IMG/VR virus record: IMGVR_UViG_2711768058_000009
Coordinates: 1-12,670 of that record
Source: a virus
Lineage: Duplodnaviria > Heunggongvirae > Uroviricota > Caudoviricetes
Length of the DNA stretch: 12,670 nucleotides
Reading direction: 5' to 3' (one strand)
The translations under genes and the position numbers were made by a program. This document shows, in pieces, positions 1 to 12,670 of the stretch. Within the stretch, counting starts at the first letter, position 1. Each line of letters starts with the position of its first letter. The notes beneath the pieces are model-generated. The model saw nothing but the letters and a program-made list of their open reading frames with translations. It ran no database searches and was not told the DNA's origin.

Positions 1-1287
1 TCATCGTCTCGCTCTGTGGGGCATGTATGGGACACTTTCAGTTAACTCCTTATTGAGCAGTTCTATCTGCCCGATATTGTTATCTTTCATCCATGCTCCG
101 TAAACATTGAAAACCATTTGGGCGTTTGCATGTCCCATCTGGTTTGCGATAAAGCTTGGATTAGCTCCCGCCGATAATGCCCAGCAGGCATAAGTATGCC
201 TGGACTGATAGGCTTTCCTGTGCCGTAGTCCCGCCCGTCTCAATGCCGATGCCCATGAGTCTCTGATGGAGTCTGCTTTGTAGTGGTGGCCTGCCTGCTG
301 GCATTTTTTCACCAGTTGCGGATTAAAAACAAATGTGCATTCATGTCTTACGGTGCGTCCGAACTCCCGAAGTTTGACGTCAATTTGATATTGAGTACCA
401 AATCTTGTCATTTCAGCCTGACTTTTCAGGGTATCAACGGCTGGTTGAACAAGATGAATAACACGATCTGTTCCCGCTTCGGTTTTTGGTAGAGTGAACT
501 CACCGAGTTTTGTATAATTACGACGGATAGTCATTGTTTTAGCTTTTAAATCAATATCCTCCCAGGCAAGAGATATCAGCTCACCATGACGAATGCCTGT
601 GTATACTGCTAAAGACCACAGGTTTTTTGTTTGTTGATGGTGGCAAGCATCAATAAAACGAATGAATTCGTCATGTGTGAGCGGATCTGGTTCTGTTCTT
701 GATCTTTTTAATGGTGTAAGACCGTTAAACGGGTTTGATTCTGTGTATCCGTTGTCAGCTGCAAATTGAAACATACCTGCAATTGTCGTCATGTAGTAAT
801 TAACTGTAACTACAGATCGCCCTTTGACAGGAGTTGTCTTGCCGTTCGAGAGATTGTGATACCCGGTCAATAAATCTTTCCTGATAAAGAGTAAATCTTC
901 TTTTGTTACAGATGAAGCCAGTCGATTTTCCCCTATACGAGGGAGCATGTTTCTCACCACAGATTGATACCGATTGAGCGCGTTACCACCTATCTCGATT
1001 TTCTTCAGATCCAGCCATTTTTCGGCAAGTGCCTTAATGGTTATCTCCCTTTTCCCCAGACCGAAGTGTTTCAGATTTGGAGACTCAGGGAACTGCGCAG
1101 CGTAGTCGAAATTCCCCATTCTGATTGCAAAACAAACTGAAGTCCTGAGTTCGCCTGCAATCTTCCGGTTTTTGGCTGTGTCAGGAATACCGAGGTTTTC
1201 TCTGACACGTTTGCCGTTATAGTGAAACCATATGCGGAGTGAGCCGCCATGGTTTTCAACGCCTGTTGGGTATGATGTGTTACTCAT
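1..1287 (-). CDS. int: Tyrosine-type site-specific integrase (phage integrase family), complete, 428 aa; the attachment site would lie just left of the window
   Basis: Full ORF with stop at 1-3. C-terminal region has the R...HxxR...Y catalytic pattern (e.g. RHTYACW). RBS GGGAGG 4 nt upstream of the ATG at 1287. Sits next to an excisionase-like gene. Confidence 0.9.
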   Translation of the reverse strand: MSNTSYPTGVENHGGSLRIWFHYNGKRVRENLGIPDTAKNRKIAGELRTSVCFAIRMGNFDYAAQFPESPNLKHFGLGKREITIKALAEKWLDLKKIEIGGNALNRYQSVVRNMLPRIGENRLASSVTKEDLLFIRKDLLTGYHNLSNGKTTPVKGRSVVTVNYYMTTIAGMFQFAADNGYTESNPFNGLTPLKRSRTEPDPLTHDEFIRFIDACHHQQTKNLWSLAVYTGIRHGELISLAWEDIDLKAKTMTIRRNYTKLGEFTLPKTEAGTDRVIHLVQPAVDTLKSQAEMTRFGTQYQIDVKLREFGRTVRHECTFVFNPQLVKKCQQAGHHYKADSIRDSWASALRRAGLRHRKAYQSRHTYACWALSAGANPSFIANQMGHANAQMVFNVYGAWMKDNNIGQIELLNKELTESVPYMPHRARR

Positions 1288-1320
1288 TAAACCTCCCAGA
1301 CGTCCAGGAGCATTAACAGG

Positions 1321-1575
1321 TTAACCGGAACTTGCATTTTTGGCACCTGGTTGTTTCTGGTTTTTTATCCACCGCATAATTGCATCTATGTTGTACAGGC
1401 ATTCACTGTTTGGTTTTGGCTCTCCATCCACAGAGAAGTGGATATATTCCCTTCCTAACATCCATGATGTTCTGCGTGCTCGCTCGATAGTGCCTGATTT
1501 TAATCCTGTTGCAGCAATTAAGATGCTTTCAGCGCACCATTCACTGGGTGTTATCTGATAGATAATTTGTTGCAT
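1321..1575 (-). CDS. xis: Excisionase-like small DNA-binding protein (Xis position), about 84 aa from the ATG at 1575; the track ORF starts at a TTG at 1590
   Basis: Small ORF immediately upstream of int on the same strand. Shows the xis-like pattern (ITPSEW...RR..W, basic patches). AAGG 7 nt upstream of the ATG at 1575. Confidence 0.6.
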   Translation of the reverse strand: MQQIIYQITPSEWCAESILIAATGLKSGTIERARRTSWMLGREYIHFSVDGEPKPNSECLYNIDAIMRWIKNQKQPGAKNASSG

Positions 1576-1632
1576 AGAATTGCCTTGCAACCGCCGCCAC
1601 TATAGCTGGTGGACGGCGATCAGGGTTGAACA

Positions 1633-4077
1633 TTAAAAATCAGCTTGACTCGGGATCAGTTTTTGCCAGATTGCTGACACGTATTTTGCCTGGTAACGGG
1701 CGTCATCAAGTGCATTATGGCGCTCACCTTCGAATGGAATAGTCGTTCTGGCATCGAAATCTATCACCAGTCCCAGAGCAACCATCGTTCGTACATCACG
1801 ATCGTTGTTGTAGCGCCACGGACAGGGGATCCCCTGTCGTTCATATGAACGGCGTAAAATTACGTTGTCGAAGTTGGCTCCATTTCCCCACACCTGAACA
1901 AAAAATTCACCGGAGTTTTCGGCGATAAACTCCCTGAACTGCAACAGCGCGTCATCCAACGGGATTTCATTGGTAAGAATGGCGGATTGTGCTTCGCGTG
2001 ACTGTTTCAGCCACCACTTAATGGTGTCCCGATCAATGACTCCGCCAGCAGTTTCCAGATCGATAGTCTTACTAAATTCCGGTCCCATATCTCCGGTTTG
2101 CGGATCGAAAAATATTGCACCTATTGAGATGATCGGGGCATCAGGATTTTTTCCCATGGTTTCAAGGTCGATCATTAGATGGTCACACGTCCTGCTGGTG
2201 GATGTGATTTCGTGATGACCGTTCACCTTAATTGGGTGATCTGCCGTCTCGCCAGTTTCATTATCGCTATCGTGATGCTGATTGCCGCCAGTGTTCTCCT
2301 TGTGTGGATGTTCAGCGCCTTCCATTTCCTCCGGATCATCTTTCTGAACTTCAACCTGATTCTCTTCATCGAATGTTTCCTGGTATGTTGTGTCGTCCAT
2401 CACCGCGCCACAGTCAGGACAGTTACCGCCGCTGGTCTGACCATAGGCGGTGCAAAATTTTTCCACTTCCTGTTGCGCTACTGGTTCAAGAAGTTTCGTT
2501 TCTGGCTCGTTTTGTCGCGCATTTGGGCTGTTTTGTTCTGCATTTTGGTCGTTCTGTTCCGTTTCTTGCTGGTTCTGGTTCACAGAATCGCGGGTTTCAA
2601 TCCCCTTCACCCATTTCGGATCATTCGGGTCGCTAATCCCTTCAACAAATTCTCCACGAGAAGCAGCCAGTAACTTGTCGGCATCAACAGGATTTTGGGG
2701 CGGAATGTTTTTCCGGGCTTCATGGAGTTCTGACCGCAGTTTCTGATATTTCGCATCAACAGAATTTACCTGTGACTGAGCATCCAGCGGCTGCGTGTCC
2801 TGATGATGTTCAGTTGCATCCGGTTCCACTGTTTCAGCCGTTGCCTGTTCATCTGCCATTGCGCAAGATGGTTGCGGTTTTTTTTCATCATCCTGTTTTT
2901 CTTCTTCTGTTACACGCTGCGGCATCGGGGCAGAGGAGCGACCGCAGGCAATATCCACGATTTCCGGATCAGGGTTGGCATGATCGGTTTCAGTCAGTAC
3001 TTTGTTCAGATATTCAGTGACGTGTGCGGGGATGACCTCGATCCCAATTGGTGCTTCTTTTACGGACGCAACCACGATGGCGCGGGAATAATCCAGCCCG
3101 CCAGGCATGGTGATGAATTTGTCGCGGAAAACAGAAAAGGGCGATTTATTTTCAGCGATAATTTCCTCGATACGTTTAGCGTGTGCCGGATGAAGGTTAT
3201 AAATGTCCACGTCCATTGAACGAGCTAGTACGCCAGTGGCTACGTCGCGCGCCAGTGACGTCAGATCGTGAACGAAACCTTCGCCGCGATCAGTGAGGTT
3301 CCCGCCGCCAGCATTAGCGCCGGAAGCCGTGCGCGTGATGCGTGAAATACGATTTCCTTTCATCCACTCTTTTGTCAGCAGACCGCGATCGGTGTAGTCA
3401 GCGTTCAGGTATGATTCGATAAAAGAGGTCATCAGTCCCAGGTCTGAATTTACTGGGGCTGGGAAAACTTTGTCAGTGTCTCGCACCAGTTTGTATAAAT
3501 CCCGAATTTCCAGCGGCCCCAGTTGAGCTGCTTTATTTGAAATGGCACGGGTTGTAACCGTAGGGAGTTCTTCATCCAGTGCACTATGCAATGCCCGAAG
3601 TTCTTCCCGTGAAACGTGCGTTACCGGTTTCTCGCTGCCGTGTTGTGCAAGCCAGCGAACGGGCAGTTCCTGACCAGAAATCGGCAGGAGCATACCATCC
3701 TCAATCTCTGTCATATCTTCGCCGTTGACGTTGGTATTGTCAGTGCTGGCTGGTTTGTGCTGCGAAGAGGAAGAGGGCGCGCTAAATATCATTGTGATGC
3801 CATCTTCCCCGCCTTTTTCATATCGATTGCAGAATTCGGTATCAAACACGCCTTCCGGTGGAAGGTCATTCACAACGGGTAAATGGACACGGACGGGTTT
3901 TTTAAAGTCGTCTTCATCATAATCGTTGTCATCCATTGCAGTAATGCAGCGGGAGATAGCAACAGATAATTTTTTTGCTGTAGTCCAGTAAAAACCACCT
4001 TTAATTCCCAGGCGTTTTCTGACTTTGTCATTTTTTGCTTCGCAATATAGTGCAAATTCTTCTTTATCAGTGCTCAT
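1633..4077 (-). CDS. Large 814-aa protein: N-terminal domain of unknown function, acidic Q/N/E/D-rich linker with one CxxC, C-terminal DEDDh (DnaQ-like) 3'-5' exonuclease domain
   Basis: Long uninterrupted ORF. The three exonuclease motifs are visible in the C-terminal 190 aa: [26 protein letters not shown] 7 nt upstream of the ATG at 4077. Occupies the slot between xis and the early-left genes where lambdoid phages carry exo/bet or recE/recT. Confidence 0.85.
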
Positions 4078-4191
4078 TGATAAACCTCATAACTATTTTA
4101 AGGTTGTATGAACCCCTGCCATTTCAGGCATGCTTAATCAGTTGGTATGGCGTTAATATGGCTGGTGGGTTATCCAGCCGGTGTTTCGTTA

Positions 4192-4353
4192 TTACAGAGA
4201 TACTTTTTTTAACGGGAGGCATTCGCCGGAAAATTTTTGCTCATCTCTTGCCTGAAGGCAGGTTGCCTTACTGTCATAAATTCCGGTAATCATATTCTGT
4301 GACTCACCTGCTGTAAGAAAAACCGTCATCACCAGTGCAAATGCCGAAGTCAT
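4192..4353 (-). CDS. Small hypothetical protein, 53 aa, with a hydrophobic signal-peptide-like N-terminus (MTSAFALVMTVFLTAG...)
   Basis: Not in the ORF track (under 60 aa). The ATG at 4353 overlaps the TGA of the upstream ORF (ATGA, translational coupling). GGAGA 6 nt upstream. Confidence 0.35.
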   Translation of the reverse strand: MTSAFALVMTVFLTAGESQNMITGIYDSKATCLQARDEQKFSGECLPLKKVSL

Positions 4354-4538
4354 CGCTGTTCTCCAAAAATGCCAAGTTGAAGAAGAGCAATTCTTGAAAG
4401 TATGGAATTATCATTCAGAAGATAAGGCTCATATTTCCTCATATTAATGGCATCATCAGTGAAGTCTTTATTACTGAGCTGAATGCCAATATTAAAACAA
4501 CCTTCAGACGTATTAACGTTTGGTAATAACGTTTCCAT
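4350..4538 (-). CDS. Small hypothetical protein, 62 aa
   Basis: ORF with GAGG 8 nt upstream of the ATG at 4538. Its stop overlaps the start of the next small ORF. AT-rich composition suggests an acquired moron. Confidence 0.4.
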   Translation of the reverse strand: METLLPNVNTSEGCFNIGIQLSNKDFTDDAINMRKYEPYLLNDNSILSRIALLQLGIFGEQR

Positions 4539-4713
4539 TATCGCGTCCTCAACAATGAATTTTGTGATGCAGTGCCTGGTGCCTCCAGGTGACGTTAGCC
4601 AGTTAACAATTAACGCCGGATACAGAGCATTCCCGTTACGCCCGTAAAAGACCGCTTGTTTTAACTGTTCCGCGTGCGCTGAGCCGCATTCACCGCATCA
4701 CAAAATTCACTTT

Positions 4714-4766
4714 AAAAAAGGCGGCAGAGCAGTTACGGAGTAAAACTGGTACCGCCAAACGTCACC
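4714..4766 (-). terminator. Candidate intrinsic terminator for leftward transcription: GGCGGUA/UGCCGCC stem followed by U6
   Basis: Minus-strand RNA would read GGCGGUACC...CUGCCGCC then UUUUUU (plus-strand A6 at 4714-4719). The loop is long, so stability is uncertain. Confidence 0.35.
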
Positions 4767-4905
4767 AGAAAATGGATAACAGAGGGCGTTGCAGCGTGGT
4801 TGTCTCTTAAGCGTATGGTCAACCTGACAACCCGGTGTACTCAACGGGGAAGGAATAACCACGCCATACTTACCGCCGCGCCATTTCGCGGATTGCCACA
4901 ACCGG

Positions 4906-4967
4906 AAGCGCACGGTCGAATTAAATTTAACGACACCGTACAGTGAGACGAACTTCACCGTGCGCTT
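4906..4967. repeat. Perfect 11-bp inverted repeat (AAGCGCACGGT / ACCGTGCGCTT) around a 40-nt loop that contains the palindrome TTAAATTTAA
   Basis: Arms read directly at 4906-4916 and 4957-4967. Lies in a roughly 470-bp stretch with no convincing ORF on either strand. Confidence 0.6.
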
Positions 4968-5009
4968 TCGTGTTGTGTGCCTGCTTTTAACCACGTCAGG
5001 CGAGGTGGT

Positions 5010-5038
5010 ATCCTTAAAATCACCACTGTTTTAAGGAT
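5010..5038. promoter_or_regulatory. 10-bp perfect inverted repeat ATCCTTAAAA-N9-TTTTAAGGAT, operator-like, just upstream of the plus-strand membrane ORF
   Basis: Read directly from the sequence. The stem is AT-rich, so it is more likely a protein-binding site than a terminator. It overlaps the stop of the minus ORF and sits 11 nt before the ATG at 5049. Confidence 0.4.
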
Positions 5039-5615
5039 TCATTAAGCAATGTCGCAACCACCAATAAATCCGCTTAAGAACATGAAAATTGATTACTGGT
5101 ATAAAGCGCTTACAGTTGTTGGCGCTGCGTTGTTTGTCTTTAATGGAACGTCTTTTTTTGACAGATATCCCGTTGTTCCATTGGCTTTTTTGTCCGCCGG
5201 CATCTTTTTTATTGGTTTGGGAGAGTGGATTAACCACCCTCTCAAAGTGAGATTTATTGGTCCCGGAGTCTGGGCTCGCGGATATAACCGTTCTTCGTGC
5301 GCACTCGGTATCATCTTCGATATACTTGGTTGTTGCCTGATTGTTACAGGAGTCGTCAAGTTCTTCTGATGTAAAACCGCAAATGGGGCACGCAGAGGGA
5401 ATTTTGAAAAGCGTTTCACCGGGTTCCAGAACAAAATTTTCTGCGGTCTGATTTTGCTTCTCATATTTGTGCTCCGCATCATTGCGAGAGCACATTCTTA
5501 TTCTGAGCGCCTGTTTAAACTCACTGAAGCTGAGGGCTTCTTCGCCTTCGGCAAGGCCTTCGAAGTATTCTTCGTAAGCCTTTTCCATGATTGTGTCGAA
5601 ATCCATATCACTCAT
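5031..5615 (-). CDS. Hypothetical protein; N-terminal 80 aa acidic and helical-looking, C-terminal part low-complexity; true extent uncertain
   Basis: ORF open from the ATG at 5615 to the stop at 5031. The N-terminal part (MSDMDFDTIMEKAYEEYFEGLAEGEE...) looks protein-like. The C-terminal part is exactly codon-antisense to the membrane ORF and K/N/Q/R-rich. The ATG overlaps the stop of the upstream 51-aa ORF. Confidence 0.4.
   Translation of the reverse strand: MSDMDFDTIMEKAYEEYFEGLAEGEEALSFSEFKQALRIRMCSRNDAEHKYEKQNQTAENFVLEPGETLFKIPSACPICGFTSEELDDSCNNQATTKYIEDDTECARRTVISASPDSGTNKSHFERVVNPLSQTNKKDAGGQKSQWNNGISVKKRRSIKDKQRSANNCKRFIPVINFHVLKRIYWWLRHCLMNP
5049..5369 (+). CDS. Small integral membrane protein, 106 aa, about 3 predicted transmembrane helices; candidate superinfection-exclusion or abortive-infection moron
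   Basis: Three hydrophobic segments of about 20 aa separated by charged loops. AT-rich. Transcribed opposite to the surrounding leftward operon, as accessory exclusion genes often are. Lies entirely antisense to the minus ORF 5031..5615, so only one may be real. Confidence 0.45.
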   Translation: MSQPPINPLKNMKIDYWYKALTVVGAALFVFNGTSFFDRYPVVPLAFLSAGIFFIGLGEWINHPLKVRFIGPGVWARGYNRSSCALGIIFDILGCCLIVTGVVKFF

Positions 5616-5763
5616 CTGAGTTTCTTTCCAGCCAGCGACGCGCACCAGCTTCGGTTTTAAACGTTTTGCTTCTGGTATACGTCATGGCGGTGAATGTGCC
5701 GTCCTGGTTGGGGAACACACCGCATACCAGAGATTCGTTGTTGCCAAGATTGAGCGTATCCAT
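5608..5763 (-). CDS. Small hypothetical protein, 51 aa, first gene of the leftward early operon
   Basis: Not in the ORF track. GAGG 7 nt upstream of the ATG at 5763. Stop overlaps the next gene's start (ATGAGTGA). Sequence looks protein-like (…TFKTEAGARRWLERNSDE). Confidence 0.4.
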   Translation of the reverse strand: MDTLNLGNNESLVCGVFPNQDGTFTAMTYTRSKTFKTEAGARRWLERNSDE

Positions 5764-5938
5764 GTTGACCTCATTTCCCCTTAACGCCGGGTAGCGGAAC
5801 TTAAAAACCTGCTGCGCTGCTATTCAAAGTTATCCCGCCGTCATGTTCATACGCCTCGGGCTGGCTACTTAACCCCTGACCACTGCCGGGTAACTCGAGG
5901 TATTGCCCTGCATTCTGTGGGGCGGAGTGGGTGGTAGG

Positions 5939-5988
5939 TATATAATGTACTTTTCGTTCACTGTTGTAAAGTACTTTGAGTACATTTT
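5939..5988 (-). promoter_or_regulatory. pL-like leftward promoter (TTTACA -17- CATTAT on the minus strand) overlapped by operator-like GTAC-core motifs
   Basis: Motifs ATGTACT (5945-5951), AGTACT (5970-5975) and CTTTGAGTACAT (5974-5985). The last is the exact reverse complement of ATGTACTCAAAG found right of the repressor gene. Confidence 0.4.
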
Positions 5989-6060
5989 GTGTGTAAAAAA
6001 ATGAGATGGGATAAAGTGAAGCACAAACCCGGAGGGTGATGCTACCGGATTTATGCTGGT

Positions 6061-6480
6061 TTAAGAGGCTTTTTGTTTTTTCTTTCGTGCTAACTCTTCG
6101 TAAATTGCATTGTACTTCTGTTTTTTCTCCTCAAGAGTTTTTAAAAGTTCATCTGTCTCACTGTCAGGGAGCTCGTCCAGAAGGTCAATGATGATTTTTT
6201 GTCTTGGATTTAACTCCTGATAGAAACGTACCTGTCCACCTTCTTCAGTATCCTCTCCCAAAAGATAGGTTGGTGTTGTTCCTATGAGTGTTGCTAATTC
6301 CCTTAATTTCTCTCGGCGAGGAATTGTTTCGCCATTAAACCATTTGCTAACCGCTTTTGGTGTTAATTTCATTCGACGGGCAATTTCTGCCTGCCTTCCA
6401 TGTTGTTCATAACCAGCGTTATCACAGGCTAGCGCAAGCCTGCTGGCGAACTCTTTACGCGCTTTATCTTCATGAACCAT
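6061..6480 (-). CDS. Prophage repressor, 139 aa: N-terminal XRE-family helix-turn-helix, C-terminal coiled-coil-like region, no S24 peptidase domain (non-cleavable, RacR-like)
   Basis: HTH signature (QAEIARRMKLTPKAVSKWFNGETIP). Divergent from a Cro-like gene. No Shine-Dalgarno sequence before the ATG, and a CTGACA -17- TATCAT promoter places the transcription start at about the ATG (leaderless, like lambda cI from pRM). Confidence 0.8.
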   Translation of the reverse strand: MVHEDKARKEFASRLALACDNAGYEQHGRQAEIARRMKLTPKAVSKWFNGETIPRREKLRELATLIGTTPTYLLGEDTEEGGQVRFYQELNPRQKIIIDLLDELPDSETDELLKTLEEKKQKYNAIYEELARKKKQKAS

Positions 6481-6559
6481 AAGTTCAATGATATTCGCTC
6501 TTGGATGTACTGTCAGTTCTGTTATAGCATGTACTCAAAGTTCACATTATGAGGATGAT
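6481..6559. promoter_or_regulatory. OR-like divergent promoter/operator region between the repressor and the Cro-like gene
   Basis: ATGTACT at 6505-6511 and 6529-6535. The 12-mer ATGTACTCAAAG (6529-6540) is mirrored left of the repressor. The leaderless pRM-like promoter on the minus strand overlaps these motifs. Confidence 0.5.
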
Positions 6560-6814
6560 ATGAACCAGAAAACACTTGAAGATGTAATCAAAACTGTTCG
6601 CGTTTCTGTTGTGGCCGACGTTTGTGGTGTCAGCCAAAGAGCAATCTACAAATGGATGGATAACGGAAAATTGCCTCGCACAGAATATACCGGCGAAACA
6701 AATTACGCTGAAAAAATCGCTCTTGCATCAAACGGATTATTTTCTGCCGATGCAATTTTAACTATTGGCAGGAATAAAACTACTACGAAAAAGCTGATGG
6801 GAGTTGATTCATGA
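6560..6814 (+). CDS. Cro-like (Cro/CI-type HTH) small regulator, 84 aa from the ATG at 6560
   Basis: GAGGA 4 nt upstream of the ATG at 6560. HTH-like segment (VADVCGVSQRAIYKWMDNGKLP). Divergent from the repressor. Stop overlaps the start of the next gene (ATGA). Confidence 0.7.
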   Translation: MNQKTLEDVIKTVRVSVVADVCGVSQRAIYKWMDNGKLPRTEYTGETNYAEKIALASNGLFSADAILTIGRNKTTTKKLMGVDS

Positions 6815-7233
6815 AAATCAAGCATGAGCATATCGAATCAGTGCTGTTAGCTATGGCTGCTGCAAAAGGGCAGGCATGGGTCGCTAACGCCATTACTGAG
6901 GAATATCTGCGCCATGGGGGAAGTGAATTGCCCCTCGTACCAGGCAGGGACTGGAACAATCAGCAGAATATCTATCACCGTTGGTTGAAAGGTGAAACGA
7001 AAGCGCAAAGGGAAAAAATTCAGAAACTGATCCCTGCGGTTCTGGCAATTCTTCCGCGCGAGCTGCGTCACAGGCTAAGTATTTACGACACTCTGGAACG
7101 CCGTGCATTACTGGCGGCGCAGGAAGCGTTGAGTACGGCAATTGATGCACATGATGATGCAGTCCAGGCCGTTTACCGGAAAGCGTATTTCAGCGACGGC
7201 GGGTCATCCGGCGAGTCTGTTGTGGTGCATTGA
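6811..7233 (+). CDS. YdaT-like protein, 140 aa, in the CII position of a Rac-type immunity region
   Basis: Translationally coupled to the Cro-like gene. The order repressor / Cro-like / this gene / DUF1376 matches the Rac racR-ydaS-ydaT-ydaU arrangement. Family assignment is from memory. Confidence 0.7.
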   Translation: MKIKHEHIESVLLAMAAAKGQAWVANAITEEYLRHGGSELPLVPGRDWNNQQNIYHRWLKGETKAQREKIQKLIPAVLAILPRELRHRLSIYDTLERRALLAAQEALSTAIDAHDDAVQAVYRKAYFSDGGSSGESVVVH

Positions 7234-7319
7234 TATTTATGCCAGACCTCTGCTGATTCTGTTGATTGGGGAATCACAGAATATCACCAGAGGATGGTTC
7301 GTCACAAGATGAGGCAATT

Positions 7320-8333
7320 ATGGCCGCATTACCATACATGCAACTGTACATAGCTGATTACCTGGCTGACACCATGCATTTGTCCGCAGAGGAGCACGGC
7401 GCGTATTTGTTGCTGATGTTCAATTACTGGCAAACAGGGAAACCAATACCAAAAAACAGACTGGCAAAAATCGCCCGTCTGACTAACGAGCGATGGGCTG
7501 ATGTAGAACCATCCTTGCGGGAGTTTTTTTGCGATAACGGCGACGAATGGGTGCATCTTCGGGTTGAGGAAGATTTGGCATCAGTCAGGGAAAAATTAAC
7601 CAAAAAATCGGCCGCAGGAAAAGCATCTGTTCAGGCCAGAAGAAACAGAAAGGAAGCAGATGTTAAAACAAAACACGAGGGAAATTTAACAGGTGTTCAA
7701 ACAGATGTTGGAGTGGCGTTTGAACATTATGCCAACACAAAGGCAACTAATAAAGATACAGATCTAAAAGAATTAAACCCCACACATAACGCGCACGTGC
7801 GCGAGAGTATTCCGACCAGTGAGTTGAATGGTGCGCCGTTGCAGACAGCTGCTCCCGAATACCTGGACGGACTTAGCGAACCCATCGGAAAATTTCCGAT
7901 GACTGGTGACTGGCATCCGTCGCCGGATTTTCGACGACGGGCGGCGCTGTGGGGAGTGGCTCAGCCGGAGCCAGAATTTACACCTGCTGAACTTGCCGCC
8001 TTCCGGGACTACTGGGCAGCGGAGGGGAAAGTTTTTACGCAGGTTCAGTGGGAGCAGAAATTCGCCCGTCACGTAAATCACGTCAGGGCGCAGGTTAAAC
8101 CAGTCAGTAAGGGGGTAAACCATGCGGCAGCAGCATCTGGAACCGCATCACGGGCAGTTCAGGAAATTCGGGCAGCACGTGAACAGTGGGAGCGGGAAAA
8201 CGGATTTGTCAGCGACGGAAACGGCGTGGAAGCTGTGGGAACTCATGGGGGAGGTTTATTCAAACCGCTGGACCCGGAAGAACGGTTCCGCACCTCCGAA
8301 GCTCTGGATTGCCCAGATTGGCGCGATGACTGA
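7320..8333 (+). CDS. DUF1376 (YdaU-like) replication initiation protein, O-protein analogue, 337 aa from the ATG at 7320
   Basis: N-terminal signature LYIADYLADTMHLSAEEHGAYLLLMFNYW fits the DUF1376 pattern. GAGG 6 nt upstream of the ATG at 7320; the track ORF starts at an upstream TTG. Sits in the O position before a P-like gene. Confidence 0.75.
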   Translation: MAALPYMQLYIADYLADTMHLSAEEHGAYLLLMFNYWQTGKPIPKNRLAKIARLTNERWADVEPSLREFFCDNGDEWVHLRVEEDLASVREKLTKKSAAGKASVQARRNRKEADVKTKHEGNLTGVQTDVGVAFEHYANTKATNKDTDLKELNPTHNAHVRESIPTSELNGAPLQTAAPEYLDGLSEPIGKFPMTGDWHPSPDFRRRAALWGVAQPEPEFTPAELAAFRDYWAAEGKVFTQVQWEQKFARHVNHVRAQVKPVSKGVNHAAAASGTASRAVQEIRAAREQWERENGFVSDGNGVEAVGTHGGGLFKPLDPEERFRTSEALDCPDWRDD

Positions 8334-8787
8334 GCAGCAAATCCGGCAGGTCTGTCGGCAGTGCATGGACCGTTGCCGGGCGGGTGAAACATGGCCTCCT
8401 GACCTGGCTGAGTTTGTGGCGCTGATTTCGGAAAGCGGAGCCAATCCATTTGGTCTTACGGTGGATGCCGTGATGGAAGAGTACCGGCGCTGGCGCAATG
8501 AATCCTGGCGGTACGACGGGAGTGATAAATACCCGTGGCCACAGCCTGTGCTGTACCACATTTGCCTCGAGATGCGCACCAGAGGGATTGAACGTCAGAT
8601 GACTGAAAGTGAGCTGAAACGACTTGCAGAACGACTGTTGGCCAAATGGGCAAAGAATGTTGGTAACGGCATGAGTGTTCCGCCAGTGCGACGACAACTG
8701 GAAGGGCCAAAACACCCGCCAGGGCCAACGCCAATTGAGTTACTGAAACAGGAATATGAGCGCCGGAAAGCGGCTGGTTTTGTCTGA
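8122..8787 (+). CDS. Lambda replication protein P-like helicase loader, 221 aa
   Basis: Clear similarity to the lambda P central and C-terminal region (…YPWPQPVLYHICLEMRTRGIERQMTESELKRLAERLL… versus lambda …YPWKSNAHYWLVTNLYQNMRANALTDAELRRKAADEL…). Strong RBS AAGGGGG 6 nt upstream of the ATG at 8122. Overlaps the 3' end of the upstream gene by 212 nt in another frame; alternative starts are 8245 and 8326. Confidence 0.7.
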   Translation: MRQQHLEPHHGQFRKFGQHVNSGSGKTDLSATETAWKLWELMGEVYSNRWTRKNGSAPPKLWIAQIGAMTEQQIRQVCRQCMDRCRAGETWPPDLAEFVALISESGANPFGLTVDAVMEEYRRWRNESWRYDGSDKYPWPQPVLYHICLEMRTRGIERQMTESELKRLAERLLAKWAKNVGNGMSVPPVRRQLEGPKHPPGPTPIELLKQEYERRKAAGFV

Positions 8788-8820
8788 ATTTGAGAAATGA
8801 TTTTGTCGGAGGAAATTTTA

Positions 8821-9534
8821 ATGGAAACCGTTTTTGACGCACTGAAAGCACTGAAAAGAGCCTCTTCACAGGAGGTGTCGGCCCGCCTTGGAATCAGCCG
8901 CGAAGATGCTGTCAACGAGCTGTGGAAGCTGAAACGCCGTGGTGAAGCAGATAACAAGGGGTCGATGTGGTGGCTGACGATTGAGGCAACTGAAGCGGCC
9001 ACAAAAACCACTGCAGAGATGCTGATTAACGCGATTGAACAGCATGGTCCTCAGTCGGCTGACGAACTGGCGTTAATGTTCGGGATTACCTCCCGCCGGG
9101 CGAATTCATCACTGGCGATGGCAATCAGCAAAGGTCGTCTGATTCGCGTTAATCAGGACGGTAAATATCGTTACTGCATACCGGGCGATAATTTACCGAC
9201 AGAGCCGAAAGCTGCATCGGTAACGGAAACCGATGGTAAAGCCTTTCCTCAGCCAGCAGGTGTTGCGTTACCAGTCCGGGAAGCGGAAACACAGGAAGAA
9301 ATTAAAACTGAAAGTGTGGCGGTCACAGTGCAGTCACAGCCGTCGTTCACCAGAAAGCATCCGGATAGTCTGATTTTACCATCGCTGCATGTGGCTAACC
9401 GCGAACTGCGCCGGGCAAAAGGTCAGGTTCAGAAGTGGGAGCGAGTCTGTGCTGCGCTGCGTGAGCTGAACAAGCACCAGGATATTGTTCGACAGATTAC
9501 TGATTCATCCTGTTGTGTTACATCAGAAAAGTGA
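8821..9534 (+). CDS. Hypothetical prophage protein with two tandem winged-helix-like segments and a C-terminal coiled coil (possibly DUF1627-like), 237 aa
   Basis: GGAGG 8 nt upstream of the ATG at 8821. Internal duplication of an HTH-like segment. Family assignment is tentative. Confidence 0.7.
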
Positions 9535-9549
9535 TTGCAGGGGACGCTG

Positions 9550-10053
9550 ATGGCAAGAGTATTTACACCAGAAGAGCGGGAAAAAATTAAGGGGCAGGTT
9601 GTTGAACTCGTACGCCAGAGCGGTCGCGAGACGTTACGGCAACTGGAAGCTAAAACAGGTGCAACAAGATATCTGATGAGCGTTCTCGCCAGAGAGCTGG
9701 TTGCCAGTGGTGATGTATACAACTCTGGCTACGGGTTATTTCCGTCTGAACAGGCTCGTAAAGACTGGCAAAACGCCCGCAAAAAACTTTCAAGGGCAAA
9801 GGTGAAGAAACCGGCTGTGGTTGATCCGGACCTTATCTGGTCATTACCAGACGGAGAAATACGCCGCTACGACAGGCGCCTGAACATAATCTGTCGCGAG
9901 TGCCGGAATAGTGAAGTTATGCAGCGAGTGCTGGCGTTTTATCAGGGGGTGGGGTCAGGAGGTGGTGCTGTGAGTGAAATTAGCTATCAGGCTTCAATTG
10001 CCGCTGGCATTCGCATCAAAGGAGAGGAGCATGGAAATAAAACCAGAAGATGA
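9550..10053 (+). CDS. Hypothetical protein, 167 aa, with an N-terminal winged-helix-like segment
   Basis: AGGGGA upstream of the ATG at 9550. Tightly packed after the preceding gene. Confidence 0.65.
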   Translation: MARVFTPEEREKIKGQVVELVRQSGRETLRQLEAKTGATRYLMSVLARELVASGDVYNSGYGLFPSEQARKDWQNARKKLSRAKVKKPAVVDPDLIWSLPDGEIRRYDRRLNIICRECRNSEVMQRVLAFYQGVGSGGGAVSEISYQASIAAGIRIKGEEHGNKTRR

Positions 10054-10387
10054 GTTAAGTAATATTGTTTTATTTCCTGTAAAAGAGGATGACCCGCGTA
10101 ATCAGGTTAATTTTATTTATGAGCCATCGGAAAGACCATACTGCCATCACGCCTCTGTCCGGGTTGATGAAAAAGAGCGTCAGGTCCGGTGCAAAATATG
10201 CGGTGCGGTGGTGGAACCATTTGACTGGATGCTCTCTGTGGCGAAAAGAGAAACCAGACTGGCGGATGATGTAAAGCTATTGAGGCAGGAGGAACGGGAA
10301 AGGCGGAAAAATATAGAAAAGCTAATCCAGATTGAGCGTAACGCGAAAGCGCGGATACGCAGGGCGACAAAATCCAGAACTGAATAA
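10031..10387 (+). CDS. Hypothetical zinc-ribbon-like (C-HH…CxxC) protein with a basic coiled-coil tail, 118 aa
   Basis: GGAGAGGAG 3 nt upstream of the ATG at 10031. Overlaps the end of the upstream gene by 23 nt. Contains CHH…CKICG. Confidence 0.6.
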   Translation: MEIKPEDELSNIVLFPVKEDDPRNQVNFIYEPSERPYCHHASVRVDEKERQVRCKICGAVVEPFDWMLSVAKRETRLADDVKLLRQEERERRKNIEKLIQIERNAKARIRRATKSRTE

Positions 10388-10415
10388 TTAAATTTAGCTC
10401 TGTTAAAAATTTAAT
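10387..10415. repeat. AT-rich inverted repeat ATTAAATTT-N11-AAATTTAAT immediately after a stop codon
   Basis: Read directly from the sequence; 9-bp arms. The stem is all A/T, so it is more likely a protein-binding site than a terminator. Confidence 0.45.
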
Positions 10416-10451
10416 CCTTAACCGGAGGGATTTCTGCACTCTCAGAACATC

Positions 10452-10480
10452 AGGAGGCCGCCCGAAAGGGCGGTAGTTAA
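10452..10480 (+). promoter_or_regulatory. Structured translation-initiation region: AGGAGG, then a 6-bp GC stem with a GAAA tetraloop, then 7 nt to the ATG
   Basis: AGGAGG at 10452-10457. Stem CCGCCC/GGGCGG with GAAA loop at 10458-10473. ATG at 10481. The hairpin would shorten the effective distance between the Shine-Dalgarno sequence and the start codon. Confidence 0.45.
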
Positions 10481-10663
10481 ATGCGAAAGTTTAAAATAAT
10501 TATTGAAACGGGAATAGCCGGTGGAGATTTCGAGGATGAATTCGAAGTGGATGATGATGCGACGCCTGATGAAATACATGACGAAGCAAAAGATATTTTC
10601 TTTAACTACTGCAATTACTCATATTACGAAATAAAAGACGAAGAGGAAGAGCAAAATGGCTGA
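10481..10663 (+). CDS. Very acidic small protein, 60 aa (about 20 D/E versus 5 K/R)
   Basis: ORF MRKFKIIIETGIAGGDFEDEFEVDDDATPDE… Stop overlaps the start of the next small ORF (ATGGCTGA). Confidence 0.5.
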   Translation: MRKFKIIIETGIAGGDFEDEFEVDDDATPDEIHDEAKDIFFNYCNYSYYEIKDEEEEQNG

Positions 10664-10832
10664 TTTTGGTTCAACTAAATACAACGTCAGTTTTGAAGCA
10701 TGGCATGAACTGTTAATGGACTATGCAGAGTTACGTGGTGGCAGTGCTGCTGATGCTGAAGCATGGCGTGATGATTATGAAGCAGGAAAAACTCCGGTCG
10801 AAGCATATTGTGATGAGTGGGGCGATGAATGA
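10656..10832 (+). CDS. Acidic small protein, 58 aa
   Basis: Not in the ORF track (under 60 aa). MADFGSTKYNVSFEAWHELLMDYAELRGG… Start overlaps the upstream stop, and its own stop overlaps the ATG at 10829, so three genes are coupled. Confidence 0.45.
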   Translation: MADFGSTKYNVSFEAWHELLMDYAELRGGSAADAEAWRDDYEAGKTPVEAYCDEWGDE

Positions 10833-11344
10833 GCGAGATTAATTATCAGGAAGGGCATGAAACGGCAGGGCAGGCAAAACCAGTTGCATGGCGATATCGC
10901 TACGTGAAAAAAGACGTTACAGACTTTCAGGGGAAGCCGTGGGCTGGTGACTGGAAATATGTACCGACAAAAGAGGATTGTAACGACAGGCCGAACTATG
11001 AAATTCAGGCCTTATTCATCGGCCCGCCAGTCACGGTGACATCAGAAGGACTGGTTAAAGCCGTGCGCTTTTATGAACAGGTAAAGCGTGAGAATCCGCC
11101 AGTCGAAACAGGAGCATGGAAGGATGCTGTTGACTGGGTGCTCAGAGAGGCCTGCTGCGCTGCCATTCTGGGTAAAGCCGACAATCCACCAGCATCCGGC
11201 AATCAGGTTAGCGAATTAACAATGTGGGTTAAACGACTGGTCAGTCAACTGAAAAAAGCTCAGCCGGACTGCAAATTACCGGAGAAGGCGATGGATTACC
11301 TGAAACGAAATGGACTGATAAGCGTGGAGGATGTTTTACGATGA
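10829..11344 (+). CDS. Hypothetical prophage protein, 171 aa
   Basis: Clean ORF, translationally coupled to the upstream small genes. No family recognised with confidence. Confidence 0.7.
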   Translation: MSEINYQEGHETAGQAKPVAWRYRYVKKDVTDFQGKPWAGDWKYVPTKEDCNDRPNYEIQALFIGPPVTVTSEGLVKAVRFYEQVKRENPPVETGAWKDAVDWVLREACCAAILGKADNPPASGNQVSELTMWVKRLVSQLKKAQPDCKLPEKAMDYLKRNGLISVEDVLR

Positions 11345-11390
11345 ATATTTAGACTAAAGAGTTTGTAACGCTATGTAAGTGATTTTTTCT

Positions 11391-11424
11391 GGTTTAGATA
11401 TTTATATGTCCGGCCAAATTGAGG
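11391..11424. repeat. Copy A of an imperfect direct repeat of about 35 bp (GGTTTAG…ATATTTA…TGTCCGGCCAAA)
   Basis: Aligns with 11662-11697 (GGTTTAG…ATATTTA…TGTGCCGGACAAA). Sits upstream of the small membrane ORF. Confidence 0.4.
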
Positions 11425-11464
11425 TGTGTTTAAATGTTATTGCACATTGATTGTAGGGGGAATA

Positions 11465-11644
11465 ATGAAAAACGCATTGCAGTTTTTGTTTGTTGCGTTC
11501 TGGTTGTTCGCATCATGTATGCCCATCATCTTCACAGCAAGGTATATGGAAAAAATTGATGTTTTGATATTAATGTTTGGACATATAAATGCCCTTTTTT
11601 TAGGGGTGTTCATGGCGGTCATGTGCATTGAATACTGGCGGTAA
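11465..11644 (+). CDS. Small hydrophobic membrane peptide, 59 aa, about 2 transmembrane helices
   Basis: GGGGG 4 nt upstream of the ATG at 11465. Very AT-rich. Sequence MKNALQFLFVAFWLFASCMPIIF…LFLGVFMAVMCIEYWR. Flanked by the direct repeats. Confidence 0.45.
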   Translation: MKNALQFLFVAFWLFASCMPIIFTARYMEKIDVLILMFGHINALFLGVFMAVMCIEYWR

Positions 11645-11661
11645 ATACAGCGAACGCCATT

Positions 11662-11697
11662 GGTTTAGTTGGATATTTACTGTGCCGGACAAAAACG
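11662..11697. repeat. Copy B of the direct repeat of about 35 bp, upstream of the hok locus
   Basis: Aligned by eye to copy A at about 70% identity with one 3-4 nt indel. Confidence 0.4.
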
Positions 11698-11698
11698 G

Positions 11699-11727
11699 TT
11701 TGCGGGGAAATCTTAGTTAAGTAGAAT
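11699..11727 (+). promoter_or_regulatory. Candidate promoter for the hok mRNA (weak -35 TTTGCG, 17-nt spacer, -10 TAGAAT)
   Basis: -10 TAGAAT at 11722-11727 is a 5/6 match to consensus. Position is appropriate for a long hok leader. Confidence 0.3.
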
Positions 11728-11789
11728 AACTGCGGGTGCTTGAGGCTATCTGTCTCAGGCATGAACACCAAAAGGCAGATAGAGAAAAG

Positions 11790-11855
11790 CCCCAGTTAAC
11801 ATTACGCGTCCTGCAAGACGCTTAACATTAATCTGAGGCCATATCTATGCGACAC
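11790..11855 (-). ncRNA. Predicted Sok-like antisense RNA; extent approximate
   Basis: Minus-strand promoter TTGACC (plus 11884-11889) -16- GCTAAT (plus 11862-11867) would fire leftward across the leader ORF's RBS and ATG (11835-11849), as in canonical hok/sok loci. Confidence 0.3.
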
Positions 11856-11906
11856 ATAGAGATTAGCCTCTTACGGACCGAAAGGTCAAGGAGAAGCAGG
11901 CTATGA
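11847..11906 (+). CDS. Short mok-like leader ORF, 19 codons, ending in an ATGA overlap with the hok start
   Basis: GAGG 8 nt upstream of the ATG at 11847. Stop TGA at 11904-11906 overlaps the hok ATG at 11903-11905. No long mok frame with an ATG/GTG/TTG start was found overlapping hok. Confidence 0.35.
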   Translation: MRHIEISLLRTERSRRSRL

Positions 11907-12058
11907 AGCAGCAAAAGGCGATGTTAATCGCCCTGATCGTCATCTGTTTAACCGTCATAGTGACGGCACTGGTAACGAGGAAAGACCTCTGCGAGGTACG
12001 AATCCGAACCGGCCAGACGGAGGTCGCTGTCTTCACAGCTTACGAACCTGAGGAGTAA
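11903..12058 (+). CDS. hok: Hok/Gef-family type I toxin, 51 aa (HokD/RelF-like membrane peptide)
   Basis: Translation MKQQKAMLIALIVICLTVIVTALVTRKDLCEVRIRTGQTEVAVFTAYEPEE is a hallmark Hok-family sequence, with an upstream leader ORF and antisense promoter. Confidence 0.9.
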   Translation: MKQQKAMLIALIVICLTVIVTALVTRKDLCEVRIRTGQTEVAVFTAYEPEE

Positions 12059-12066
12059 GAGACCAG

Positions 12067-12088
12067 GCGGGGGAGAAATCTCCCGCCA
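12067..12088 (+). other. GC-rich hairpin at the 3' end of the hok mRNA (GGCGGGGGAG…TCTCCCGCC)
   Basis: Stem of about 9 bp with no following U-tract. Hok mRNAs carry 3' structures involved in fold-back inhibition. Confidence 0.4.
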
Positions 12089-12225
12089 CCTCTGATGTGT
12101 CAGGCATCCTCAACGCACCCGCGCTTAACCCGCTTCGTCGGGTTTTGTTTTTTCCTGGCATTCTGGTTTACAATTCGCACGTCAGCCTGAACAACTGGCA
12201 CCTGCTGCGCCAGCAGAGAAAACCG

Positions 12226-12504
12226 ATGGCGCACGATACCAAGTTACACAATTCTGATAATTCAGCTGTCTTTGCCAGCAGGCACGGGCGGCGTTCCCGC
12301 ACATTCAAATCTGACTGGTTCCAGCATGACCCATGCACAGAAGAACAGGCCGAATGGTTAATTCAGTGCTACCGCAGGCGCGGATACGAGTTTCAGAAAG
12401 ACCTCAGCCTCGACCGACTGCACTGGATAATCTCTGTGAGGCTCCCTTACTCCGAGCGCCCACCGCGTCCATCCCGCACATTCCAGCAACGTATCTGGAG
12501 GTAA
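12226..12504 (+). CDS. Hypothetical protein, 92 aa from the ATG at 12226 (track ORF starts at a GTG at 12097); weak call
   Basis: Its stop TAA at 12502-12504 sits between a GGAGG and the GTG start of the next ORF, suggesting coupling. Composition is Arg/Pro-rich and the RBS is weak. Confidence 0.3.
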   Translation: MAHDTKLHNSDNSAVFASRHGRRSRTFKSDWFQHDPCTEEQAEWLIQCYRRRGYEFQKDLSLDRLHWIISVRLPYSERPPRPSRTFQQRIWR

Positions 12505-12505
12505 C

Positions 12506-12670
12506 GTGCGGGTATTACTTCGACCTGTTCTTGTGCCAGAACTCGGGCTGGTGATCGTTAAGCCGGGCCATGAATCCATGCCGGTATTCCAAAATACCCG
12601 GGTACTGGTGGAGCCGGAACCGAAAAGCATGCGTAATCTGCCGTCCGGGGTCGTTCCTGCCGTTCGCCAG
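12506..12670 (+). CDS. 5' part of a hypothetical protein that continues beyond the window (MRVLLRPVLVPELGLVIVKPGHESMPVFQ…)
   Basis: GGAGG 4 nt upstream of the GTG at 12506. Frame is open for 55 codons to the window edge. The frame is also open upstream, so the start is uncertain. Confidence 0.4.
   Translation, partial: MRVLLRPVLVPELGLVIVKPGHESMPVFQNTRVLVEPEPKSMRNLPSGVVPAVRQ

Follow-up and report, generated by a model that had tools for sequence, protein, structure and literature searches.

Gene content and operon position

The window, the whole stretch of 12,670 nucleotides analysed here (positions 1 to 12,670 of IMG/VR record IMGVR_UViG_2711768058_000009), begins with a tyrosine integrase gene at the prophage end (1..1287, minus strand), followed by the excisionase gene xis (DUF1233; 1321..1590, minus strand). 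Next to these lies a gene for a protein of 814 amino acids (1633..4077, minus strand), which matches both PF06630 and PF16473 and which we call a D-type exonuclease VIII (ExoVIII) gene, a fusion of the N-terminal part of RecE with a DexA-like exonuclease (RecE-N::DexA-like). Its intact reading frame opens with an ATG codon, preceded at a distance of 7 nt by the Shine-Dalgarno sequence GAGG. The upstream genes of the operon are a DUF1482/YdfD-like gene (4192-4353) and dicB (4350-4538), both on the minus strand, and DicF is encoded in the same operon, 640 nt upstream of the exonuclease gene. The order is that of an early-left (pL-type) operon, with repressor, DicF, dicB, ydfD-like gene, exonuclease gene, xis and int; the exonuclease gene closes the operon, xis begins 42 nt past its stop codon and there is no recT in the gap. 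As the last gene of this operon, it would therefore be expected to be expressed on induction or infection and not in the repressed lysogen, a timing that we infer from gene order. A scan for promoters and terminators that could allow independent expression gave matches no more numerous than in shuffled sequence. An internal start at M635, which aligns with the start methionine of stand-alone homologues, is unsupported, the nearest AGGA being poorly spaced at about 14 nt upstream.

The same arrangement recurs elsewhere. A D-type gene is directly followed by xis in five further loci and in another 15 from other genera, and the slot running from a ydfD-like gene through a D-type gene to xis-int is found at a number of attachment sites and across several genera. 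In a Klebsiella phage, the equivalent place is occupied by DUF1482, RecE and RecT. Escherichia coli LZHX12 has a 100% identical copy annotated as 'exonuclease'; this copy sits in a clearly defective prophage without an immunity region. The pseudogene ydfE of the K-12 Qin prophage, which occupies the same slot after dicB-ydfD, was considered as a remnant of a D-type gene and rejected, as BLASTP shows no similarity. Literature searches found no paper on a fused RecE-N::DexA-like protein, and the fused form is apparently unstudied.

Architecture of the protein

Residues 1 to 385 (2923..4077, minus strand) form an N-terminal domain common to RecE. AlphaFold folds this domain with confidence, and structure searches of the PDB and BFVD found no relative for it among solved or predicted viral structures. 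The following linker (residues 386 to 632; 2182..2922, minus strand), also common to RecE, contains 56 Asp and Glu against 21 Lys and Arg, for a net charge of -35, together with 41 Gln and Asn; it is predicted to be disordered, with pLDDT values below 50 apart from short helices at 438-456, 466-473 and 496-505. Residues 58 to 618 are 75% identical to residues 50 to 592 of E. coli RecE, and the match stops where the RecE nuclease domain begins. The PF06630 (Exonuc_VIII) match has an E value of 2e-24, and residues 1 to 614 match positions 1 to 600 of the 877 positions of the NCBIfam RecE equivalog model NF007259, with a score of 1071 bits that does not reach the cut-off of 1269. An earlier, sequence-only reading of this DNA had described the linker as acidic and rich in Q and N and had suggested that it and the N terminus might resemble those of RecE, implying a swap of nuclease domains; the composition and the extent of the RecE match show this account to be correct.

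Within the linker, one short motif (residues 469 to 489; 2611..2673, minus strand; sequence not shown) is also found in RecE; 50% or more of a set of 42 diverse sequences of the D and R types retain it, whereas the remaining linker is not conserved in this way. It may be a partner-binding motif. Comparison with RecE also revealed a degenerate zinc-ribbon remnant (C542...C553-x-x-C556; 2410..2454, minus strand), in which CNACG...CPDCG of RecE is replaced by CTAYG...CPDCG. The lone CxxC of the earlier reading (NCPDCG, residues 552 to 557) is real and represents what remains of the CxxC...CxxC pair of RecE (CNAC...CPDC versus CTAY...CPDC). This region is not conserved across the family.

The C-terminal part (residues 633 to 814; 1636..2181, minus strand) is, as judged from profiles and a predicted structure, a DEDDh 3'-5' exonuclease domain of the DexA/Rv2179c type with all of its active-site residues in place. 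PF16473 (Rv2179c-like 3'-5' exonuclease) matches residues 633 to 804 with an E value of 6.9e-66 and 221.7 bits against a cut-off of 27, covering model positions 2 to 177 of 177. The three motifs named by the earlier reading are present in the order that it gave: Exo I, DLETMG, at residues 637 to 642 (D637 and E639; 2152..2169), Exo II, NGANFD, at 732 to 737 (D737; 1867..1884) and Exo III, HNALDDA, at 787 to 793 (H787 and D792; 1699..1719), all on the minus strand. The pentad D637/E639/D737/H787/D792 aligns with D7/E9/D119/H186/D191 of T4 DexA, is conserved across genera and is retained in 26 of 30 fused relatives. A sequence search of the PDB matched T4 DexA (8KEL), and a Foldseek search with the AlphaFold model of the domain returned DexA (8kel, E = 9e-8) and then RNase T and Orn, so that the exonuclease fold anticipated for this domain is recovered as an RNase H-like exonuclease fold. 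The 814-residue protein has no Pfam match to a PD-(D/E)XK nuclease and no similarity past RecE residue 592, and past the junction the 3' end of the gene could not be usefully aligned with the Rac recE-recT-xis DNA. The junction (...ETGE.ADP.I.V and the 21 residues that follow it) is in frame and recurs in a second lineage (P0122).

Both Pfam and NCBI name this domain an exoribonuclease. DEDDh enzymes often take both RNA and DNA. One reading, which we consider improbable, is that the protein is an RNA-directed 3'-5' exoribonuclease, like Rv2179c of Mycobacterium tuberculosis, whose substrates are transcripts of the host or the phage, such as the DicF small RNA or other early-left RNAs, which it might mature or turn over. 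The Pfam family takes its name from an exoribonuclease, the NCBI protein name is '3'-5' exoribonuclease', RNase T and oligoribonuclease are among the structural neighbours, and DicF is encoded in the same operon. However, the D-type genes of Citrobacter, Enterobacter, Kluyvera and Phytobacter have no dicB-like open reading frame among those listed upstream of them, the ones scanned being Rrf2-like or without a Pfam match; a DicF-specific role would therefore not be general. Furthermore, the closest tested relatives of the exonuclease domain are DNases, namely, an EcD-like protein (40% identity) and T4 DexA, and the other partners of the N-terminal domain are DNA-recombination modules (the RecE nuclease with RecT, a fused RecT and a putative Rad52-like module). 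We infer from these comparisons that the substrate is probably DNA rather than RNA.

Cassette exchange, selection and proposed function

We compared 55 enterobacterial loci, among them loci with the gene in the DexA-type nuclease form (D-type) and loci with the RecE-nuclease form (R-type). recT lies immediately downstream in 32 of 34 R-type loci, the other two of which end at a contig edge, and in none of 16 D-type loci. Searches for Bet, Gam, lambda Exo and RecT found none of them in 20 D-type loci or in the window, which was searched in six frames with phmmer. Pfam and PHROGs scans of most of the longer open reading frames of the window, through which Erf-type annealases were covered, found no annealase, PD-(D/E)XK nuclease or Gam. 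The claim that the window has neither an annealase nor a PD-(D/E)XK nuclease therefore stands for these searches. In a tree of the N-terminal domain, D-type and R-type sequences are interleaved, and the N-terminal domain of Rac RecE is 99% identical to that of one D-type protein. Because the two types interleave, the tree shows, at the level of sequence comparison, that the two nuclease cassettes have been exchanged repeatedly. The same N-terminal domain is also found fused directly to RecT and to a third C-terminal module, which is putatively Rad52-like on the basis of weak Pfam Rad52_Rad22 matches and for which a profile search of the PDB found no match.

The rarity implied by the earlier reading did not survive this survey. 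DNA of the DexA-type domain is present in 4043 of 5426 complete E. coli genomes (75%), more than the 1730 with DNA of the Rac RecE nuclease domain, and the D-type is the commonest form of the gene in E. coli. Five copies of 812 to 814 amino acids were compared, and all were intact with zero internal stops. Purifying selection acts strongly on the exonuclease domain (dN/dS 0.10 to 0.13); the ratio was 0.16 to 0.36 for the N-terminal domain and 0.38 to 0.65 for the linker. These data bear on the view that such a gene is a decayed or defective RecE remnant without a function of its own, as the ExoVIII-type systems of O157 Sakai were scored in 2009, when Asadulghani et al. (PMC2669165) credited just one of seven Sakai prophages with an intact system. 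With full-length copies in 1244 genomes, low dN/dS ratios, a pentad conserved across genera and an in-frame junction shared by two lineages, the remnant view conflicts with what selection and conservation show, and we regard it as very improbable. Our results would correct the common 'defective ExoVIII' reading of such genes in the prophages of pathogenic E. coli and bear on the recombination of many lambdoid prophages of enterohemorrhagic strains.

The explanation that we favor, to which we assign a probability of roughly 0.5, is that the D-type protein is an alternative member of the prophage exonuclease VIII (RecE) family, intact and maintained by selection, in which a DEDDh 3'-5' exonuclease has replaced the PD-(D/E)XK nuclease and which serves as a single-protein degrader of DNA 3' ends made on prophage induction. 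The N-terminal domain and linker would bring the enzyme to whatever recruits RecE, most likely a DNA end or a factor of host or phage origin located there, and recruitment may proceed through the conserved linker motif. The C-terminal domain would then shorten free 3' ends of DNA through two-metal catalysis involving D637, E639, D737 and D792, with H787 as the general base, and the single protein would act without a dedicated annealase. Since it has no such annealase, it would fall outside the RecET and Red class of two-component recombinases, in which an exonuclease is paired with an annealase. The targeting role is conjecture, because a 2023 review (PMC11611040) gives the RecE N-terminal part, of about 600 amino acids, as being of unknown function and because the domain has no structural relative. 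The purpose could be the trimming of ends for recombination or repair or the removal of 3' tails. Among the roles proposed by the sequence-only reading, a noncanonical recombination or DNA-end nuclease is the one that fits the context best.

Another of those roles, degradation of nucleotide-based immune signals, found no support here. A further reading is that the protein would be an anti-defence effector that destroys the DNA or oligonucleotides of an immune system, such as retron msDNA, single-stranded DNA made by reverse transcriptases or linear oligonucleotide signals. Canonical RecE degrades retron msDNA in vivo (bioRxiv 10.1101/2020.06.22.160242), and proteins of the ExoVIII family therefore do encounter the DNA of defence systems; a 3'-5' exonuclease acting on single-stranded DNA could in principle degrade msDNA likewise. 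However, the same study indicates that the retron toxin is set off, not disarmed, when msDNA is degraded. No link to any defence system was found in the loci examined, and literature searches found no precedent in the family. An anti-defence function thus seems quite unlikely.

A wider version of the DNA-end reading can also be considered, although we hold it to be speculative and rather unlikely as a whole. In temperate phages of enterobacteria, the RecE N-terminal domain and linker may serve as a modular 'DNA-end platform' with interchangeable cassettes—a 5'-3' nuclease with RecT, a lone 3'-5' DEDDh exonuclease, a fused RecT and possibly a Rad52-like annealase—with the DEDDh form defining an annealase-independent route of recombination or end processing, in which 3'-5' resection leaves 5' overhangs. 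The proposed DEDDh route would have a parallel in E. coli, where linear DNA can be joined in vivo in an XthA-dependent manner. RecET is a workhorse of recombineering. In E. coli, the N-terminal platform of RecE is more often joined to a nuclease of opposite polarity, and never with an annealase. If the platform reading is true, the system would be usable for recombineering and would reveal the purpose of the RecE N terminus. That question is tractable, as natural chimeras such as Rac RecE and the D-type protein with the 99% identical N-terminal domain can be compared directly. The D-type protein is also a candidate new tool enzyme, a predicted targeted 3'-5' exonuclease.

Comparison with EcD, DexA and RecE

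The closest experimentally tested relative of the C-terminal domain is EcD, a stand-alone DexA homologue of E. coli for which an 'HREX' strategy has been described; plasmid-borne EcD degrades T4 DNA and protects against T4 (PMC12153337). We recovered an EcD-like protein of 189 amino acids from IMG/VR contigs by means of the forward cloning primer given in that paper. The 3' end of its gene is one base off the printed reverse primer, and residue 78 is Ala, as PMC12153337 states. This protein is 40% identical to the C-terminal domain over 182 amino acids, and within the phage collection it is most similar (46% identity) to proteins of P2-like Klebsiella phages. It stands alone, lacks an equivalent of DexA D90 (A78) and keeps the Trp. 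In the 814-residue protein, by contrast, the Asp persists as D709, Asn replaces the Trp and the N terminus is extended by 632 residues.

EcD is also the published precedent for the defence effector proposed in the sequence-only reading, according to which the protein would be a defence or superinfection-exclusion nuclease of the EcD/HREX type that digests incoming phage DNA with modified cytosines, as in T-even phages, and spares host DNA. The retention of the domain DNA in three-quarters of E. coli genomes, including the defective LZHX12 prophage, would fit such a function, as would the finding that DicB, from the same operon, protects against phage when expressed (PMC6832061). However, by alignment the protein departs from two of the three sequence features given in PMC12153337. 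The equivalent of DexA D90, the loss of which goes with a dimer-only state and which is Ala in EcD, is kept as D709, and W152 and D169, the proposed 5hmC-recognition residues of DexA, align with N757 and V771. The result for W152 and D169 is soft, as the loop aligns weakly, W754 lies three residues upstream and many fused relatives have a Trp at position 757. PADLOC returned no match, and the gene lies in a repressed early-left operon, behind the toxic dicB, with promoter matches at the level of shuffled sequence. A defence function also leaves unexplained the RecE platform of 630 amino acids and the strict alternation with a RecE nuclease plus RecT. Thus, the precedent stands, but two of the three features do not, and we consider a defence function unlikely. 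Defence and RNA degradation are both weaker rivals to the degradation of DNA 3' ends.

T4 DexA (exonuclease A; PDB 8KEL and 8KEN) shares with the C-terminal domain its Pfam family, its fold and the five catalytic residues. Identity is only about 27%, however, and DexA is a stand-alone protein of 227 amino acids from a virulent phage, the loops of which, like W152 and D169, are unmatched in the 814-residue protein. The D90 equivalent that is kept is the 'tetramer' residue of DexA.

RecE (exonuclease VIII of Rac, with RecT as its partner) shares the N-terminal domain, the acidic linker and the position at the end of an early-left operon beside xis-int. In contrast to RecE, in which a PD-(D/E)XK 5'-3' nuclease begins at about residue 600, the D-type protein has a DEDDh 3'-5' exonuclease, and its gene is not followed by recT. 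The exonuclease-annealase pairs lambda Exo/Bet and RecE/RecT occupy the same genomic slot, and the RecE platform is held in common; the D-type protein has the opposite nuclease polarity and no annealase, which by definition sets it apart from such pairs.

An exonuclease domain on a RecE platform

The exonuclease gene (1633-4077, minus strand) comprises 814 codons, with a GAGG ribosome-binding site 7 nt 5' of its ATG start in the window sequence. This reading frame was confirmed, as were the three DEDDh motifs that the sequence-only reading had recognized, in order, at residues 637-642 (DLETMG), 732-737 (NGANFD) and 787-793 (HNALDDA). The Pfam search proposed there identified a complete PF16473 domain (Rv2179c-like 3'-5' exonuclease; residues 633-804; E = 6.9e-66), bearing out a C-terminal 3'-5' exonuclease, together with PF06630 (Exonuc_VIII) at residues 57-189. 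The only solved structures related to the protein by sequence are those of T4 DexA (8KEL and 8KEN), whose residues D7, E9, D119, H186 and D191 align with a catalytic pentad of D637, E639, D737, H787 and D792. Structure prediction, also proposed, gave a C-terminal exonuclease fold for which the best matches of the predicted model were DexA (E = 9e-8), RNase T and oligoribonuclease.

The earlier suggestion of a nuclease-domain swap on a RecE N-terminus was correct: residues 58-618 are 75% identical to residues 50-592 of E. coli K-12 RecE, BLASTP finds no similarity past these end points, and the RecE nuclease domain begins after them. Residues 1-614 match positions 1-600 of the 877 in the NCBIfam RecE equivalog model, with a total score (1071) below the cut-off (1269). 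The lone CxxC motif (NCPDCG, residues 552-557) is present and is what is left of a paired CxxC...CxxC in RecE, CNACG...CPDCG in RecE being aligned by BLASTP with CTAYG...CPDCG. In the predicted full-length model, the N-domain (residues 1-385) and C-domain (residues 633-814) are folded, while the linker (residues 388-632) is largely disordered with short helices only. The linker has a net charge of -35 and 41 Q+N residues; across diverse relatives one 21-residue motif (residues 469-489) is conserved and the zinc-ribbon region is not. Searches of solved and of predicted viral structures gave no structural relative of the N-domain platform.

Operon position, abundance and selection

The window corresponds to part of a lambdoid prophage, namely its left arm and its replication region. 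The minus strand encodes an integrase (1-1287), an excisionase (1321-1590), a DUF1482/YdfD-like protein (4192-4353), dicB (4350-4538), a complete DicF sRNA (4719-4770; Rfam RF00039, 70.5 bits) and an HTH repressor (6061-6480), beyond which cro-like, YdaT/cII-like, O-like and P-like genes run rightward. DicF and the dicB-ydfD-like pair are found shortly upstream of the exonuclease gene, so that a Qin-like dicBF operon is joined here to a Rac-like (YdaS/YdaT-type) immunity/replication region. A 204-aa ORF (5031-5645, minus strand) with a CxxC...C stretch matches phrog_35040 (E = 2e-139) and nothing in Pfam or PADLOC; it overlaps a DUF1391 gene (5608-5763) lying between it and the repressor, and the equivalently positioned counterpart in another locus, L005, has 212 aa. 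A hok/sok-type type I toxin-antitoxin module is present at 11734-12058 on the plus strand, where the sok RNA (11734-11905; RF01794, 106.7 bits) overlaps the start of a Hok-like 51-aa ORF (11903-12058). The reported lack of an annealase partner held, as no annealase, PD-(D/E)XK nuclease or Gam was detected among the window ORFs scanned and six-frame phmmer searches of the window with RecT, Bet, lambda Exo and Gam were empty.

E. coli prophages integrated at various attachment sites, as well as an isolated phage, repeat the order dicB, ydfD-like gene, exonuclease gene, xis, int. The equivalent slot holds canonical RecE in Rac and, in a Klebsiella phage, a DUF1482 gene followed by RecE and then recT. 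The slot is variable, since the K-12 Qin pseudogene ydfE (L003:5079-5999) also follows dicB-ydfD yet bears no relation to the 814-aa protein. Genes for the same type of exonuclease (D-type, see below) in Citrobacter, Kluyvera, Phytobacter and genera related to them are preceded not by dicB-ydfD but by a small Rrf2-family HTH protein of 113-124 aa (MEFGMKRV...; L025:6459-6800, L047:6438-6788 and equivalents in L034, L041, L064 and L036). A 100% identical copy occurs in E. coli LZHX12 (L001; NZ_CP155555), adjoining a divergent ydaT-family gene; the counterpart of 4078-6810 (ydfD, dicB, DicF, repressor, cro) is entirely absent, so the exonuclease gene persists undamaged in a prophage that is clearly defective.

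Among 5426 complete E. coli genomes, the C-terminal domain DNA (568 nt, at least 80% coverage) was present in 4043, with 8030 occurrences in all and as many as 7 in one genome; the Rac RecE nuclease domain DNA was present in 1730. The full-length gene was matched in 1244 genomes, again with a coverage of at least 80%. A study of O157 Sakai in 2009 scored 'ExoVIII-type' systems as disrupted in 6 of 7 prophages (PMC2669165), and the window gene could similarly be a dead remnant. In comparisons with four relatives, dN/dS was lowest in the exonuclease domain (0.10-0.13), intermediate in the N-domain (0.16-0.36) and highest in the linker (0.38-0.65), and 26 of 30 fused relatives retain the whole catalytic pentad. 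These patterns of sequence change indicate that the gene is functional and not a decaying RecE; a dead remnant is barely credible.

Exchange of C-terminal cassettes

A HMMER search with residues 1-400, run exhaustively over 1.84 billion cluster representatives, recovered only 180. Of the 82 with at least 450 aa, the C-terminal domain is DexA-like in 13 (D-type) and the RecE nuclease in 19 (R-type), and 2 are fusions to RecT; the remainder have no C-terminal Pfam domain. Scanning species-representative genomes yielded 55 loci, of which all with a genus name are Enterobacteriaceae except L022, a metagenome bin labelled Veillonella parvula; L014 is a bin labelled only 'Proteobacteria'. A recT-like ORF starts at or overlaps the stop codon in 32 of 34 R-type loci, the other two reaching the contig end, and none lies within 8 kb in any of 16 D-type loci, a split (32/0 versus 0/16) that is perfect at face value (Fisher p ~4e-13 by our own arithmetic) for loci that are not independent. 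In all eight D-type loci inspected, xis and int follow directly. D and R types are interleaved in a neighbour-joining tree of the N-domain. Rac RecE and the D-type protein P0122 share 99% identity in this domain, and the junction of P0122 is that of the window protein; another D/R pair is 81% identical. These relationships, drawn from sequence comparison, indicate that a single platform has repeatedly swapped one of the two nuclease cassettes for the other and that recT accompanies the RecE nuclease, not the platform.

The RecE N-domain is also fused straight to RecT, with no nuclease domain, in P0121 (703 aa; PF06630 and PF03837) and in Citrobacter braakii (L019:7347-8771; 474 aa). A third module of ~160 aa, with the motif KKSLTDAxKKALSxLGFSADIxLGLYD, occurs on the N-domain core; its representatives are P0168, P0181, P0184, P0208, P0246, P0129, P0147 and a sequence of Pectobacterium phage ZF40 (JQ177065.1 3044-3532). 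It is also found alone in Pseudomonas and Vibrio phages, annotated there as 'DNA repair protein' or 'exonuclease'. Its best Pfam match is a sub-threshold one to Rad52_Rad22 (E = 0.003-0.03) and its PHROGs label is 'exonuclease'; it may be an annealase misannotated as a nuclease.

Proposed activity and comparison with EcD and DexA

Given the observed anatomy, operon position, annealase absence, selection and cassette exchange, we propose, with a probability of about one-half, that the window protein is a single-polypeptide DNA 3'-end-processing enzyme. It would be synthesized from the early-left operon upon induction, the RecE platform and linker would supply localization, with the N-domain in a targeting role, and the DEDDh domain would hydrolyse DNA 3' ends in the 3'-5' direction; no exonuclease-annealase pairing would be involved. 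DNA is the likely substrate, judging from the closest homologues that have been tested and from the other cassettes of the platform, all of which are DNA-recombination modules. The protein could be an exoribonuclease, as '3'-5' exoribonuclease' is, with 'exonuclease', one of the only names among the matches listed for the PF06630 and PF16473 architecture (at least 120 protein clusters at 90% identity, from the best 120 of 8000 scored hits), but these indications of a DNA substrate make this improbable.

The window sequence itself is not new, because the family is abundant and generically annotated. No paper on the fused protein was found in the literature searched; a majority form of the RecE family with opposite polarity and no annealase appears to be undescribed, as does its repeated exchange with the RecE nuclease-RecT cassette on a platform without a structural relative, solved or predicted viral. 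The prevalence and strict partner rule would surprise specialists in phage recombination, and with the pair of natural chimeras the old problem of the RecE N-terminus can be put directly to the test.

In the P2-like Klebsiella phage ST16-OXA48phi5.4, a DexA-like homologue that stands alone (L007:4286-4852) and bears the annotation '3'-5' exoribonuclease' has DLINVS in place of DxE and lacks the Exo II Asp and Exo III His; it is probably catalytically dead. EcD, a stand-alone homologue from E. coli, is reported to digest T4 DNA containing 5hmC and, when plasmid borne, to protect against T4 (PMC12153337, 2025). Using the forward cloning primer of that study, we recovered from IMG/VR contigs an EcD-like protein of 189 aa, whose 3' end equals the printed reverse primer bar one base and whose residue 78 is Ala, in agreement with the study; it is 40% identical to the C-domain of the window protein. 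A defence nuclease of the kind proposed for EcD (HREX) is an unlikely identity for the fused protein, and an anti-defence effector a very unlikely one; the remaining probability falls to explanations outside those considered here. Judged by the criteria of that study, the window protein falls outside the EcD-like variants: D90 of DexA is retained as D709, and W152 and D169 correspond to N757 and V771, although this loop aligns only weakly and a Trp does occupy position 757 in many fused relatives.

Follow-up and report, generated by a model that had tools for sequence, protein, structure and literature searches.

The small RNA DicF of the Qin prophage of Escherichia coli K-12 has been described, together with its processing signals, since 1989-1990, and both were re-examined in 2016-2023. 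In K-12, RNase E is needed for the 5' end of the 53-nt DicF and RNase III for that of a 190-nt species (PMC10448788), and the 3' end of DicF is made by Rho-independent termination (PMC5069750, PMC9438474). The DicF terminator yields ydfABC-dicF transcripts plus read-through ones that reach dicB (PMC10448788), and RNase III cleavage of the read-through RNA gives rise to a 72-nt form of DicF (PMC10448788, PMC5069750, PMC9438474). The Rac prophage of K-12 carries the annotated small RNA KilS directly upstream of kilR (Bar et al. 2021), in the same way as DicF precedes dicB.

We analyzed a stretch of 12,670 nucleotides from a virus of the class Caudoviricetes (IMG/VR record IMGVR_UViG_2711768058_000009, positions 1 to 12,670), referred to below as the window, with a focus on the segment at 4560-5030. 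An initial description made from the letters, the sequence-only reading, had presented this segment as ORF-poor and structured, and had offered three interpretations, namely a regulated terminator, an RNA-based processive antitermination element, or a small RNA. The literature on K-12 Qin DicF that served for comparison comprises the 1990 work, Balasubramanian et al. 2016 and Ragunathan et al. 2023. The segment is an already-known DicF locus with its processing signals, and an ordinary one. Judging by homology, we hold it highly probable that this is the dicF locus of a Qin/Rac-like prophage, encoding the 53-nt Hfq-dependent DicF along with the cis signals for its release from the leftward early transcript.

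Gene order and comparison with the Qin prophage of K-12

The order of elements at the locus is repressor, ydfA, ydfB remnant, dicF, dicB, ydfD, recE-like exonuclease, xis and int, and, judging from the flanking ORFs, the locus belongs to the left arm of a lambdoid prophage of the Qin/Rac kind. The HTH repressor gene (6061-6480, minus strand) is followed by a promoter-like site, TTTACA-17-CATTAT (5942-5970, minus strand), which was detected by a promoter scan and is the putative start of the leftward operon. Next come ydfA (DUF1391; 5608-5763, minus strand; Pfam, 101.6 bits) and a ydfB-like remnant that starts near 5645 on the minus strand, where PHROG 2061 matches residues 3-47 of a 204-aa ORF; ydfB is marked as truncated by PGAP in the closest E. 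coli genome. The dicB gene (4350-4538, minus strand) encodes 62 aa, starts with the ATG at 4538 and scores 114 bits with Pfam DicB and 105 bits with NCBIfam NF049927. Its Shine-Dalgarno sequence GAGGA (4546-4550, minus strand) lies 3 nt past a long stem described below. The stop codon of dicB is overlapped by a ydfD-like DUF1482 gene (4192-4353, minus strand; Pfam PF07358, 53 bits), beyond which lies the RecE-like exonuclease gene (1633-4077, minus strand). Excisionase and integrase genes also flank the dicF locus, and divergent cro/YdaT/replication genes are found upstream.

From approximately 4990 down to dicB, the window is collinear with the ydfC-dicF-dicB intergenic DNA of K-12 Qin and about 90% identical to it; given this collinear alignment, the segment is therefore identified as that intergenic DNA. 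When K-12 Qin and four other prophages were aligned, nearly all columns from approximately 4920 to dicB were identical. The two loci share the same small RNA, the same order ydfA-(ydfB)-dicF-dicB-ydfD, the terminator and both long stems. They differ by three substitutions in the 53-nt DicF and by U6 in the window where K-12 has U5, and the variable inserts of the leader (4618-4671) and of the upstream hairpin's loop are not the same. In addition, upstream of approximately 4990, a block with an opposite-strand gene stands in place of ydfC and the 3' end of ydfB. This gene (5049-5369, plus strand), which encodes 106 aa, takes the place of K-12 ydfC and has 62 homologues with 35-100% identity over the aligned stretch. 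Its tblastn matches include phages mEp390 and Bcep176, and public gene calls put it on the plus strand. Beside it lies a 10-bp perfect inverted repeat, I6 (5010-5019 with 5029-5038; z = -2.9 and -3.4). The interval 5010-5369 is a neighbor outside the DicF module. A PADLOC search gave no match for the 106-aa protein, DicB or the YdfD-like protein.

The locus is widespread: of 5426 complete E. coli genomes, 4713 matched at least part of the query 4300-5300, mostly under a dicB annotation, and the best of them has only 93% identity over this stretch. In phage Tritos, DicF is annotated at the homologous place.

DicF and its terminator

The whole window was scanned at Rfam gathering thresholds, and the DicF family (RF00039) was matched at 4719-4770 on the minus strand over model positions 1-52 of 52 with 70.5 bits, compared to a gathering score of 48 (E = 3.3e-14). 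The covariance-model scan, which the sequence-only reading had put forward as a check, thus places DicF above the gathering score, and among the interpretations offered the small RNA was a correct one. The 53-nt form of DicF occupies 4719-4771 on the minus strand, and its alignment to K-12 DicF shows 3 differences within the 53 nt. The RNA is located within the leftward operon of a lambdoid prophage, with the start of dicB 180 nt downstream.

The 3' half of the RNA is a Rho-independent terminator, in which a U run comes after a GC-rich stem. According to the fold and the Rfam structure line, this intrinsic terminator (4714-4756, minus strand) consists of an interrupted stem at 4720-4756 and the U6 tract at 4714-4719, and the true 3' end of DicF probably lies within that tract. 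DicF with its terminator folds at -15.9 kcal/mol (z = -2.43). A simple terminator scan missed the structure because its loop is 9 nt long. The terminator-like hairpin with U6 that had been pointed out on the minus-strand transcript is thus DicF's own intrinsic terminator, inside the leftward operon. Since both terminated and read-through transcripts occur in K-12, the DicF terminator divides the operon.

The ACUCC loop of DicF is conserved. The duplex of DicF with ftsZ, predicted with the K-12 ftsZ leader (that of the host may differ), has -39.7 kcal/mol for the window allele compared to -38.5 kcal/mol for K-12 DicF. Shuffled sequences gave a mean of -31.8 with a standard deviation of 4.3, so that the whole-molecule energy is only about 1.8 standard deviations better.

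Coding potential of the segment

By reading of the sequence and a repeat search, the segment was found to carry every feature listed in the sequence-only reading: the perfect 11-bp inverted repeat (4906-4916 with 4957-4967, 40 nt between the arms), the palindrome TTAAATTTAA (4921-4930), the CCGCG-N6-CGCGG sequence (4876-4891), and the minus-strand hairpin (4720-4756) with U6 directly behind it (4714-4719). The ORFs of at least 30 aa that overlap 4560-5030 are 4483-4647 (plus strand), 4707-4994 (minus strand), 4800-4946 (plus strand) and 4841-4936 (minus strand).

That the segment instead encodes a small protein, either the 95-aa product of the minus-strand ORF or the version of about 60 aa that is called in some phage annotations, is scarcely credible. 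The frame 4707-4994 does exist, with a GTG start, its first 51 residues match PHROG 8854 (E = 3.5e-26), and small CDSs are annotated at this place in phage HannyBb. However, among 100 unique homologous sequences collected from IMG/VR and annotated collections, the 95-aa ORF is intact in only one, which is the window itself. K-12-type copies are devoid of its start, and a difference in the length of a C run shifts the frame; about 60% of the homologues lack any minus-strand ORF of at least 40 aa. The variable sites are distributed over the codon positions as 11/8/10, compared to 8/4/13 in the dicB control, i.e., without a third-position bias. The frame also overlaps DicF, and neither PGAP nor the K-12 annotation calls anything here. 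The PHROG match is not independent evidence because PHROG families are built from predicted ORFs; given the loss of the ORF and the lack of third-position bias, it is taken to reflect repeated automatic ORF calls. The ORF that matches PHROG 8854 thus shows neither a conserved frame nor a coding pattern of substitutions. A conserved protein-coding gene, named beforehand as the observation that would speak against the sequence-only reading, was looked for in the segment with a negative outcome, in line with the claim that no conserved ORF is present.

The hairpin upstream of DicF

The 11-bp repeat can be lengthened to 14 nt with 93% complementarity (4903-4916 with 4957-4970) and, if bulges are allowed, to 4897-4977. 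The resulting structure, hairpin A (4897-4977, minus strand; arms 4957-4977 and 4897-4916; repeats I1 and I7, and the fold), has about 20 bp, made up of the perfect 11-bp core and 8 more pairs across two 1-nt interruptions. The region 4893-4981 on the minus strand folds at -37 kcal/mol (z = -4.28), and none of 200 shuffled sequences folded as well.

Counting 190 nt back from the 3' end of DicF leads to 4903-4908, within the 3' arm of hairpin A, as follows from size arithmetic and homology. We infer that hairpin A is the RNase III substrate from which the 190-nt DicF precursor would gain its 5' end. Comparative data bear on this point. Among DicF-type sequences alone (n = 31), no covariation was found, hairpin A included (98.4% paired compared to 98.3% in shuffles), because the module is too conserved. 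When Rac/KilS-type copies were added, 5 pairs were changed on both sides, and the covariation score was 0.128 compared to 0.077 in shuffles (0 of 500 as high), with slid controls not exceeding 0.070. The Rac-type homologues bring compensatory changes of A-U to G-C and of G-C to U-A; it should be noted that this covariation comes from two or three independent lineages (Rac-type, L306).

The apical loop of hairpin A is hypervariable apart from a conserved UGUCGUUAAAUUU motif. The TTAAATTTAA palindrome is not conserved, and the alignment shows GTTAAATTTTCG in its place in K-12; a motif that overlaps it, GUUAAAUUU, is nearly invariant in the otherwise hypervariable loop. Such conservation could be explained by an internal promoter with TAAATT as the -10-like element, in which case a primary transcript would account for the species of about 190-200 nt, and the region would be a small RNA gene in its own right. 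The Rac variant CTGTTAAATT does read as an extended -10, located 7 nt upstream of the annotated 5' end of KilS, and, according to Bar et al. (PMC8175672), a promoter of its own can drive transcription of KilS. Conversely, the 190-nt DicF species of K-12 is lost when RNase III is missing, and an internal promoter was not detected there (PMC10448788). The DicF-type copies, including the window, have CGTTAAATT, without TG and without a recognizable -35, and the promoter scan showed nothing in the loop of hairpin A. We therefore regard a promoter in the loop as improbable and favor RNase III cleavage of hairpin A.

Between the presumed RNase III and RNase E cuts lies the leader of the 190-nt pre-DicF (4772-4896, minus strand), which has 95-99% column identity among the 100 unique homologues. 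It holds the CCGCG-N6-CGCGG hairpin at 4876-4891 and a pairing of 4794-4808 with 4850-4864. No covariation of this leader was found among DicF-type sequences; the helix 4794-4808/4850-4864 contains a compensatory change of G-C to U-A that is private to the window (alignment columns 137/205). The CCGCG hairpin alone folds no better than shuffles (z = -0.14), and the fold of 4790-4868 is at chance level (z = -0.89).

The dicF-dicB leader

The strongest structure of the interval, which is absent from the sequence-only reading, is a long-range stem of 21 bp that pairs 4691-4711 with 4554-4574. It closes the structured dicF-dicB leader (4551-4715, minus strand), defined from the fold, RNAalifold and covariation. 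The 21 contiguous pairs enclose hairpins at 4672-4687, 4591-4617 and 4575-4589 as well as the variable insert at 4618-4671. The inverted repeats I3 and I5 (4652-4673 with 4712-4735) are mutually exclusive and need an insert specific to the window; because they are tied to that insert, they were treated as chance.

The leader (4530-4725, minus strand) folds with z = -4.50, and none of 200 shuffles was as good, so that the folding test proposed with the sequence-only reading separates three regions from shuffled sequences, namely 4893-4981, DicF with its terminator, and this leader. Given 21 diverse sequences, RNAalifold also arrives at the 21-bp stem and the three inner hairpins. Overall, 98% of the cells are paired, and 11 pairs are changed on both sides, compared to 1.3 in shuffles (0 of 500 as high) and 1-3 in slid controls. 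Thus, the compensatory base changes that were to be sought by alignment are seen in both long stems. Model R1 scores 171.4 bits on the leader of the window. When contigs were scanned with the 14-base pattern GGTGACNTTTGGCGG, the matches came from unrelated phyla and were due to chance.

A length of 72 nt, measured from the start of DicF, leads to approximately 4700, halfway along the 5' arm of the 21-bp stem (size arithmetic and homology). This placement points to the 21-bp stem as the RNase III substrate that would produce the 3' end of the 72-nt DicF and leave dicB with a short leader. Both long stems have the properties of an RNase III substrate, namely a nearly continuous duplex of about two helical turns (~20 bp) and pairing that is kept through compensatory changes, which in the case of hairpin A come from few lineages. 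Since both size-mapped ends fall inside them, the two long duplexes would be natural RNase III substrates beside DicF. The suggestion that the long repeats are regulated terminators gives way to this explanation, as RNase III processing stems account for them better.

The predicted leader stem reaches over GAGGA with 7 further weak pairs, and cleavage of the stem could accordingly act as a translational switch, in which the U tract of the terminator pairs with the Shine-Dalgarno sequence of dicB until RNase III frees it. For the window, the unpaired probability of the Shine-Dalgarno sequence is 0.19 in the full-length RNA compared to 0.71 in the cleaved 3' fragment. However, the switch was not reproduced in K-12 Qin (0.41 compared to 0.35) or in Rac kilR (0.68 compared to 0.50), and for this reason it is retained as a doubtful alternative, held with low confidence. 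Moreover, the extra pairs over GAGGA are mostly G-U, and a purine-rich Shine-Dalgarno sequence pairs with U tracts trivially.

Proposed release of DicF from the early transcript

In the following scheme, the RNase III cut sites were placed by the published RNA sizes (190 and 72 nt), and every processing step was carried over from K-12. Leftward transcription (PL-like, dicBp-type) would begin at a promoter downstream of the repressor gene and proceed through ydfA. RNase III would cut the hairpin at 4897-4977, which would give the species of about 190 nt, and an RNase E cut at 4771/4772 would generate the mature 5' end of DicF. Most transcripts would stop at the intrinsic terminator 4714-4756, yielding the 53-nt DicF. 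The read-through RNA is predicted to fold into the 21-bp stem 4691-4711/4554-4574 and to be cleaved there by RNase III, resulting in the 72-nt DicF and a separate dicB mRNA with a short leader. DicF would then base-pair with ftsZ and other mRNAs and repress them, and DicB would block division via MinC. A promoter scan for the start site of K-12 dicBp, the anchor for the published '813/814' cleavage position, found no site.

Stems cleaved by RNase III are familiar from phage early transcripts, such as the sites in T7 early mRNA, the lambda N leader and lambda sib. Like the stems of the window, these have about 20 bp and few breaks in the pairing, are located between cistrons of early polycistronic transcripts and contain RNase III-dependent ends. 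There is, however, no sequence relationship, and the window stems differ in that they flank a small RNA and would release it. An effect of the leader stem on downstream translation was tested for with its counterparts in K-12 Qin and Rac, with a negative result.

A different use of structured RNA in lambdoid early operons is represented by the nut (boxA/boxB) sites of lambda and put of HK022, and the segment could be an antitermination RNA of this type or a factor-controlled terminator that gates the delayed-early genes. The likeness to these systems is confined to the presence of structured RNA in an early operon. The possibility is raised by the intrinsic terminator itself, which is located inside an operon whose distal genes dicB, ydfD, recE, xis and int must still be expressed. 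In K-12, terminated and read-through transcripts indeed both occur (PMC10448788). Against this stands a search of 4400-5200 with Rfam at E values up to 5, which returned only DicF and a sub-threshold STnc100, without any antitermination family. The boxA-like matches are at the level of chance (10 compared to 9.0 expected), there is no boxB above chance, and no N-like protein was recognized among the leftward-operon ORFs scanned. Put elements adjoin the promoter, whereas the segment lies about 1 kb downstream of it. Finally, the long stems coincide with RNase III-dependent, i.e., nuclease-made, ends and not with termination control. Judged by Rfam families, boxA-like counts and N-like ORFs, nothing in the segment points to the nut or put type, and we consider antitermination or factor-controlled termination very improbable. 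Thus, of what had been proposed for the segment, the small RNA and the terminator were borne out, whereas RNA-based processive antitermination was not.

Relationship to KilS and STnc100

The DicF module resembles the kilS locus of Rac in several respects. Rac DNA is 77% identical to the leader of the window, beginning exactly at the tail of the terminator. KilS has a DicF-like terminator stem (UGGCGGnAUCAGUUUU...CCGCCCUUUUU), which is followed by a long-stem leader and then by a gene for a small FtsZ-directed division inhibitor, and its 5' end lies within the 3' arm of the hairpin A homologue that shows the compensatory changes. Conversely, hairpin A and the terminator are separated by an RNA body of about 76 nt in the KilS type compared to about 185 nt in the DicF type, KilS is devoid of the 5' seed found in DicF, the gene that follows is kilR instead of dicB, and a promoter of its own has been reported (PMC8175672). 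In Rac-like loci, the DicF model stays below the gathering score. DicF and KilS thus appear to share one conserved frame that holds different RNA bodies. The paper that defines KilS makes no mention of DicF (PMC8175672).

The leader of the window (4506-4721, minus strand) also matches STnc100 (Rfam RF02076) in a local search, with 31.8 bits compared to a gathering score of 47 (E = 5e-5), and the K-12 Qin and Rac-like loci tested likewise do not reach the gathering score. The resemblance to STnc100/PasD consists of an outer long stem starting with GGUGAAU, a CACCnGGAGGCACCnGGCAC hairpin beside the 3' arm and a multi-branch interior. A hairpin motif of 20 nt is common to STnc100 copies and the dicF-dicB leader. 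In the reverse direction, a model built from dicF/kilS leaders only matched all tested Rfam STnc100 copies with 38-61 bits, with the loci having been fetched via the shared motif. True STnc100 copies differ in context: they form tandem arrays beside phage tRNA genes and are not located upstream of a division inhibitor gene; unlike the window leader, copies are also found downstream of stx2 (PMC12370729). Taken from sequence and structure comparisons, these results support the view that the dicF-dicB leader may be a distant relative of STnc100.

We tentatively suggest, as a possibility with the balance of probability against it, that hairpin A, the DicF-type terminator stem and the leader form a conserved Qin/Rac 'sRNA slot' in which RNA bodies are swapped and from which they are released by RNase III, the leader being one branch of a wider STnc100/PasD superfamily made up of structured prophage RNAs.

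Implications

An ORF-less structured gap beside dicB in a lambdoid prophage is to be read as DicF with its processing signals. In this analysis, each of the published ends that depend on RNase III is assigned to a specific stem, and both stems have comparative support. The frame shared by DicF and KilS, together with the fact that DicF is unmentioned in the paper on KilS, provides a testable route for KilS biogenesis, and the kinship with STnc100 leads to a hypothesis on a cis role of the widespread STnc100/PasD elements. The shared DicF/KilS slot and the relationship to STnc100 are modest, testable leads. If the slot is real, RNase III would be at least partly responsible for the 5' end that KilS has in K-12 Rac, and STnc100/PasD modules would be nuclease-processing cassettes, beyond trans-acting small RNAs.

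Genes outside the dicF locus

The left end of the prophage (1-4077, minus strand) encodes an integrase with Arm-DNA-bind_2 and Phage_integrase domains (1-1287), an excisionase of the DUF1233 type (1321-1590), and a RecE-like exonuclease of 814 aa with an Rv2179c-like 3'-5' exoribonuclease domain at its C-terminus (1633-4077), all on the minus strand. On the plus strand, a hok/sok-type toxin-antitoxin locus at 11734-12058 was identified by both Rfam and Pfam: the sok model (RF01794) scored 106.7 bits at 11734-11905, and a Hok/Gef protein of 51 aa is encoded at 11903-12058 (Pfam, 82.9 bits).

A 106-aa ORF (5049-5369, plus strand) lies within the leftward operon but on the opposite strand, in the place of K-12 ydfC, and its position parallels that of sieB in Rac. 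A perfect 10-bp inverted repeat (5010-5019/5029-5038) overlaps its likely ribosome binding site. The product, judged by eye, is hydrophobic, and has 62 homologues of ~100-110 aa in Escherichia, Scandinavium, Yersinia, Herminiimonas and Reinekea, none of which belongs to a Pfam family; phages mEp390 and Bcep176 also match in tblastn, and PADLOC gave no match for the protein. The gene is crossed in antisense by a 204-aa ORF (5031-5645, minus strand) that matches PHROG 35040, with its 47 N-terminal residues matching the YdfB-like PHROG 2061. This ORF is probably a ydfB remnant reading through rather than a real protein; in the most similar E. coli genome, PGAP annotates ydfB as truncated.

RNA elements shared with KilS/kilR

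Comparison of the dicF locus (4551-4981, minus strand) to the KilS and kilR leader region of K-12 Rac (2747-3110 of locus L343, minus strand) reveals three common elements, namely, a long hairpin upstream of the small RNA (hairpin A), a terminator stem, and a leader enclosed by a long stem. The KilS 5' end lies within the 3' arm of the Rac hairpin A homologue, which suggests either that this end is made by RNase III processing or that the hairpin loop carries an extended -10 (CTGTTAAATT). The apical loop of hairpin A contains the motif UGUCGUUAAAUUU (about 4922-4934, minus strand), which is nearly invariant across 50 DicF-type and KilS-type sequences, even though unrelated inserts take the place of the remaining loop sequence. 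This motif may serve for RNase E entry, as an Hfq or AU-rich site, or as a -10-like element.

The dicF-dicB leader (4551-4715, minus strand) is a relative of Rfam STnc100 that scores below threshold. True STnc100 copies, which form tandem arrays of 2-4 adjoining phage tRNA genes (loci L255, L265, L266, L279 and L288), have the motif CACCnGGAGGCACCnGGCAC in common with the leader, and are detected at 38-61 bits by a model made from dicF/kilS leaders. In the leader interior, a hypervariable insert (4618-4671, minus strand; homologous columns of alignment A2) occurs in at least five unrelated versions among the homologues, and the window version folds into its own hairpin. Given that the stems around the insert are invariant, these observations suggest that the leader interior is a tolerated insertion site.

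Follow-up and report, generated by a model that had tools for sequence, protein, structure and literature searches.

The maintenance of long coding overlaps between opposite strands in bacteria and phages is still disputed, and to our knowledge most candidates are young ORFs that occur in few taxa and are supported by expression data only. Described antisense pairs from E. coli O157:H7 and Pseudomonas include ano/ECs2385, three pairs in EDL933 and olg1/olg2; these pairs are described as novel ORFs inside well-known genes, with mainly expression data as support (PMC5960689, PMC9927249, PMC8850804). In lambda, sieB (34482–35036, plus strand) abuts N (35037–35438, minus strand) tail-to-tail and reads against pL. 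An abortive-exclusion gene of the early-left region, sieB is also known from Rac and P22. Type I toxins, for their part, are typically under ~60 aa with a single helix, and a short antisense RNA without coding function serves as their antitoxin. The prophage expresses SieB-type systems, which halt a superinfecting phage mid-cycle (PMC10883804), and the dicB/DicF operon of the Qin prophage has the gene order ydfA-ydfB-ydfC-dicF-dicB-ydfD (PMC5069750).

Here we describe, within the 12,670-nucleotide stretch of viral DNA that was analysed (the window), a cassette with a small membrane-protein gene on one strand and a longer ORF running across it on the other (Table 1). Comparisons between lineages indicate a rare case in which selection appears to keep both opposite-strand reading frames of the same DNA. 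The evolutionary signal is strong here, as the avoidance of stop codons tracks a conserved domain external to the overlap over many lineages. The locus is also tractable: 797 of 5426 complete E. coli genomes (about 15%) have it, as do mEp390 and HannyBb, two phages with known sequences. A literature search on ydfB/dicF antisense genes, on antisense-overlapping membrane genes of prophages and on mEp390 returned nothing for the locus.

Table 1. Features of the cassette and its surroundings, in window positions (a dot marks features without a strand).
Feature	Position	Strand	Basis or remark
517-bp cassette	4989..5505	.	missing from K-12 Qin; comparison with K-12
ydfA (DUF1391), preceding the long ORF within the early-left operon	5608..5763	-	Pfam DUF1391, 1.8e-29
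DicF sRNA, same operon, downstream of the long ORF	4719..4770	-	Rfam RF00039, 70.5 bits
Membrane-protein gene	5049..5369	+	ATG start, 106 aa; ORF and translation
Long antisense ORF	5031..5645 (GTG start); 5031..5615 from ATG	-	194 aa from ATG 5615
Stop codon (TAA) of the long ORF	5033-5031	-	ORF list
YdfB-derived 5' end of the long ORF	5506..5615	-	homologous to K-12 ydfB; outside the cassette
Mini-domain at the N-terminus of the minus protein that the cassette encodes, non-overlapped	5370..5495	-	minus-frame coding signature
Probable ancestral start (ATG) of the cassette's minus ORF	5495-5493	-	sequence
CPICGF motif of the minus protein	5390-5373	-	sequence
Perfect 10-bp inverted repeat ATCCTTAAAA-N9-TTTTAAGGAT	5010-5019 + 5029-5038	.	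sequence
Shine-Dalgarno AAGGA, 11 nt 5' of ATG 5049	5033..5037	+	sequence
Conserved non-coding element, 5' of the membrane gene and just past the minus stop	4975..5048	.	five-lineage comparison
Candidate extended -10 TGGTATCCT, with TTTAAC 17 nt upstream	5006..5014	+	sequence; below scanner threshold

Genomic setting of the cassette

The cassette site in K-12 Qin is occupied instead by 396 bp bearing the 3' end of ydfB and ydfC. The window keeps the K-12 order of ydfA, the ydfB 5' end, DicF, dicB and ydfD under a DicA-like repressor, and blastn against K-12 Qin aligns window positions 5801–5506 with ydfA and ydfB codons 1–34 at 93.6%. The long ORF is a chimera of YdfB residues 1–34 and the cassette's own ~154-aa ORF, fused in frame within the dicB/DicF operon in the E. 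coli version and translationally coupled with ydfA through a ATGAGTGA overlap; PGAP starts it at ATG 5606, giving 191 aa. Only E. coli has this fusion; lineages outside the species have a self-contained minus-strand ORF of about 150 aa. The first-pass annotation had placed the membrane gene between the repressor and the early-left genes, transcribed against the operon. The gene does read against the operon, but its site is not simply between those two elements: it lies inside the dicB/DicF operon, in the gap between ydfA and dicF. A permissive-threshold Rfam search of positions 4600–5700 returned DicF only, and a tRNA search of the window returned none.

With other flanks, prophages of Scandinavium, of Yersinia and of the P22-like type carry the cassette too, and there the ORF is the first gene past the repressor. 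Outside the ydfA-ydfB-dicF-dicB operon, the cassette takes the first place behind pL or lies between cro and cII. Throughout the phages and prophages the long ORF is co-oriented with the early lytic operon and the membrane gene is opposed to it, and across 27 loci only cI-like repressors and cII-like genes recur as neighbours. In environmental contigs it is the membrane gene that is co-oriented with its neighbours, which are unrelated accessory genes, leaving the long ORF by itself on the antisense strand; a lysogeny/lysis logic is therefore not the whole story. For the same reason, we rejected as a general explanation a role of the long ORF as a translational bridge against Rho polarity on dicF and dicB, since in these contigs it is the sole minus-strand gene. 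The bridge idea survives in a modified form, which we infer, namely that translation would keep the antisense transcript full-length.

Annotation of the locus fails systematically. PGAP labels it 'ydfB, incomplete' or a ydfB pseudogene and usually calls neither ORF, and phage annotators are on the wrong strand, the gene annotated in HannyBb, mEp390 (gp39) and phrog_35040 being the long ORF.

The membrane gene, its family and its upstream region

The plus-strand ORF had been read as a small membrane protein with three hydrophobic helices, and this is upheld by hydropathy, structure prediction and a wide family of homologues. Kyte–Doolittle windows give clear segments at residues ~40–61 and ~81–106 and a weaker one at ~19–36, and the AlphaFold model (pLDDT 88.5) has helices at 17–32, 42–62 and 85–105 with a beta-hairpin at 66–78. 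The product is predicted to be a three-helix inner-membrane protein with the hairpin on the cytoplasmic side, and by the positive-inside rule the polar motifs DYWYK and GEWxNHP would face the same compartment.

Homologues (n = 62, each about 100–110 aa) extend to identities as low as 35%, and a profile search puts the family at 488 clusters at 50% identity. Full-length members occur in Yersinia, Scandinavium, Herminiimonas, Reinekea, Burkholderia, Shewanella, Arcobacter and others. The motifs DYWYKA and GLGEWINHP are invariant in the alignment of homologues, with Y16, W17, Y18, K19, A20, G56, E59, W60, N62 and H63 as the invariant residues, and the proteins that carry them are a previously unannotated membrane-protein family, all sharing this length, the three helices and the motifs. 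The protein had no match in Pfam, PHROG, NCBIfam or PADLOC (at E <= 0.1, Pfam gives only a spurious TMEM238), and no homology to SieB, Rex, exclusion, abortive-infection, holin or toxin families was found. Class I holins are proteins of about 100 aa with three transmembrane domains and a charged C-terminal tail, encoded in the lysis cassette beside an endolysin. Size and helix count fit this class, but the C-terminus (...VVKFF) lacks a charged tail, the gene lies in an immunity/early region and there are no holin matches, and the candidate was rejected. As a separate observation, the family, with its several hundred clusters, recurs beside phage repressors.

Nucleotide identity at plus-frame codon positions 1, 2 and 3 is 0.59–0.75, 0.78–0.83 and 0.42–0.54, respectively, which is the pattern of a plus-strand gene. 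Within E. coli, omega in the overlap is ~0.33 when the plus frame is considered and ~0.78 in the minus frame, and amino-acid identity is higher for the plus than for the minus product in every pair compared. Distant family members carry 5–17 stops in their antisense frame, so the membrane gene is independent of the minus ORF. As judged from these substitution patterns, the analysis shows the membrane gene to be real and under ordinary purifying selection.

The perfect palindrome that had been noticed ahead of the start codon is present and ends 10 nt before the ATG; the membrane gene's Shine-Dalgarno sequence and the long ORF's stop codon both fall in its right arm. Although it is the sole perfect 10-bp inverted repeat in the window, 10% of shuffles yield one (mean 0.125), so that the palindrome alone is not significant. 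Its weight comes from its conservation across five enteric lineages through compensatory changes, the inner stem taking the forms AAAA/TTTT, AAAGC/GCTTT, AAAGG/CCTTT and GAAG/CTTC. The conserved element in which it is embedded shares GTGGTATCCT among these lineages and can fold two hairpins, one being CCAC..GTGG or GCCTG..CAGGC and the other the palindrome; the comparison of G-U with C-A pairs gives no clear strand assignment from five sequences. In mEp390, an equivalent AAGGA lies ahead of a TTG start. The candidate extended -10 is likewise invariant in the five lineages and, with TTTAAC, may form the promoter of the membrane gene. A consensus promoter/terminator scan gave no promoter on the plus strand; its one terminator-like site, at 5546–5565 (plus strand), is weak.

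The antisense frame and the N-terminal domain outside it

The membrane gene had been described as codon-for-codon antisense to the long ORF, and the register is indeed exact, since both codon partitions begin at coordinates divisible by 3. Across the gene this exact-register frame contains 0 stops and the other two antisense frames 1 and 10. The codons TTA, CTA and TCA are absent in four enteric lineages that share 53–68% amino-acid identity, for which the joint chance is 5e-5 to 9e-8; in any one lineage, the chance of zero stops is 1–2% by local codon usage and 7–10% by K-12 usage. Within-E. coli polymorphism adds 0 stop-creating events where 1.4 were expected, too few for power.

In the minus-strand segment that precedes the overlap, minus-frame third positions are the most variable across four lineages, a coding signature. 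The domain encoded there, which spans residues 41–85 in the minus protein of the window, takes the forms IPxECPxCGF and PGSV..GW; the CPICGF-type motif recurs in environmental lineages, and mEp390-type phages carry a Cys-less variant. A lone CPxCG knuckle is an incomplete zinc site. In six lineages the minus ORF starts 32–37 codons outside the overlap and has an SD-like sequence at that start, and the N-terminus is the best-conserved portion of gp39-like proteins. On this comparative evidence, the N-domain and the start of the long ORF are shown to be conserved and the N-domain to be coding. The N-terminus of the minus protein had been thought genuinely protein-like; what stands is the conserved CPICGF segment just outside the overlap, but most of that N-terminus is the secondary YdfB fusion.

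Openness of the antisense frame follows this domain. Of 53 lineages compared overall, the frame is open in 10/10 with the N-domain motif and in 2/26 without it at GC3 <= 0.52 (Fisher p = 2.6e-7), where the motif classes were defined after inspection of the data and the lineages, belonging to one clade, are not phylogenetically independent. The frame is also open in three additional lineages, from Enterobacter, from Serratia and from another prophage. The open motif-bearing lineages all fall in one clade with closed lineages nested inside it: same-clade relatives that lost the N-domain have 2–11 antisense stops, and the closed relatives L170 and L016 keep only a remnant of the domain, without CPxCG.

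The first-pass annotation had left a choice between a true antisense pair and a shadow frame. The evidence favours a true pair in that the plus gene stands and the minus frame is stop-free in every lineage that keeps the N-domain; the minus sequence itself drifts. Full-length homologues of the minus protein, which had been named as evidence against the membrane gene, do exist, but they say nothing against it because they are the same DNA read backwards; family matches of the minus protein are limited to near-identical PHROGs, phrog_35040 and 2061 (= YdfB). Both ORFs are intact over divergent lineages beyond what chance would be expected to give, and on this comparison the locus is a candidate overlapping pair.

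Proposed function of the pair and comparison with described systems

The explanation that we favour, and hold to be somewhat probable, is that of a mobile 0.5-kb two-strand cassette whose membrane gene is expressed in the lysogen and silenced by translation of the long ORF. The long ORF would begin ~35 codons past the end of the membrane gene with the small conserved N-domain (PG...CPxCGF), then read all of the membrane gene in exact antisense and stop a few codons beyond its start and ribosome-binding site. What selection preserves in the tail would be uninterrupted translation, which would keep the antisense transcript full-length, Rho-protected and ribosome-coupled over the membrane gene and its ribosome-binding site, so that the two genes would not be expressed together. 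As the long ORF sits inside the early lytic operon, the membrane gene would be made in the lysogen and silenced upon induction. Its product may be a lysogen-expressed, membrane-acting exclusion or abortive-infection protein, possibly toxic, and analogous to lambda sieB in place and orientation though unrelated to it; an exclusion or abortive-infection protein switched off by antisense expression seems the most likely role.

The tail could instead matter as protein, a ~110-residue basic disordered segment acting, for example, as an RNA/DNA-binding or N-like early regulator in which length matters and little sequence specificity is needed. The frame is open over its entire length, the ORF takes the position of lambda N in P22-like, Yersinia and Scandinavium prophages, and the tail has a net charge of +8 and a predicted C-terminal helix (residues 137–152, pLDDT up to 87). 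Changes that alter the plus protein yet are silent in the minus protein number 11/19 versus 5.6 expected (p = 0.009), a signal confounded by the conservative nature of first-position changes in transmembrane codons. We nevertheless consider a protein-level function unlikely, as synonymous-site conservation in the membrane gene is that of the neighbouring single-coding genes, minus amino-acid identity between lineages is only 32–46% and parallels how well the plus protein is conserved, and there is no homology to N or another family. The composition of the tail is moreover set by the antisense of hydrophobic codons. The overlapped part had been called K/N/Q/R-rich and of low complexity; it is hydrophilic (K+R 20, D+E 12, 65% polar/small residues, mean hydropathy -1.0), and AF2 gives the minus protein a pLDDT of 50.9 and a pTM of 0.17. 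These comparisons show a tail that is stop-free yet appears otherwise unconstrained in sequence and is predicted to be disordered.

The completeness of the antisense complementarity, ribosome-binding site included, would also suit a toxin-antitoxin-like addiction module, a selfish stabilising cassette in which a membrane toxin is held in check by the antisense transcript and/or an N-domain antidote. The pair is a stand-alone mobile two-component unit of prophages and variable regions without another conserved partner, the SD-containing hairpin upstream resembles those of type I toxin mRNAs, and a hok/sok locus also lies inside the window, so addiction modules are at home there. Even so, we give such a module a low probability: a protein of 106 aa with three helices far exceeds the usual type I toxin, the RNA that opposes it is long and coding and not a short sRNA, and family members outside the clade lack an antisense partner, so the membrane protein needs no antidote intrinsically.

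Less probable again is a plain shadow, in which the membrane gene alone is functional and the long ORF is an accident of the ydfB fusion. The exact antisense register is the one least likely to hold stops and is the classic shadow frame; the minus overlap evolves near neutrality without extra synonymous-site constraint, its product is predicted to be disordered, and PGAP usually declines to call it. Minus-frame stops occur in natural E. coli variants (6/127 loci, via the plus-protein changes A85S or F53L), and frameshifted copies of the locus were also found, which makes the tail dispensable in decaying prophages at least. Such an accident would not, however, explain zero stops in every motif-bearing lineage given the low chance in each, nor a frame whose openness tracks a conserved domain outside the overlap and which is closed in same-clade relatives without that domain, nor a start codon and SD at a conserved distance; the ydfB fusion is confined to E. 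coli, and the other lineages have their self-contained ORF. That the minus ORF is the sole real gene, with the membrane protein as its hydrophobic shadow, is scarcely credible, for although the minus ORF is the longer and the one called in HannyBb, mEp390 and phrog_35040, third positions are most variable in the plus frame, plus identity exceeds minus identity in every pair, plus homologues persist where the antisense frame is full of stops, and AF2 gives a confident model of the plus protein but none of the minus protein.

A broader and more tentative version of the favoured explanation would see in the locus an ancient, horizontally mobile, fully antisense-overlapping pair whose ribosome traffic and N-domain form an either/or switch, used by temperate phages to tie an exclusion or toxic function to lysogeny and erase it on induction. 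If this version is true, the long ORF would be the first documented reading frame conserved for translation itself and not for the encoded product.

Compared with the described systems, the locus combines familiar and divergent traits. Unlike the Qin dicB/DicF operon, the operon of the window has the ydfB 3' end and ydfC swapped for the 517-bp cassette and ydfB fused to it in frame, a variant with an antisense gene between the promoter and dicF. The likeness in position to sieB that was drawn at the outset holds: as in lambda, where sieB and N lie tail-to-tail, the membrane gene of the window and of the P22-like, Yersinia and Scandinavium prophages sits beside the first early-left gene and is opposed to the early operon. 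The two lambda genes are free of overlap; in the cassette, by contrast, the early gene traverses the whole membrane gene, and the membrane protein has no sequence or family relationship to SieB (Pfam, PHROG, NCBIfam, PADLOC). With loci of the hok/sok type the pair shares a hydrophobic membrane protein, an antisense transcript that would be complementary along its full length and a hairpin that would sequester the SD; it differs from them in a membrane protein of 106 aa with three helices, beyond the size of type I toxins, and in its antisense partner, a conserved ORF that is ~150 codons long and has its own start and SD. As in the O157:H7 and Pseudomonas pairs, coding ORFs lie on opposite strands and one of them is discarded by gene finders and PGAP. 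In contrast to those pairs, the support here is evolutionary, drawn from sequences alone, the embedded ORF is old and widespread and the enclosing ORF clade-specific, and the pair moves as a cassette that is kept down to about 38% protein identity.

A probable antisense gene pair within the dicB/DicF operon

The window comes from a lambdoid E. coli prophage, of which it spans the left arm and the immunity region. Between ydfA and dicF, within the dicB/DicF early-left operon, it contains both ORFs of the antisense pair proposed in the first-pass annotation: a plus ORF of 106 aa (the membrane gene) and a minus ORF (the long ORF; 194 aa from ATG 5615), which share the same triplet partition and are thus codon-for-codon antisense. 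The ydfA stop and the minus ORF overlap as ATGAGTGA. Opposite the plus gene the exact antisense frame has no stops, and the two alternative antisense frames have 1 and 10. The plus product has the expected three hydrophobic segments, the first of them marginal in the window copy, and a confident AlphaFold model (pLDDT 88.5, pTM 0.75) with predicted helices at residues 17–32, 42–62 and 85–105 and a hairpin at 66–78. The positive-inside rule would place the N-terminus and the 63–84 loop, which carry the conserved polar motifs, in the cytoplasm. Disorder is predicted for nearly the whole minus protein (pLDDT 50.9, pTM 0.17), the exception being a C-terminal helix.

Features of the window and their coordinates
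Feature	Coordinates	Strand
integrase	1-1287	-
excisionase	1321-1590	-
exonuclease	1633-4077	-
ydfD	4192-4353	-
dicB	4350-4538	-
DicF sRNA	4719-4770	-
cassette	4989-5505	
long ORF	5031-5645	-
membrane gene	5049-5369	+
ydfA	5608-5763	-
DicA-like HTH repressor	6061-6480	-
cro-like gene, YdaT, replication genes	from 6488 onward	+
hok/sok locus (11.7-12.1 kb)	11734-12058	+

The pair lies on a cassette that stands in place of 396 bp of K-12 Qin (the 3' end of ydfB and ydfC), with Qin homology returning at 4434–4988 (dicF/dicB side, 87%) and 5506–5801 (ydfA and ydfB codons 1–34, 94%). An internal ATG at 5495–5493 (MCSRND...), just within the cassette and 42 codons ahead of the overlap, is likely the ancestral start of the cassette's minus ORF, and the YdfB head would therefore be a secondary in-frame fusion. 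The cassette region is present in ~797 of 5426 complete E. coli genomes. PGAP usually leaves both ORFs uncalled and annotates just a 'ydfB, incomplete' pseudogene; some records have a 191-aa minus ORF and others the 106-aa plus ORF. In E. coli A34 (L004), PGAP calls a 'tRNA-OTHER' at 1199–1276 (-), ~225 bp from the cassette and roughly in DicF's place, in which ARAGORN finds no tRNA.

Several other features of the window were observed. Window 4842–4994 (-), within the region described in K-12 as the long untranslated dicF leader, matches phrog_8854 (3.5e-26); it forms the first ~51 codons of an ORF (4707–4994, -) that continues into DicF itself. The ORF at 5869–6024 (-), 51 aa long and flanked by the repressor and ydfA, has no match in any library; this is a variable insertion slot, since a 100% identical E. 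coli locus (L002) has a RelE/ParE toxin and partner gene there. The hok/sok-type locus comprises an Rfam sok match (106.7 bits, 11734–11905, +) followed by a Hok-like 51-aa ORF (11903–12058, +), MKQQKAMLIALIVICLTVIVTALVTRKDLCEVRIRTGQTEVAVFTAYEPEE.

The membrane gene and its relatives

The plus gene is real, almost beyond doubt. A protein search returned 62 relatives, nearly all of 100–111 aa with identity down to 35% and none with a Pfam domain, from Scandinavium, Yersinia, Herminiimonas, Reinekea and many metagenomes; Y16 W17 Y18 K19 A20, G56, E59 W60, N62 H63, G87 and G94 are invariant. A profile search of 1.84 billion representatives extended the family to 488 clusters at E <= 1e-3 (219 at E <= 1e-10), and species-representative genomes added Burkholderia, Shewanella, Martelella, Arcobacter (three copies), Desulfobacteraceae and others. 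The antisense register contains 5–6 stops in Herminiimonas and Reinekea and up to 17 among low-GC members, so the membrane gene stands alone. A gap-free codon alignment of four enteric lineages gives nucleotide identities of 0.59–0.75, 0.78–0.83 and 0.42–0.54 at plus positions 1, 2 and 3, and amino-acid identities of 52–68% in the plus frame against 32–46% in the minus frame. Among 37 haplotypes within E. coli, omega in the overlap is ~0.33 for plus and ~0.78 for minus.

The three Arcobacter sp. Pygsuia-1 copies (L026, L027, L028) are identical, as are their flanks, and each has a cI-like repressor close by. They are probably three copies of one prophage; their antisense frame is closed by 10 stops. 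The Herminiimonas (L005, 6397–7179) and Reinekea (L006) members fall outside the antisense-ORF clade in non-phage contexts, one adjoining a DUF5677 protein after an AsmA-family gene and another among small ORFs that lack annotation, a series whose last gene is ParD-like.

Selection on the minus frame

The minus ORF is more than a plain shadow of the membrane gene, and selection very probably keeps its frame open. All four enteric lineages have zero antisense stops: TTA, CTA and TCA are unused in their plus gene, with ATA, GTA, ACA, AGA and similar codons used freely. The chance of this is 7–10% per lineage (5e-5 jointly) with K-12 codon usage, and ~2% per lineage (9e-8 jointly) with that of the genes of the window's own prophage. 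Just outside the overlap lies a conserved minus-frame peptide, (E)PGE.L..IP.ECPxCGF.SEEL (the N-domain), which varies at minus-frame third positions (CCC/CCT/CCA, TGC/TGT, GGT/GGC, TTT/TTC). It recurs in environmental lineages (PTGWKFTPLHKNCPQCGFDLSQQF, PPGFKFTPLHVKCPRCGCDLSQEF, KFTPLYKRCPKCGCD), and in a cysteine-free form, PGSV.(I/V)D.E....L.GW.LE.F, in phage mEp390 and a Martelella-labelled contig. Minus ORFs start 32–37 codons ahead of the overlap, with SD-like sequences in six lineages, encode 142–159 aa and stop 1–15 codons beyond the plus start codon; conservation of this start, the N-domain and the open frame is established. A profile of nine minus proteins found further 151-aa members in Enterobacter and Serratia, best conserved at the N-terminus (YEFFERL..PGSV.IDRE.STVTL.GW.LEEF), and the DNA of three of these shows the membrane gene to be intact and exactly in antisense register.

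Scans of viral, genome and metagenome sequences widened the set to 196 loci, which form 53 clusters at 80% identity; some of the MAG contigs may carry unreliable taxon labels. The frame is open in 10/10 lineages with the N-domain (GC3 0.36–0.56) and in 2/26 lineages without it at GC3 <= 0.52, the others having 2–17 stops (Fisher p = 2.6e-7); the motif classes were set after inspection of the data and all motif-positive lineages form one clade, such that this p overstates independence, though codon choice is saturated between lineages. In a neighbour-joining tree closed sub-lineages are nested within this clade, a pattern that fits a single origin followed by several losses. Closed lineages L170 and L016 retain only an N-domain remnant, KLKPGF.FT, having lost the CPxCG part, and some E. 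coli copies have minus-frame stops or frameshifts.

Selection thus acts demonstrably on the absence of stops, the start and the N-domain, and none is detectable on the amino-acid sequence of the minus tail. In a comparison of Scandinavium (L011) with a P22-like prophage (L013), third-position identity in the membrane gene is 0.46, and 38% of identical residues have identical codons; the gene shows no extra synonymous constraint, because ordinary neighbour genes of the same two prophages give 0.32–0.45 and 32–44%. One hint of minus-frame constraint is an enrichment of plus-altering changes that are silent in the minus frame (11/19 vs 5.6 expected, p = 0.009), a signal confounded by the conservative nature of first-position changes in transmembrane codons.

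Genomic position and a possible expression switch

P22-like, Yersinia and Scandinavium prophages have the early-left genes on one side of the cassette and a cI-type repressor on the other, with the long ORF as first early-left gene and the membrane gene converging on cI. In mEp390 and three Enterobacter-/Serratia-type prophages the long ORF (gp39) lies between cro and cII in the rightward operon. Every phage context obeys one established rule: the long ORF runs along the early lytic operon and the membrane gene against it. Burkholderia phage Bcep176 gp33, a family member, is likewise opposed to all its neighbours, and cI-like genes are the family's sole recurrent neighbours, Arcobacter included. 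On environmental contigs the membrane gene points the same way as the genes around it and the long ORF alone is antisense, which excludes a pure anti-polarity bridge for downstream early genes as the general cause of the open frame. The mEp390 record describes gp39 as 'similar to Bcep176 gp33' (mEp390, L121 3956–4411; Bcep176, L123 3384–3848). Within this one family, however, gp39 corresponds to the antisense ORF and gp33 to the sense ORF, the membrane gene, a confusion likely caused by the double reading frame.

The palindrome reported ahead of the membrane gene is present (10-bp arms, 5010–5038) and includes the AAGGA Shine-Dalgarno sequence; it is the sole one in the window, yet 10% of shuffles yield one. 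It belongs to ~75 nt of upstream sequence common to five enteric lineages, GTGCCTG.CTTTT..CCAC.TCAGGC..GTGGTATCCT.AAA...CTTT.AGGAT, in which it is conserved as a hairpin whose inner stem shows compensatory changes; the 3' arm is the membrane-gene SD and also contains the minus stop codon. Consensus folding is possible on both strands, and wobble pairs favour neither. From its sequence, TGGTATCCT resembles an extended -10 element and may mark a promoter/operator; a transcription start near 5021 would give mRNA with a free SD, and read-through transcripts from upstream would have it sequestered. P22-like prophages carry a phage tRNA gene (tRNA-Gly or tRNA-Asn) after the long ORF on the same strand (L012 5802–5875, -; L013 3952–4033, -), a slot whose window counterpart is DicF. 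A structured-RNA gene is thus a recurring feature immediately downstream of the cassette, and the conserved hairpin element that separates the two might be a processing signal.

We suggest that the membrane protein would be made for as long as there is no early lytic transcription. Once the early operon is switched on, or the minus promoter of the cassette itself where the cassette is on its own, the long ORF would be translated over the full length of the membrane gene, so that the antisense transcript is completed through the membrane-gene ribosome-binding site and a small N-domain protein is made; sense expression would be shut off by transcriptional collision and RNA pairing. We infer that translation itself is the selected property of the long ORF, and that the two products would be mutually exclusive. 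An either/or expression switch of this kind has roughly even chances of being correct. An exclusion or abortive-infection function, for which the membrane gene had been put forward as a candidate, is possible, if less likely than not, and the membrane protein is not a member of the SieB, Rex, holin or catalogued defence families.

A literature search found no published description of the cassette or antisense pair. The likeness to lambda sieB is one of place and orientation, sieB running against the early operon beside N as the membrane gene does here. In type I toxin-antitoxin loci, too, the gene for a membrane protein is matched by an antisense transcript of full complementarity, but the pair lacks their defining toxin size and non-coding antitoxin. 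Two things set it apart from reported antisense overlapping gene pairs: it is the embedded gene that is ancient, and the two genes have been conserved together, as a mobile cassette, across deep divergence.

Follow-up and report, generated by a model that had tools for sequence, protein, structure and literature searches.

Predicted HK022-type operators and a putatively leaderless transcript around a short prophage repressor gene

The GTAC-containing repeats on either side of the repressor gene in the viral DNA analysed here (IMG/VR record IMGVR_UViG_2711768058_000009, positions 1–12,670; the whole 12,670-nucleotide stretch is hereafter denoted the window) are, as predicted from sequence, five binding sites of the prophage repressor, arranged in a switch which closely copies that of coliphage HK022. 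Taken together, the region is probably a lambdoid prophage immunity switch on the HK022 plan, with both its operators and a leaderless repressor transcript from a PRM-type promoter. As a phage control region it is unremarkable and of a well-understood type, each of its elements having a studied counterpart.

Operator sites and their conservation

The operator unit is a 15-bp dyad, TG(T/A)AC-N5-GT(T/A)CA (TGWAC-N5-GTWCA), five copies of which lie around the repressor gene (Table 1). The initial annotation had proposed an OL/OR-type arrangement of a 12-mer with a GTAC-core half-site. The arrangement is borne out by homology: in their sequence, their spacing and the way they overlap promoters, the sites correspond to those of an annotated and studied system, HK022. 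The unit, however, is the 15-bp dyad and not the 12-mer. Likewise, the GTAC copies are real, but a GTAC core is too narrow a description: the half-sites read G(T/A)AC, and those of OR3 are GAAC/GTTC. The motif copies listed earlier are all present, but OR3, which lies on the start codon, had been missed.

A scoring matrix for which the five annotated sites of HK022 record X16093 were the sole input returns, as its top five sites in the window, exactly OL1, OL2, OR1, OR2 and OR3 (scores 13.7–19.8), whilst shuffled sequences yield 0.11 sites at an equal or better score. The highest-scoring site, OR3, is identical to HK022 oR 3000–3014, itself located over the HK022 cI start, and its dyad centre (6480) coincides with the A that opens the repressor start codon. 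The start-to-start spacings also follow HK022, being 24 bp for OR1–OR2, 33–34 bp for OR2–OR3 and 24 bp for OL1–OL2. The OR region can be aligned nearly gap-free with those of HK022, a 933W-like phage, and Klebsiella, Citrobacter and Providencia phages, with the three operators, the PR hexamers, the T/A/T positions of the PRM -10 element and the ATG all in register; the OL region aligns almost without gaps to HK022 OL, and in both regions each motif copy falls on an operator annotated in X16093. Motif copies overlap promoter hexamers on both sides of the gene, as originally described, OL1 lying on the PL -10 hexamer and OR2 spanning the PR spacer and the PRM -35 hexamer, whilst OR1 spans the predicted PR start. 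At the positions matching the HK022 OL3 (2278–2292) and the HK022 operator downstream of cro (3324–3338, about 300 bp from OR), no site with up to 2 mismatches is present in the window.

A scan of species-representative genomes for relatives of the repressor returned a single locus (Shigella flexneri), which is too few for a comparison, and so 80 viral contigs with 96–97.5% identity, comprising 55 unique sequences, were used. As these relatives are very close, part of the invariance observed amongst them reflects recent ancestry. In the 55 unique sequences only 5 of 50 half-site columns are variable. The central bases vary in 9 of 25 columns (Fisher p=0.011 against the half-sites), and the remaining intergenic DNA in 44 of 173 (p=0.020). 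The half-sites of OL1 show singleton variation only, with central bases that vary freely, and the central bases of OL2 are highly variable. OR2 and OR3 are each invariant in all 55; OR3 is conserved across four genera, and the OR2 core ACTnTCAGTTC is fixed across genera. All 80 relatives have unchanged OR2 and OR3 operators and PRM -35 and -10 hexamers, as well as the same 7 nt and ATG thereafter.

Table 1. Predicted features around the repressor gene (positions in the window).
Feature	Positions	Strand	Description
DicF RNA	4719–4770		PL side of repressor gene
DUF1391 (ydfA-like) gene	5608–5763		PL side of repressor gene
PL -10 hexamer CATTAT	5942–5947	-	TTTACA-17-CATTAT; homologous to HK022 pL -10 CATCAT (X16093)
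OL1 operator TGTACTTTTCGTTCA	5946–5960		Overlaps PL -10 hexamer and spacer; 0 mismatches; matrix score 16.2; centre about -18 from predicted PL start; aligns with HK022 oL 2201–2215
PL -35 hexamer TTTACA	5965–5970	-	Identical to HK022 pL -35; kept in 78/80 relatives
OL2 operator AGTACTTTGAGTACA	5970–5984		Abuts PL -35 hexamer; 1 mismatch; matrix score 13.7; aligns with HK022 oL 2225–2239
Stable hairpin	6020–6057	-	Just past repressor stop; 13-bp stem; -19.3 kcal/mol; z = -5.4 against shuffles
Repressor gene	6061–6480	-	139 aa; HK022/933W CI-type HTH domain and DicA-like C-terminal tail
OR3 operator TGAACCATAAGTTCA	6473–6487		0 mismatches; matrix score 19.8
PRM -10 hexamer TATCAT	6488–6493	-	Ends 7 nt before ATG; invariant in 80/80 relatives
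PR -35 hexamer TTGGAT	6501–6506	+	In register with HK022 pR -35 TTGACT
OR2 operator TGTACTGTCAGTTCT	6506–6520		1 mismatch; matrix score 14.2; aligns with HK022 oR 3033–3047
PRM -35 hexamer CTGACA	6516 to 6511	-	Within OR2
PR extended -10 TGtTATAGC	6520–6528	+	In register with HK022 pR -10 CATAAT; same 16-nt spacer
OR1 operator TGTACTCAAAGTTCA	6530–6544		0 mismatches; matrix score 16.9; aligns with HK022 oR 3057–3071
Cro-like gene	6560–6814	+	84 aa; Shine-Dalgarno GAGGA 6551–6555, -6.1 kcal/mol pairing
YdaT (CII-like) box TTGATT-N6-AATCAA	6804–6821		Exact pattern match at cro/ydaT junction
ydaT gene	6811–7233		89% identity to Rac YdaT

Promoters and the repressor transcript

The PR and PL hexamers occupy the same positions as in HK022. 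Amongst the 80 relatives, the PL -10 hexamer (ATAATG on the plus strand) is present in 73, and the PR -35 hexamer reads TTGAAT in 79, versus TTGGAT in the window. We infer that TGtTATAGC acts as the extended -10 element of PR; TGTTATAGC is present at this point in 71 of the 80. Its hexamer, TATAGC, is without the usual final T. A second candidate for the PR -10, CATTAT at 6545–6550, was rejected as unlikely: its use would leave the transcript without the cro Shine-Dalgarno sequence, 76 of the 80 relatives have CATTGT instead, and the hexamer does not line up with the element annotated in HK022. Promoter-like matches in the region number 2, against 2.2 in shuffles, and so the promoter scan alone proves nothing.

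The PRM-type promoter CTGACA-17-TATCAT, noted in the initial annotation about 7 nt before the repressor ATG, was located on the minus strand (6516 to 6488) and agrees with the consensus at 10 of 12 positions. It is the only promoter-like site on its strand upstream of the repressor ATG, and no earlier start codon lies between this ATG and the preceding in-frame stop. The ATG was also correctly described as having no Shine-Dalgarno sequence: pairing of the 20 nt upstream with the anti-Shine-Dalgarno sequence reaches only -1.9 kcal/mol, versus -6 to -12.5 kcal/mol for well-defined genes of the window. In lambda, cI mRNA made from PRM is leaderless, with the -10 hexamer 6–7 nt before the AUG and no Shine-Dalgarno sequence. 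The predicted HK022 PRM -10 likewise ends 7 nt before the ATG, and the X16093 annotation gives ribosome-binding sites for cro, cIII and kil and none for cI. The T, A and final T of the -10 hexamer are fixed, at the same distance from the ATG, in HK022, the 933W-like phage and the Klebsiella, Citrobacter and Providencia phages, such that the predicted PRM–ATG layout is common to phages of Escherichia and these three genera. The repressor transcript is predicted to start at, or within one base of, the A of the ATG, which would make the mRNA leaderless; this reading is well supported in silico. Two short repressors encoded beside ydaT genes, PaaR2 and RacR, have been found to be expressed from leaderless transcripts by 5′-RACE or primer extension; RacR has three mapped starts, two of which are leadered, the strongest transcript being leaderless (PMC8630535, PMC9638921, PMC9986795).

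It is possible, but rather unlikely, that the main repressor mRNA is instead leadered and begins far upstream, either at a YdaT-activated promoter close to where cro meets ydaT or at one that has gone unrecognised. In favour of this are the exact YdaT box at the junction, the two leadered starts of RacR, and the fact that promoter-like matches are no commoner than expected by chance. In CP-933P the same YdaT motif has been footprinted at the same position (PMC8630535, PMC9638921, PMC9986795), where it adjoins PRE933P, a YdaT-dependent promoter from which the repressor operon is transcribed; the box in the window thus likely marks an establishment promoter region for the repressor. An establishment promoter, however, would supplement and not replace the maintenance promoter, as in lambda and CP-933P, and a transcript with a leader would also be without a Shine-Dalgarno sequence. 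The invariance of TATCAT, the 7-nt distance and the ATG in the 80 relatives, the retention of T/A/T across four genera, and the leaderless PaaR2 and strongest RacR transcripts all argue for a start at the ATG. A transcript from a YdaT-activated promoter would run antisense to cro.

The hairpin just past the repressor stop codon may serve as a terminator or insulator that separates the repressor gene from PL. Its loop is the most variable spot among the relatives, and its tail is U-poor, for which reason a consensus scan does not call it a terminator. A 51-aa open reading frame on the minus strand (5869–6024) has no family match and overlaps the operators, and was therefore treated as non-coding.

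The repressor, its partner and their neighbourhood

Over residues 4–102, the repressor has 49.5% identity to HK022 CI (E 3e-24), and residues 1–73 have 50.7% identity to a 933W-type CI. The recognition helix, PKAVSKW, is close to that of HK022 (PKAISKW) and of the 933W-type protein (SKGVSKW), with K42, S45, K46 and W47 invariant in the alignment of the three. Both alignments stop where the C-terminal domains of the HK022 and 933W proteins begin. A Pfam search of the 139-aa protein gave HTH_3 only and no S24 self-cleavage domain. BLASTP against K-12 DicA gave 29% identity over 112 aa (E 1e-14), reaching the C-terminus, and PHROG 5736 covers residues 27–139; the NCBIfam DicA subfamily scores 56 bits, below its cut-off of 101. 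Membership of RacR was rejected, the match being limited to 33 aa of the HTH (E 1e-4). Amongst solved structures, only a weak match to the P22 C2 N-terminal domain (E 0.008) was found. A single-sequence AlphaFold2 model was poor (pLDDT 51, pTM 0.27) and is used as a basis for nothing here, and a literature search for the protein accession, WP_000233320, returned no paper.

The Cro-like gene and the repressor gene are read in opposite directions, away from each other. The Cro-like product is 62% identical to HK022 Cro (45/73 residues, E 3e-34), aligned from Met1; membership of YdaS was rejected (E 0.031), and solved structures gave no match to this protein. On the other side of the repressor gene lies a dicBF-type operon, with the gene order of Qin and phage Tritos; the window spans only a portion of the prophage. 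About a fifth of complete E. coli genomes (1046 of 5426) carry the immunity module, among them O26, O103 and other enterohaemorrhagic strains.

The loss of the CI C-terminal domain raises the question of whether the sites are relics in a cryptic prophage, the short repressor no longer regulating, or only the Cro-like protein binding. The window also carries a PR -35 down-mutation which is unique among the relatives, and has no equivalent of OL3. We nevertheless regard this reading as very unlikely, given the significantly stronger conservation of the half-sites than of central and flanking intergenic bases, the near identity of the recognition helix to that of HK022, and the frequency of the module in E. 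coli. It is also carried in phage records the names of which (vB_EcoS, Tritos) suggest isolated or induced phages, and short repressors such as DicA, PaaR2 and RacR are all functional.

The mirrored repeat

The 12-mer ATGTACTCAAAG at 6529–6540 (plus strand) and its reverse complement at 5974–5985 (minus strand), which first drew attention to the region, are confirmed as its only two occurrences. The inverted match is perfect over 13 nt, ATGTACTCAAAG(T), one more than first described, at 5973–5985 and 6529–6541. The left copy is included in OL2, itself a perfect palindrome (GTACT-N3-AGTAC), and the right copy in OR1; the mirror is thus OL2 and OR1 sharing half-sites and, in the window sequence, central bases too. 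Only 5 of the 80 relatives keep the exact 13-nt mirror; the other 75 share runs of 4–7 nt. Covariation of the OL2 and OR1 central bases through concerted evolution was considered and rejected, as OR1 reads TCAAA in 50 of the 55 unique sequences whilst OL2 varies freely. The shorter ATGTACT and AGTACT copies were also found where they had been reported, at 5945–5951, 5970–5975 and 6505–6511. ATGTACT occurs four times in the window (5945, 5979 on the minus strand, 6505 and 6529), against 0.90 expected, with 2 of 200 shuffles reaching four, and all four copies fall within the two regulatory regions.

That a perfect 13-nt inverted repeat brackets exactly one gene might also indicate the ends of a mobile or recombining immunity cassette. 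The DNA to the left of about 5936 is present in 3447 records, versus 1046 for the immunity module, and so a mosaic joint near this position is indicated. As an account of the repeats themselves, however, a cassette is highly improbable, since the exact mirror is rare among the relatives and the repeats are two of five matrix-fitting sites that lie over promoter elements in register with the HK022 operators.

Chance similarity in AT-rich promoter DNA, in which short motifs do recur intergenically, is effectively refuted: only 1 of 2000 dinucleotide shuffles produced an exact inverted match of 13 nt shared by the intergenic stretches on either side of the repressor gene; the dyad pattern with up to 1 mismatch occurs 7 times in the window, against 1.25 expected, with none of 200 shuffles reaching 7; and the sites are both the top five matrix matches and conserved in position across genera. 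Five of the seven pattern matches fall within the 3% of the window which flanks the repressor gene; two stray sites, each with 1 mismatch, lie inside an exonuclease gene at 1895 and 3393.

Comparison with known switches

The likeness to HK022 extends to the operator consensus, the promoters, the repressor DNA-binding domain and Cro, but the systems differ in several respects. The annotated HK022 cI open reading frame encodes 235 aa and includes an S24 self-cleavage/oligomerisation domain, which the repressor in the window is without. HK022 has nun, cIII and kil in its leftward operon, where the window has a dicBF-type operon, and the rightward genes of the window are of Rac type, with ydaT. 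As related in PMC8053113, which cites Carlson & Little 1993, HK022 CI binds cooperatively to adjacent operators with OL–OR looping, and HK022 possesses OL3 and a site downstream of cro, neither of which is seen in the window. Because the CI C-terminal domain is absent here, cooperative binding and looping can be surmised only from the 24-bp spacing and from the octamerisation of PaaR2.

The operators are also similar to those of 933W, being 15-bp rotationally symmetric sites with G-W-A-C at positions 2–5, a two-site OL, and OR3 over the cI start. In 933W the operators are 15-bp dyads in which positions 2–5 are decisive, PRM is repressed when OR3 is occupied, and, of the recognition-helix residues K42, S45 and K46, all conserved here, K42 has been modelled as a base-contacting residue and K46 was targeted by a K46A mutant (PMC3317979, PMC5977221). 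The 933W half-sites are, however, flanked by C/G (CGTAC...GTACG), and the first residue of the helix is S41, versus P41 in the window; these differences suggest an immunity specificity different from that of 933W. The 933W repressor is, in addition, full length and cleavable.

With DicA of Qin, the repressor shares its size (about 135–139 aa) and its construction from an HTH and a helical tail with LP(D/E)SE...EEL and no cleavage domain, as well as the position of its gene upstream of a ydfA(DUF1391)-...-DicF-dicB operon. The DNA-binding domain and operators in the window are, in contrast, of HK022 type, as is the partner gene, an HK022-type cro, whereas the DicA domain and switch have been likened to those of P22 or lambda repressors; DicA has no cleavage domain and is countered by an antirepressor, Rem (PMC10448788).

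The PaaR2 and RacR switches also pair a short non-cleavable repressor with a divergently transcribed cro-like gene, beyond which lies ydaT. The O3 operator of RacR overlaps the RacR ATG, as OR3 does the ATG of the repressor in the window; PaaR2 has a second operator set at a PL-like promoter; and CP-933P and Rac carry a YdaT box at the cro/ydaT junction. Their operators differ, being GTTTAGTAA palindromes for PaaR2 and TAGGC-n3-GCCTA for RacR, and the window has no toxin–antitoxin genes after its repressor gene. In lambda, OR2 abuts the PRM -35 element and activates PRM, and OR3 overlaps PRM itself. The OR2 of the window instead covers the PRM -35 element (centre -33), whilst OR3 is centred on the predicted +1; positive autoregulation of the lambda type therefore cannot be assumed.

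Proposed mechanism

On the HK022 plan, repressor dimers would bind the operators through the PKAVSKW recognition helix. Filling of the two pairs spaced by 24 bp, OR1 with OR2 and OL1 with OL2, would block RNA polymerase at PR (TTGGAT-16-TGtTATAGC), which is predicted to transcribe the cro-ydaT-replication genes, and at PL, which is predicted to transcribe the dicBF-type operon. The repressor itself would be made from the PRM-type promoter; at high levels it would fill OR3 and shut PRM, giving negative autoregulation, and OR3 is likely the site of autorepression. The Cro-like protein probably acts through these operators as well, taking them in reverse order. With no LexA-type cleavage domain and a DicA-like tail, the repressor would presumably be induced via an antirepressor or by flipping of the switch, and RecA-stimulated self-cleavage is unlikely to be the route.

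Biological implications

The region adds nothing new on how phage switches work. What it provides is an exact predicted map of operators and promoters for an immunity module widespread in E. coli, the left promoter of which would drive DicF/DicB-type division inhibitors. It also points to module shuffling within a repressor gene, a DNA-binding domain of HK022 type being joined to a tail of DicA type, and cross-immunity with HK022-type phages is predicted. As a tentative proposal, which we hold to be less likely than not, widespread E. coli and Shigella prophages may carry the HK022 CI DNA-binding domain together with its complete operator set, grafted onto an uncleavable DicA-type tail. If the specificity is truly unchanged, the resident prophages would render their hosts immune to phages of HK022 immunity whilst themselves being uninducible through RecA.

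With a leaderless start codon at the dyad centre of OR3, the first codons of the repressor (Met-Val) would be fixed by the operator. If so, a single 15-bp element would serve as transcription start, translation start and autorepression site, a compact regulatory device.

Predicted operators on both sides of the repressor gene

The initial annotation had proposed an OL/OR-type operator arrangement around the repressor gene, built on a mirrored 12-bp motif. Its motif coordinates were all borne out when the sequence was read over 5700–6900: ATGTACTCAAAG lies at 6529–6540, with its exact reverse complement at 5974–5985. The arrangement itself stands, since five sites match the operators annotated for the immunity region of coliphage HK022 (GenBank X16093), although one of them, OR3, was absent from the original list of sites.

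Predicted operators and consensus matches in the window, with the repressor sites annotated in HK022
Site	Record	Positions	Sequence	Basis
oL	HK022	2201–2215	TGTACTTAAAGTTCA	15-bp repressor site annotated in X16093
oL	HK022	2225–2239	AGTACCAATAGTACA	15-bp repressor site annotated in X16093
oR over cI start	HK022	3000–3014	TGAACCATAAGTTCA	annotated in X16093
oR	HK022	3033–3047	TGTACTATCAGTTCC	annotated in X16093
oR	HK022	3057–3071	TGAACCATAAGTTCA	annotated in X16093
OL1	window	5946–5960	TGTACTTTTCGTTCA	TGWAC-N5-GTWCA, ≤1 mismatch
OL2	window	5970–5984	AGTACTTTGAGTACA	TGWAC-N5-GTWCA, ≤1 mismatch
OR3	window	6473–6487	TGAACCATAAGTTCA	TGWAC-N5-GTWCA, ≤1 mismatch
OR2	window	6506–6520	TGTACTGTCAGTTCT	TGWAC-N5-GTWCA, ≤1 mismatch
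OR1	window	6530–6544	TGTACTCAAAGTTCA	TGWAC-N5-GTWCA, ≤1 mismatch
In exonuclease VIII gene	window	1895–1909	TGAACAAAAAATTCA	TGWAC-N5-GTWCA, 1 mismatch
In exonuclease VIII gene	window	3393–3407	TGTAGTCAGCGTTCA	TGWAC-N5-GTWCA, 1 mismatch

With up to one mismatch, the consensus occurs seven times in the window against 1.25 expected, a number reached in none of 200 shuffles; the two matches in the exonuclease VIII gene fit this chance expectation. So that the test would not be circular, only the five HK022 sites went into a weight matrix; its top five matches in the window are exactly OL1, OL2, OR1, OR2 and OR3 (scores 13.7–19.8), a level at which shuffled sequences yield 0.11 sites. OR3 is identical to the HK022 site over the cI start, OL and OR can each be aligned to their HK022 counterparts base for base, and the −35 and −10 hexamers of both PR and PL are in register with the X16093 promoter annotations. 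A record resembling the Shiga-toxin phage 933W has the same annotated layout, with OR3 over the cI start, OR2 and OR1 after it, and no more than two sites in OL. An HK022-like OL3 and an operator downstream of cro were not found in the window. Judged by sequence, the operators are those of HK022.

A repeat search extended the perfect inverted match to 13 nt (5973–5985 versus 6529–6541), and an exact inverted match of this length between the two intergenic flanks arose in one of 2000 dinucleotide shuffles. All four copies of ATGTACT (0.9 expected in the 12.7-kb window) adjoin the repressor gene. The same search revealed a longer family, ATGTACT-N4-GTTC, at 5945, 6505 and 6529, with a fourth copy on the opposite strand (5971–5985); the copies are spaced 24 bp start to start on either side of the gene, and each is a pseudo-palindrome, GTACT-N3-AGT(A/T)C. 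The exact 13-nt mirror is kept in only 5 of 80 close relatives, the run common to OL2 and OR1 being just 4–7 nt in the other 75. The mirror is a by-product of OL2 and OR1 happening to have the same central bases in this sequence, and not a functional unit. Covariation of these bases between OL2 and OR1 was tested among the relatives, with a negative result.

Conservation of the sites

The close family comprises 80 viral contigs of 96–97.5% identity (55 unique sequences). Among the unique sequences, 5 of 50 columns vary in the operator half-sites, compared with 9 of 25 in the central bases (Fisher p 0.011) and 44 of 173 in other intergenic positions (p 0.020). OR2, OR3, both PRM hexamers, the following 7 nt and the ATG are without variation in the 80 contigs. 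Half-sites that vary less than the centre between them are what recognition by a protein would be expected to leave, and agree with the 933W data, in which operator positions 2–5 are critical, with more tolerance at positions 6, 7 and the centre (PMC3317979, PMC5977221).

When OR regions of Klebsiella, Citrobacter and Providencia phages were added, the alignment remained almost gap-free. The invariant columns are TG.ACCAT..GT.C.A (OR3 together with the start codon), three PRM −10 positions (T, A and the last T) that keep a constant 7-nt distance, ACT.TCAGTTC (OR2), and G.AC....AGT.C (OR1).

Codon 2 (Val) and the first part of codon 3 fall in the left half of OR3, and the ATG in its central bases. 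All three repressors (HK022, 933W-like and window) begin with Met1-Val2, which suggests mutual constraint between the operator and the repressor N-terminus. In the Klebsiella and Citrobacter phage relatives L006 and L089, the longest repressor ORFs (2489–3211 and 1156–1911, respectively) start 4–15 codons upstream of the conserved Met-Val in OR3; a homologous start and leaderless layout would imply that these extensions are untranslated. Annotation in the Klebsiella phage record covers just 2843–3211 of the ORF, and the Citrobacter phage record carries none.

Two positions set the window apart from its relatives: the PR −35 hexamer (6501–6506) is TTGGAT rather than TTGAAT (79 of 80), and the cro Shine-Dalgarno region (6551–6556) is GAGGAT rather than GAGGGT (77 of 80). 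No relative exceeds 97.5% identity over 5900–6600, which places the window in a somewhat divergent lineage.

Promoters and the predicted leaderless start

The initial annotation had also described a repressor ATG lacking a Shine-Dalgarno sequence and placed about 7 nt after a promoter, and both features are present. The ATG at 6480 opens the 139-residue ORF 6061–6480; anti-Shine-Dalgarno pairing in the 20 nt upstream amounts to just −1.9 kcal/mol, whereas the cro-like gene reaches −6.1 and other genes as much as −12.5. On the minus strand, CTGACA-17-TATCAT (6516 to 6488) matches at 10 of 12 promoter positions, its −10 hexamer ending 7 nt ahead of the A of the ATG. The promoter scan alone carries no weight, because promoter-like matches in the region (2) are not above those in shuffles (2.2). 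The PR −10 hexamer is missing its last T and has a TG extended −10 motif in front of it.

Since transcription from this PRM would start at or beside the A of the ATG, we infer a leaderless repressor mRNA. Analogues lend support: PaaR2 of CP-933P is leaderless by 5′-RACE, N-terminal sequencing and mass spectrometry, and the strongest racR transcript is leaderless, with RacR operator O3 overlapping its ATG (PMC8630535, PMC9638921, PMC9986795); X16093 annotates ribosome-binding sites for cro, cIII and kil, and none for cI.

Right after the repressor stop codon lies a stable hairpin (6020–6057, minus strand; 13-bp stem, −19.3 kcal/mol, z −5.4), which could be a terminator barring PRM transcripts from the PL operon. 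Among 55 relatives, no spot varies more than the hairpin loop. The tail is U-poor, and a consensus scan did not call the hairpin a terminator.

The repressor and its mosaic neighbourhood

Pfam assigns the repressor to HTH families only. In tblastn searches of phage records, residues 4–102 are 49.5% identical to HK022 CI and residues 1–73 are 50.7% identical to 933W-type CI. The aligned recognition helices are near-identical (PKAVSKW in the window, PKAISKW in HK022, SKGVSKW in the 933W-like phage); in work on the 933W repressor, which recognises 15-bp dyads, K42 was modelled as one of the base-contacting residues and K46 was a target of mutagenesis (PMC3317979, PMC5977221). The alignment stops where the self-cleavage domains of long repressors start. 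The C-terminal part instead resembles DicA, the Qin prophage repressor (29% over 112 residues, E 1e-14, reaching the C-terminus). A solved-structure search gave just a weak match to P22 C2, a single-sequence structure model was too poor for use, a scan of species-representative genomes found one locus only, and a literature search found no paper on the protein.

The cro-like gene starts at 6560, not 6561, and its 84-residue product matches HK022 Cro from Met1 onwards at 62% identity; the gene that follows is 89% identical to Rac YdaT. RacR and YdaS were rejected as homologues of the repressor and Cro-like protein. An exact TTGATT-N6-AATCAA inverted repeat (TTGATTCATGAAAATCAA, 6804–6821) covers both the stop codon of the cro-like gene and the ATG of ydaT (6811), matching in form and position the footprinted YdaT site of CP-933P (PMC9986795); the repressor gene probably has an establishment promoter here that YdaT activates.

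On the left side are a ydfA-like gene of the DUF1391 family (5608–5763) and a DicF RNA (4719–4770, minus strand; Rfam, 70.5 bits, gathering score 48), on account of which the PL operon is a cell-division-inhibitor operon of dicBF type, as in Qin and phage Tritos. The module is therefore mosaic, combining an HK022-type switch, a DicA-type repressor tail, Rac-type rightward genes and Qin-type leftward genes. It occurs in 1046 of 5426 complete E. coli genomes. Between PL and the DUF1391 gene, the leader (5803–5936) is shared at 88–94% identity by 3447 E. coli records and several unrelated phages, far more than the 1046 genomes with the module, which points to a putative mosaic joint immediately left of OL and to conservation of the leader. 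At the window's right end, a sok antitoxin RNA (11734–11905, plus strand; Rfam, 106.7 bits) implies a hok/sok-type toxin-antitoxin locus.

Proposed switch and related systems

The proposed mechanism builds on the layout of sites relative to genes and the homology to HK022, both shown here. Repressor dimers would fill OR1 and OR2 (centres about +2 and −22 of PR), blocking PR (TTGGAT-16-TGtTATAGC), and OL1 and OL2 (centres about −18 and −42 of PL), blocking PL (TTTACA-17-CATTAT) and silencing the dicBF-type operon. The PRM transcript would begin at or beside the A of the ATG. Because OR3 is centred exactly on base 6480, high repressor concentrations should shut PRM; in 933W, OR3 occupancy represses PRM (PMC3317979, PMC5977221). 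With OR2 (centre −33) sitting on the PRM −35 hexamer, activation of PRM as in lambda cannot be taken for granted. The Cro-like protein presumably competes for the same operators.

According to PMC8053113, HK022 CI occupies neighbouring operators cooperatively, with looping between OL and OR; for a repressor without the CI C-terminal domain, the 24-bp spacing and PaaR2 octamerisation suggest, by analogy, that cooperativity and looping may also occur. Lacking a cleavage domain, the repressor should be induced independently of RecA-stimulated cleavage, possibly through an antirepressor or switch flipping, as described for DicA (PMC10448788).

The element would work like the HK022 switch, with which it has in common the DNA-binding domain, cro, and operator sequences and positions, but its repressor lacks a CI-type C-terminal domain. 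It has the architecture of DicA-type short repressors, yet scores below the curated NCBIfam DicA cut-off (56 versus 101 bits). With Rac and CP-933P it shares ydaT and the YdaT box, but not the repressor and cro. The operator interpretation is supported, and would not surprise a specialist.

Transcription start, translation start and autorepression site may all coincide in OR3, which would then fix the first codons as Met-Val. The short, non-cleavable repressor of this element may keep HK022 specificity, in which case it would confer cross-immunity to HK022-type phages.

Follow-up and report, generated by a model that had tools for sequence, protein, structure and literature searches.

Positions 10452-10832 of the window (the whole 12,670-nucleotide stretch of DNA analysed here) hold two very short open reading frames, ORF60 and ORF58, behind a Shine-Dalgarno sequence (SD), a GC hairpin and a start codon. 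The locus raises the question of whether frames of this size are genes, whether the hairpin takes part in their translation, and what proteins of such acidity would act upon. The initial annotation had viewed them as a translationally coupled pair of DNA mimics or anti-defence factors of the Ocr and ArdA kind, expressed from an SD that the hairpin brings within range of the start codon. The best explanation is that the early-right arm of a Rac-like lambdoid prophage harbours a small, mobile cassette of accessory genes here; the fuller account, in which this cassette is read from a split SD and encodes decoy proteins, we hold at even balance.

A small cassette in a Rac-like prophage

The window is a Rac-like lambdoid prophage of Escherichia coli. 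Megablast with positions 9500-12670 matched 5,031 of 5,426 complete E. coli genomes, and in 819 genomes the matches covered 80% or more of the query; in the best match, the prophage lies between yecN/DUF72 and yecD. Its genes for integrase, excisionase, an 814-aa RecE-like exonuclease, YdaT, a DUF1376 O-like protein and P are followed by DUF1627, DUF977, a hypothetical protein, a "DUF7167 family protein", two further hypotheticals and hokD. The prophage arm runs int-xis-recE ... O/P-like - DUF1627 - DUF977 - Zn-ribbon - ORF60 - ORF58 - ORF171 - sok/hokD. The Qin region of E. coli K-12 was inspected as a possible carrier and the genes were absent from it. The features of the cassette are the following.

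9974-10387: Zn-ribbon ORF, phrog_1621, adjoining the leader on its 5′ side
10388-10451, + strand: AT-rich intergenic leader, 3′ of the Zn-ribbon ORF (from the sequence; mosaic junctions nearby)
10452-10457, + strand: Shine-Dalgarno sequence AGGAGG, 23 nt 5′ of the ORF60 start
10457-10474, + strand: predicted RNA hairpin with a GAAA tetraloop at 10464-10467 (folding at -15.5 kcal/mol; relatives)
10481-10663, + strand: ORF60, 60 aa, DUF7167 (PF23768) / phrog_1997 (Pfam, PHROG, dN/dS, structure model)
10656-10832, + strand: ORF58, 58 aa, match to C-terminal part of phrog_519 (PHROG, dN/dS, structure model)
10829-11344, + strand: ORF171, phrog_660 (PHROG; ATGA coupling to ORF58)

The ORF at 9974-10387 gave a weak match to a TFIIB-type zinc ribbon (E = 2e-4, under the cut-off); an AGGAGG at 9957-9962 precedes its GTG at 9974, and the RefSeq start is annotated later. 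Directly 3′ of the cassette, positions 11734-12058 are occupied by the sok antisense RNA (Rfam RF01794, 106.7 bits) and the hokD toxin ORF (11903-12058), and a match to the DicF small RNA (70.5 bits, 4719-4770, - strand) lies in the early-left region of the prophage. Since scans of the + strand for sigma-70-like promoters (9900-12000) and for terminators both came back empty, the cassette is probably transcribed by read-through from the early-right operon, as a delayed-early unit.

ORF60 and ORF58 are almost certainly real genes, judging from their patterns of substitution and their relatives. In comparisons with the diverged E. coli-type loci L113 and L114, identity at the first, second and third codon positions was ~0.85, 0.88 and 0.63 for ORF60 and ~0.96, 0.88 and 0.56 for ORF58. 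The corresponding dN/dS ratios were ~0.15 for ORF60 and ~0.05 for ORF58 (0.05-0.2 for both ORFs, with dS at ~1 or saturated), and both ORFs are thus under strong purifying selection. The initial annotation had named a lack of conservation in related prophages as grounds against its reading; the two ORFs proved to be conserved. That they might be chance reading frames or decaying pseudogenes is suggested by their very short length and by truncated relatives such as the Shigella locus L005, which retains remnants of 36 and 41 aa. This explanation is, however, effectively refuted by the strength of the selection, by the matches to a curated Pfam family and to PHROG families, by homologues as far away as Enterococcus phages and conjugative plasmids, and by confident fold predictions for both proteins. 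The composition bears out the acidity that was first noted: ORF60 has 20 D/E against 5 K/R residues (net charge -15, 33% acidic, pI 4.05) and ORF58 has 15 D/E against 4 K/R (net charge -11, 26% D/E).

The stop/start overlaps said to chain the two small ORFs to a 171-aa ORF are present as described. The stop codon of ORF60 and the start codon of ORF58 overlap by 8 nt (ATGGCTGA), and those of ORF58 and ORF171 by 4 nt (ATGA). Of the 83 E. coli-type loci with a readable ORF60, 79 retain both overlaps and the order ORF60-ORF58, and the pair persists down to ~77% identity in ORF60, with a TGA-ATG abutment sometimes replacing the overlap. Codons GAAGAGGAAGAG in the acidic tail of ORF60 form an SD-like purine run for ORF58. 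From this layout, the chain reads as ordinary translational coupling, in which ribosomes ending ORF60 would restart on ORF58 through the 8-nt overlap and those ending ORF58 would restart on ORF171 through the 4-nt overlap. A weak AU-rich hairpin at 10652-10668 (CAAAAU-GGCUG-AUUUUG) encloses the start of ORF58 and the stop of ORF60; it fits coupling, in that a terminating ribosome would be expected to open it.

The third gene varies among the E. coli-type loci, being the 171-aa ORF, a frameshifted form (85 or 40 aa) or an Ea22-like gene (211 or 239 aa). Within ORF171, the A6 run at 10907-10912 is itself variable, with A6 in 41 distinct contexts, A8 in 17, A7 in 6, A4 in 1 and A2 in 1, and the longer runs lead to the truncated 85-aa and 40-aa products. 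This run could be a site of slippage, phase variation or programmed frameshifting.

The hairpin between SD and start codon

The arrangement that had been described in front of ORF60 was confirmed by direct reading of the sequence: AGGAGG at 10452-10457 is separated by 23 nt from the ATG at 10481, and between them lies a GC hairpin whose folding energy, taken alone, is -15.5 kcal/mol. Its stem of 7 bp (6 G-C and 1 G-U) pairs C10458-C10463 with G10468-G10473 and G10457 with U10474 around a GAAA loop, and leaves, when folded, a spacer of 6 nt (AGUUAA, 10475-10480) between the base of the stem and the AUG. The surrounding 61-nt leader region folds with a z-score of -3.6 relative to shuffled sequences. 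This is the sole perfect 6-bp all-GC hairpin of the window, while chance alone would give ~1.8 hairpins of 5 or more GC pairs in 12.7 kb, and AGGAGG occurs 5 times against 4 expected. Because neither an AGGAGG nor a GC hairpin is rare by itself, the significance of the leader comes from their combination, position and conservation. No ATG, GTG or TTG stands 5-12 nt 3′ of the AGGAGG, and the only purines near the ORF60 start, GGUAG, lie partly within the stem. The leader thus holds a strong SD at a linear distance at which it would not function, with no nearer SD or start, and a stable intervening hairpin that would cut the spacing into the ~5-11 nt range.

A Rfam search with the hairpin, at the gathering threshold and with E up to 10, matched no family. 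That the hairpin is an intrinsic terminator was ruled out because a U-tract is absent on both strands. The sequence GCCC-GAAA-GGGC resembles lambda boxB; a boxB/nut-like reading was dropped, as the site lies far 3′ of the replication genes, between an SD and a start codon, and moves with ORF60. A second, imperfect stem is present in the leader at 10424-10445 (GGAGGG-N9-CUCUC); it reads GGAGGG-N9-CCCUC in most relatives, and its pairing is kept in L113 despite changes in the loop.

We collected 107 distinct genomic contexts of the leader, which reduced to 31 distinct leader sequences, 25 of which, including the L114 type, were aligned. All 25 distinct variants fold a hairpin at the same place, with energies of -5.4 to -15.9 kcal/mol, and folding leaves 6-7 nt before the AUG in every one of them. 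A purine-rich SD abuts the stem in 24 of the 25, with AGGAGA, AGGGGG, GGGAGG, TGGAGG and AGGAAG as variants among relatives. The loop is mostly of the GNRA type (GAAA or GGAA), being GGCA, GUCA or UAAA in some variants. At the stem base, pairs 17-34 and 18-33 (numbering of alignment A6) remain intact in every variant. In L113 and L114, all 12 stem nucleotides are identical to those of the window, whereas SD, loop and spacer have all changed; third-codon-position identity is just 0.62-0.64 in these lineages, synonymous sites being near saturation, and the chance of 12 identical stem nucleotides is ~0.002 per lineage at an identity of 0.6 per site.

In variant loci, the mosaic junctions lie directly in front of the SD, as in AACGATTAATGT|CAGGAGG, which argues that the unit of SD, hairpin and AUG belongs to the gene cassette. 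In L114-116, a different upstream gene (DUF551) is followed by ...AAGTCTGGAGG-CCGCCC-GGAA-GGGCGG-TAATGA-ATG, such that the hairpin is kept in an unrelated upstream context with a GGAA loop and a 6-nt spacer. Not all relatives are intact. About 11% of the distinct contexts have one or two mismatched stem pairs, and three contexts (L007 type) have lost the AGGAGG and the 5′ half of the stem to a recombination joint. One G-C to A-U compensatory double change was found (L136), both of its intermediates, A.C (L092) and G.U (L155), being present as well. With this single double change, covariation was not significant, paired cells amounting to 93.1% observed versus 93.2% in shuffled alignments.

In L090 (2470-2503), an A.C mismatch interrupts the hairpin, the loop is GUCA, and the spacer, now UAAGGAA, yields an SD-like AAGGA 2-3 nt from the AUG, possibly as compensation for a weakened bridge. 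Three DUF7167 database entries of 87 aa (P0002, P0003 and P0006) correspond to ORF60 with 27 extra N-terminal residues. Because an in-frame UAA stop is lost in leaders of the form ...UAGUGAAAUG, these appear to be gene calls extended upstream through the hairpin, and are probably annotation artefacts.

The leader is best read as a putative lineage-specific split ribosome-binding site of the type found in T4 genes 38 and 25, a known though seldom documented device, and hairpin-assisted initiation of ORF60 is, on our analysis of the leaders, the somewhat favoured outcome. The 30S subunit would bind the AGGAGG, and an always-folded GC hairpin would shorten the gap of 23 nt to ~6-7 nt, allowing the AUG at 10481 to reach the P site. 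In T4, a hairpin cuts the spacing between SD and AUG of gene 38 from 22 nt to 5 nt and that of gene 25 from 27 nt to 11 nt, and translation falls when the intervening hairpin is disrupted (PMC3014915; Nivinskas et al. 1999 and Malys and Nivinskas 2009, reviewed therein). As at those sites, the SD is too distant when measured linearly (22 and 27 nt in T4, 23 nt here), a stable hairpin in between brings the gap into a usable range (to 5 and 11 nt in T4 and, when folded, to a predicted ~6-7 nt here), and the arrangement is kept among close relatives and absent from distant ones. Unlike them, it is predicted from the sequence, its sequence and gene are unrelated to theirs, the phage is temperate and lambdoid, and the unit of SD, hairpin and AUG moves with a mobile accessory gene. 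More distant DUF7167 genes have an ordinary SD 8-9 nt upstream or are directly coupled stop to start, and the family as a whole does not, therefore, require the hairpin.

Against this stands a reading that we regard as unlikely although far from negligible, namely that the hairpin is not translational and instead stabilises the mRNA as a 5′ stem-loop remaining from processing, binds a protein as an operator or marks a recombination joint as a conserved palindrome, with the AGGAGG irrelevant or serving weakly. The lack of significant covariation speaks for it, implying that sequence rather than pairing is conserved, and the conservation of the stem could indeed reflect a role at the level of DNA or in protein binding rather than RNA pairing. 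Some natural leader variants, moreover, are mismatched or devoid of an SD, L090 combines a weakened hairpin with a new proximal AAGGA, and AGGAGG is no rarer in the window than chance would have it. A non-translational element would not, however, be expected to sit so that 6-7 nt remain before the AUG in every variant, with a purine-rich SD next to the stem in 24 of 25; neither strand carries a U-tract, no Rfam family was matched, and the junctions lie just 5′ of the SD, so that SD and hairpin move together with ORF60. The proposal of structure-dependent translation is thus supported by the joint mobility of the unit with ORF60, the folding of 25 of 25 variants and the retention of 12 of 12 stem nucleotides, but found no backing in covariation.

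Two protein families with separate neighbourhoods

ORF60 is a full-length member of DUF7167 (PF23768), scoring 55.5 bits against a cut-off of 24.4, with residues 2-53 aligned to profile positions 1-60 of 60; it matched phrog_1997 with E = 2.9e-29. Sixty diverse members of the family share an MRKF-V-IET...FEV-DDAT-EEI--EA-D-F core followed by an acidic tail, with a median net charge of -13, and ORF60 has the invariant FEV-DDAT-EEI-EA part of this core. An AlphaFold2 model built from the family alignment (pLDDT 87.8) predicts a beta-hairpin (residues 2-8 and 17-23), a helix (29-43) and an extended acidic tail. Homologues were found in 35 phage records. Relatives, from temperate and virulent phages alike, occur in E. 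coli lambdoid prophages and Stx-converting phages, in prophages of Klebsiella, Citrobacter and Yersinia, in Klebsiella Guernseyvirinae, in Enterococcus Kochikohdavirus myophages (~140 kb) and in an uncultured Bacilli contig. A search of the full-text literature for 'DUF7167' or 'PF23768' returned no paper. Copies of ORF60 on a contig of a Collinsella sp. metagenome-assembled genome (L004) and in Actinobacillus phage vB_Apl-pPE4 (PP818812.1) are 92-97% identical to the E. coli prophage gene, which probably reflects mis-binning, contamination or a host wrongly assigned.

ORF58 matched phrog_519 with E = 2e-22 over positions 76-137 only of the 143-position profile. An exhaustive HMMER scan gathered 58 cluster representatives, mostly stand-alone proteins of 50-65 aa; given this partial coverage of the profile and these mostly stand-alone relatives, ORF58 corresponds to a C-terminal module of phrog_519. 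The family motif is F--W---L---A---GGS--D---WR-DY-AG-TP-EA--DEW, the median net charge across 32 relatives is -10, and the AlphaFold2 model from the family alignment is a three-helix bundle (pLDDT 87.6). Homologues were present in 198 phage records, among them Ackermannviridae (Vi01-like) and T7-like phages of Klebsiella and Enterobacter, and on 554 PLSDB plasmids, of which 516 are typed as conjugative and most are ~60 kb, the one that we inspected being an IncI2 plasmid. On this plasmid (NC_019115.1, 7601-7904; L244), the ORF58 homologue (86% identity) stands directly after a DUF1187 gene of 44 aa, the two overlapping by ATGGCTGA just as in the window, and is succeeded by SPFH/NfeD and type IV secretion genes. 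It lies ~15 kb from a presumed oriT (mobC-relaxase) and may be on the leading side. Conjugative plasmids of the IncT and MOBH types carry further relatives, embedded there in extended runs of small ORFs that all point the same way.

The chained adjacency of ORF60 and ORF58 is limited to the E. coli lambdoid lineage. Next after the DUF7167 gene comes, in Klebsiella and Citrobacter, a Cys-rich gene of 70 aa, an HNH-like gene or a basic gene of 59 aa and, in Yersinia, a 142-aa gene. In Klebsiella Guernseyvirinae, the DUF7167 gene overlaps the start of a 454-aa exonuclease gene within a recombination/replication module, and in Enterococcus Kochikohdavirus it overlaps the end of the preceding 180-aa gene, annotated as an exonuclease. 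Ackermannviridae, T7-like phages and plasmids carry ORF58 without a DUF7167 neighbour. An obligate two-gene system was rejected, since each family has other neighbours outside the E. coli lambdoid lineage; because the two are never together elsewhere, they are best described as modules stacked in these prophages, and ORF60 and ORF58 are unrelated, independent accessory modules that are each spread by mobile elements. To call them a pair is hence misleading, as they are adjacent in the E. coli lambdoid prophages only.

What the acidic proteins may do

High acidity is a conserved trait of both families, and both are confined to phages and conjugative plasmids. The hypothesis of an anti-defence or DNA-mimic function stays alive for these two reasons, although the homology and fold searches lent it no support, and acidity alone does not identify a target. 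ORF60 and ORF58 matched no anti-restriction family in a Pfam search with E up to 0.1 and nothing in NCBIfam, and PDB profile searches with E up to 10 gave spurious matches only. No similarity in fold to a solved DNA mimic was seen, a BFVD fold search returned only uncharacterised small phage proteins, and PADLOC defence models matched none of ORF60, ORF58, ORF171 and the upstream Zn-ribbon ORF. These searches thus revealed no similarity in sequence or fold to any characterised inhibitor.

Our tentative view, for which we see a limited chance of being right, is that the two proteins work separately, each serving as an electrostatic decoy or inhibitor of a basic nucleic-acid-binding protein of the host or of a rival element; candidate targets would be a nuclease, a restriction or defence component, a nucleoid factor or an RNA polymerase factor. 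Strongly acidic phage inhibitors of 50-60 residues are known in T7 gp5.9, directed at RecBCD, and phi29 p56, directed at UDG, both of which are products of early or accessory phage genes and serve as protein decoys for DNA-binding enzymes. A further precedent is TifA (Orf65 of Enterococcus phage phi47), a small acidic protein that inhibits type IV restriction enzymes and binds defence nucleases directly, yet is unlike B-DNA (PMC11322646). TifA therefore illustrates that a counter-defence role can be signalled by acidity even where DNA is not truly mimicked. It differs from the present proteins in having two domains, an SH3-like N-terminal domain and 21% acidic residues (PMC11322646), and we rejected the idea that it is itself a DUF7167 protein. 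A broader version of the decoy idea, which we consider doubtful, would make the DUF7167 and ORF58 families two new, widespread families of ~58-residue mini-inhibitors, neutralising a nucleic-acid-binding defence or repair enzyme by electrostatic mimicry in phages of Gram-negative and Gram-positive hosts and on conjugative plasmids, with the E. coli lambdoid cassette stacking both inhibitors behind a portable, hairpin-bridged ribosome-binding site.

Whether the proteins are instead true B-DNA mimics of the Ocr and ArdA kind, blocking type I restriction-modification or BREX, was the more specific suggestion of the initial annotation, and we find it improbable. It draws on the very acidic composition (33% D/E in ORF60 and 26% in ORF58), conserved across each family, on the description of Ocr as a B-DNA mimic with 29% acidic residues (PMC11322646), on the occurrence of both families in phages and plasmids only, and on the position of the genes in hypervariable accessory regions beside Ea22, DUF551 and HNH genes. 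Like Ocr (T7 gp0.3) and ArdA, the two proteins are encoded by mobile elements and are very acidic, here by composition. They are, however, half the size or less, and neither Pfam, NCBIfam and PDB profiles nor fold comparisons place them with Ocr or ArdA. In architecture, both Ocr and ArdA form elongated dimers; the folds predicted here are a beta-hairpin plus helix for ORF60 and a three-helix bundle for ORF58.

A role within the phage, in which the proteins would serve its own DNA metabolism by acting on a nuclease or replication protein as small acidic subunits, chaperones or regulators, strikes us as quite doubtful too. The overlaps of DUF7167 with the 454-aa exonuclease gene in Klebsiella Guernseyvirinae and with the 180-aa annotated exonuclease in Enterococcus point in this direction, as do the position of ORF60 after the replication genes in the window and that of ORF58 between DNA polymerase and a 5′-3′ exonuclease in phiKDA1. 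The neighbouring exonucleases are, however, unlike in size and lie on opposite sides of DUF7167; the E. coli, Citrobacter and Yersinia copies are without a nuclease neighbour, ORF58 of IncI2 plasmids sits between a regulator and SPFH/NfeD genes, and no partner gene is conserved. We therefore retain a conserved link between DUF7167 and exonucleases only as part of this rival reading, as it is seen in two distant phage groups, with different nucleases, and is absent elsewhere.

The DUF family, the PHROG and the split SD were known already, and what is described here would add further instances of them; the result is a well-documented pair of proteins and not the discovery of a mechanism. If the hairpin-bridged SD works, the split ribosome-binding site would extend beyond the T-even phages, to our knowledge with its first example in a lambdoid prophage, and would represent a translation module, compact and portable, that travels together with an accessory gene. 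Both proteins are abundant. Hundreds of E. coli genomes encode them, as do Stx-converting phages, Ackermannviridae under consideration for therapy and IncI2 plasmids, which include carriers of mcr-1. Assigning a target to the two proteins would annotate thousands of genes, and, if they are counter-defence factors, would bear on the host range of phages and the spread of plasmids.

Follow-up and report, generated by a model that had tools for sequence, protein, structure and literature searches.

A replaceable AT-rich cassette upstream of hok in a Rac-like lambdoid prophage carries a gene for a predicted small membrane protein and an imperfect repeat of ordinary significance

When two similar stretches of DNA lie on either side of a small open reading frame (ORF), and the second leads into a hok toxin gene, are they a control element shared by both genes, the scar of an insertion, or neither? 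This question is raised by a 12,670-nt stretch of DNA (here called the window) that represents the integrase-to-nin part (early/nin region) of a Rac-like lambdoid Escherichia coli prophage. The initial annotation of the window drew attention to a repeat around a 59-aa ORF and put forward the first two of these answers. The reading favoured here, which we hold with moderate confidence as a whole, is that the repeat is a chance or incidental feature, that the DNA around it is a cassette with a real gene for a small membrane protein, and that neither is linked to the regulation of hok.

The prophage of strain LZHX12 is 99.9% identical to the window across the 1272 bases compared (10829-12100). 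It is located between yecN-side genes and yecD and carries, from left to right, int, xis and exo on the minus strand, the replication genes, several small nin-type ORFs, hokD and a rem-like gene. An Rfam match places DicF at 4719-4770 of the window, on the minus strand. The features discussed below are collected in Table 1.

Table 1. Features of the hok-proximal part of the window (positions are those of the window).
Feature	Position	Strand	Remarks
Upstream nin-region gene	10829..11344	+	171 aa; PHROG 660, function not assigned; stop codon in ACGATGA (11338-11344)
AT-rich replaceable cassette	11345..11689	+	345 bp; holds both repeat copies and the 59-aa ORF
Repeat copy 1	11390/91-11418	+	(T)GGTTTAGATATTTATATGTCCGGCCAAA, TGGTTTAGATATTTATATGTCCGGCCAAA; 47-75 nt before the ORF start codon
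Shine-Dalgarno sequence of the 59-aa ORF	11455..11460	+	GGGGG here, AGGAGG in most other copies (11458 G/A); 5 nt before ATG
Gene for 59-aa two-helix hydrophobic protein (predicted)	11465..11644	+	MKNALQFLFVAFWLFASCMPIIFTARYMEKIDVLILMFGHINALFLGVFMAVMCIEYWR; AT-rich; based on paralogue, intact loci and predicted fold
T7 homopolymer run in the ORF	11596..11602	+	Frameshift site in public assemblies; 55-aa and 83-84-aa forms diverge here
Predicted RNA hairpin	11638..11683	+	5' arm GGUAAAUA, including the ORF stop codon; 3' arm UAUUUACU, the copy 2 core
Repeat copy 2	11661/62-11693	+	(T)GGTTTAGTTGGATATTTACTGTGCCGGACAAA, TGGTTTAGTTGGATATTTACTGTGCCGGACAAA; right end of the cassette
Putative hok promoter region	11690..11733	+	-35 TTGCGG (11700-11705), -10 TAGAAT (11722-11727)
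hok mRNA leader with sok antisense target	11734..11905	+	Rfam RF01794, 106.7 bits, full model
sok	about 11785-11853	-	By alignment to the 933W sokW annotation
hok (hokD-type) toxin gene	11903..12058	+	51 aa; Pfam HOK_GEF (PF01848), E = 1.2e-23

The unit at 11690-12144 is a standard member of the hok/sok loci, with both a Hok/Gef domain protein and the leader/sok RNA structure, and RefSeq names the product HokD in an identical prophage. The hok transcript was taken to start near 11734, where the Rfam match to the hok/sok leader begins. The -35 and -10 hexamers are our own reading of the sequence, anchored on that Rfam-implied start; with just 8 of 12 positions matching, they escaped the consensus promoter scan. 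Hok loci of the 933W type become homologous to the window at 11688-11691.

Comparison with other prophages defines what lies between the upstream gene and this unit. In 933W and three further loci (L008-L010), the upstream ACGATGA and the downstream AAAAACGGTTTGCGGG (11690 onward) are common with the window, and the only content between them is an 81-bp ORF for a 27-aa hydrophobic peptide. In strain ECL27977 (L006), the same place is taken by 457 bp of unrelated DNA that includes an 85-aa ORF, and homology resumes at 11710. Upstream homology ends exactly at ACGATGA in all of these loci, which sets the left junction at 11344/45 and the right junction at 11689/90, or at 11709/10 when compared with L006. 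Since alternative fillings occur between the same flanks, 11345-11689 is a replaceable cassette, sitting in a slot that reaches from the stop codon of the upstream gene to about -45 of the hok promoter. Both repeat copies lie within it, copy 1 beginning 46 bp inside the left junction and copy 2 forming the right end.

The cassette is widespread and is passed on as a unit. It was found in 1570 of 5426 complete E. coli genomes (~29%) at 95-100% identity, with 100% in ATCC 25922; 1552 of 1571 records span at least 80% of it, indicating that it travels whole, and hok follows in essentially every case. Its G+C content is 34-37%, versus 50-53% in the flanks. Among the matches listed (PGAP/RefSeq; of the 1570 carrier genomes), no feature is annotated under the cassette, and no Rfam family falls within it. 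A candidate homologue at 52% identity (L013) was dropped, as its assembly is error-ridden with many frameshifts.

Morons are extra genes inserted between conserved genes of lambdoid phages (the Juhala/Hendrix concept). The moron-like character attributed to the ORF region by the initial annotation was borne out by the comparison with 933W, L006 and L008-L010, which revealed a replaceable, AT-rich segment between conserved flanks. Replacement between conserved flanking genes and a distinct base composition were thus both found. As in morons, the segment is discrete, has a lower G+C content than its surroundings, holds one small accessory gene and has its junctions at gene boundaries. It differs from them in being one of several alternative fillings, not a simple presence or absence, and in having no recognisable promoter or intrinsic terminator; the consensus scan that found neither in the cassette also misses the hok promoter. 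The cassette is an uncharacterised phage accessory (moron) gene for a small membrane protein, of a familiar kind.

The ORF itself has the position, length and AT-rich composition first given for it. An exhaustive HMMER search identified a paralogue that is 44% identical and also exactly 59 aa long. It is found at the ttcA (Rac) site, in what remains of a decayed prophage that still has an int fragment and a DUF1627 fragment, and it lies directly upstream of a hok remnant that has lost its 5' part. This paralogue is present in 1045 of the 5426 genomes, unannotated among the matches listed, and was intact in 6/6 complete genomes sampled. Between the two genes, start and stop codons align and no indels occur over 180 nt, versus several in the spacers. 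Nonsynonymous differences are the rarer class (pN 0.34 vs pS 0.70; dN 0.46 and dS about 2.0), giving a dN/dS of ~0.23. As judged by sequence comparison, this retention of frame, start and stop codons, combined with the low dN/dS, is good evidence that the 59-aa ORF is a real protein-coding gene.

Variation within E. coli gives a less tidy picture. The ORF is intact in all 86 viral-contig and genome loci (86/86), and close relatives of the protein are confined to E. coli and Shigella. Its variable sites comprise 0 synonymous and 8 nonsynonymous positions, with conservative changes, against a neutral expectation of 68-80%. Forms frameshifted at the T7 run make up ~15% of the cluster members listed in public assemblies by our count, and none of the 86 loci. 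Given that all variation is nonsynonymous and that these frameshifted forms are listed, present-day constraint on the protein is not demonstrated.

The predicted protein would be a membrane protein. AlphaFold2 models it as a helical hairpin with helices at residues 2-26 and 31-58 (mean pLDDT 75), and the hydropathy profile, with two hydrophobic segments, agrees with this fold. Searches of Pfam, PHROGs, NCBIfam and PADLOC returned no match to it, and a full-text literature search for the peptide sequences returned no paper. Two possible relationships were rejected: BLASTP finds no homology with the 27-aa peptide of the 933W-type loci, and SMP7, a 192-nt small ORF from a CFT073 Ribo-seq preprint, is a different locus with unrelated sequence. 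The same-length paralogue, the dN/dS of ~0.23, the intact frame in 86/86 loci, the AGGAGG Shine-Dalgarno sequence of most copies, the predicted two-helix fold and the absence of annotation among the matches listed together support the earlier suspicion that this is an unrecognised small membrane-protein gene.

Most likely, the product is a phage accessory protein of the inner membrane. The gene would be transcribed with the nin region from the early rightward operon, possibly with an additional weak promoter of its own, and the product would insert in the inner membrane as a helical hairpin and play an accessory role for the phage. The usual roles of such small phage membrane proteins are exclusion, lysis timing and membrane modulation. 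For instance, HK97 gp15, T4 Imm and the class II holins and antiholins are small phage inner-membrane proteins that act in superinfection exclusion or lysis control. The 59-aa protein resembles them in size, in its two-helix hairpin (predicted here) and in its place in a temperate-phage accessory region, but no sequence or family relationship to them was found. The gene is worth keeping in view as an addition to the catalogue of small membrane proteins missed in prophages.

If the gene is real, what of the repeat that surrounds it? Two look-alike stretches are indeed present where they had been placed, and the similarity holds, but the proposed length of about 35 bp does not: the copies measure 28 and 32 nt, and the ends originally given, 11424 and 11697, overshoot by 4-6 nt. 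In a gapped local alignment, copy 1 and copy 2 agree at 25 positions and differ at 2, with gaps of 4, 1 and 1 nt. The similarity is carried by two exact 8-mers, TGGTTTAG and GATATTTA, followed by CCGG and CAAA. These 8-mers overlap by one base in copy 1 and lie 3 nt apart in copy 2, which accounts for the 4-nt gap. The last 3-4 bases of copy 2 are part of the hok unit.

The weight of this similarity depends on the scale at which it is assessed. When only the two flanking spacers are compared, composition-preserving shuffles give p = 0.003, or p = 0.014 if copy 2 is limited to the cassette proper. Across the window as a whole, six pairs of direct repeats spaced 100-500 bp apart score at least as well, versus ~1.1 in block-shuffled windows. 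Two further two-copy families of equal quality occur within the same 700 bp, the first of 29 nt at 72% and the second of 25 nt at 76%. Hence the similarity can be aligned, as had been done by eye, but its significance in the window as a whole is ordinary. The repeat is correct as a description and not clearly beyond chance. The p of about 0.003 for the spacers by themselves nevertheless carries some weight against a chance reading.

Polymorphism does not preserve the resemblance. Across 85 independent loci (23 haplotypes), positions 11404, 11410 and 11415 vary in copy 1 and position 11686 varies in copy 2, and all four polymorphisms decrease the match between the copies. The density of variable sites in the copies (4/62) is about that of the surrounding spacers. 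Most likely, then, the resemblance, which consists of two shared AT-rich 8-mers with CCGG and CAAA, is fortuitous. At most it is a side effect of how the RNA folds locally, since the predicted hairpin that takes in the ORF stop codon has copy 2 as its 3' arm.

A regulatory element duplicated between the peptide gene and hok was the first of the two original proposals, and the hok loci themselves speak against it. The second copy had been described as sitting in the hok promoter region. It does lie upstream of hok, but at about -73 to -41 relative to the putative start near 11734 it ends before the -35 hexamer is reached and is thus not in the core promoter. Most hok-bearing phages and genomes, 933W and the other Stx phages among them, resemble the window only from 11687-11691 rightward; across thousands of genomes, homology limited to hok starts at 11687-11691, 11710/15 or 11731, and copy 2 is therefore absent there. 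The spacing of the 8-mers and their distances to the downstream genes also differ between the copies: copy 2 ends 41 nt before the hok transcript start, and the equal offset from copy 1 falls, in our reading, inside the Shine-Dalgarno sequence of the peptide gene. In the paralogous cassette, lastly, comparison of the two spacers shows no repeat (score 14 vs a shuffle mean of 14.7), and the region equivalent to copy 1 retains only about 45% identity by our count. The repeats are not part of the hok/sok control unit, which is independent of copy 2.

A looser version of this proposal is that the pattern TTTAG(N0-5)ATATTTA is a true cis-element of the cassettes that occupy the slot, an idea we regard as unlikely. 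The word would flank or precede moron ORFs, perhaps as a binding or nucleation site for an H-NS-like silencer of AT-rich foreign DNA or for a phage regulator, and would affect hok where copy 2 lies just upstream of the hok -35. AT-rich DNA is the usual target of H-NS, and the cassette is AT-rich. The spacer-level similarity of the copies (p about 0.003-0.014) is in keeping with such an element, as is the confinement of the pattern to these positions across about 100 fetched loci. The L006 cassette adds an independent 21-mer resembling copy 2; it has TTGTTTTAGTTGCTATATTTA directly 5' of its own ribosome-binding site (match to copy 2, p = 0.002). Against this, the 4-nt difference in 8-mer spacing amounts to ~137 degrees of helical phase, and the distance from the word to the downstream start codon or transcript start is different each time it occurs, at 60 nt, 55 nt (hok start) and 13 nt. 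The motif is lost in the paralogous cassette, and the polymorphisms strike shared bases. To our knowledge, no PhoP-box, IHF or H-NS motif fits both copies.

The L006 match calls for particular caution. A 17-mer from it also occurs ~34 times in unrelated AT-rich viral contigs, where such words arise easily, and it was therefore treated as unexplained and not as evidence for a motif. Two marginal matches to one word could indicate a real short motif. An origin of copy 2 from the 5' part of the 85-aa cassette, left behind by an ancestor with the two cassettes in tandem, was also considered and rejected: no contig carries both cassettes, and the similarity extends over just 21 nt.

Function of hok in the absence of copy 2 bears on the same idea. 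We take the hokW-sokW pair of Sp5 to be of the 933W type. Experimentally, hokW-sokW is a working toxin-antitoxin system (PMC8621323), an example of hok loci that work without copy 2.

Copy 2 might instead count only as RNA, a reading that we consider distinctly unlikely. It would serve as the 3' arm of a stem-loop at the end of the peptide ORF, which would stabilise the upstream transcript or insulate hok from read-through transcripts, in which the 5' end of the hok mRNA would be wrong. Copy 1, by pairing with the interior of the ORF, would control its translation, and the look of a direct repeat would be a side effect, arising because both copies pair with TAAATA-type words. The predicted hairpin at 11638-11683 has a folding energy of -19.5 kcal/mol (z = -2.65), and the core of copy 1 (11400-11411) is a perfect 12-nt inverted repeat of 11579-11590, a pairing that appears when the whole cassette RNA is folded to minimum free energy. 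The three polymorphisms within this inverted repeat (11404, 11410 and 11582) all retain pairing as G-U in our reading, and GC-rich palindromes occur at the equivalent place, just before AAAAACGG, in other hok contexts.

Several observations weaken this RNA reading. The whole-cassette fold reaches a z of only -1.95, and three wobble-preserving transitions would arise by chance about 1 time in 8. The hairpin is not preserved in the paralogue (z = -0.31), which gives no support to the copy 1 pairing either, and no covariation speaks for the hairpin. Since no U-run follows it, it is not a classical terminator. Finally, 933W-type loci lack any spacer between the upstream ORF and the hok unit. Fortuitous similarity, or one at most incidental to RNA folding, remains our preferred account of the repeat.

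The position of the 59-aa gene beside hok raises a separate question about the cassette. At least four unrelated types of small hydrophobic peptide (27, 29-34, 36 and 59 aa) are encoded at the same position upstream of hok in different prophages, and the 59-aa family has stayed beside hok across 56% protein divergence. It is conceivable, and in our judgement quite doubtful, that such genes and the prophage hok loci belong together as a functional module that recurs, with TTTAG..ATATTTA, a short word present in two unrelated cassettes, as a possible common control site. If so, the peptide could act by modulating what Hok does, the integrity of the membrane or phage exclusion. The well-defined mosaic slot beside hok, and the short hydrophobic ORFs that recur there, merit being marked in any case. 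The prevalence of the cassette, its consistent omission from annotation and these recurrent ORFs raise its interest somewhat.

More specifically, the 59-aa ORF might encode another type I toxin, or a protein that works with Hok in the membrane, and owe its place beside hok to that role; this we consider very improbable. The gene is small and hydrophobic, lies immediately 5' of hok on the same strand, as do the unrelated peptide genes of other prophages, and its 44%-identical paralogue also directly precedes a hok remnant without its 5' part, which makes the linkage an old one. The 59-aa product and Hok are both small hydrophobic membrane peptides. They share no sequence similarity, however, and Hok has one helix where the 59-aa protein has two; a second helix and a length of 59 aa would both be unusual in a type I toxin. 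No antisense RNA was detected for the 59-aa gene, either as a family in Rfam or as a minus-strand promoter in the consensus scan, and the cassette with both repeat copies lies outside the conserved hok unit. The paralogue has stayed intact beside a destroyed hok and is therefore independent of Hok, and thousands of hok loci lack the 59-aa ORF. The linkage may merely reflect a common mosaic slot. An accessory inner-membrane protein of the phage thus remains the preferred reading of the gene product.

The remaining proposal, that the repeats are the scar of the arrival of the cassette (a duplicated target or recombination site), is largely refuted and scarcely credible: the copies do bracket the ORF within a region that is demonstrably a replaceable insert, but they lie off the junctions (left junction 11344/45, copy 1 start 11390), at 28-32 nt, with mismatches and gaps, they do not look like transposon target duplications, and a chimeric query in which copy 1 is joined straight to the hok unit found no single-copy empty site in 5426 E. 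coli genomes. Matches to this single-copy recombinant query were either in two pieces, with the cassette present, or 933W-type loci with the unrelated 81-bp filling. That filling, the 27-aa ORF, resembles neither copy (p about 0.3 or more), and derivation of the copies from its 3' end as a target duplication was rejected for lack of similarity. Target-site duplications and att-type repeats likewise place two direct repeats on either side of an insert, but those found here match only imperfectly, with gaps, fall within the insert and not at its junctions, and are not represented by a single copy where the site is unoccupied. The repeats are not an insertion footprint, and the repeat should be carried forward neither as a scar nor as a regulatory element. 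A copy 2 in H110 that appeared to be free-standing proved to be part of an IS1-truncated cassette; IS-truncated copies are the only exception to the rule that copy 2 is found with its cassette.

The DNA immediately preceding the hok promoter ends, in most contexts, in a short ORF that lies on the same strand as hok and encodes a hydrophobic peptide. This is seen in hok loci from viral contigs (L144-L223), compared over the equivalent of window 11560-11733. Across these loci and the window itself, the ORFs preceding the promoter belong to several unrelated types: 27 aa (MTWPEA..YSICRW(G/R)), 29 aa (MLVLKCALAITAVMAIYCLAIVLMDRLSD), 34 aa (MSDDISLAMEGALAVVAVVGVYCLVVFLMDRLGN), 36 aa (MIRLEKHIYLLLYTFAIFIAMLHLWRTRKGDILMSL) and, in this window, 59 aa. 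Four of them (all but the 36-aa type) were scanned, and none of the four has a significant match in PHROGs or a family match in NCBIfam. The top PHROGs score, between the 27-aa type and phrog_4612, is non-significant (E = 0.011).

In 933W-type phages, the ATG within ACGATGA, at the left edge of this slot, is the start of the 27-aa ORF, while in the window it opens a frame of only three codons (MNI*). It looks as if the cassette, the replaceable AT-rich segment that holds the 59-aa gene, had replaced the body of the 27-aa ORF. Another occupant of the slot, an unrelated 85-aa cassette in strain ECL27977, carries TTGTTTTAGTTGCTATATTTA directly 5' of its Shine-Dalgarno sequence. This stretch includes an extended -10-like TGCTATATT and resembles repeat copy 2, downstream of the 59-aa ORF (p = 0.002, two spacers compared).

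Within the cassette of the window, a perfect 12-nt inverted repeat (ATTTATATGTCC / GGACATATAAAT) joins the core of repeat copy 1, upstream of the ORF, to ORF codons 39-42. All three polymorphisms found in it retain pairing as G-U wobble. In one copy of the cassette (IMG/VR contig 2537561977_000021), an insertion of ~1.26 kb, about the size of an IS, lies between the ORF stop and copy 2, with an overlap of 4 bp at the insertion point.

The 59-aa ORF itself varies in public assemblies. Frameshifted forms of 55 aa and 83-84 aa make up ~15% of the listed cluster members and diverge at a T7 run within the ORF. Decay, slippage and errors of assembly are possible causes. In phage vB_EcoS-640R1 (ON470612), the CDS deposited across the cassette is an 83-aa 'hornerin' on the other strand from the real 59-aa gene, and it is almost certainly an annotation artefact.

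Coordinates of features in the window and in comparison loci
Feature	Sequence	Positions	Strand
DicF sRNA gene	window	4719-4770	minus
ACGATGA motif and MNI* frame	window	11338-11353	
12-nt inverted repeat	window	11400-11411 and 11579-11590	
T7 run	window	11596-11602	
Overlap at insertion point	window	11654-11657	
mok-like leader ORF	window	11847-11906	
'hornerin' CDS	L001 (vB_EcoS-640R1)	4063-4314	minus
TTGTTTTAGTTGCTATATTTA	L006 (ECL27977)	2125-2150	
IS-sized insertion	L037 (2537561977_000021)	2193-3457	
Paralogue	L094	829-1008	
Paralogue	L096 (E. coli JJ1886)	7230-7409	

The ttcA/Rac site holds the remnant of a prophage, heavily decayed, in which a 59-aa paralogue, 44% identical to the peptide gene, has survived intact. 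In the hok remnant that adjoins the paralogue, the promoter, leader and N-terminus are missing. Of 5426 complete E. coli genomes, 1045 carry the paralogue, and none of the rows listed shows an annotated feature under it.

Downstream of the slot, the mok-like leader ORF of the window is just 19 codons long and ends in a TGA that overlaps the ATG of hok (ATGA). In the 933W annotation, by contrast, mokW is an in-frame N-terminal extension of hokW, a difference caused by small indels. Elsewhere in the window, Rfam detects a full-length gene for the DicF antisense sRNA (70.5 bits), and the prophage therefore carries a dicBF-type division-inhibition operon.

What the first reader, a model, noticed from the sequence alone, without database searches (positions are those of the whole stretch)
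11699..12090. Hok-family type I toxin locus with a minimal 19-codon leader ORF instead of a long mok frame
The toxin ORF is unmistakably Hok/Gef-family. In canonical hok/sok, the mok frame overlaps most of hok; here the only upstream ORF with a start codon is 19 codons and ends in ATGA with the hok ATG, and the +1 frame across hok has no ATG/GTG/TTG start. A plausible sok-type promoter on the opposite strand (TTGACC -16- GCTAAT) points across the leader RBS. The locus sits among prophage morons and could stabilise the prophage or act in phage exclusion.
Basis: partly seen in the sequence, partly recalled or inferred. Interest (0 to 1): 0.45.

Follow-up and report, generated by a model that had tools for sequence, protein, structure and literature searches.

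The report
Prophage hok/sok toxin locus, short leader
This is an ordinary, complete copy of the well-known hok/sok toxin-antitoxin module carried by E. coli lambdoid prophages; its only peculiarity, a 19-codon leader reading frame that stops exactly on the toxin's start codon, is a common natural allele that fits what is already known about how these modules work.

Summary
Window 11903-12058 encodes a 51-aa Hok/Gef toxin (Pfam 82.9 bits), which NCBI annotation names HokD. The upstream 172 nt match the Rfam hok-leader/sok model (106.7 bits). The only upstream ORF with a start codon is ATG 11847, 19 codons long. Its TGA (11904-11906) overlaps the hok ATG (ATGA).

The locus is larger than reported, about 11700-12153. 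It holds every element of the plasmid R1 paradigm, as listed in parts.

The short leader arises from a 2-nt deletion in a hairpin loop plus a 1-nt insertion in a small stem. Relatives have leader-to-hok distances of 56, 57, 58 or 59 nt:
- 57 nt: in-frame 70-aa "MokW/MokC"
- 58 nt: R1-type overlapping 68-70-aa Mok
- 56 or 59 nt: short leaders ending in ATGA

The window's allele is a single haplotype found in about 775 E. coli replicon records, roughly one complete genome in seven, and in 13 of 119 sampled viral contigs.

Published R1 mutagenesis already shows that mok need only be translated up to the hok start. This is therefore a new member of a known kind and of low interest. The natural polymorphism across all reading frames is a tidy but unsurprising corollary.

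The parts
11700..11728 (+). hok promoter: -35 TTGCGG (11700-11705) and -10 TAGAAT (11723-11728), with the transcription start inferred at G 11734
   Evidence: TAGAAT followed by 5 nt and then GGGTGCTTGAGGC is conserved in nearly all of about 80 related loci, even where the DNA further upstream is unrelated. The Rfam model begins at 11734. A generic promoter scan does not call it.
11734..12153 (+). Full-length hok mRNA, about 420 nt (inferred transcript)
   Evidence: Minimum free energy -168.5 kcal/mol, z-score -6.7 against shuffles. The 5' end is set by homology and the 3' end by the terminator.
11734..11745 (+). tac (translational activator) element at the 5' end of the mRNA
   Evidence: It pairs with 12108-12120 in the full-length fold and with 11787-11793 in the 3'-truncated fold. 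It is invariant among alleles.
11787..11794 (+). ucb (anti-SD box). It sequesters the leader SD in the full-length mRNA and is captured by tac in the truncated mRNA.
   Evidence: Pairings are listed. They match the Rfam consensus structure and the R1 model described in PMC9841398.
11785..11853 (-). Sok antisense RNA, about 69 nt: a 5' single-stranded tail followed by a long terminator hairpin and UUUU
   Evidence: Coordinates were transferred from the sokW annotation of phage 933W. The fold is -31.8 kcal/mol, z-score -5.1, with a hairpin followed by UUUUCUCU. It covers the leader SD and AUG but ends 35 nt short of the hok SD.
11860..11889 (-).
   Evidence: Positional homology with R1 (TTGCGC, 17 nt, TATCCT) and 933W (TTGCCT, 17 nt, TAACCT; annotated Sok 5' end 7 nt downstream). 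Promoter mutations at the homologous site abolish sokW function (PMC8621323). The generic scan is negative.
11835..11838 (+). Leader (mok-equivalent) Shine-Dalgarno sequence GAGG, 8 nt before AUG 11847
   Evidence: The sequence shows it directly. It pairs with ucb in the full-length fold and with dcb (11867-11870) in the truncated fold. The GAGG mok SD of R1 was shown to be required (PMC9841398).
11847..11906 (+). Leader ORF, 19 codons plus TGA. The stop overlaps the hok AUG (ATGA). It is the mok equivalent, truncated.
   Evidence: The start position is homologous to mokW, mokC and R1 mok. The AUG lies in the 5' arm of the sokT hairpin (11845-11859), as in all alleles.
11867..11870 (+). dcb (downstream complementary box), which pairs with the leader SD in the truncated mRNA
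   Evidence: The GAGGC/GCCUC stem is kept in all 18 distinct alleles folded.
11888..11893 (+). hok Shine-Dalgarno sequence AAGGAG, 9 nt before AUG 11903
   Evidence: The sequence shows it directly. In both predicted conformations, the region from just 5' of the hok AUG to just past it (11898-11906) pairs with 12033-12041 inside the hok coding sequence.
11903..12058 (+). hok toxin gene, 51 aa, HokD/HokW type
   Evidence: Pfam PF01848 at 82.9 bits. NCBIfam Hok subfamily hit is below its cut-off. PGAP names the identical protein WP_000813254.1 HokD.
12066..12087 (+). 3' UTR stem-loop, probably the protective 3' end of the processed (active) mRNA
   Evidence: A 9-bp hairpin with a GAAA loop appears in both folds. 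In R1, mutations that weaken the equivalent stem abolish toxicity (PMC9841398).
12108..12120 (+). fbi (fold-back inhibition) element complementary to tac
   Evidence: 12 base pairs with one bulge to 11734-11745 in the minimum-free-energy structure.
12127..12153 (+). Intrinsic terminator of the hok mRNA
   Evidence: Terminator scan: AACCCGCTTCGTCGGGTT followed by TTGTTTTTTC. The window carries a private G-to-T change at 12138 in the stem.

Best explanation

1. The hok mRNA (11734 to about 12153) is made in a closed form. Its 5' end (tac) pairs with its 3' end (fbi), and the leader SD is hidden by ucb.
2. Slow 3' trimming back to the 12066-12087 hairpin lets tac capture ucb. This exposes the leader SD and AUG within the sokT hairpin.
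3. Sok (about 11853 to 11785, minus strand) is made constitutively and is unstable. It pairs with that region, blocks leader translation and marks the duplex for RNase III.
4. When Sok falls, ribosomes translate the 19-codon leader. They run through the sequestered hok SD and start region and terminate on UGA 11904-11906, on top of the hok AUG. Hok is then made, either by unfolding of the helix or by termination-reinitiation.
5. Hok then depolarises the inner membrane.

What is shown and what is inferred:
- Shown by sequence or computation: all the elements are present, the two alternative folds form, Sok overlaps only the leader's translation start, and the allele is conserved.
- Inferred: transcription, 3' processing, translational coupling and toxicity in this particular allele.

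The short leader is a derived state. It arose by a 2-nt loop deletion plus a 1-nt stem insertion, which moved the leader into the frame that always stops at the ATGA of hok.
For: - Identity of the elements: Pfam HOK_GEF and Rfam RF01794 at 106.7 bits against a gathering score of 59.
- Conformational switch: tac/fbi pair in the full-length fold. tac/ucb and SD/dcb pair in the truncated fold. The hok start region is paired in both.
- Sok: it folds with a terminator hairpin and a U tract, and its position is homologous to the annotated sokW.
- Indels: both are structure-neutral. One shortens the sokT loop to 5 nt from 7-9 nt at equal stability. The other changes the small stem GCC/GGC to GACC/GGUC.
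- Frame variation: natural alleles with distances of 56, 57, 58 and 59 nt all keep an intact hok.
- Conservation: the 336-nt core 11729-12064 is identical in 8 viral contigs whose 3' UTRs and flanks differ.
- Frequency: about 775 E. coli replicon records carry the exact 83-nt leader segment, among them ATCC 25922 and an O104:H4 strain. hok was annotated as intact in all 26 sampled rows.
[quoted passage not shown] The 92%-identical hokW-sokW locus is an experimentally verified toxin-antitoxin pair that depends on RNase III and Hfq (PMC8621323).
Against: - No expression or toxicity data exist for this allele.
- A generic sigma-70 scan finds neither promoter. Both rest on homology and conservation.
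- The allele is a single haplotype. Its wide distribution could therefore reflect recent spread with prophages rather than selection for function.
- Chromosomal hok loci have been reported as unable to mediate post-segregational killing (statement in bioRxiv 10.1101/2025.08.07.668861).
- The in-frame 57-nt state is strongly predominant: 105 of 119 sampled loci across 25 haplotypes. That could mean the frame matters more than assumed.
- The window has a private weakening change in the terminator stem.
Confidence: 0.75

Rival explanations
1. The frameshifted leader has uncoupled hok from its activator. The locus would then be a silent relic: transcribed or not, it makes no Hok, like several chromosomal hok loci.
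For: It is a single haplotype of a derived state. The in-frame state predominates in 105 of 119 loci. Chromosomal hok loci are reported as inactive in post-segregational killing. K-12-type hokD copies without any leader exist (loci L034 and L038).
Against: The hok ORF, both SD sequences, tac, ucb, dcb, fbi and the Sok elements are all intact. The 336-nt core is invariant across different flanks. R1 mutagenesis shows that stops after the hok start are harmless. An independent 59-nt allele reaches the same ATGA-terminated state on a plasmid.
Confidence: 0.13
2. Leader translation is dispensable here. hok would be translated directly from its own strong SD (AAGGAG), and Sok would act only by triggering RNase III decay of the mRNA.
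For: The hok SD is close to consensus, 9 nt from the AUG. sokW action depends partly on RNase III.
Against: The hok start region is base-paired in both predicted conformations. [quoted passage not shown] The leader AUG, the SD and their structural context are conserved in every allele.
Confidence: 0.1
3. The 19-aa leader peptide itself is a functional micropeptide, or the variant marks a different regulatory principle such as programmed frameshifting into hok.
For: None beyond the existence of the ORF.
Against: The first codons of the leader are the most variable part of the whole mRNA. The same nucleotides are read in different frames in sister alleles. Mok amino-acid changes are reported as irrelevant in R1.
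Confidence: 0.02

Closest known systems
hokW-sokW (mokW) of Stx2 phages 933W and Sp5
   Same: Same prophage subgroup, with 92% DNA identity over 440 nt. The first 44 residues of Hok are identical. The leader start, SD, sokT hairpin, Sok position, tac, fbi and 3' hairpin are the same. It has been shown experimentally to be a type I toxin-antitoxin pair that assists lysis and phage release (PMC8621323).
   Different: In 933W the leader is 57 nt and in frame, so the annotated MokW is a 70-aa N-terminally extended Hok. In the window it is 56 nt and stops on the hok AUG. The sokT loop sequence differs, which probably gives a different Sok specificity. The Hok C-terminus is TAYEPEE rather than VDYESEK. 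The downstream DNA also differs.
hok/sok/mok (parB) of plasmid R1
   Same: The mRNA architecture and predicted conformational switch are the same. Sok targets the leader's translation start, not that of hok.
   Different: R1 mok lies 58 nt upstream and is a 70-codon ORF in the +1 frame that overlaps nearly all of hok. According to PMC8621323, HokW shares only 44% identity with R1 Hok. R1 is a plasmid, where the role is post-segregational killing.
hokC/mokC/sokC (gef) of E. coli K-12
   Same: The Hok proteins are visibly similar in sequence (identity not computed). The 5' leader is the same, beginning GGGTGCTTGAGGC, and the leader has the same 19-codon length.
   Different: mokC is in frame with hokC (57 nt; a 69-aa product as annotated). 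It is a chromosomal locus interrupted by IS186 nearby.
hokD (relF) of the K-12 Qin prophage
   Same: NCBI annotation names the window's 51-aa protein (WP_000813254.1) HokD. It is followed by a rem-like gene region, as in the Rac and Qin relatives.
   Different: In copies of the K-12 hokD type, unrelated DNA replaces the promoter, leader and Sok. By my own knowledge this is the 3' end of relBE. Loci L034 and L038 show this junction. The window has the full regulatory region.

Membership tests
[quoted passage not shown] | Small hydrophobic toxin with the Hok/Gef domain | tested here: met
   PF01848 at 82.9 bits, cut-off 22, covering the full model 1-42.
[quoted passage not shown] | Conserved structured 5' leader of the hok mRNA (tac stem, ucb, sokT hairpin, dcb) | tested here: met
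   Rfam RF01794 at 106.7 bits against a gathering score of 59, model positions 1-157 of 157, at 11734-11905 on the + strand.
[quoted passage not shown] | Long-range pairing of the 5' end (tac) with the 3' end (fbi), and refolding after 3' truncation (tac/ucb, SD/dcb) | tested here: met
   Predicted minimum-free-energy structures of the full-length and truncated RNAs show exactly these pairings. This is prediction only; no probing data exist.
[quoted passage not shown] | Cis-antisense Sok RNA with its own promoter and terminator, overlapping the leader's translation start but not that of hok | tested here: inconclusive
   A terminator hairpin with a U tract and a 5' tail are predicted. The promoter hexamers sit at the homologous position. 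The generic promoter scan is negative and no transcript data exist.
[quoted passage not shown] | mok reading frame that starts upstream of hok and overlaps it extensively | tested here: not met
   The leader starts at the homologous AUG but has 19 codons and stops at 11904-11906, overlapping hok by 4 nt. Published work says only translation up to the hok start is needed. This feature is therefore descriptive of R1 rather than functionally defining.
[quoted passage not shown] | Toxicity of Hok and its neutralisation by Sok | not testable with these tools
   Shown only for the relative hokW-sokW (PMC8621323).
Prophage hokD/hokW subgroup | Near-identical locus at the same place in lambdoid or Rac-like prophage genomes | tested here: met
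   79 phage records match at 80-99% identity. 4938 of 5426 E. coli genomes have a match. The window carries an integrase, xis, a recE-like exonuclease, dicF-dicB and replication genes.

The most novel reading that the evidence does not exclude
The prophage and plasmid hok loci together form a natural experiment across all reading frames. The leader ends on the hok AUG (56 or 59 nt), is fused to Hok (57 nt), or overlaps it out of frame (58 nt). The window's allele would be an obligate termination-reinitiation variant that makes neither Mok nor an extended Hok. It might therefore differ measurably from the predominant in-frame alleles in how much Hok is released, and how fast, once Sok decays. 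In addition, the hypervariable sokT loop, which is where the 2-nt deletion lies, would be a specificity determinant that keeps the several co-resident hok/sok copies from cross-talking.
Probability: 0.3. Interest if true: 0.35.

Novelty: new member of a known kind. Interest (0 to 1): 0.2.

Why it matters
It matters little for discovery. The module, its mechanism and its presence in lambdoid prophages are established, and the toxin is already named HokD by standard annotation. There are three modest points of value.

1. Annotation. No leader or mok gene, and no Sok, is annotated for this allele in RefSeq, even though it sits in about one in seven complete E. coli genomes. These include reference and outbreak strains.
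2. Natural variation. Alleles with 56, 57, 58 and 59 nt independently corroborate the conclusion from R1 mutagenesis that only the act of translating up to the hok start matters.
3. Experimental material. These alleles offer ready-made constructs for measuring how the mode of coupling affects toxin output.

Tried and rejected
- A generic sigma-70 promoter scan of 11600-12250 found nothing. Both promoters are therefore assigned by homology and conservation only.
- From one IncFII plasmid allele I first concluded that R1-type mok is in frame with hok. That allele is a minority form, with 120 records at 99% identity or more. The common R1 allele is 58 nt, +1 frame and 70 codons, matching the published numbering. 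The first conclusion was corrected.
- I first took E. coli LZHX12 to be the source of the window, because the hok region is 100% identical. The whole window is covered only 78% there, and that strain lacks about 2.7 kb of the immunity region. The window therefore comes from a related prophage, not that record.
- A literature search for explicit descriptions of mok-frame variation returned only unrelated papers. A 2026 version of a preprint states that Mok identification was deliberately not attempted.
- The NCBIfam Hok models hit below their curated cut-offs, so family assignment rests on Pfam and Rfam.
- The neighbouring ORFs 10829-11341, 11465-11641 and 12226-12501 have no Pfam or NCBIfam match.
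- Covariation testing of tac/fbi was not attempted, because tac is invariant in the sampled alleles.

Full report
**1. What is in the sequence**

Window 11903-12058 (+) is a 51-codon ORF: MKQQKAMLIALIVICLTVIVTALVTRKDLCEVRIRTGQTEVAVFTAYEPEE. It matches Pfam HOK_GEF over the full model at 82.9 bits against a cut-off of 22. RefSeq annotation names the identical protein HokD.

Fifty-six nucleotides upstream, ATG 11847 opens a 19-codon ORF (MRHIEISLLRTERSRRSRL). Its TGA at 11904-11906 overlaps the hok ATG as ATGA. The remaining frame is open for 64 codons across hok but contains no ATG, GTG or TTG.

That includes the TTGACC, 16-nt spacer and GCTAAT motif on the minus strand.

**2. The locus is bigger than reported and is complete**

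Rfam's hok-leader/sok model (RF01794) matches 11734-11905 end to end at 106.7 bits against a gathering score of 59, E = 6e-24. The 5' end, GGGTGCTTGAGGC, is preceded by TAGAAT (11723-11728) and TTGCGG (11700-11705). This -10 box and its spacing to the 5' end are kept in nearly all of about 80 related loci, even where the DNA further upstream is unrelated.

Folding 11734-12155 gives -168.5 kcal/mol, z-score -6.7. In this full-length fold:
- The first 12 nt (tac) pair with 12108-12120 (fbi).
- The leader Shine-Dalgarno sequence GAGG (11835-11838) pairs with 11789-11794 (ucb).

Folding the RNA truncated after the 12066-12087 hairpin changes the partners:
- tac now pairs with ucb (11787-11793).
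- The leader SD now pairs with GCCU at 11867-11870 (dcb).
- The leader AUG sits in the 5' arm of a small hairpin (11845-11859).

This is the conformational switch described for plasmid R1 (summarised in PMC9841398). In both folds the hok start region (11898-11906) is paired with 12033-12041 inside the hok coding sequence. An intrinsic terminator lies at 12127-12153.

On the minus strand, the segment homologous to the annotated sokW of phage 933W is about 11853 to 11785. It folds into a short 5' tail and a long hairpin followed by UUUUCUCU (-31.8 kcal/mol, z-score -5.1). It covers the leader SD and AUG but ends 35 nt before the hok SD. Sok can therefore control hok only through the leader or through mRNA decay.

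By homology with R1 and 933W, the Sok -10 box is TAATCT (11865-11860), 18 nt from the -35 box TTGACC. A generic sigma-70 scan calls neither promoter.

**3. Where the short leader comes from**

An alignment with phages 933W, Rac and vB_EcoS-640R1 shows that the window differs from the common form by two small indels:
- A 2-nt deletion directly after the leader ATG, in the loop of the sokT hairpin. The loop is 5 nt instead of 7-9 nt, with unchanged stability of -12.9 kcal/mol.
- A 1-nt insertion that converts the small stem GCC/GGC into GACC/GGUC. On the other strand it turns the Sok -35 box from TTGCCT into TTGACC.

The net change is -1 nt, which puts the leader in the frame that always hits the TGA of ATGA.

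The distance from the leader AUG to the hok AUG varies among relatives:

| Distance | Outcome | Examples |
|---|---|---|
| 57 nt | In frame; a 69- to 71-aa N-terminally extended Hok | 933W mokW, K-12 mokC, most prophage copies, a minority IncFII plasmid allele |
| 58 nt | +1 frame; 68-70-aa overlapping Mok | Common R1-type IncF allele, which matches the published numbering of mok AUG at +116 and hok AUG at +174; phage Rac MN652886; plasmid pLH09-a-D |
| 58 nt | Same frame, cut to 49 codons | One chromosomal copy |
| 59 nt | Independent 20-codon leader ending at the same ATGA | A plasmid of strain S56 |

All of these keep an intact hok.

**4. How common the allele is**

Another 105 carry 57-nt leaders across 25 haplotypes, and one carries 58 nt.
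- In complete E. coli genomes, the exact 83-nt leader segment occurs in about 775 replicon records. This follows from 777 records at 99% identity or more, and from 26 consecutive evenly spaced rows at 100% identity and 100% coverage.
- The carriers include ATCC 25922 and O104:H4 and O145:H28 strains. ETEC H10407 and the ST131 strain EC958 match the whole 441-nt locus at 98.6%.
- The 336-nt core from 11729 to 12064 is identical in eight viral contigs whose 3' UTRs and flanks differ.
- The window itself is a Rac-like prophage. It carries an integrase, xis, a recE-like exonuclease, dicF-dicB, immunity genes and replication genes. Its closest match is a prophage of E. coli LZHX12, which covers only 78% of the window.

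**5. Mechanism**

The best-supported reading is the R1 mechanism with a minimal leader. Sok blocks translation of the leader. When Sok decays, ribosomes translate the 19 codons, melt the helix that hides the hok start, and terminate directly on the hok AUG. Hok is then initiated.

Published work already established three things for R1 (PMC9841398, citing Thisted and Gerdes 1992):
- The mok start codon and SD are required.
- Premature stops before the hok start abolish toxicity.
- Stops after the hok start do not.

The 92%-identical hokW-sokW locus is a verified toxin-antitoxin pair. It depends partly on RNase III and Hfq, and it aids lysis and phage release after mitomycin C (PMC8621323).

What I have shown is the presence, arrangement, foldability and conservation of all the parts. 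Transcription, processing, coupling and toxicity of this particular allele are inferred.

The rivals are a silent relic, leader-independent translation, and a functional leader peptide. They are listed with their tests. I give them 0.13, 0.10 and 0.02, against 0.75 for the main reading.

**6. Comparison and novelty**

The locus meets the tested defining features of hok/sok: the toxin domain, the leader structure, and the tac/fbi and tac/ucb switch. It also has a Sok-like antisense unit. It does not have the long overlapping mok frame. That feature is descriptive of R1 rather than functionally required, and sister alleles do not share a common frame either.

It is a new, not individually studied member of a known kind. 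The one thing I could not find stated in the accessible literature is the natural polymorphism across all reading frames. One literature search failed, and a recent survey explicitly left Mok aside. A specialist would find the polymorphism neat, not surprising. Interest is 0.2.

Noticed in passing
window 11844-11859 (and the same place in loci L001-L209): The codons directly after the leader AUG form the loop of the sokT hairpin, which is the target of the Sok 5' tail. They are the most variable part of the whole hok mRNA among prophage alleles, at 0.75 bit per column against about 0 in the hok coding sequence. At least 25 haplotypes exist and all keep the hairpin. E. coli genomes carry a median of 2 and up to 9 copies. 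This looks like diversification of Sok/target specificity between co-resident copies.
   Followed up: partly
L088 (NZ_CP010243.1, plasmid A of E. coli S56) 401-486; L087; L089: The leader-to-hok distance also occurs as 59 nt, which gives an independent 20-codon leader ending on the same ATGA. It also occurs as 58 nt with the +1 frame cut to 49 codons. The part of mok downstream of the hok start is therefore evolutionarily free.
   Followed up: partly
window 4719-4770 (-) and 4350-4538 (-): There is a full-length DicF sRNA (Rfam RF00039, 70.5 bits). It is followed on the same strand by a 62-aa ORF that I recognise from memory as resembling DicB (no search was run). This looks like an ordinary dicF-dicB division-inhibition cassette of Rac/Qin-like prophages.
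   Followed up: partly
window 12041-12043 (Hok Tyr47 codon UAC, within UUACGAA): The penultimate tyrosine codon sits in a UACG context. A preprint states that hokC, hokD and hokE mRNAs undergo TadA A-to-I editing that recodes this position to cysteine (10.1101/2025.08.07.668861). Whether the local structure here fits a TadA substrate was not tested.
   Followed up: no
window 12081, 12083, 12123, 12138: These four substitutions were not seen in any of the ten sampled viral-contig copies of the 56-nt allele. The G-to-T change at 12138 turns the CCCGC-UUCG-GCGGG terminator into a weaker 4-bp core stem with a 6-nt loop. The changes at 12081 and 12083 keep the 3' UTR hairpin paired.
   Followed up: partly
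window 4078-6800 versus L086 (E. coli LZHX12): The nearest complete-genome relative of this prophage lacks about 2.7 kb of the window between the exonuclease gene and the replication genes. That stretch holds dicF-dicB and the immunity region. The same strain also has a truncated late region with an IS66 element after hok. The window therefore represents the more intact form.
   Followed up: no
window 11858-12052, frame +1 relative to hok: The R1-type mok frame remains open for 64 codons without any start codon. It is nearly identical to the C-terminal part of the 68-aa Mok of phage Rac (MN652886). This is probably a by-product of hok codon composition rather than a retained gene.
   Followed up: partly
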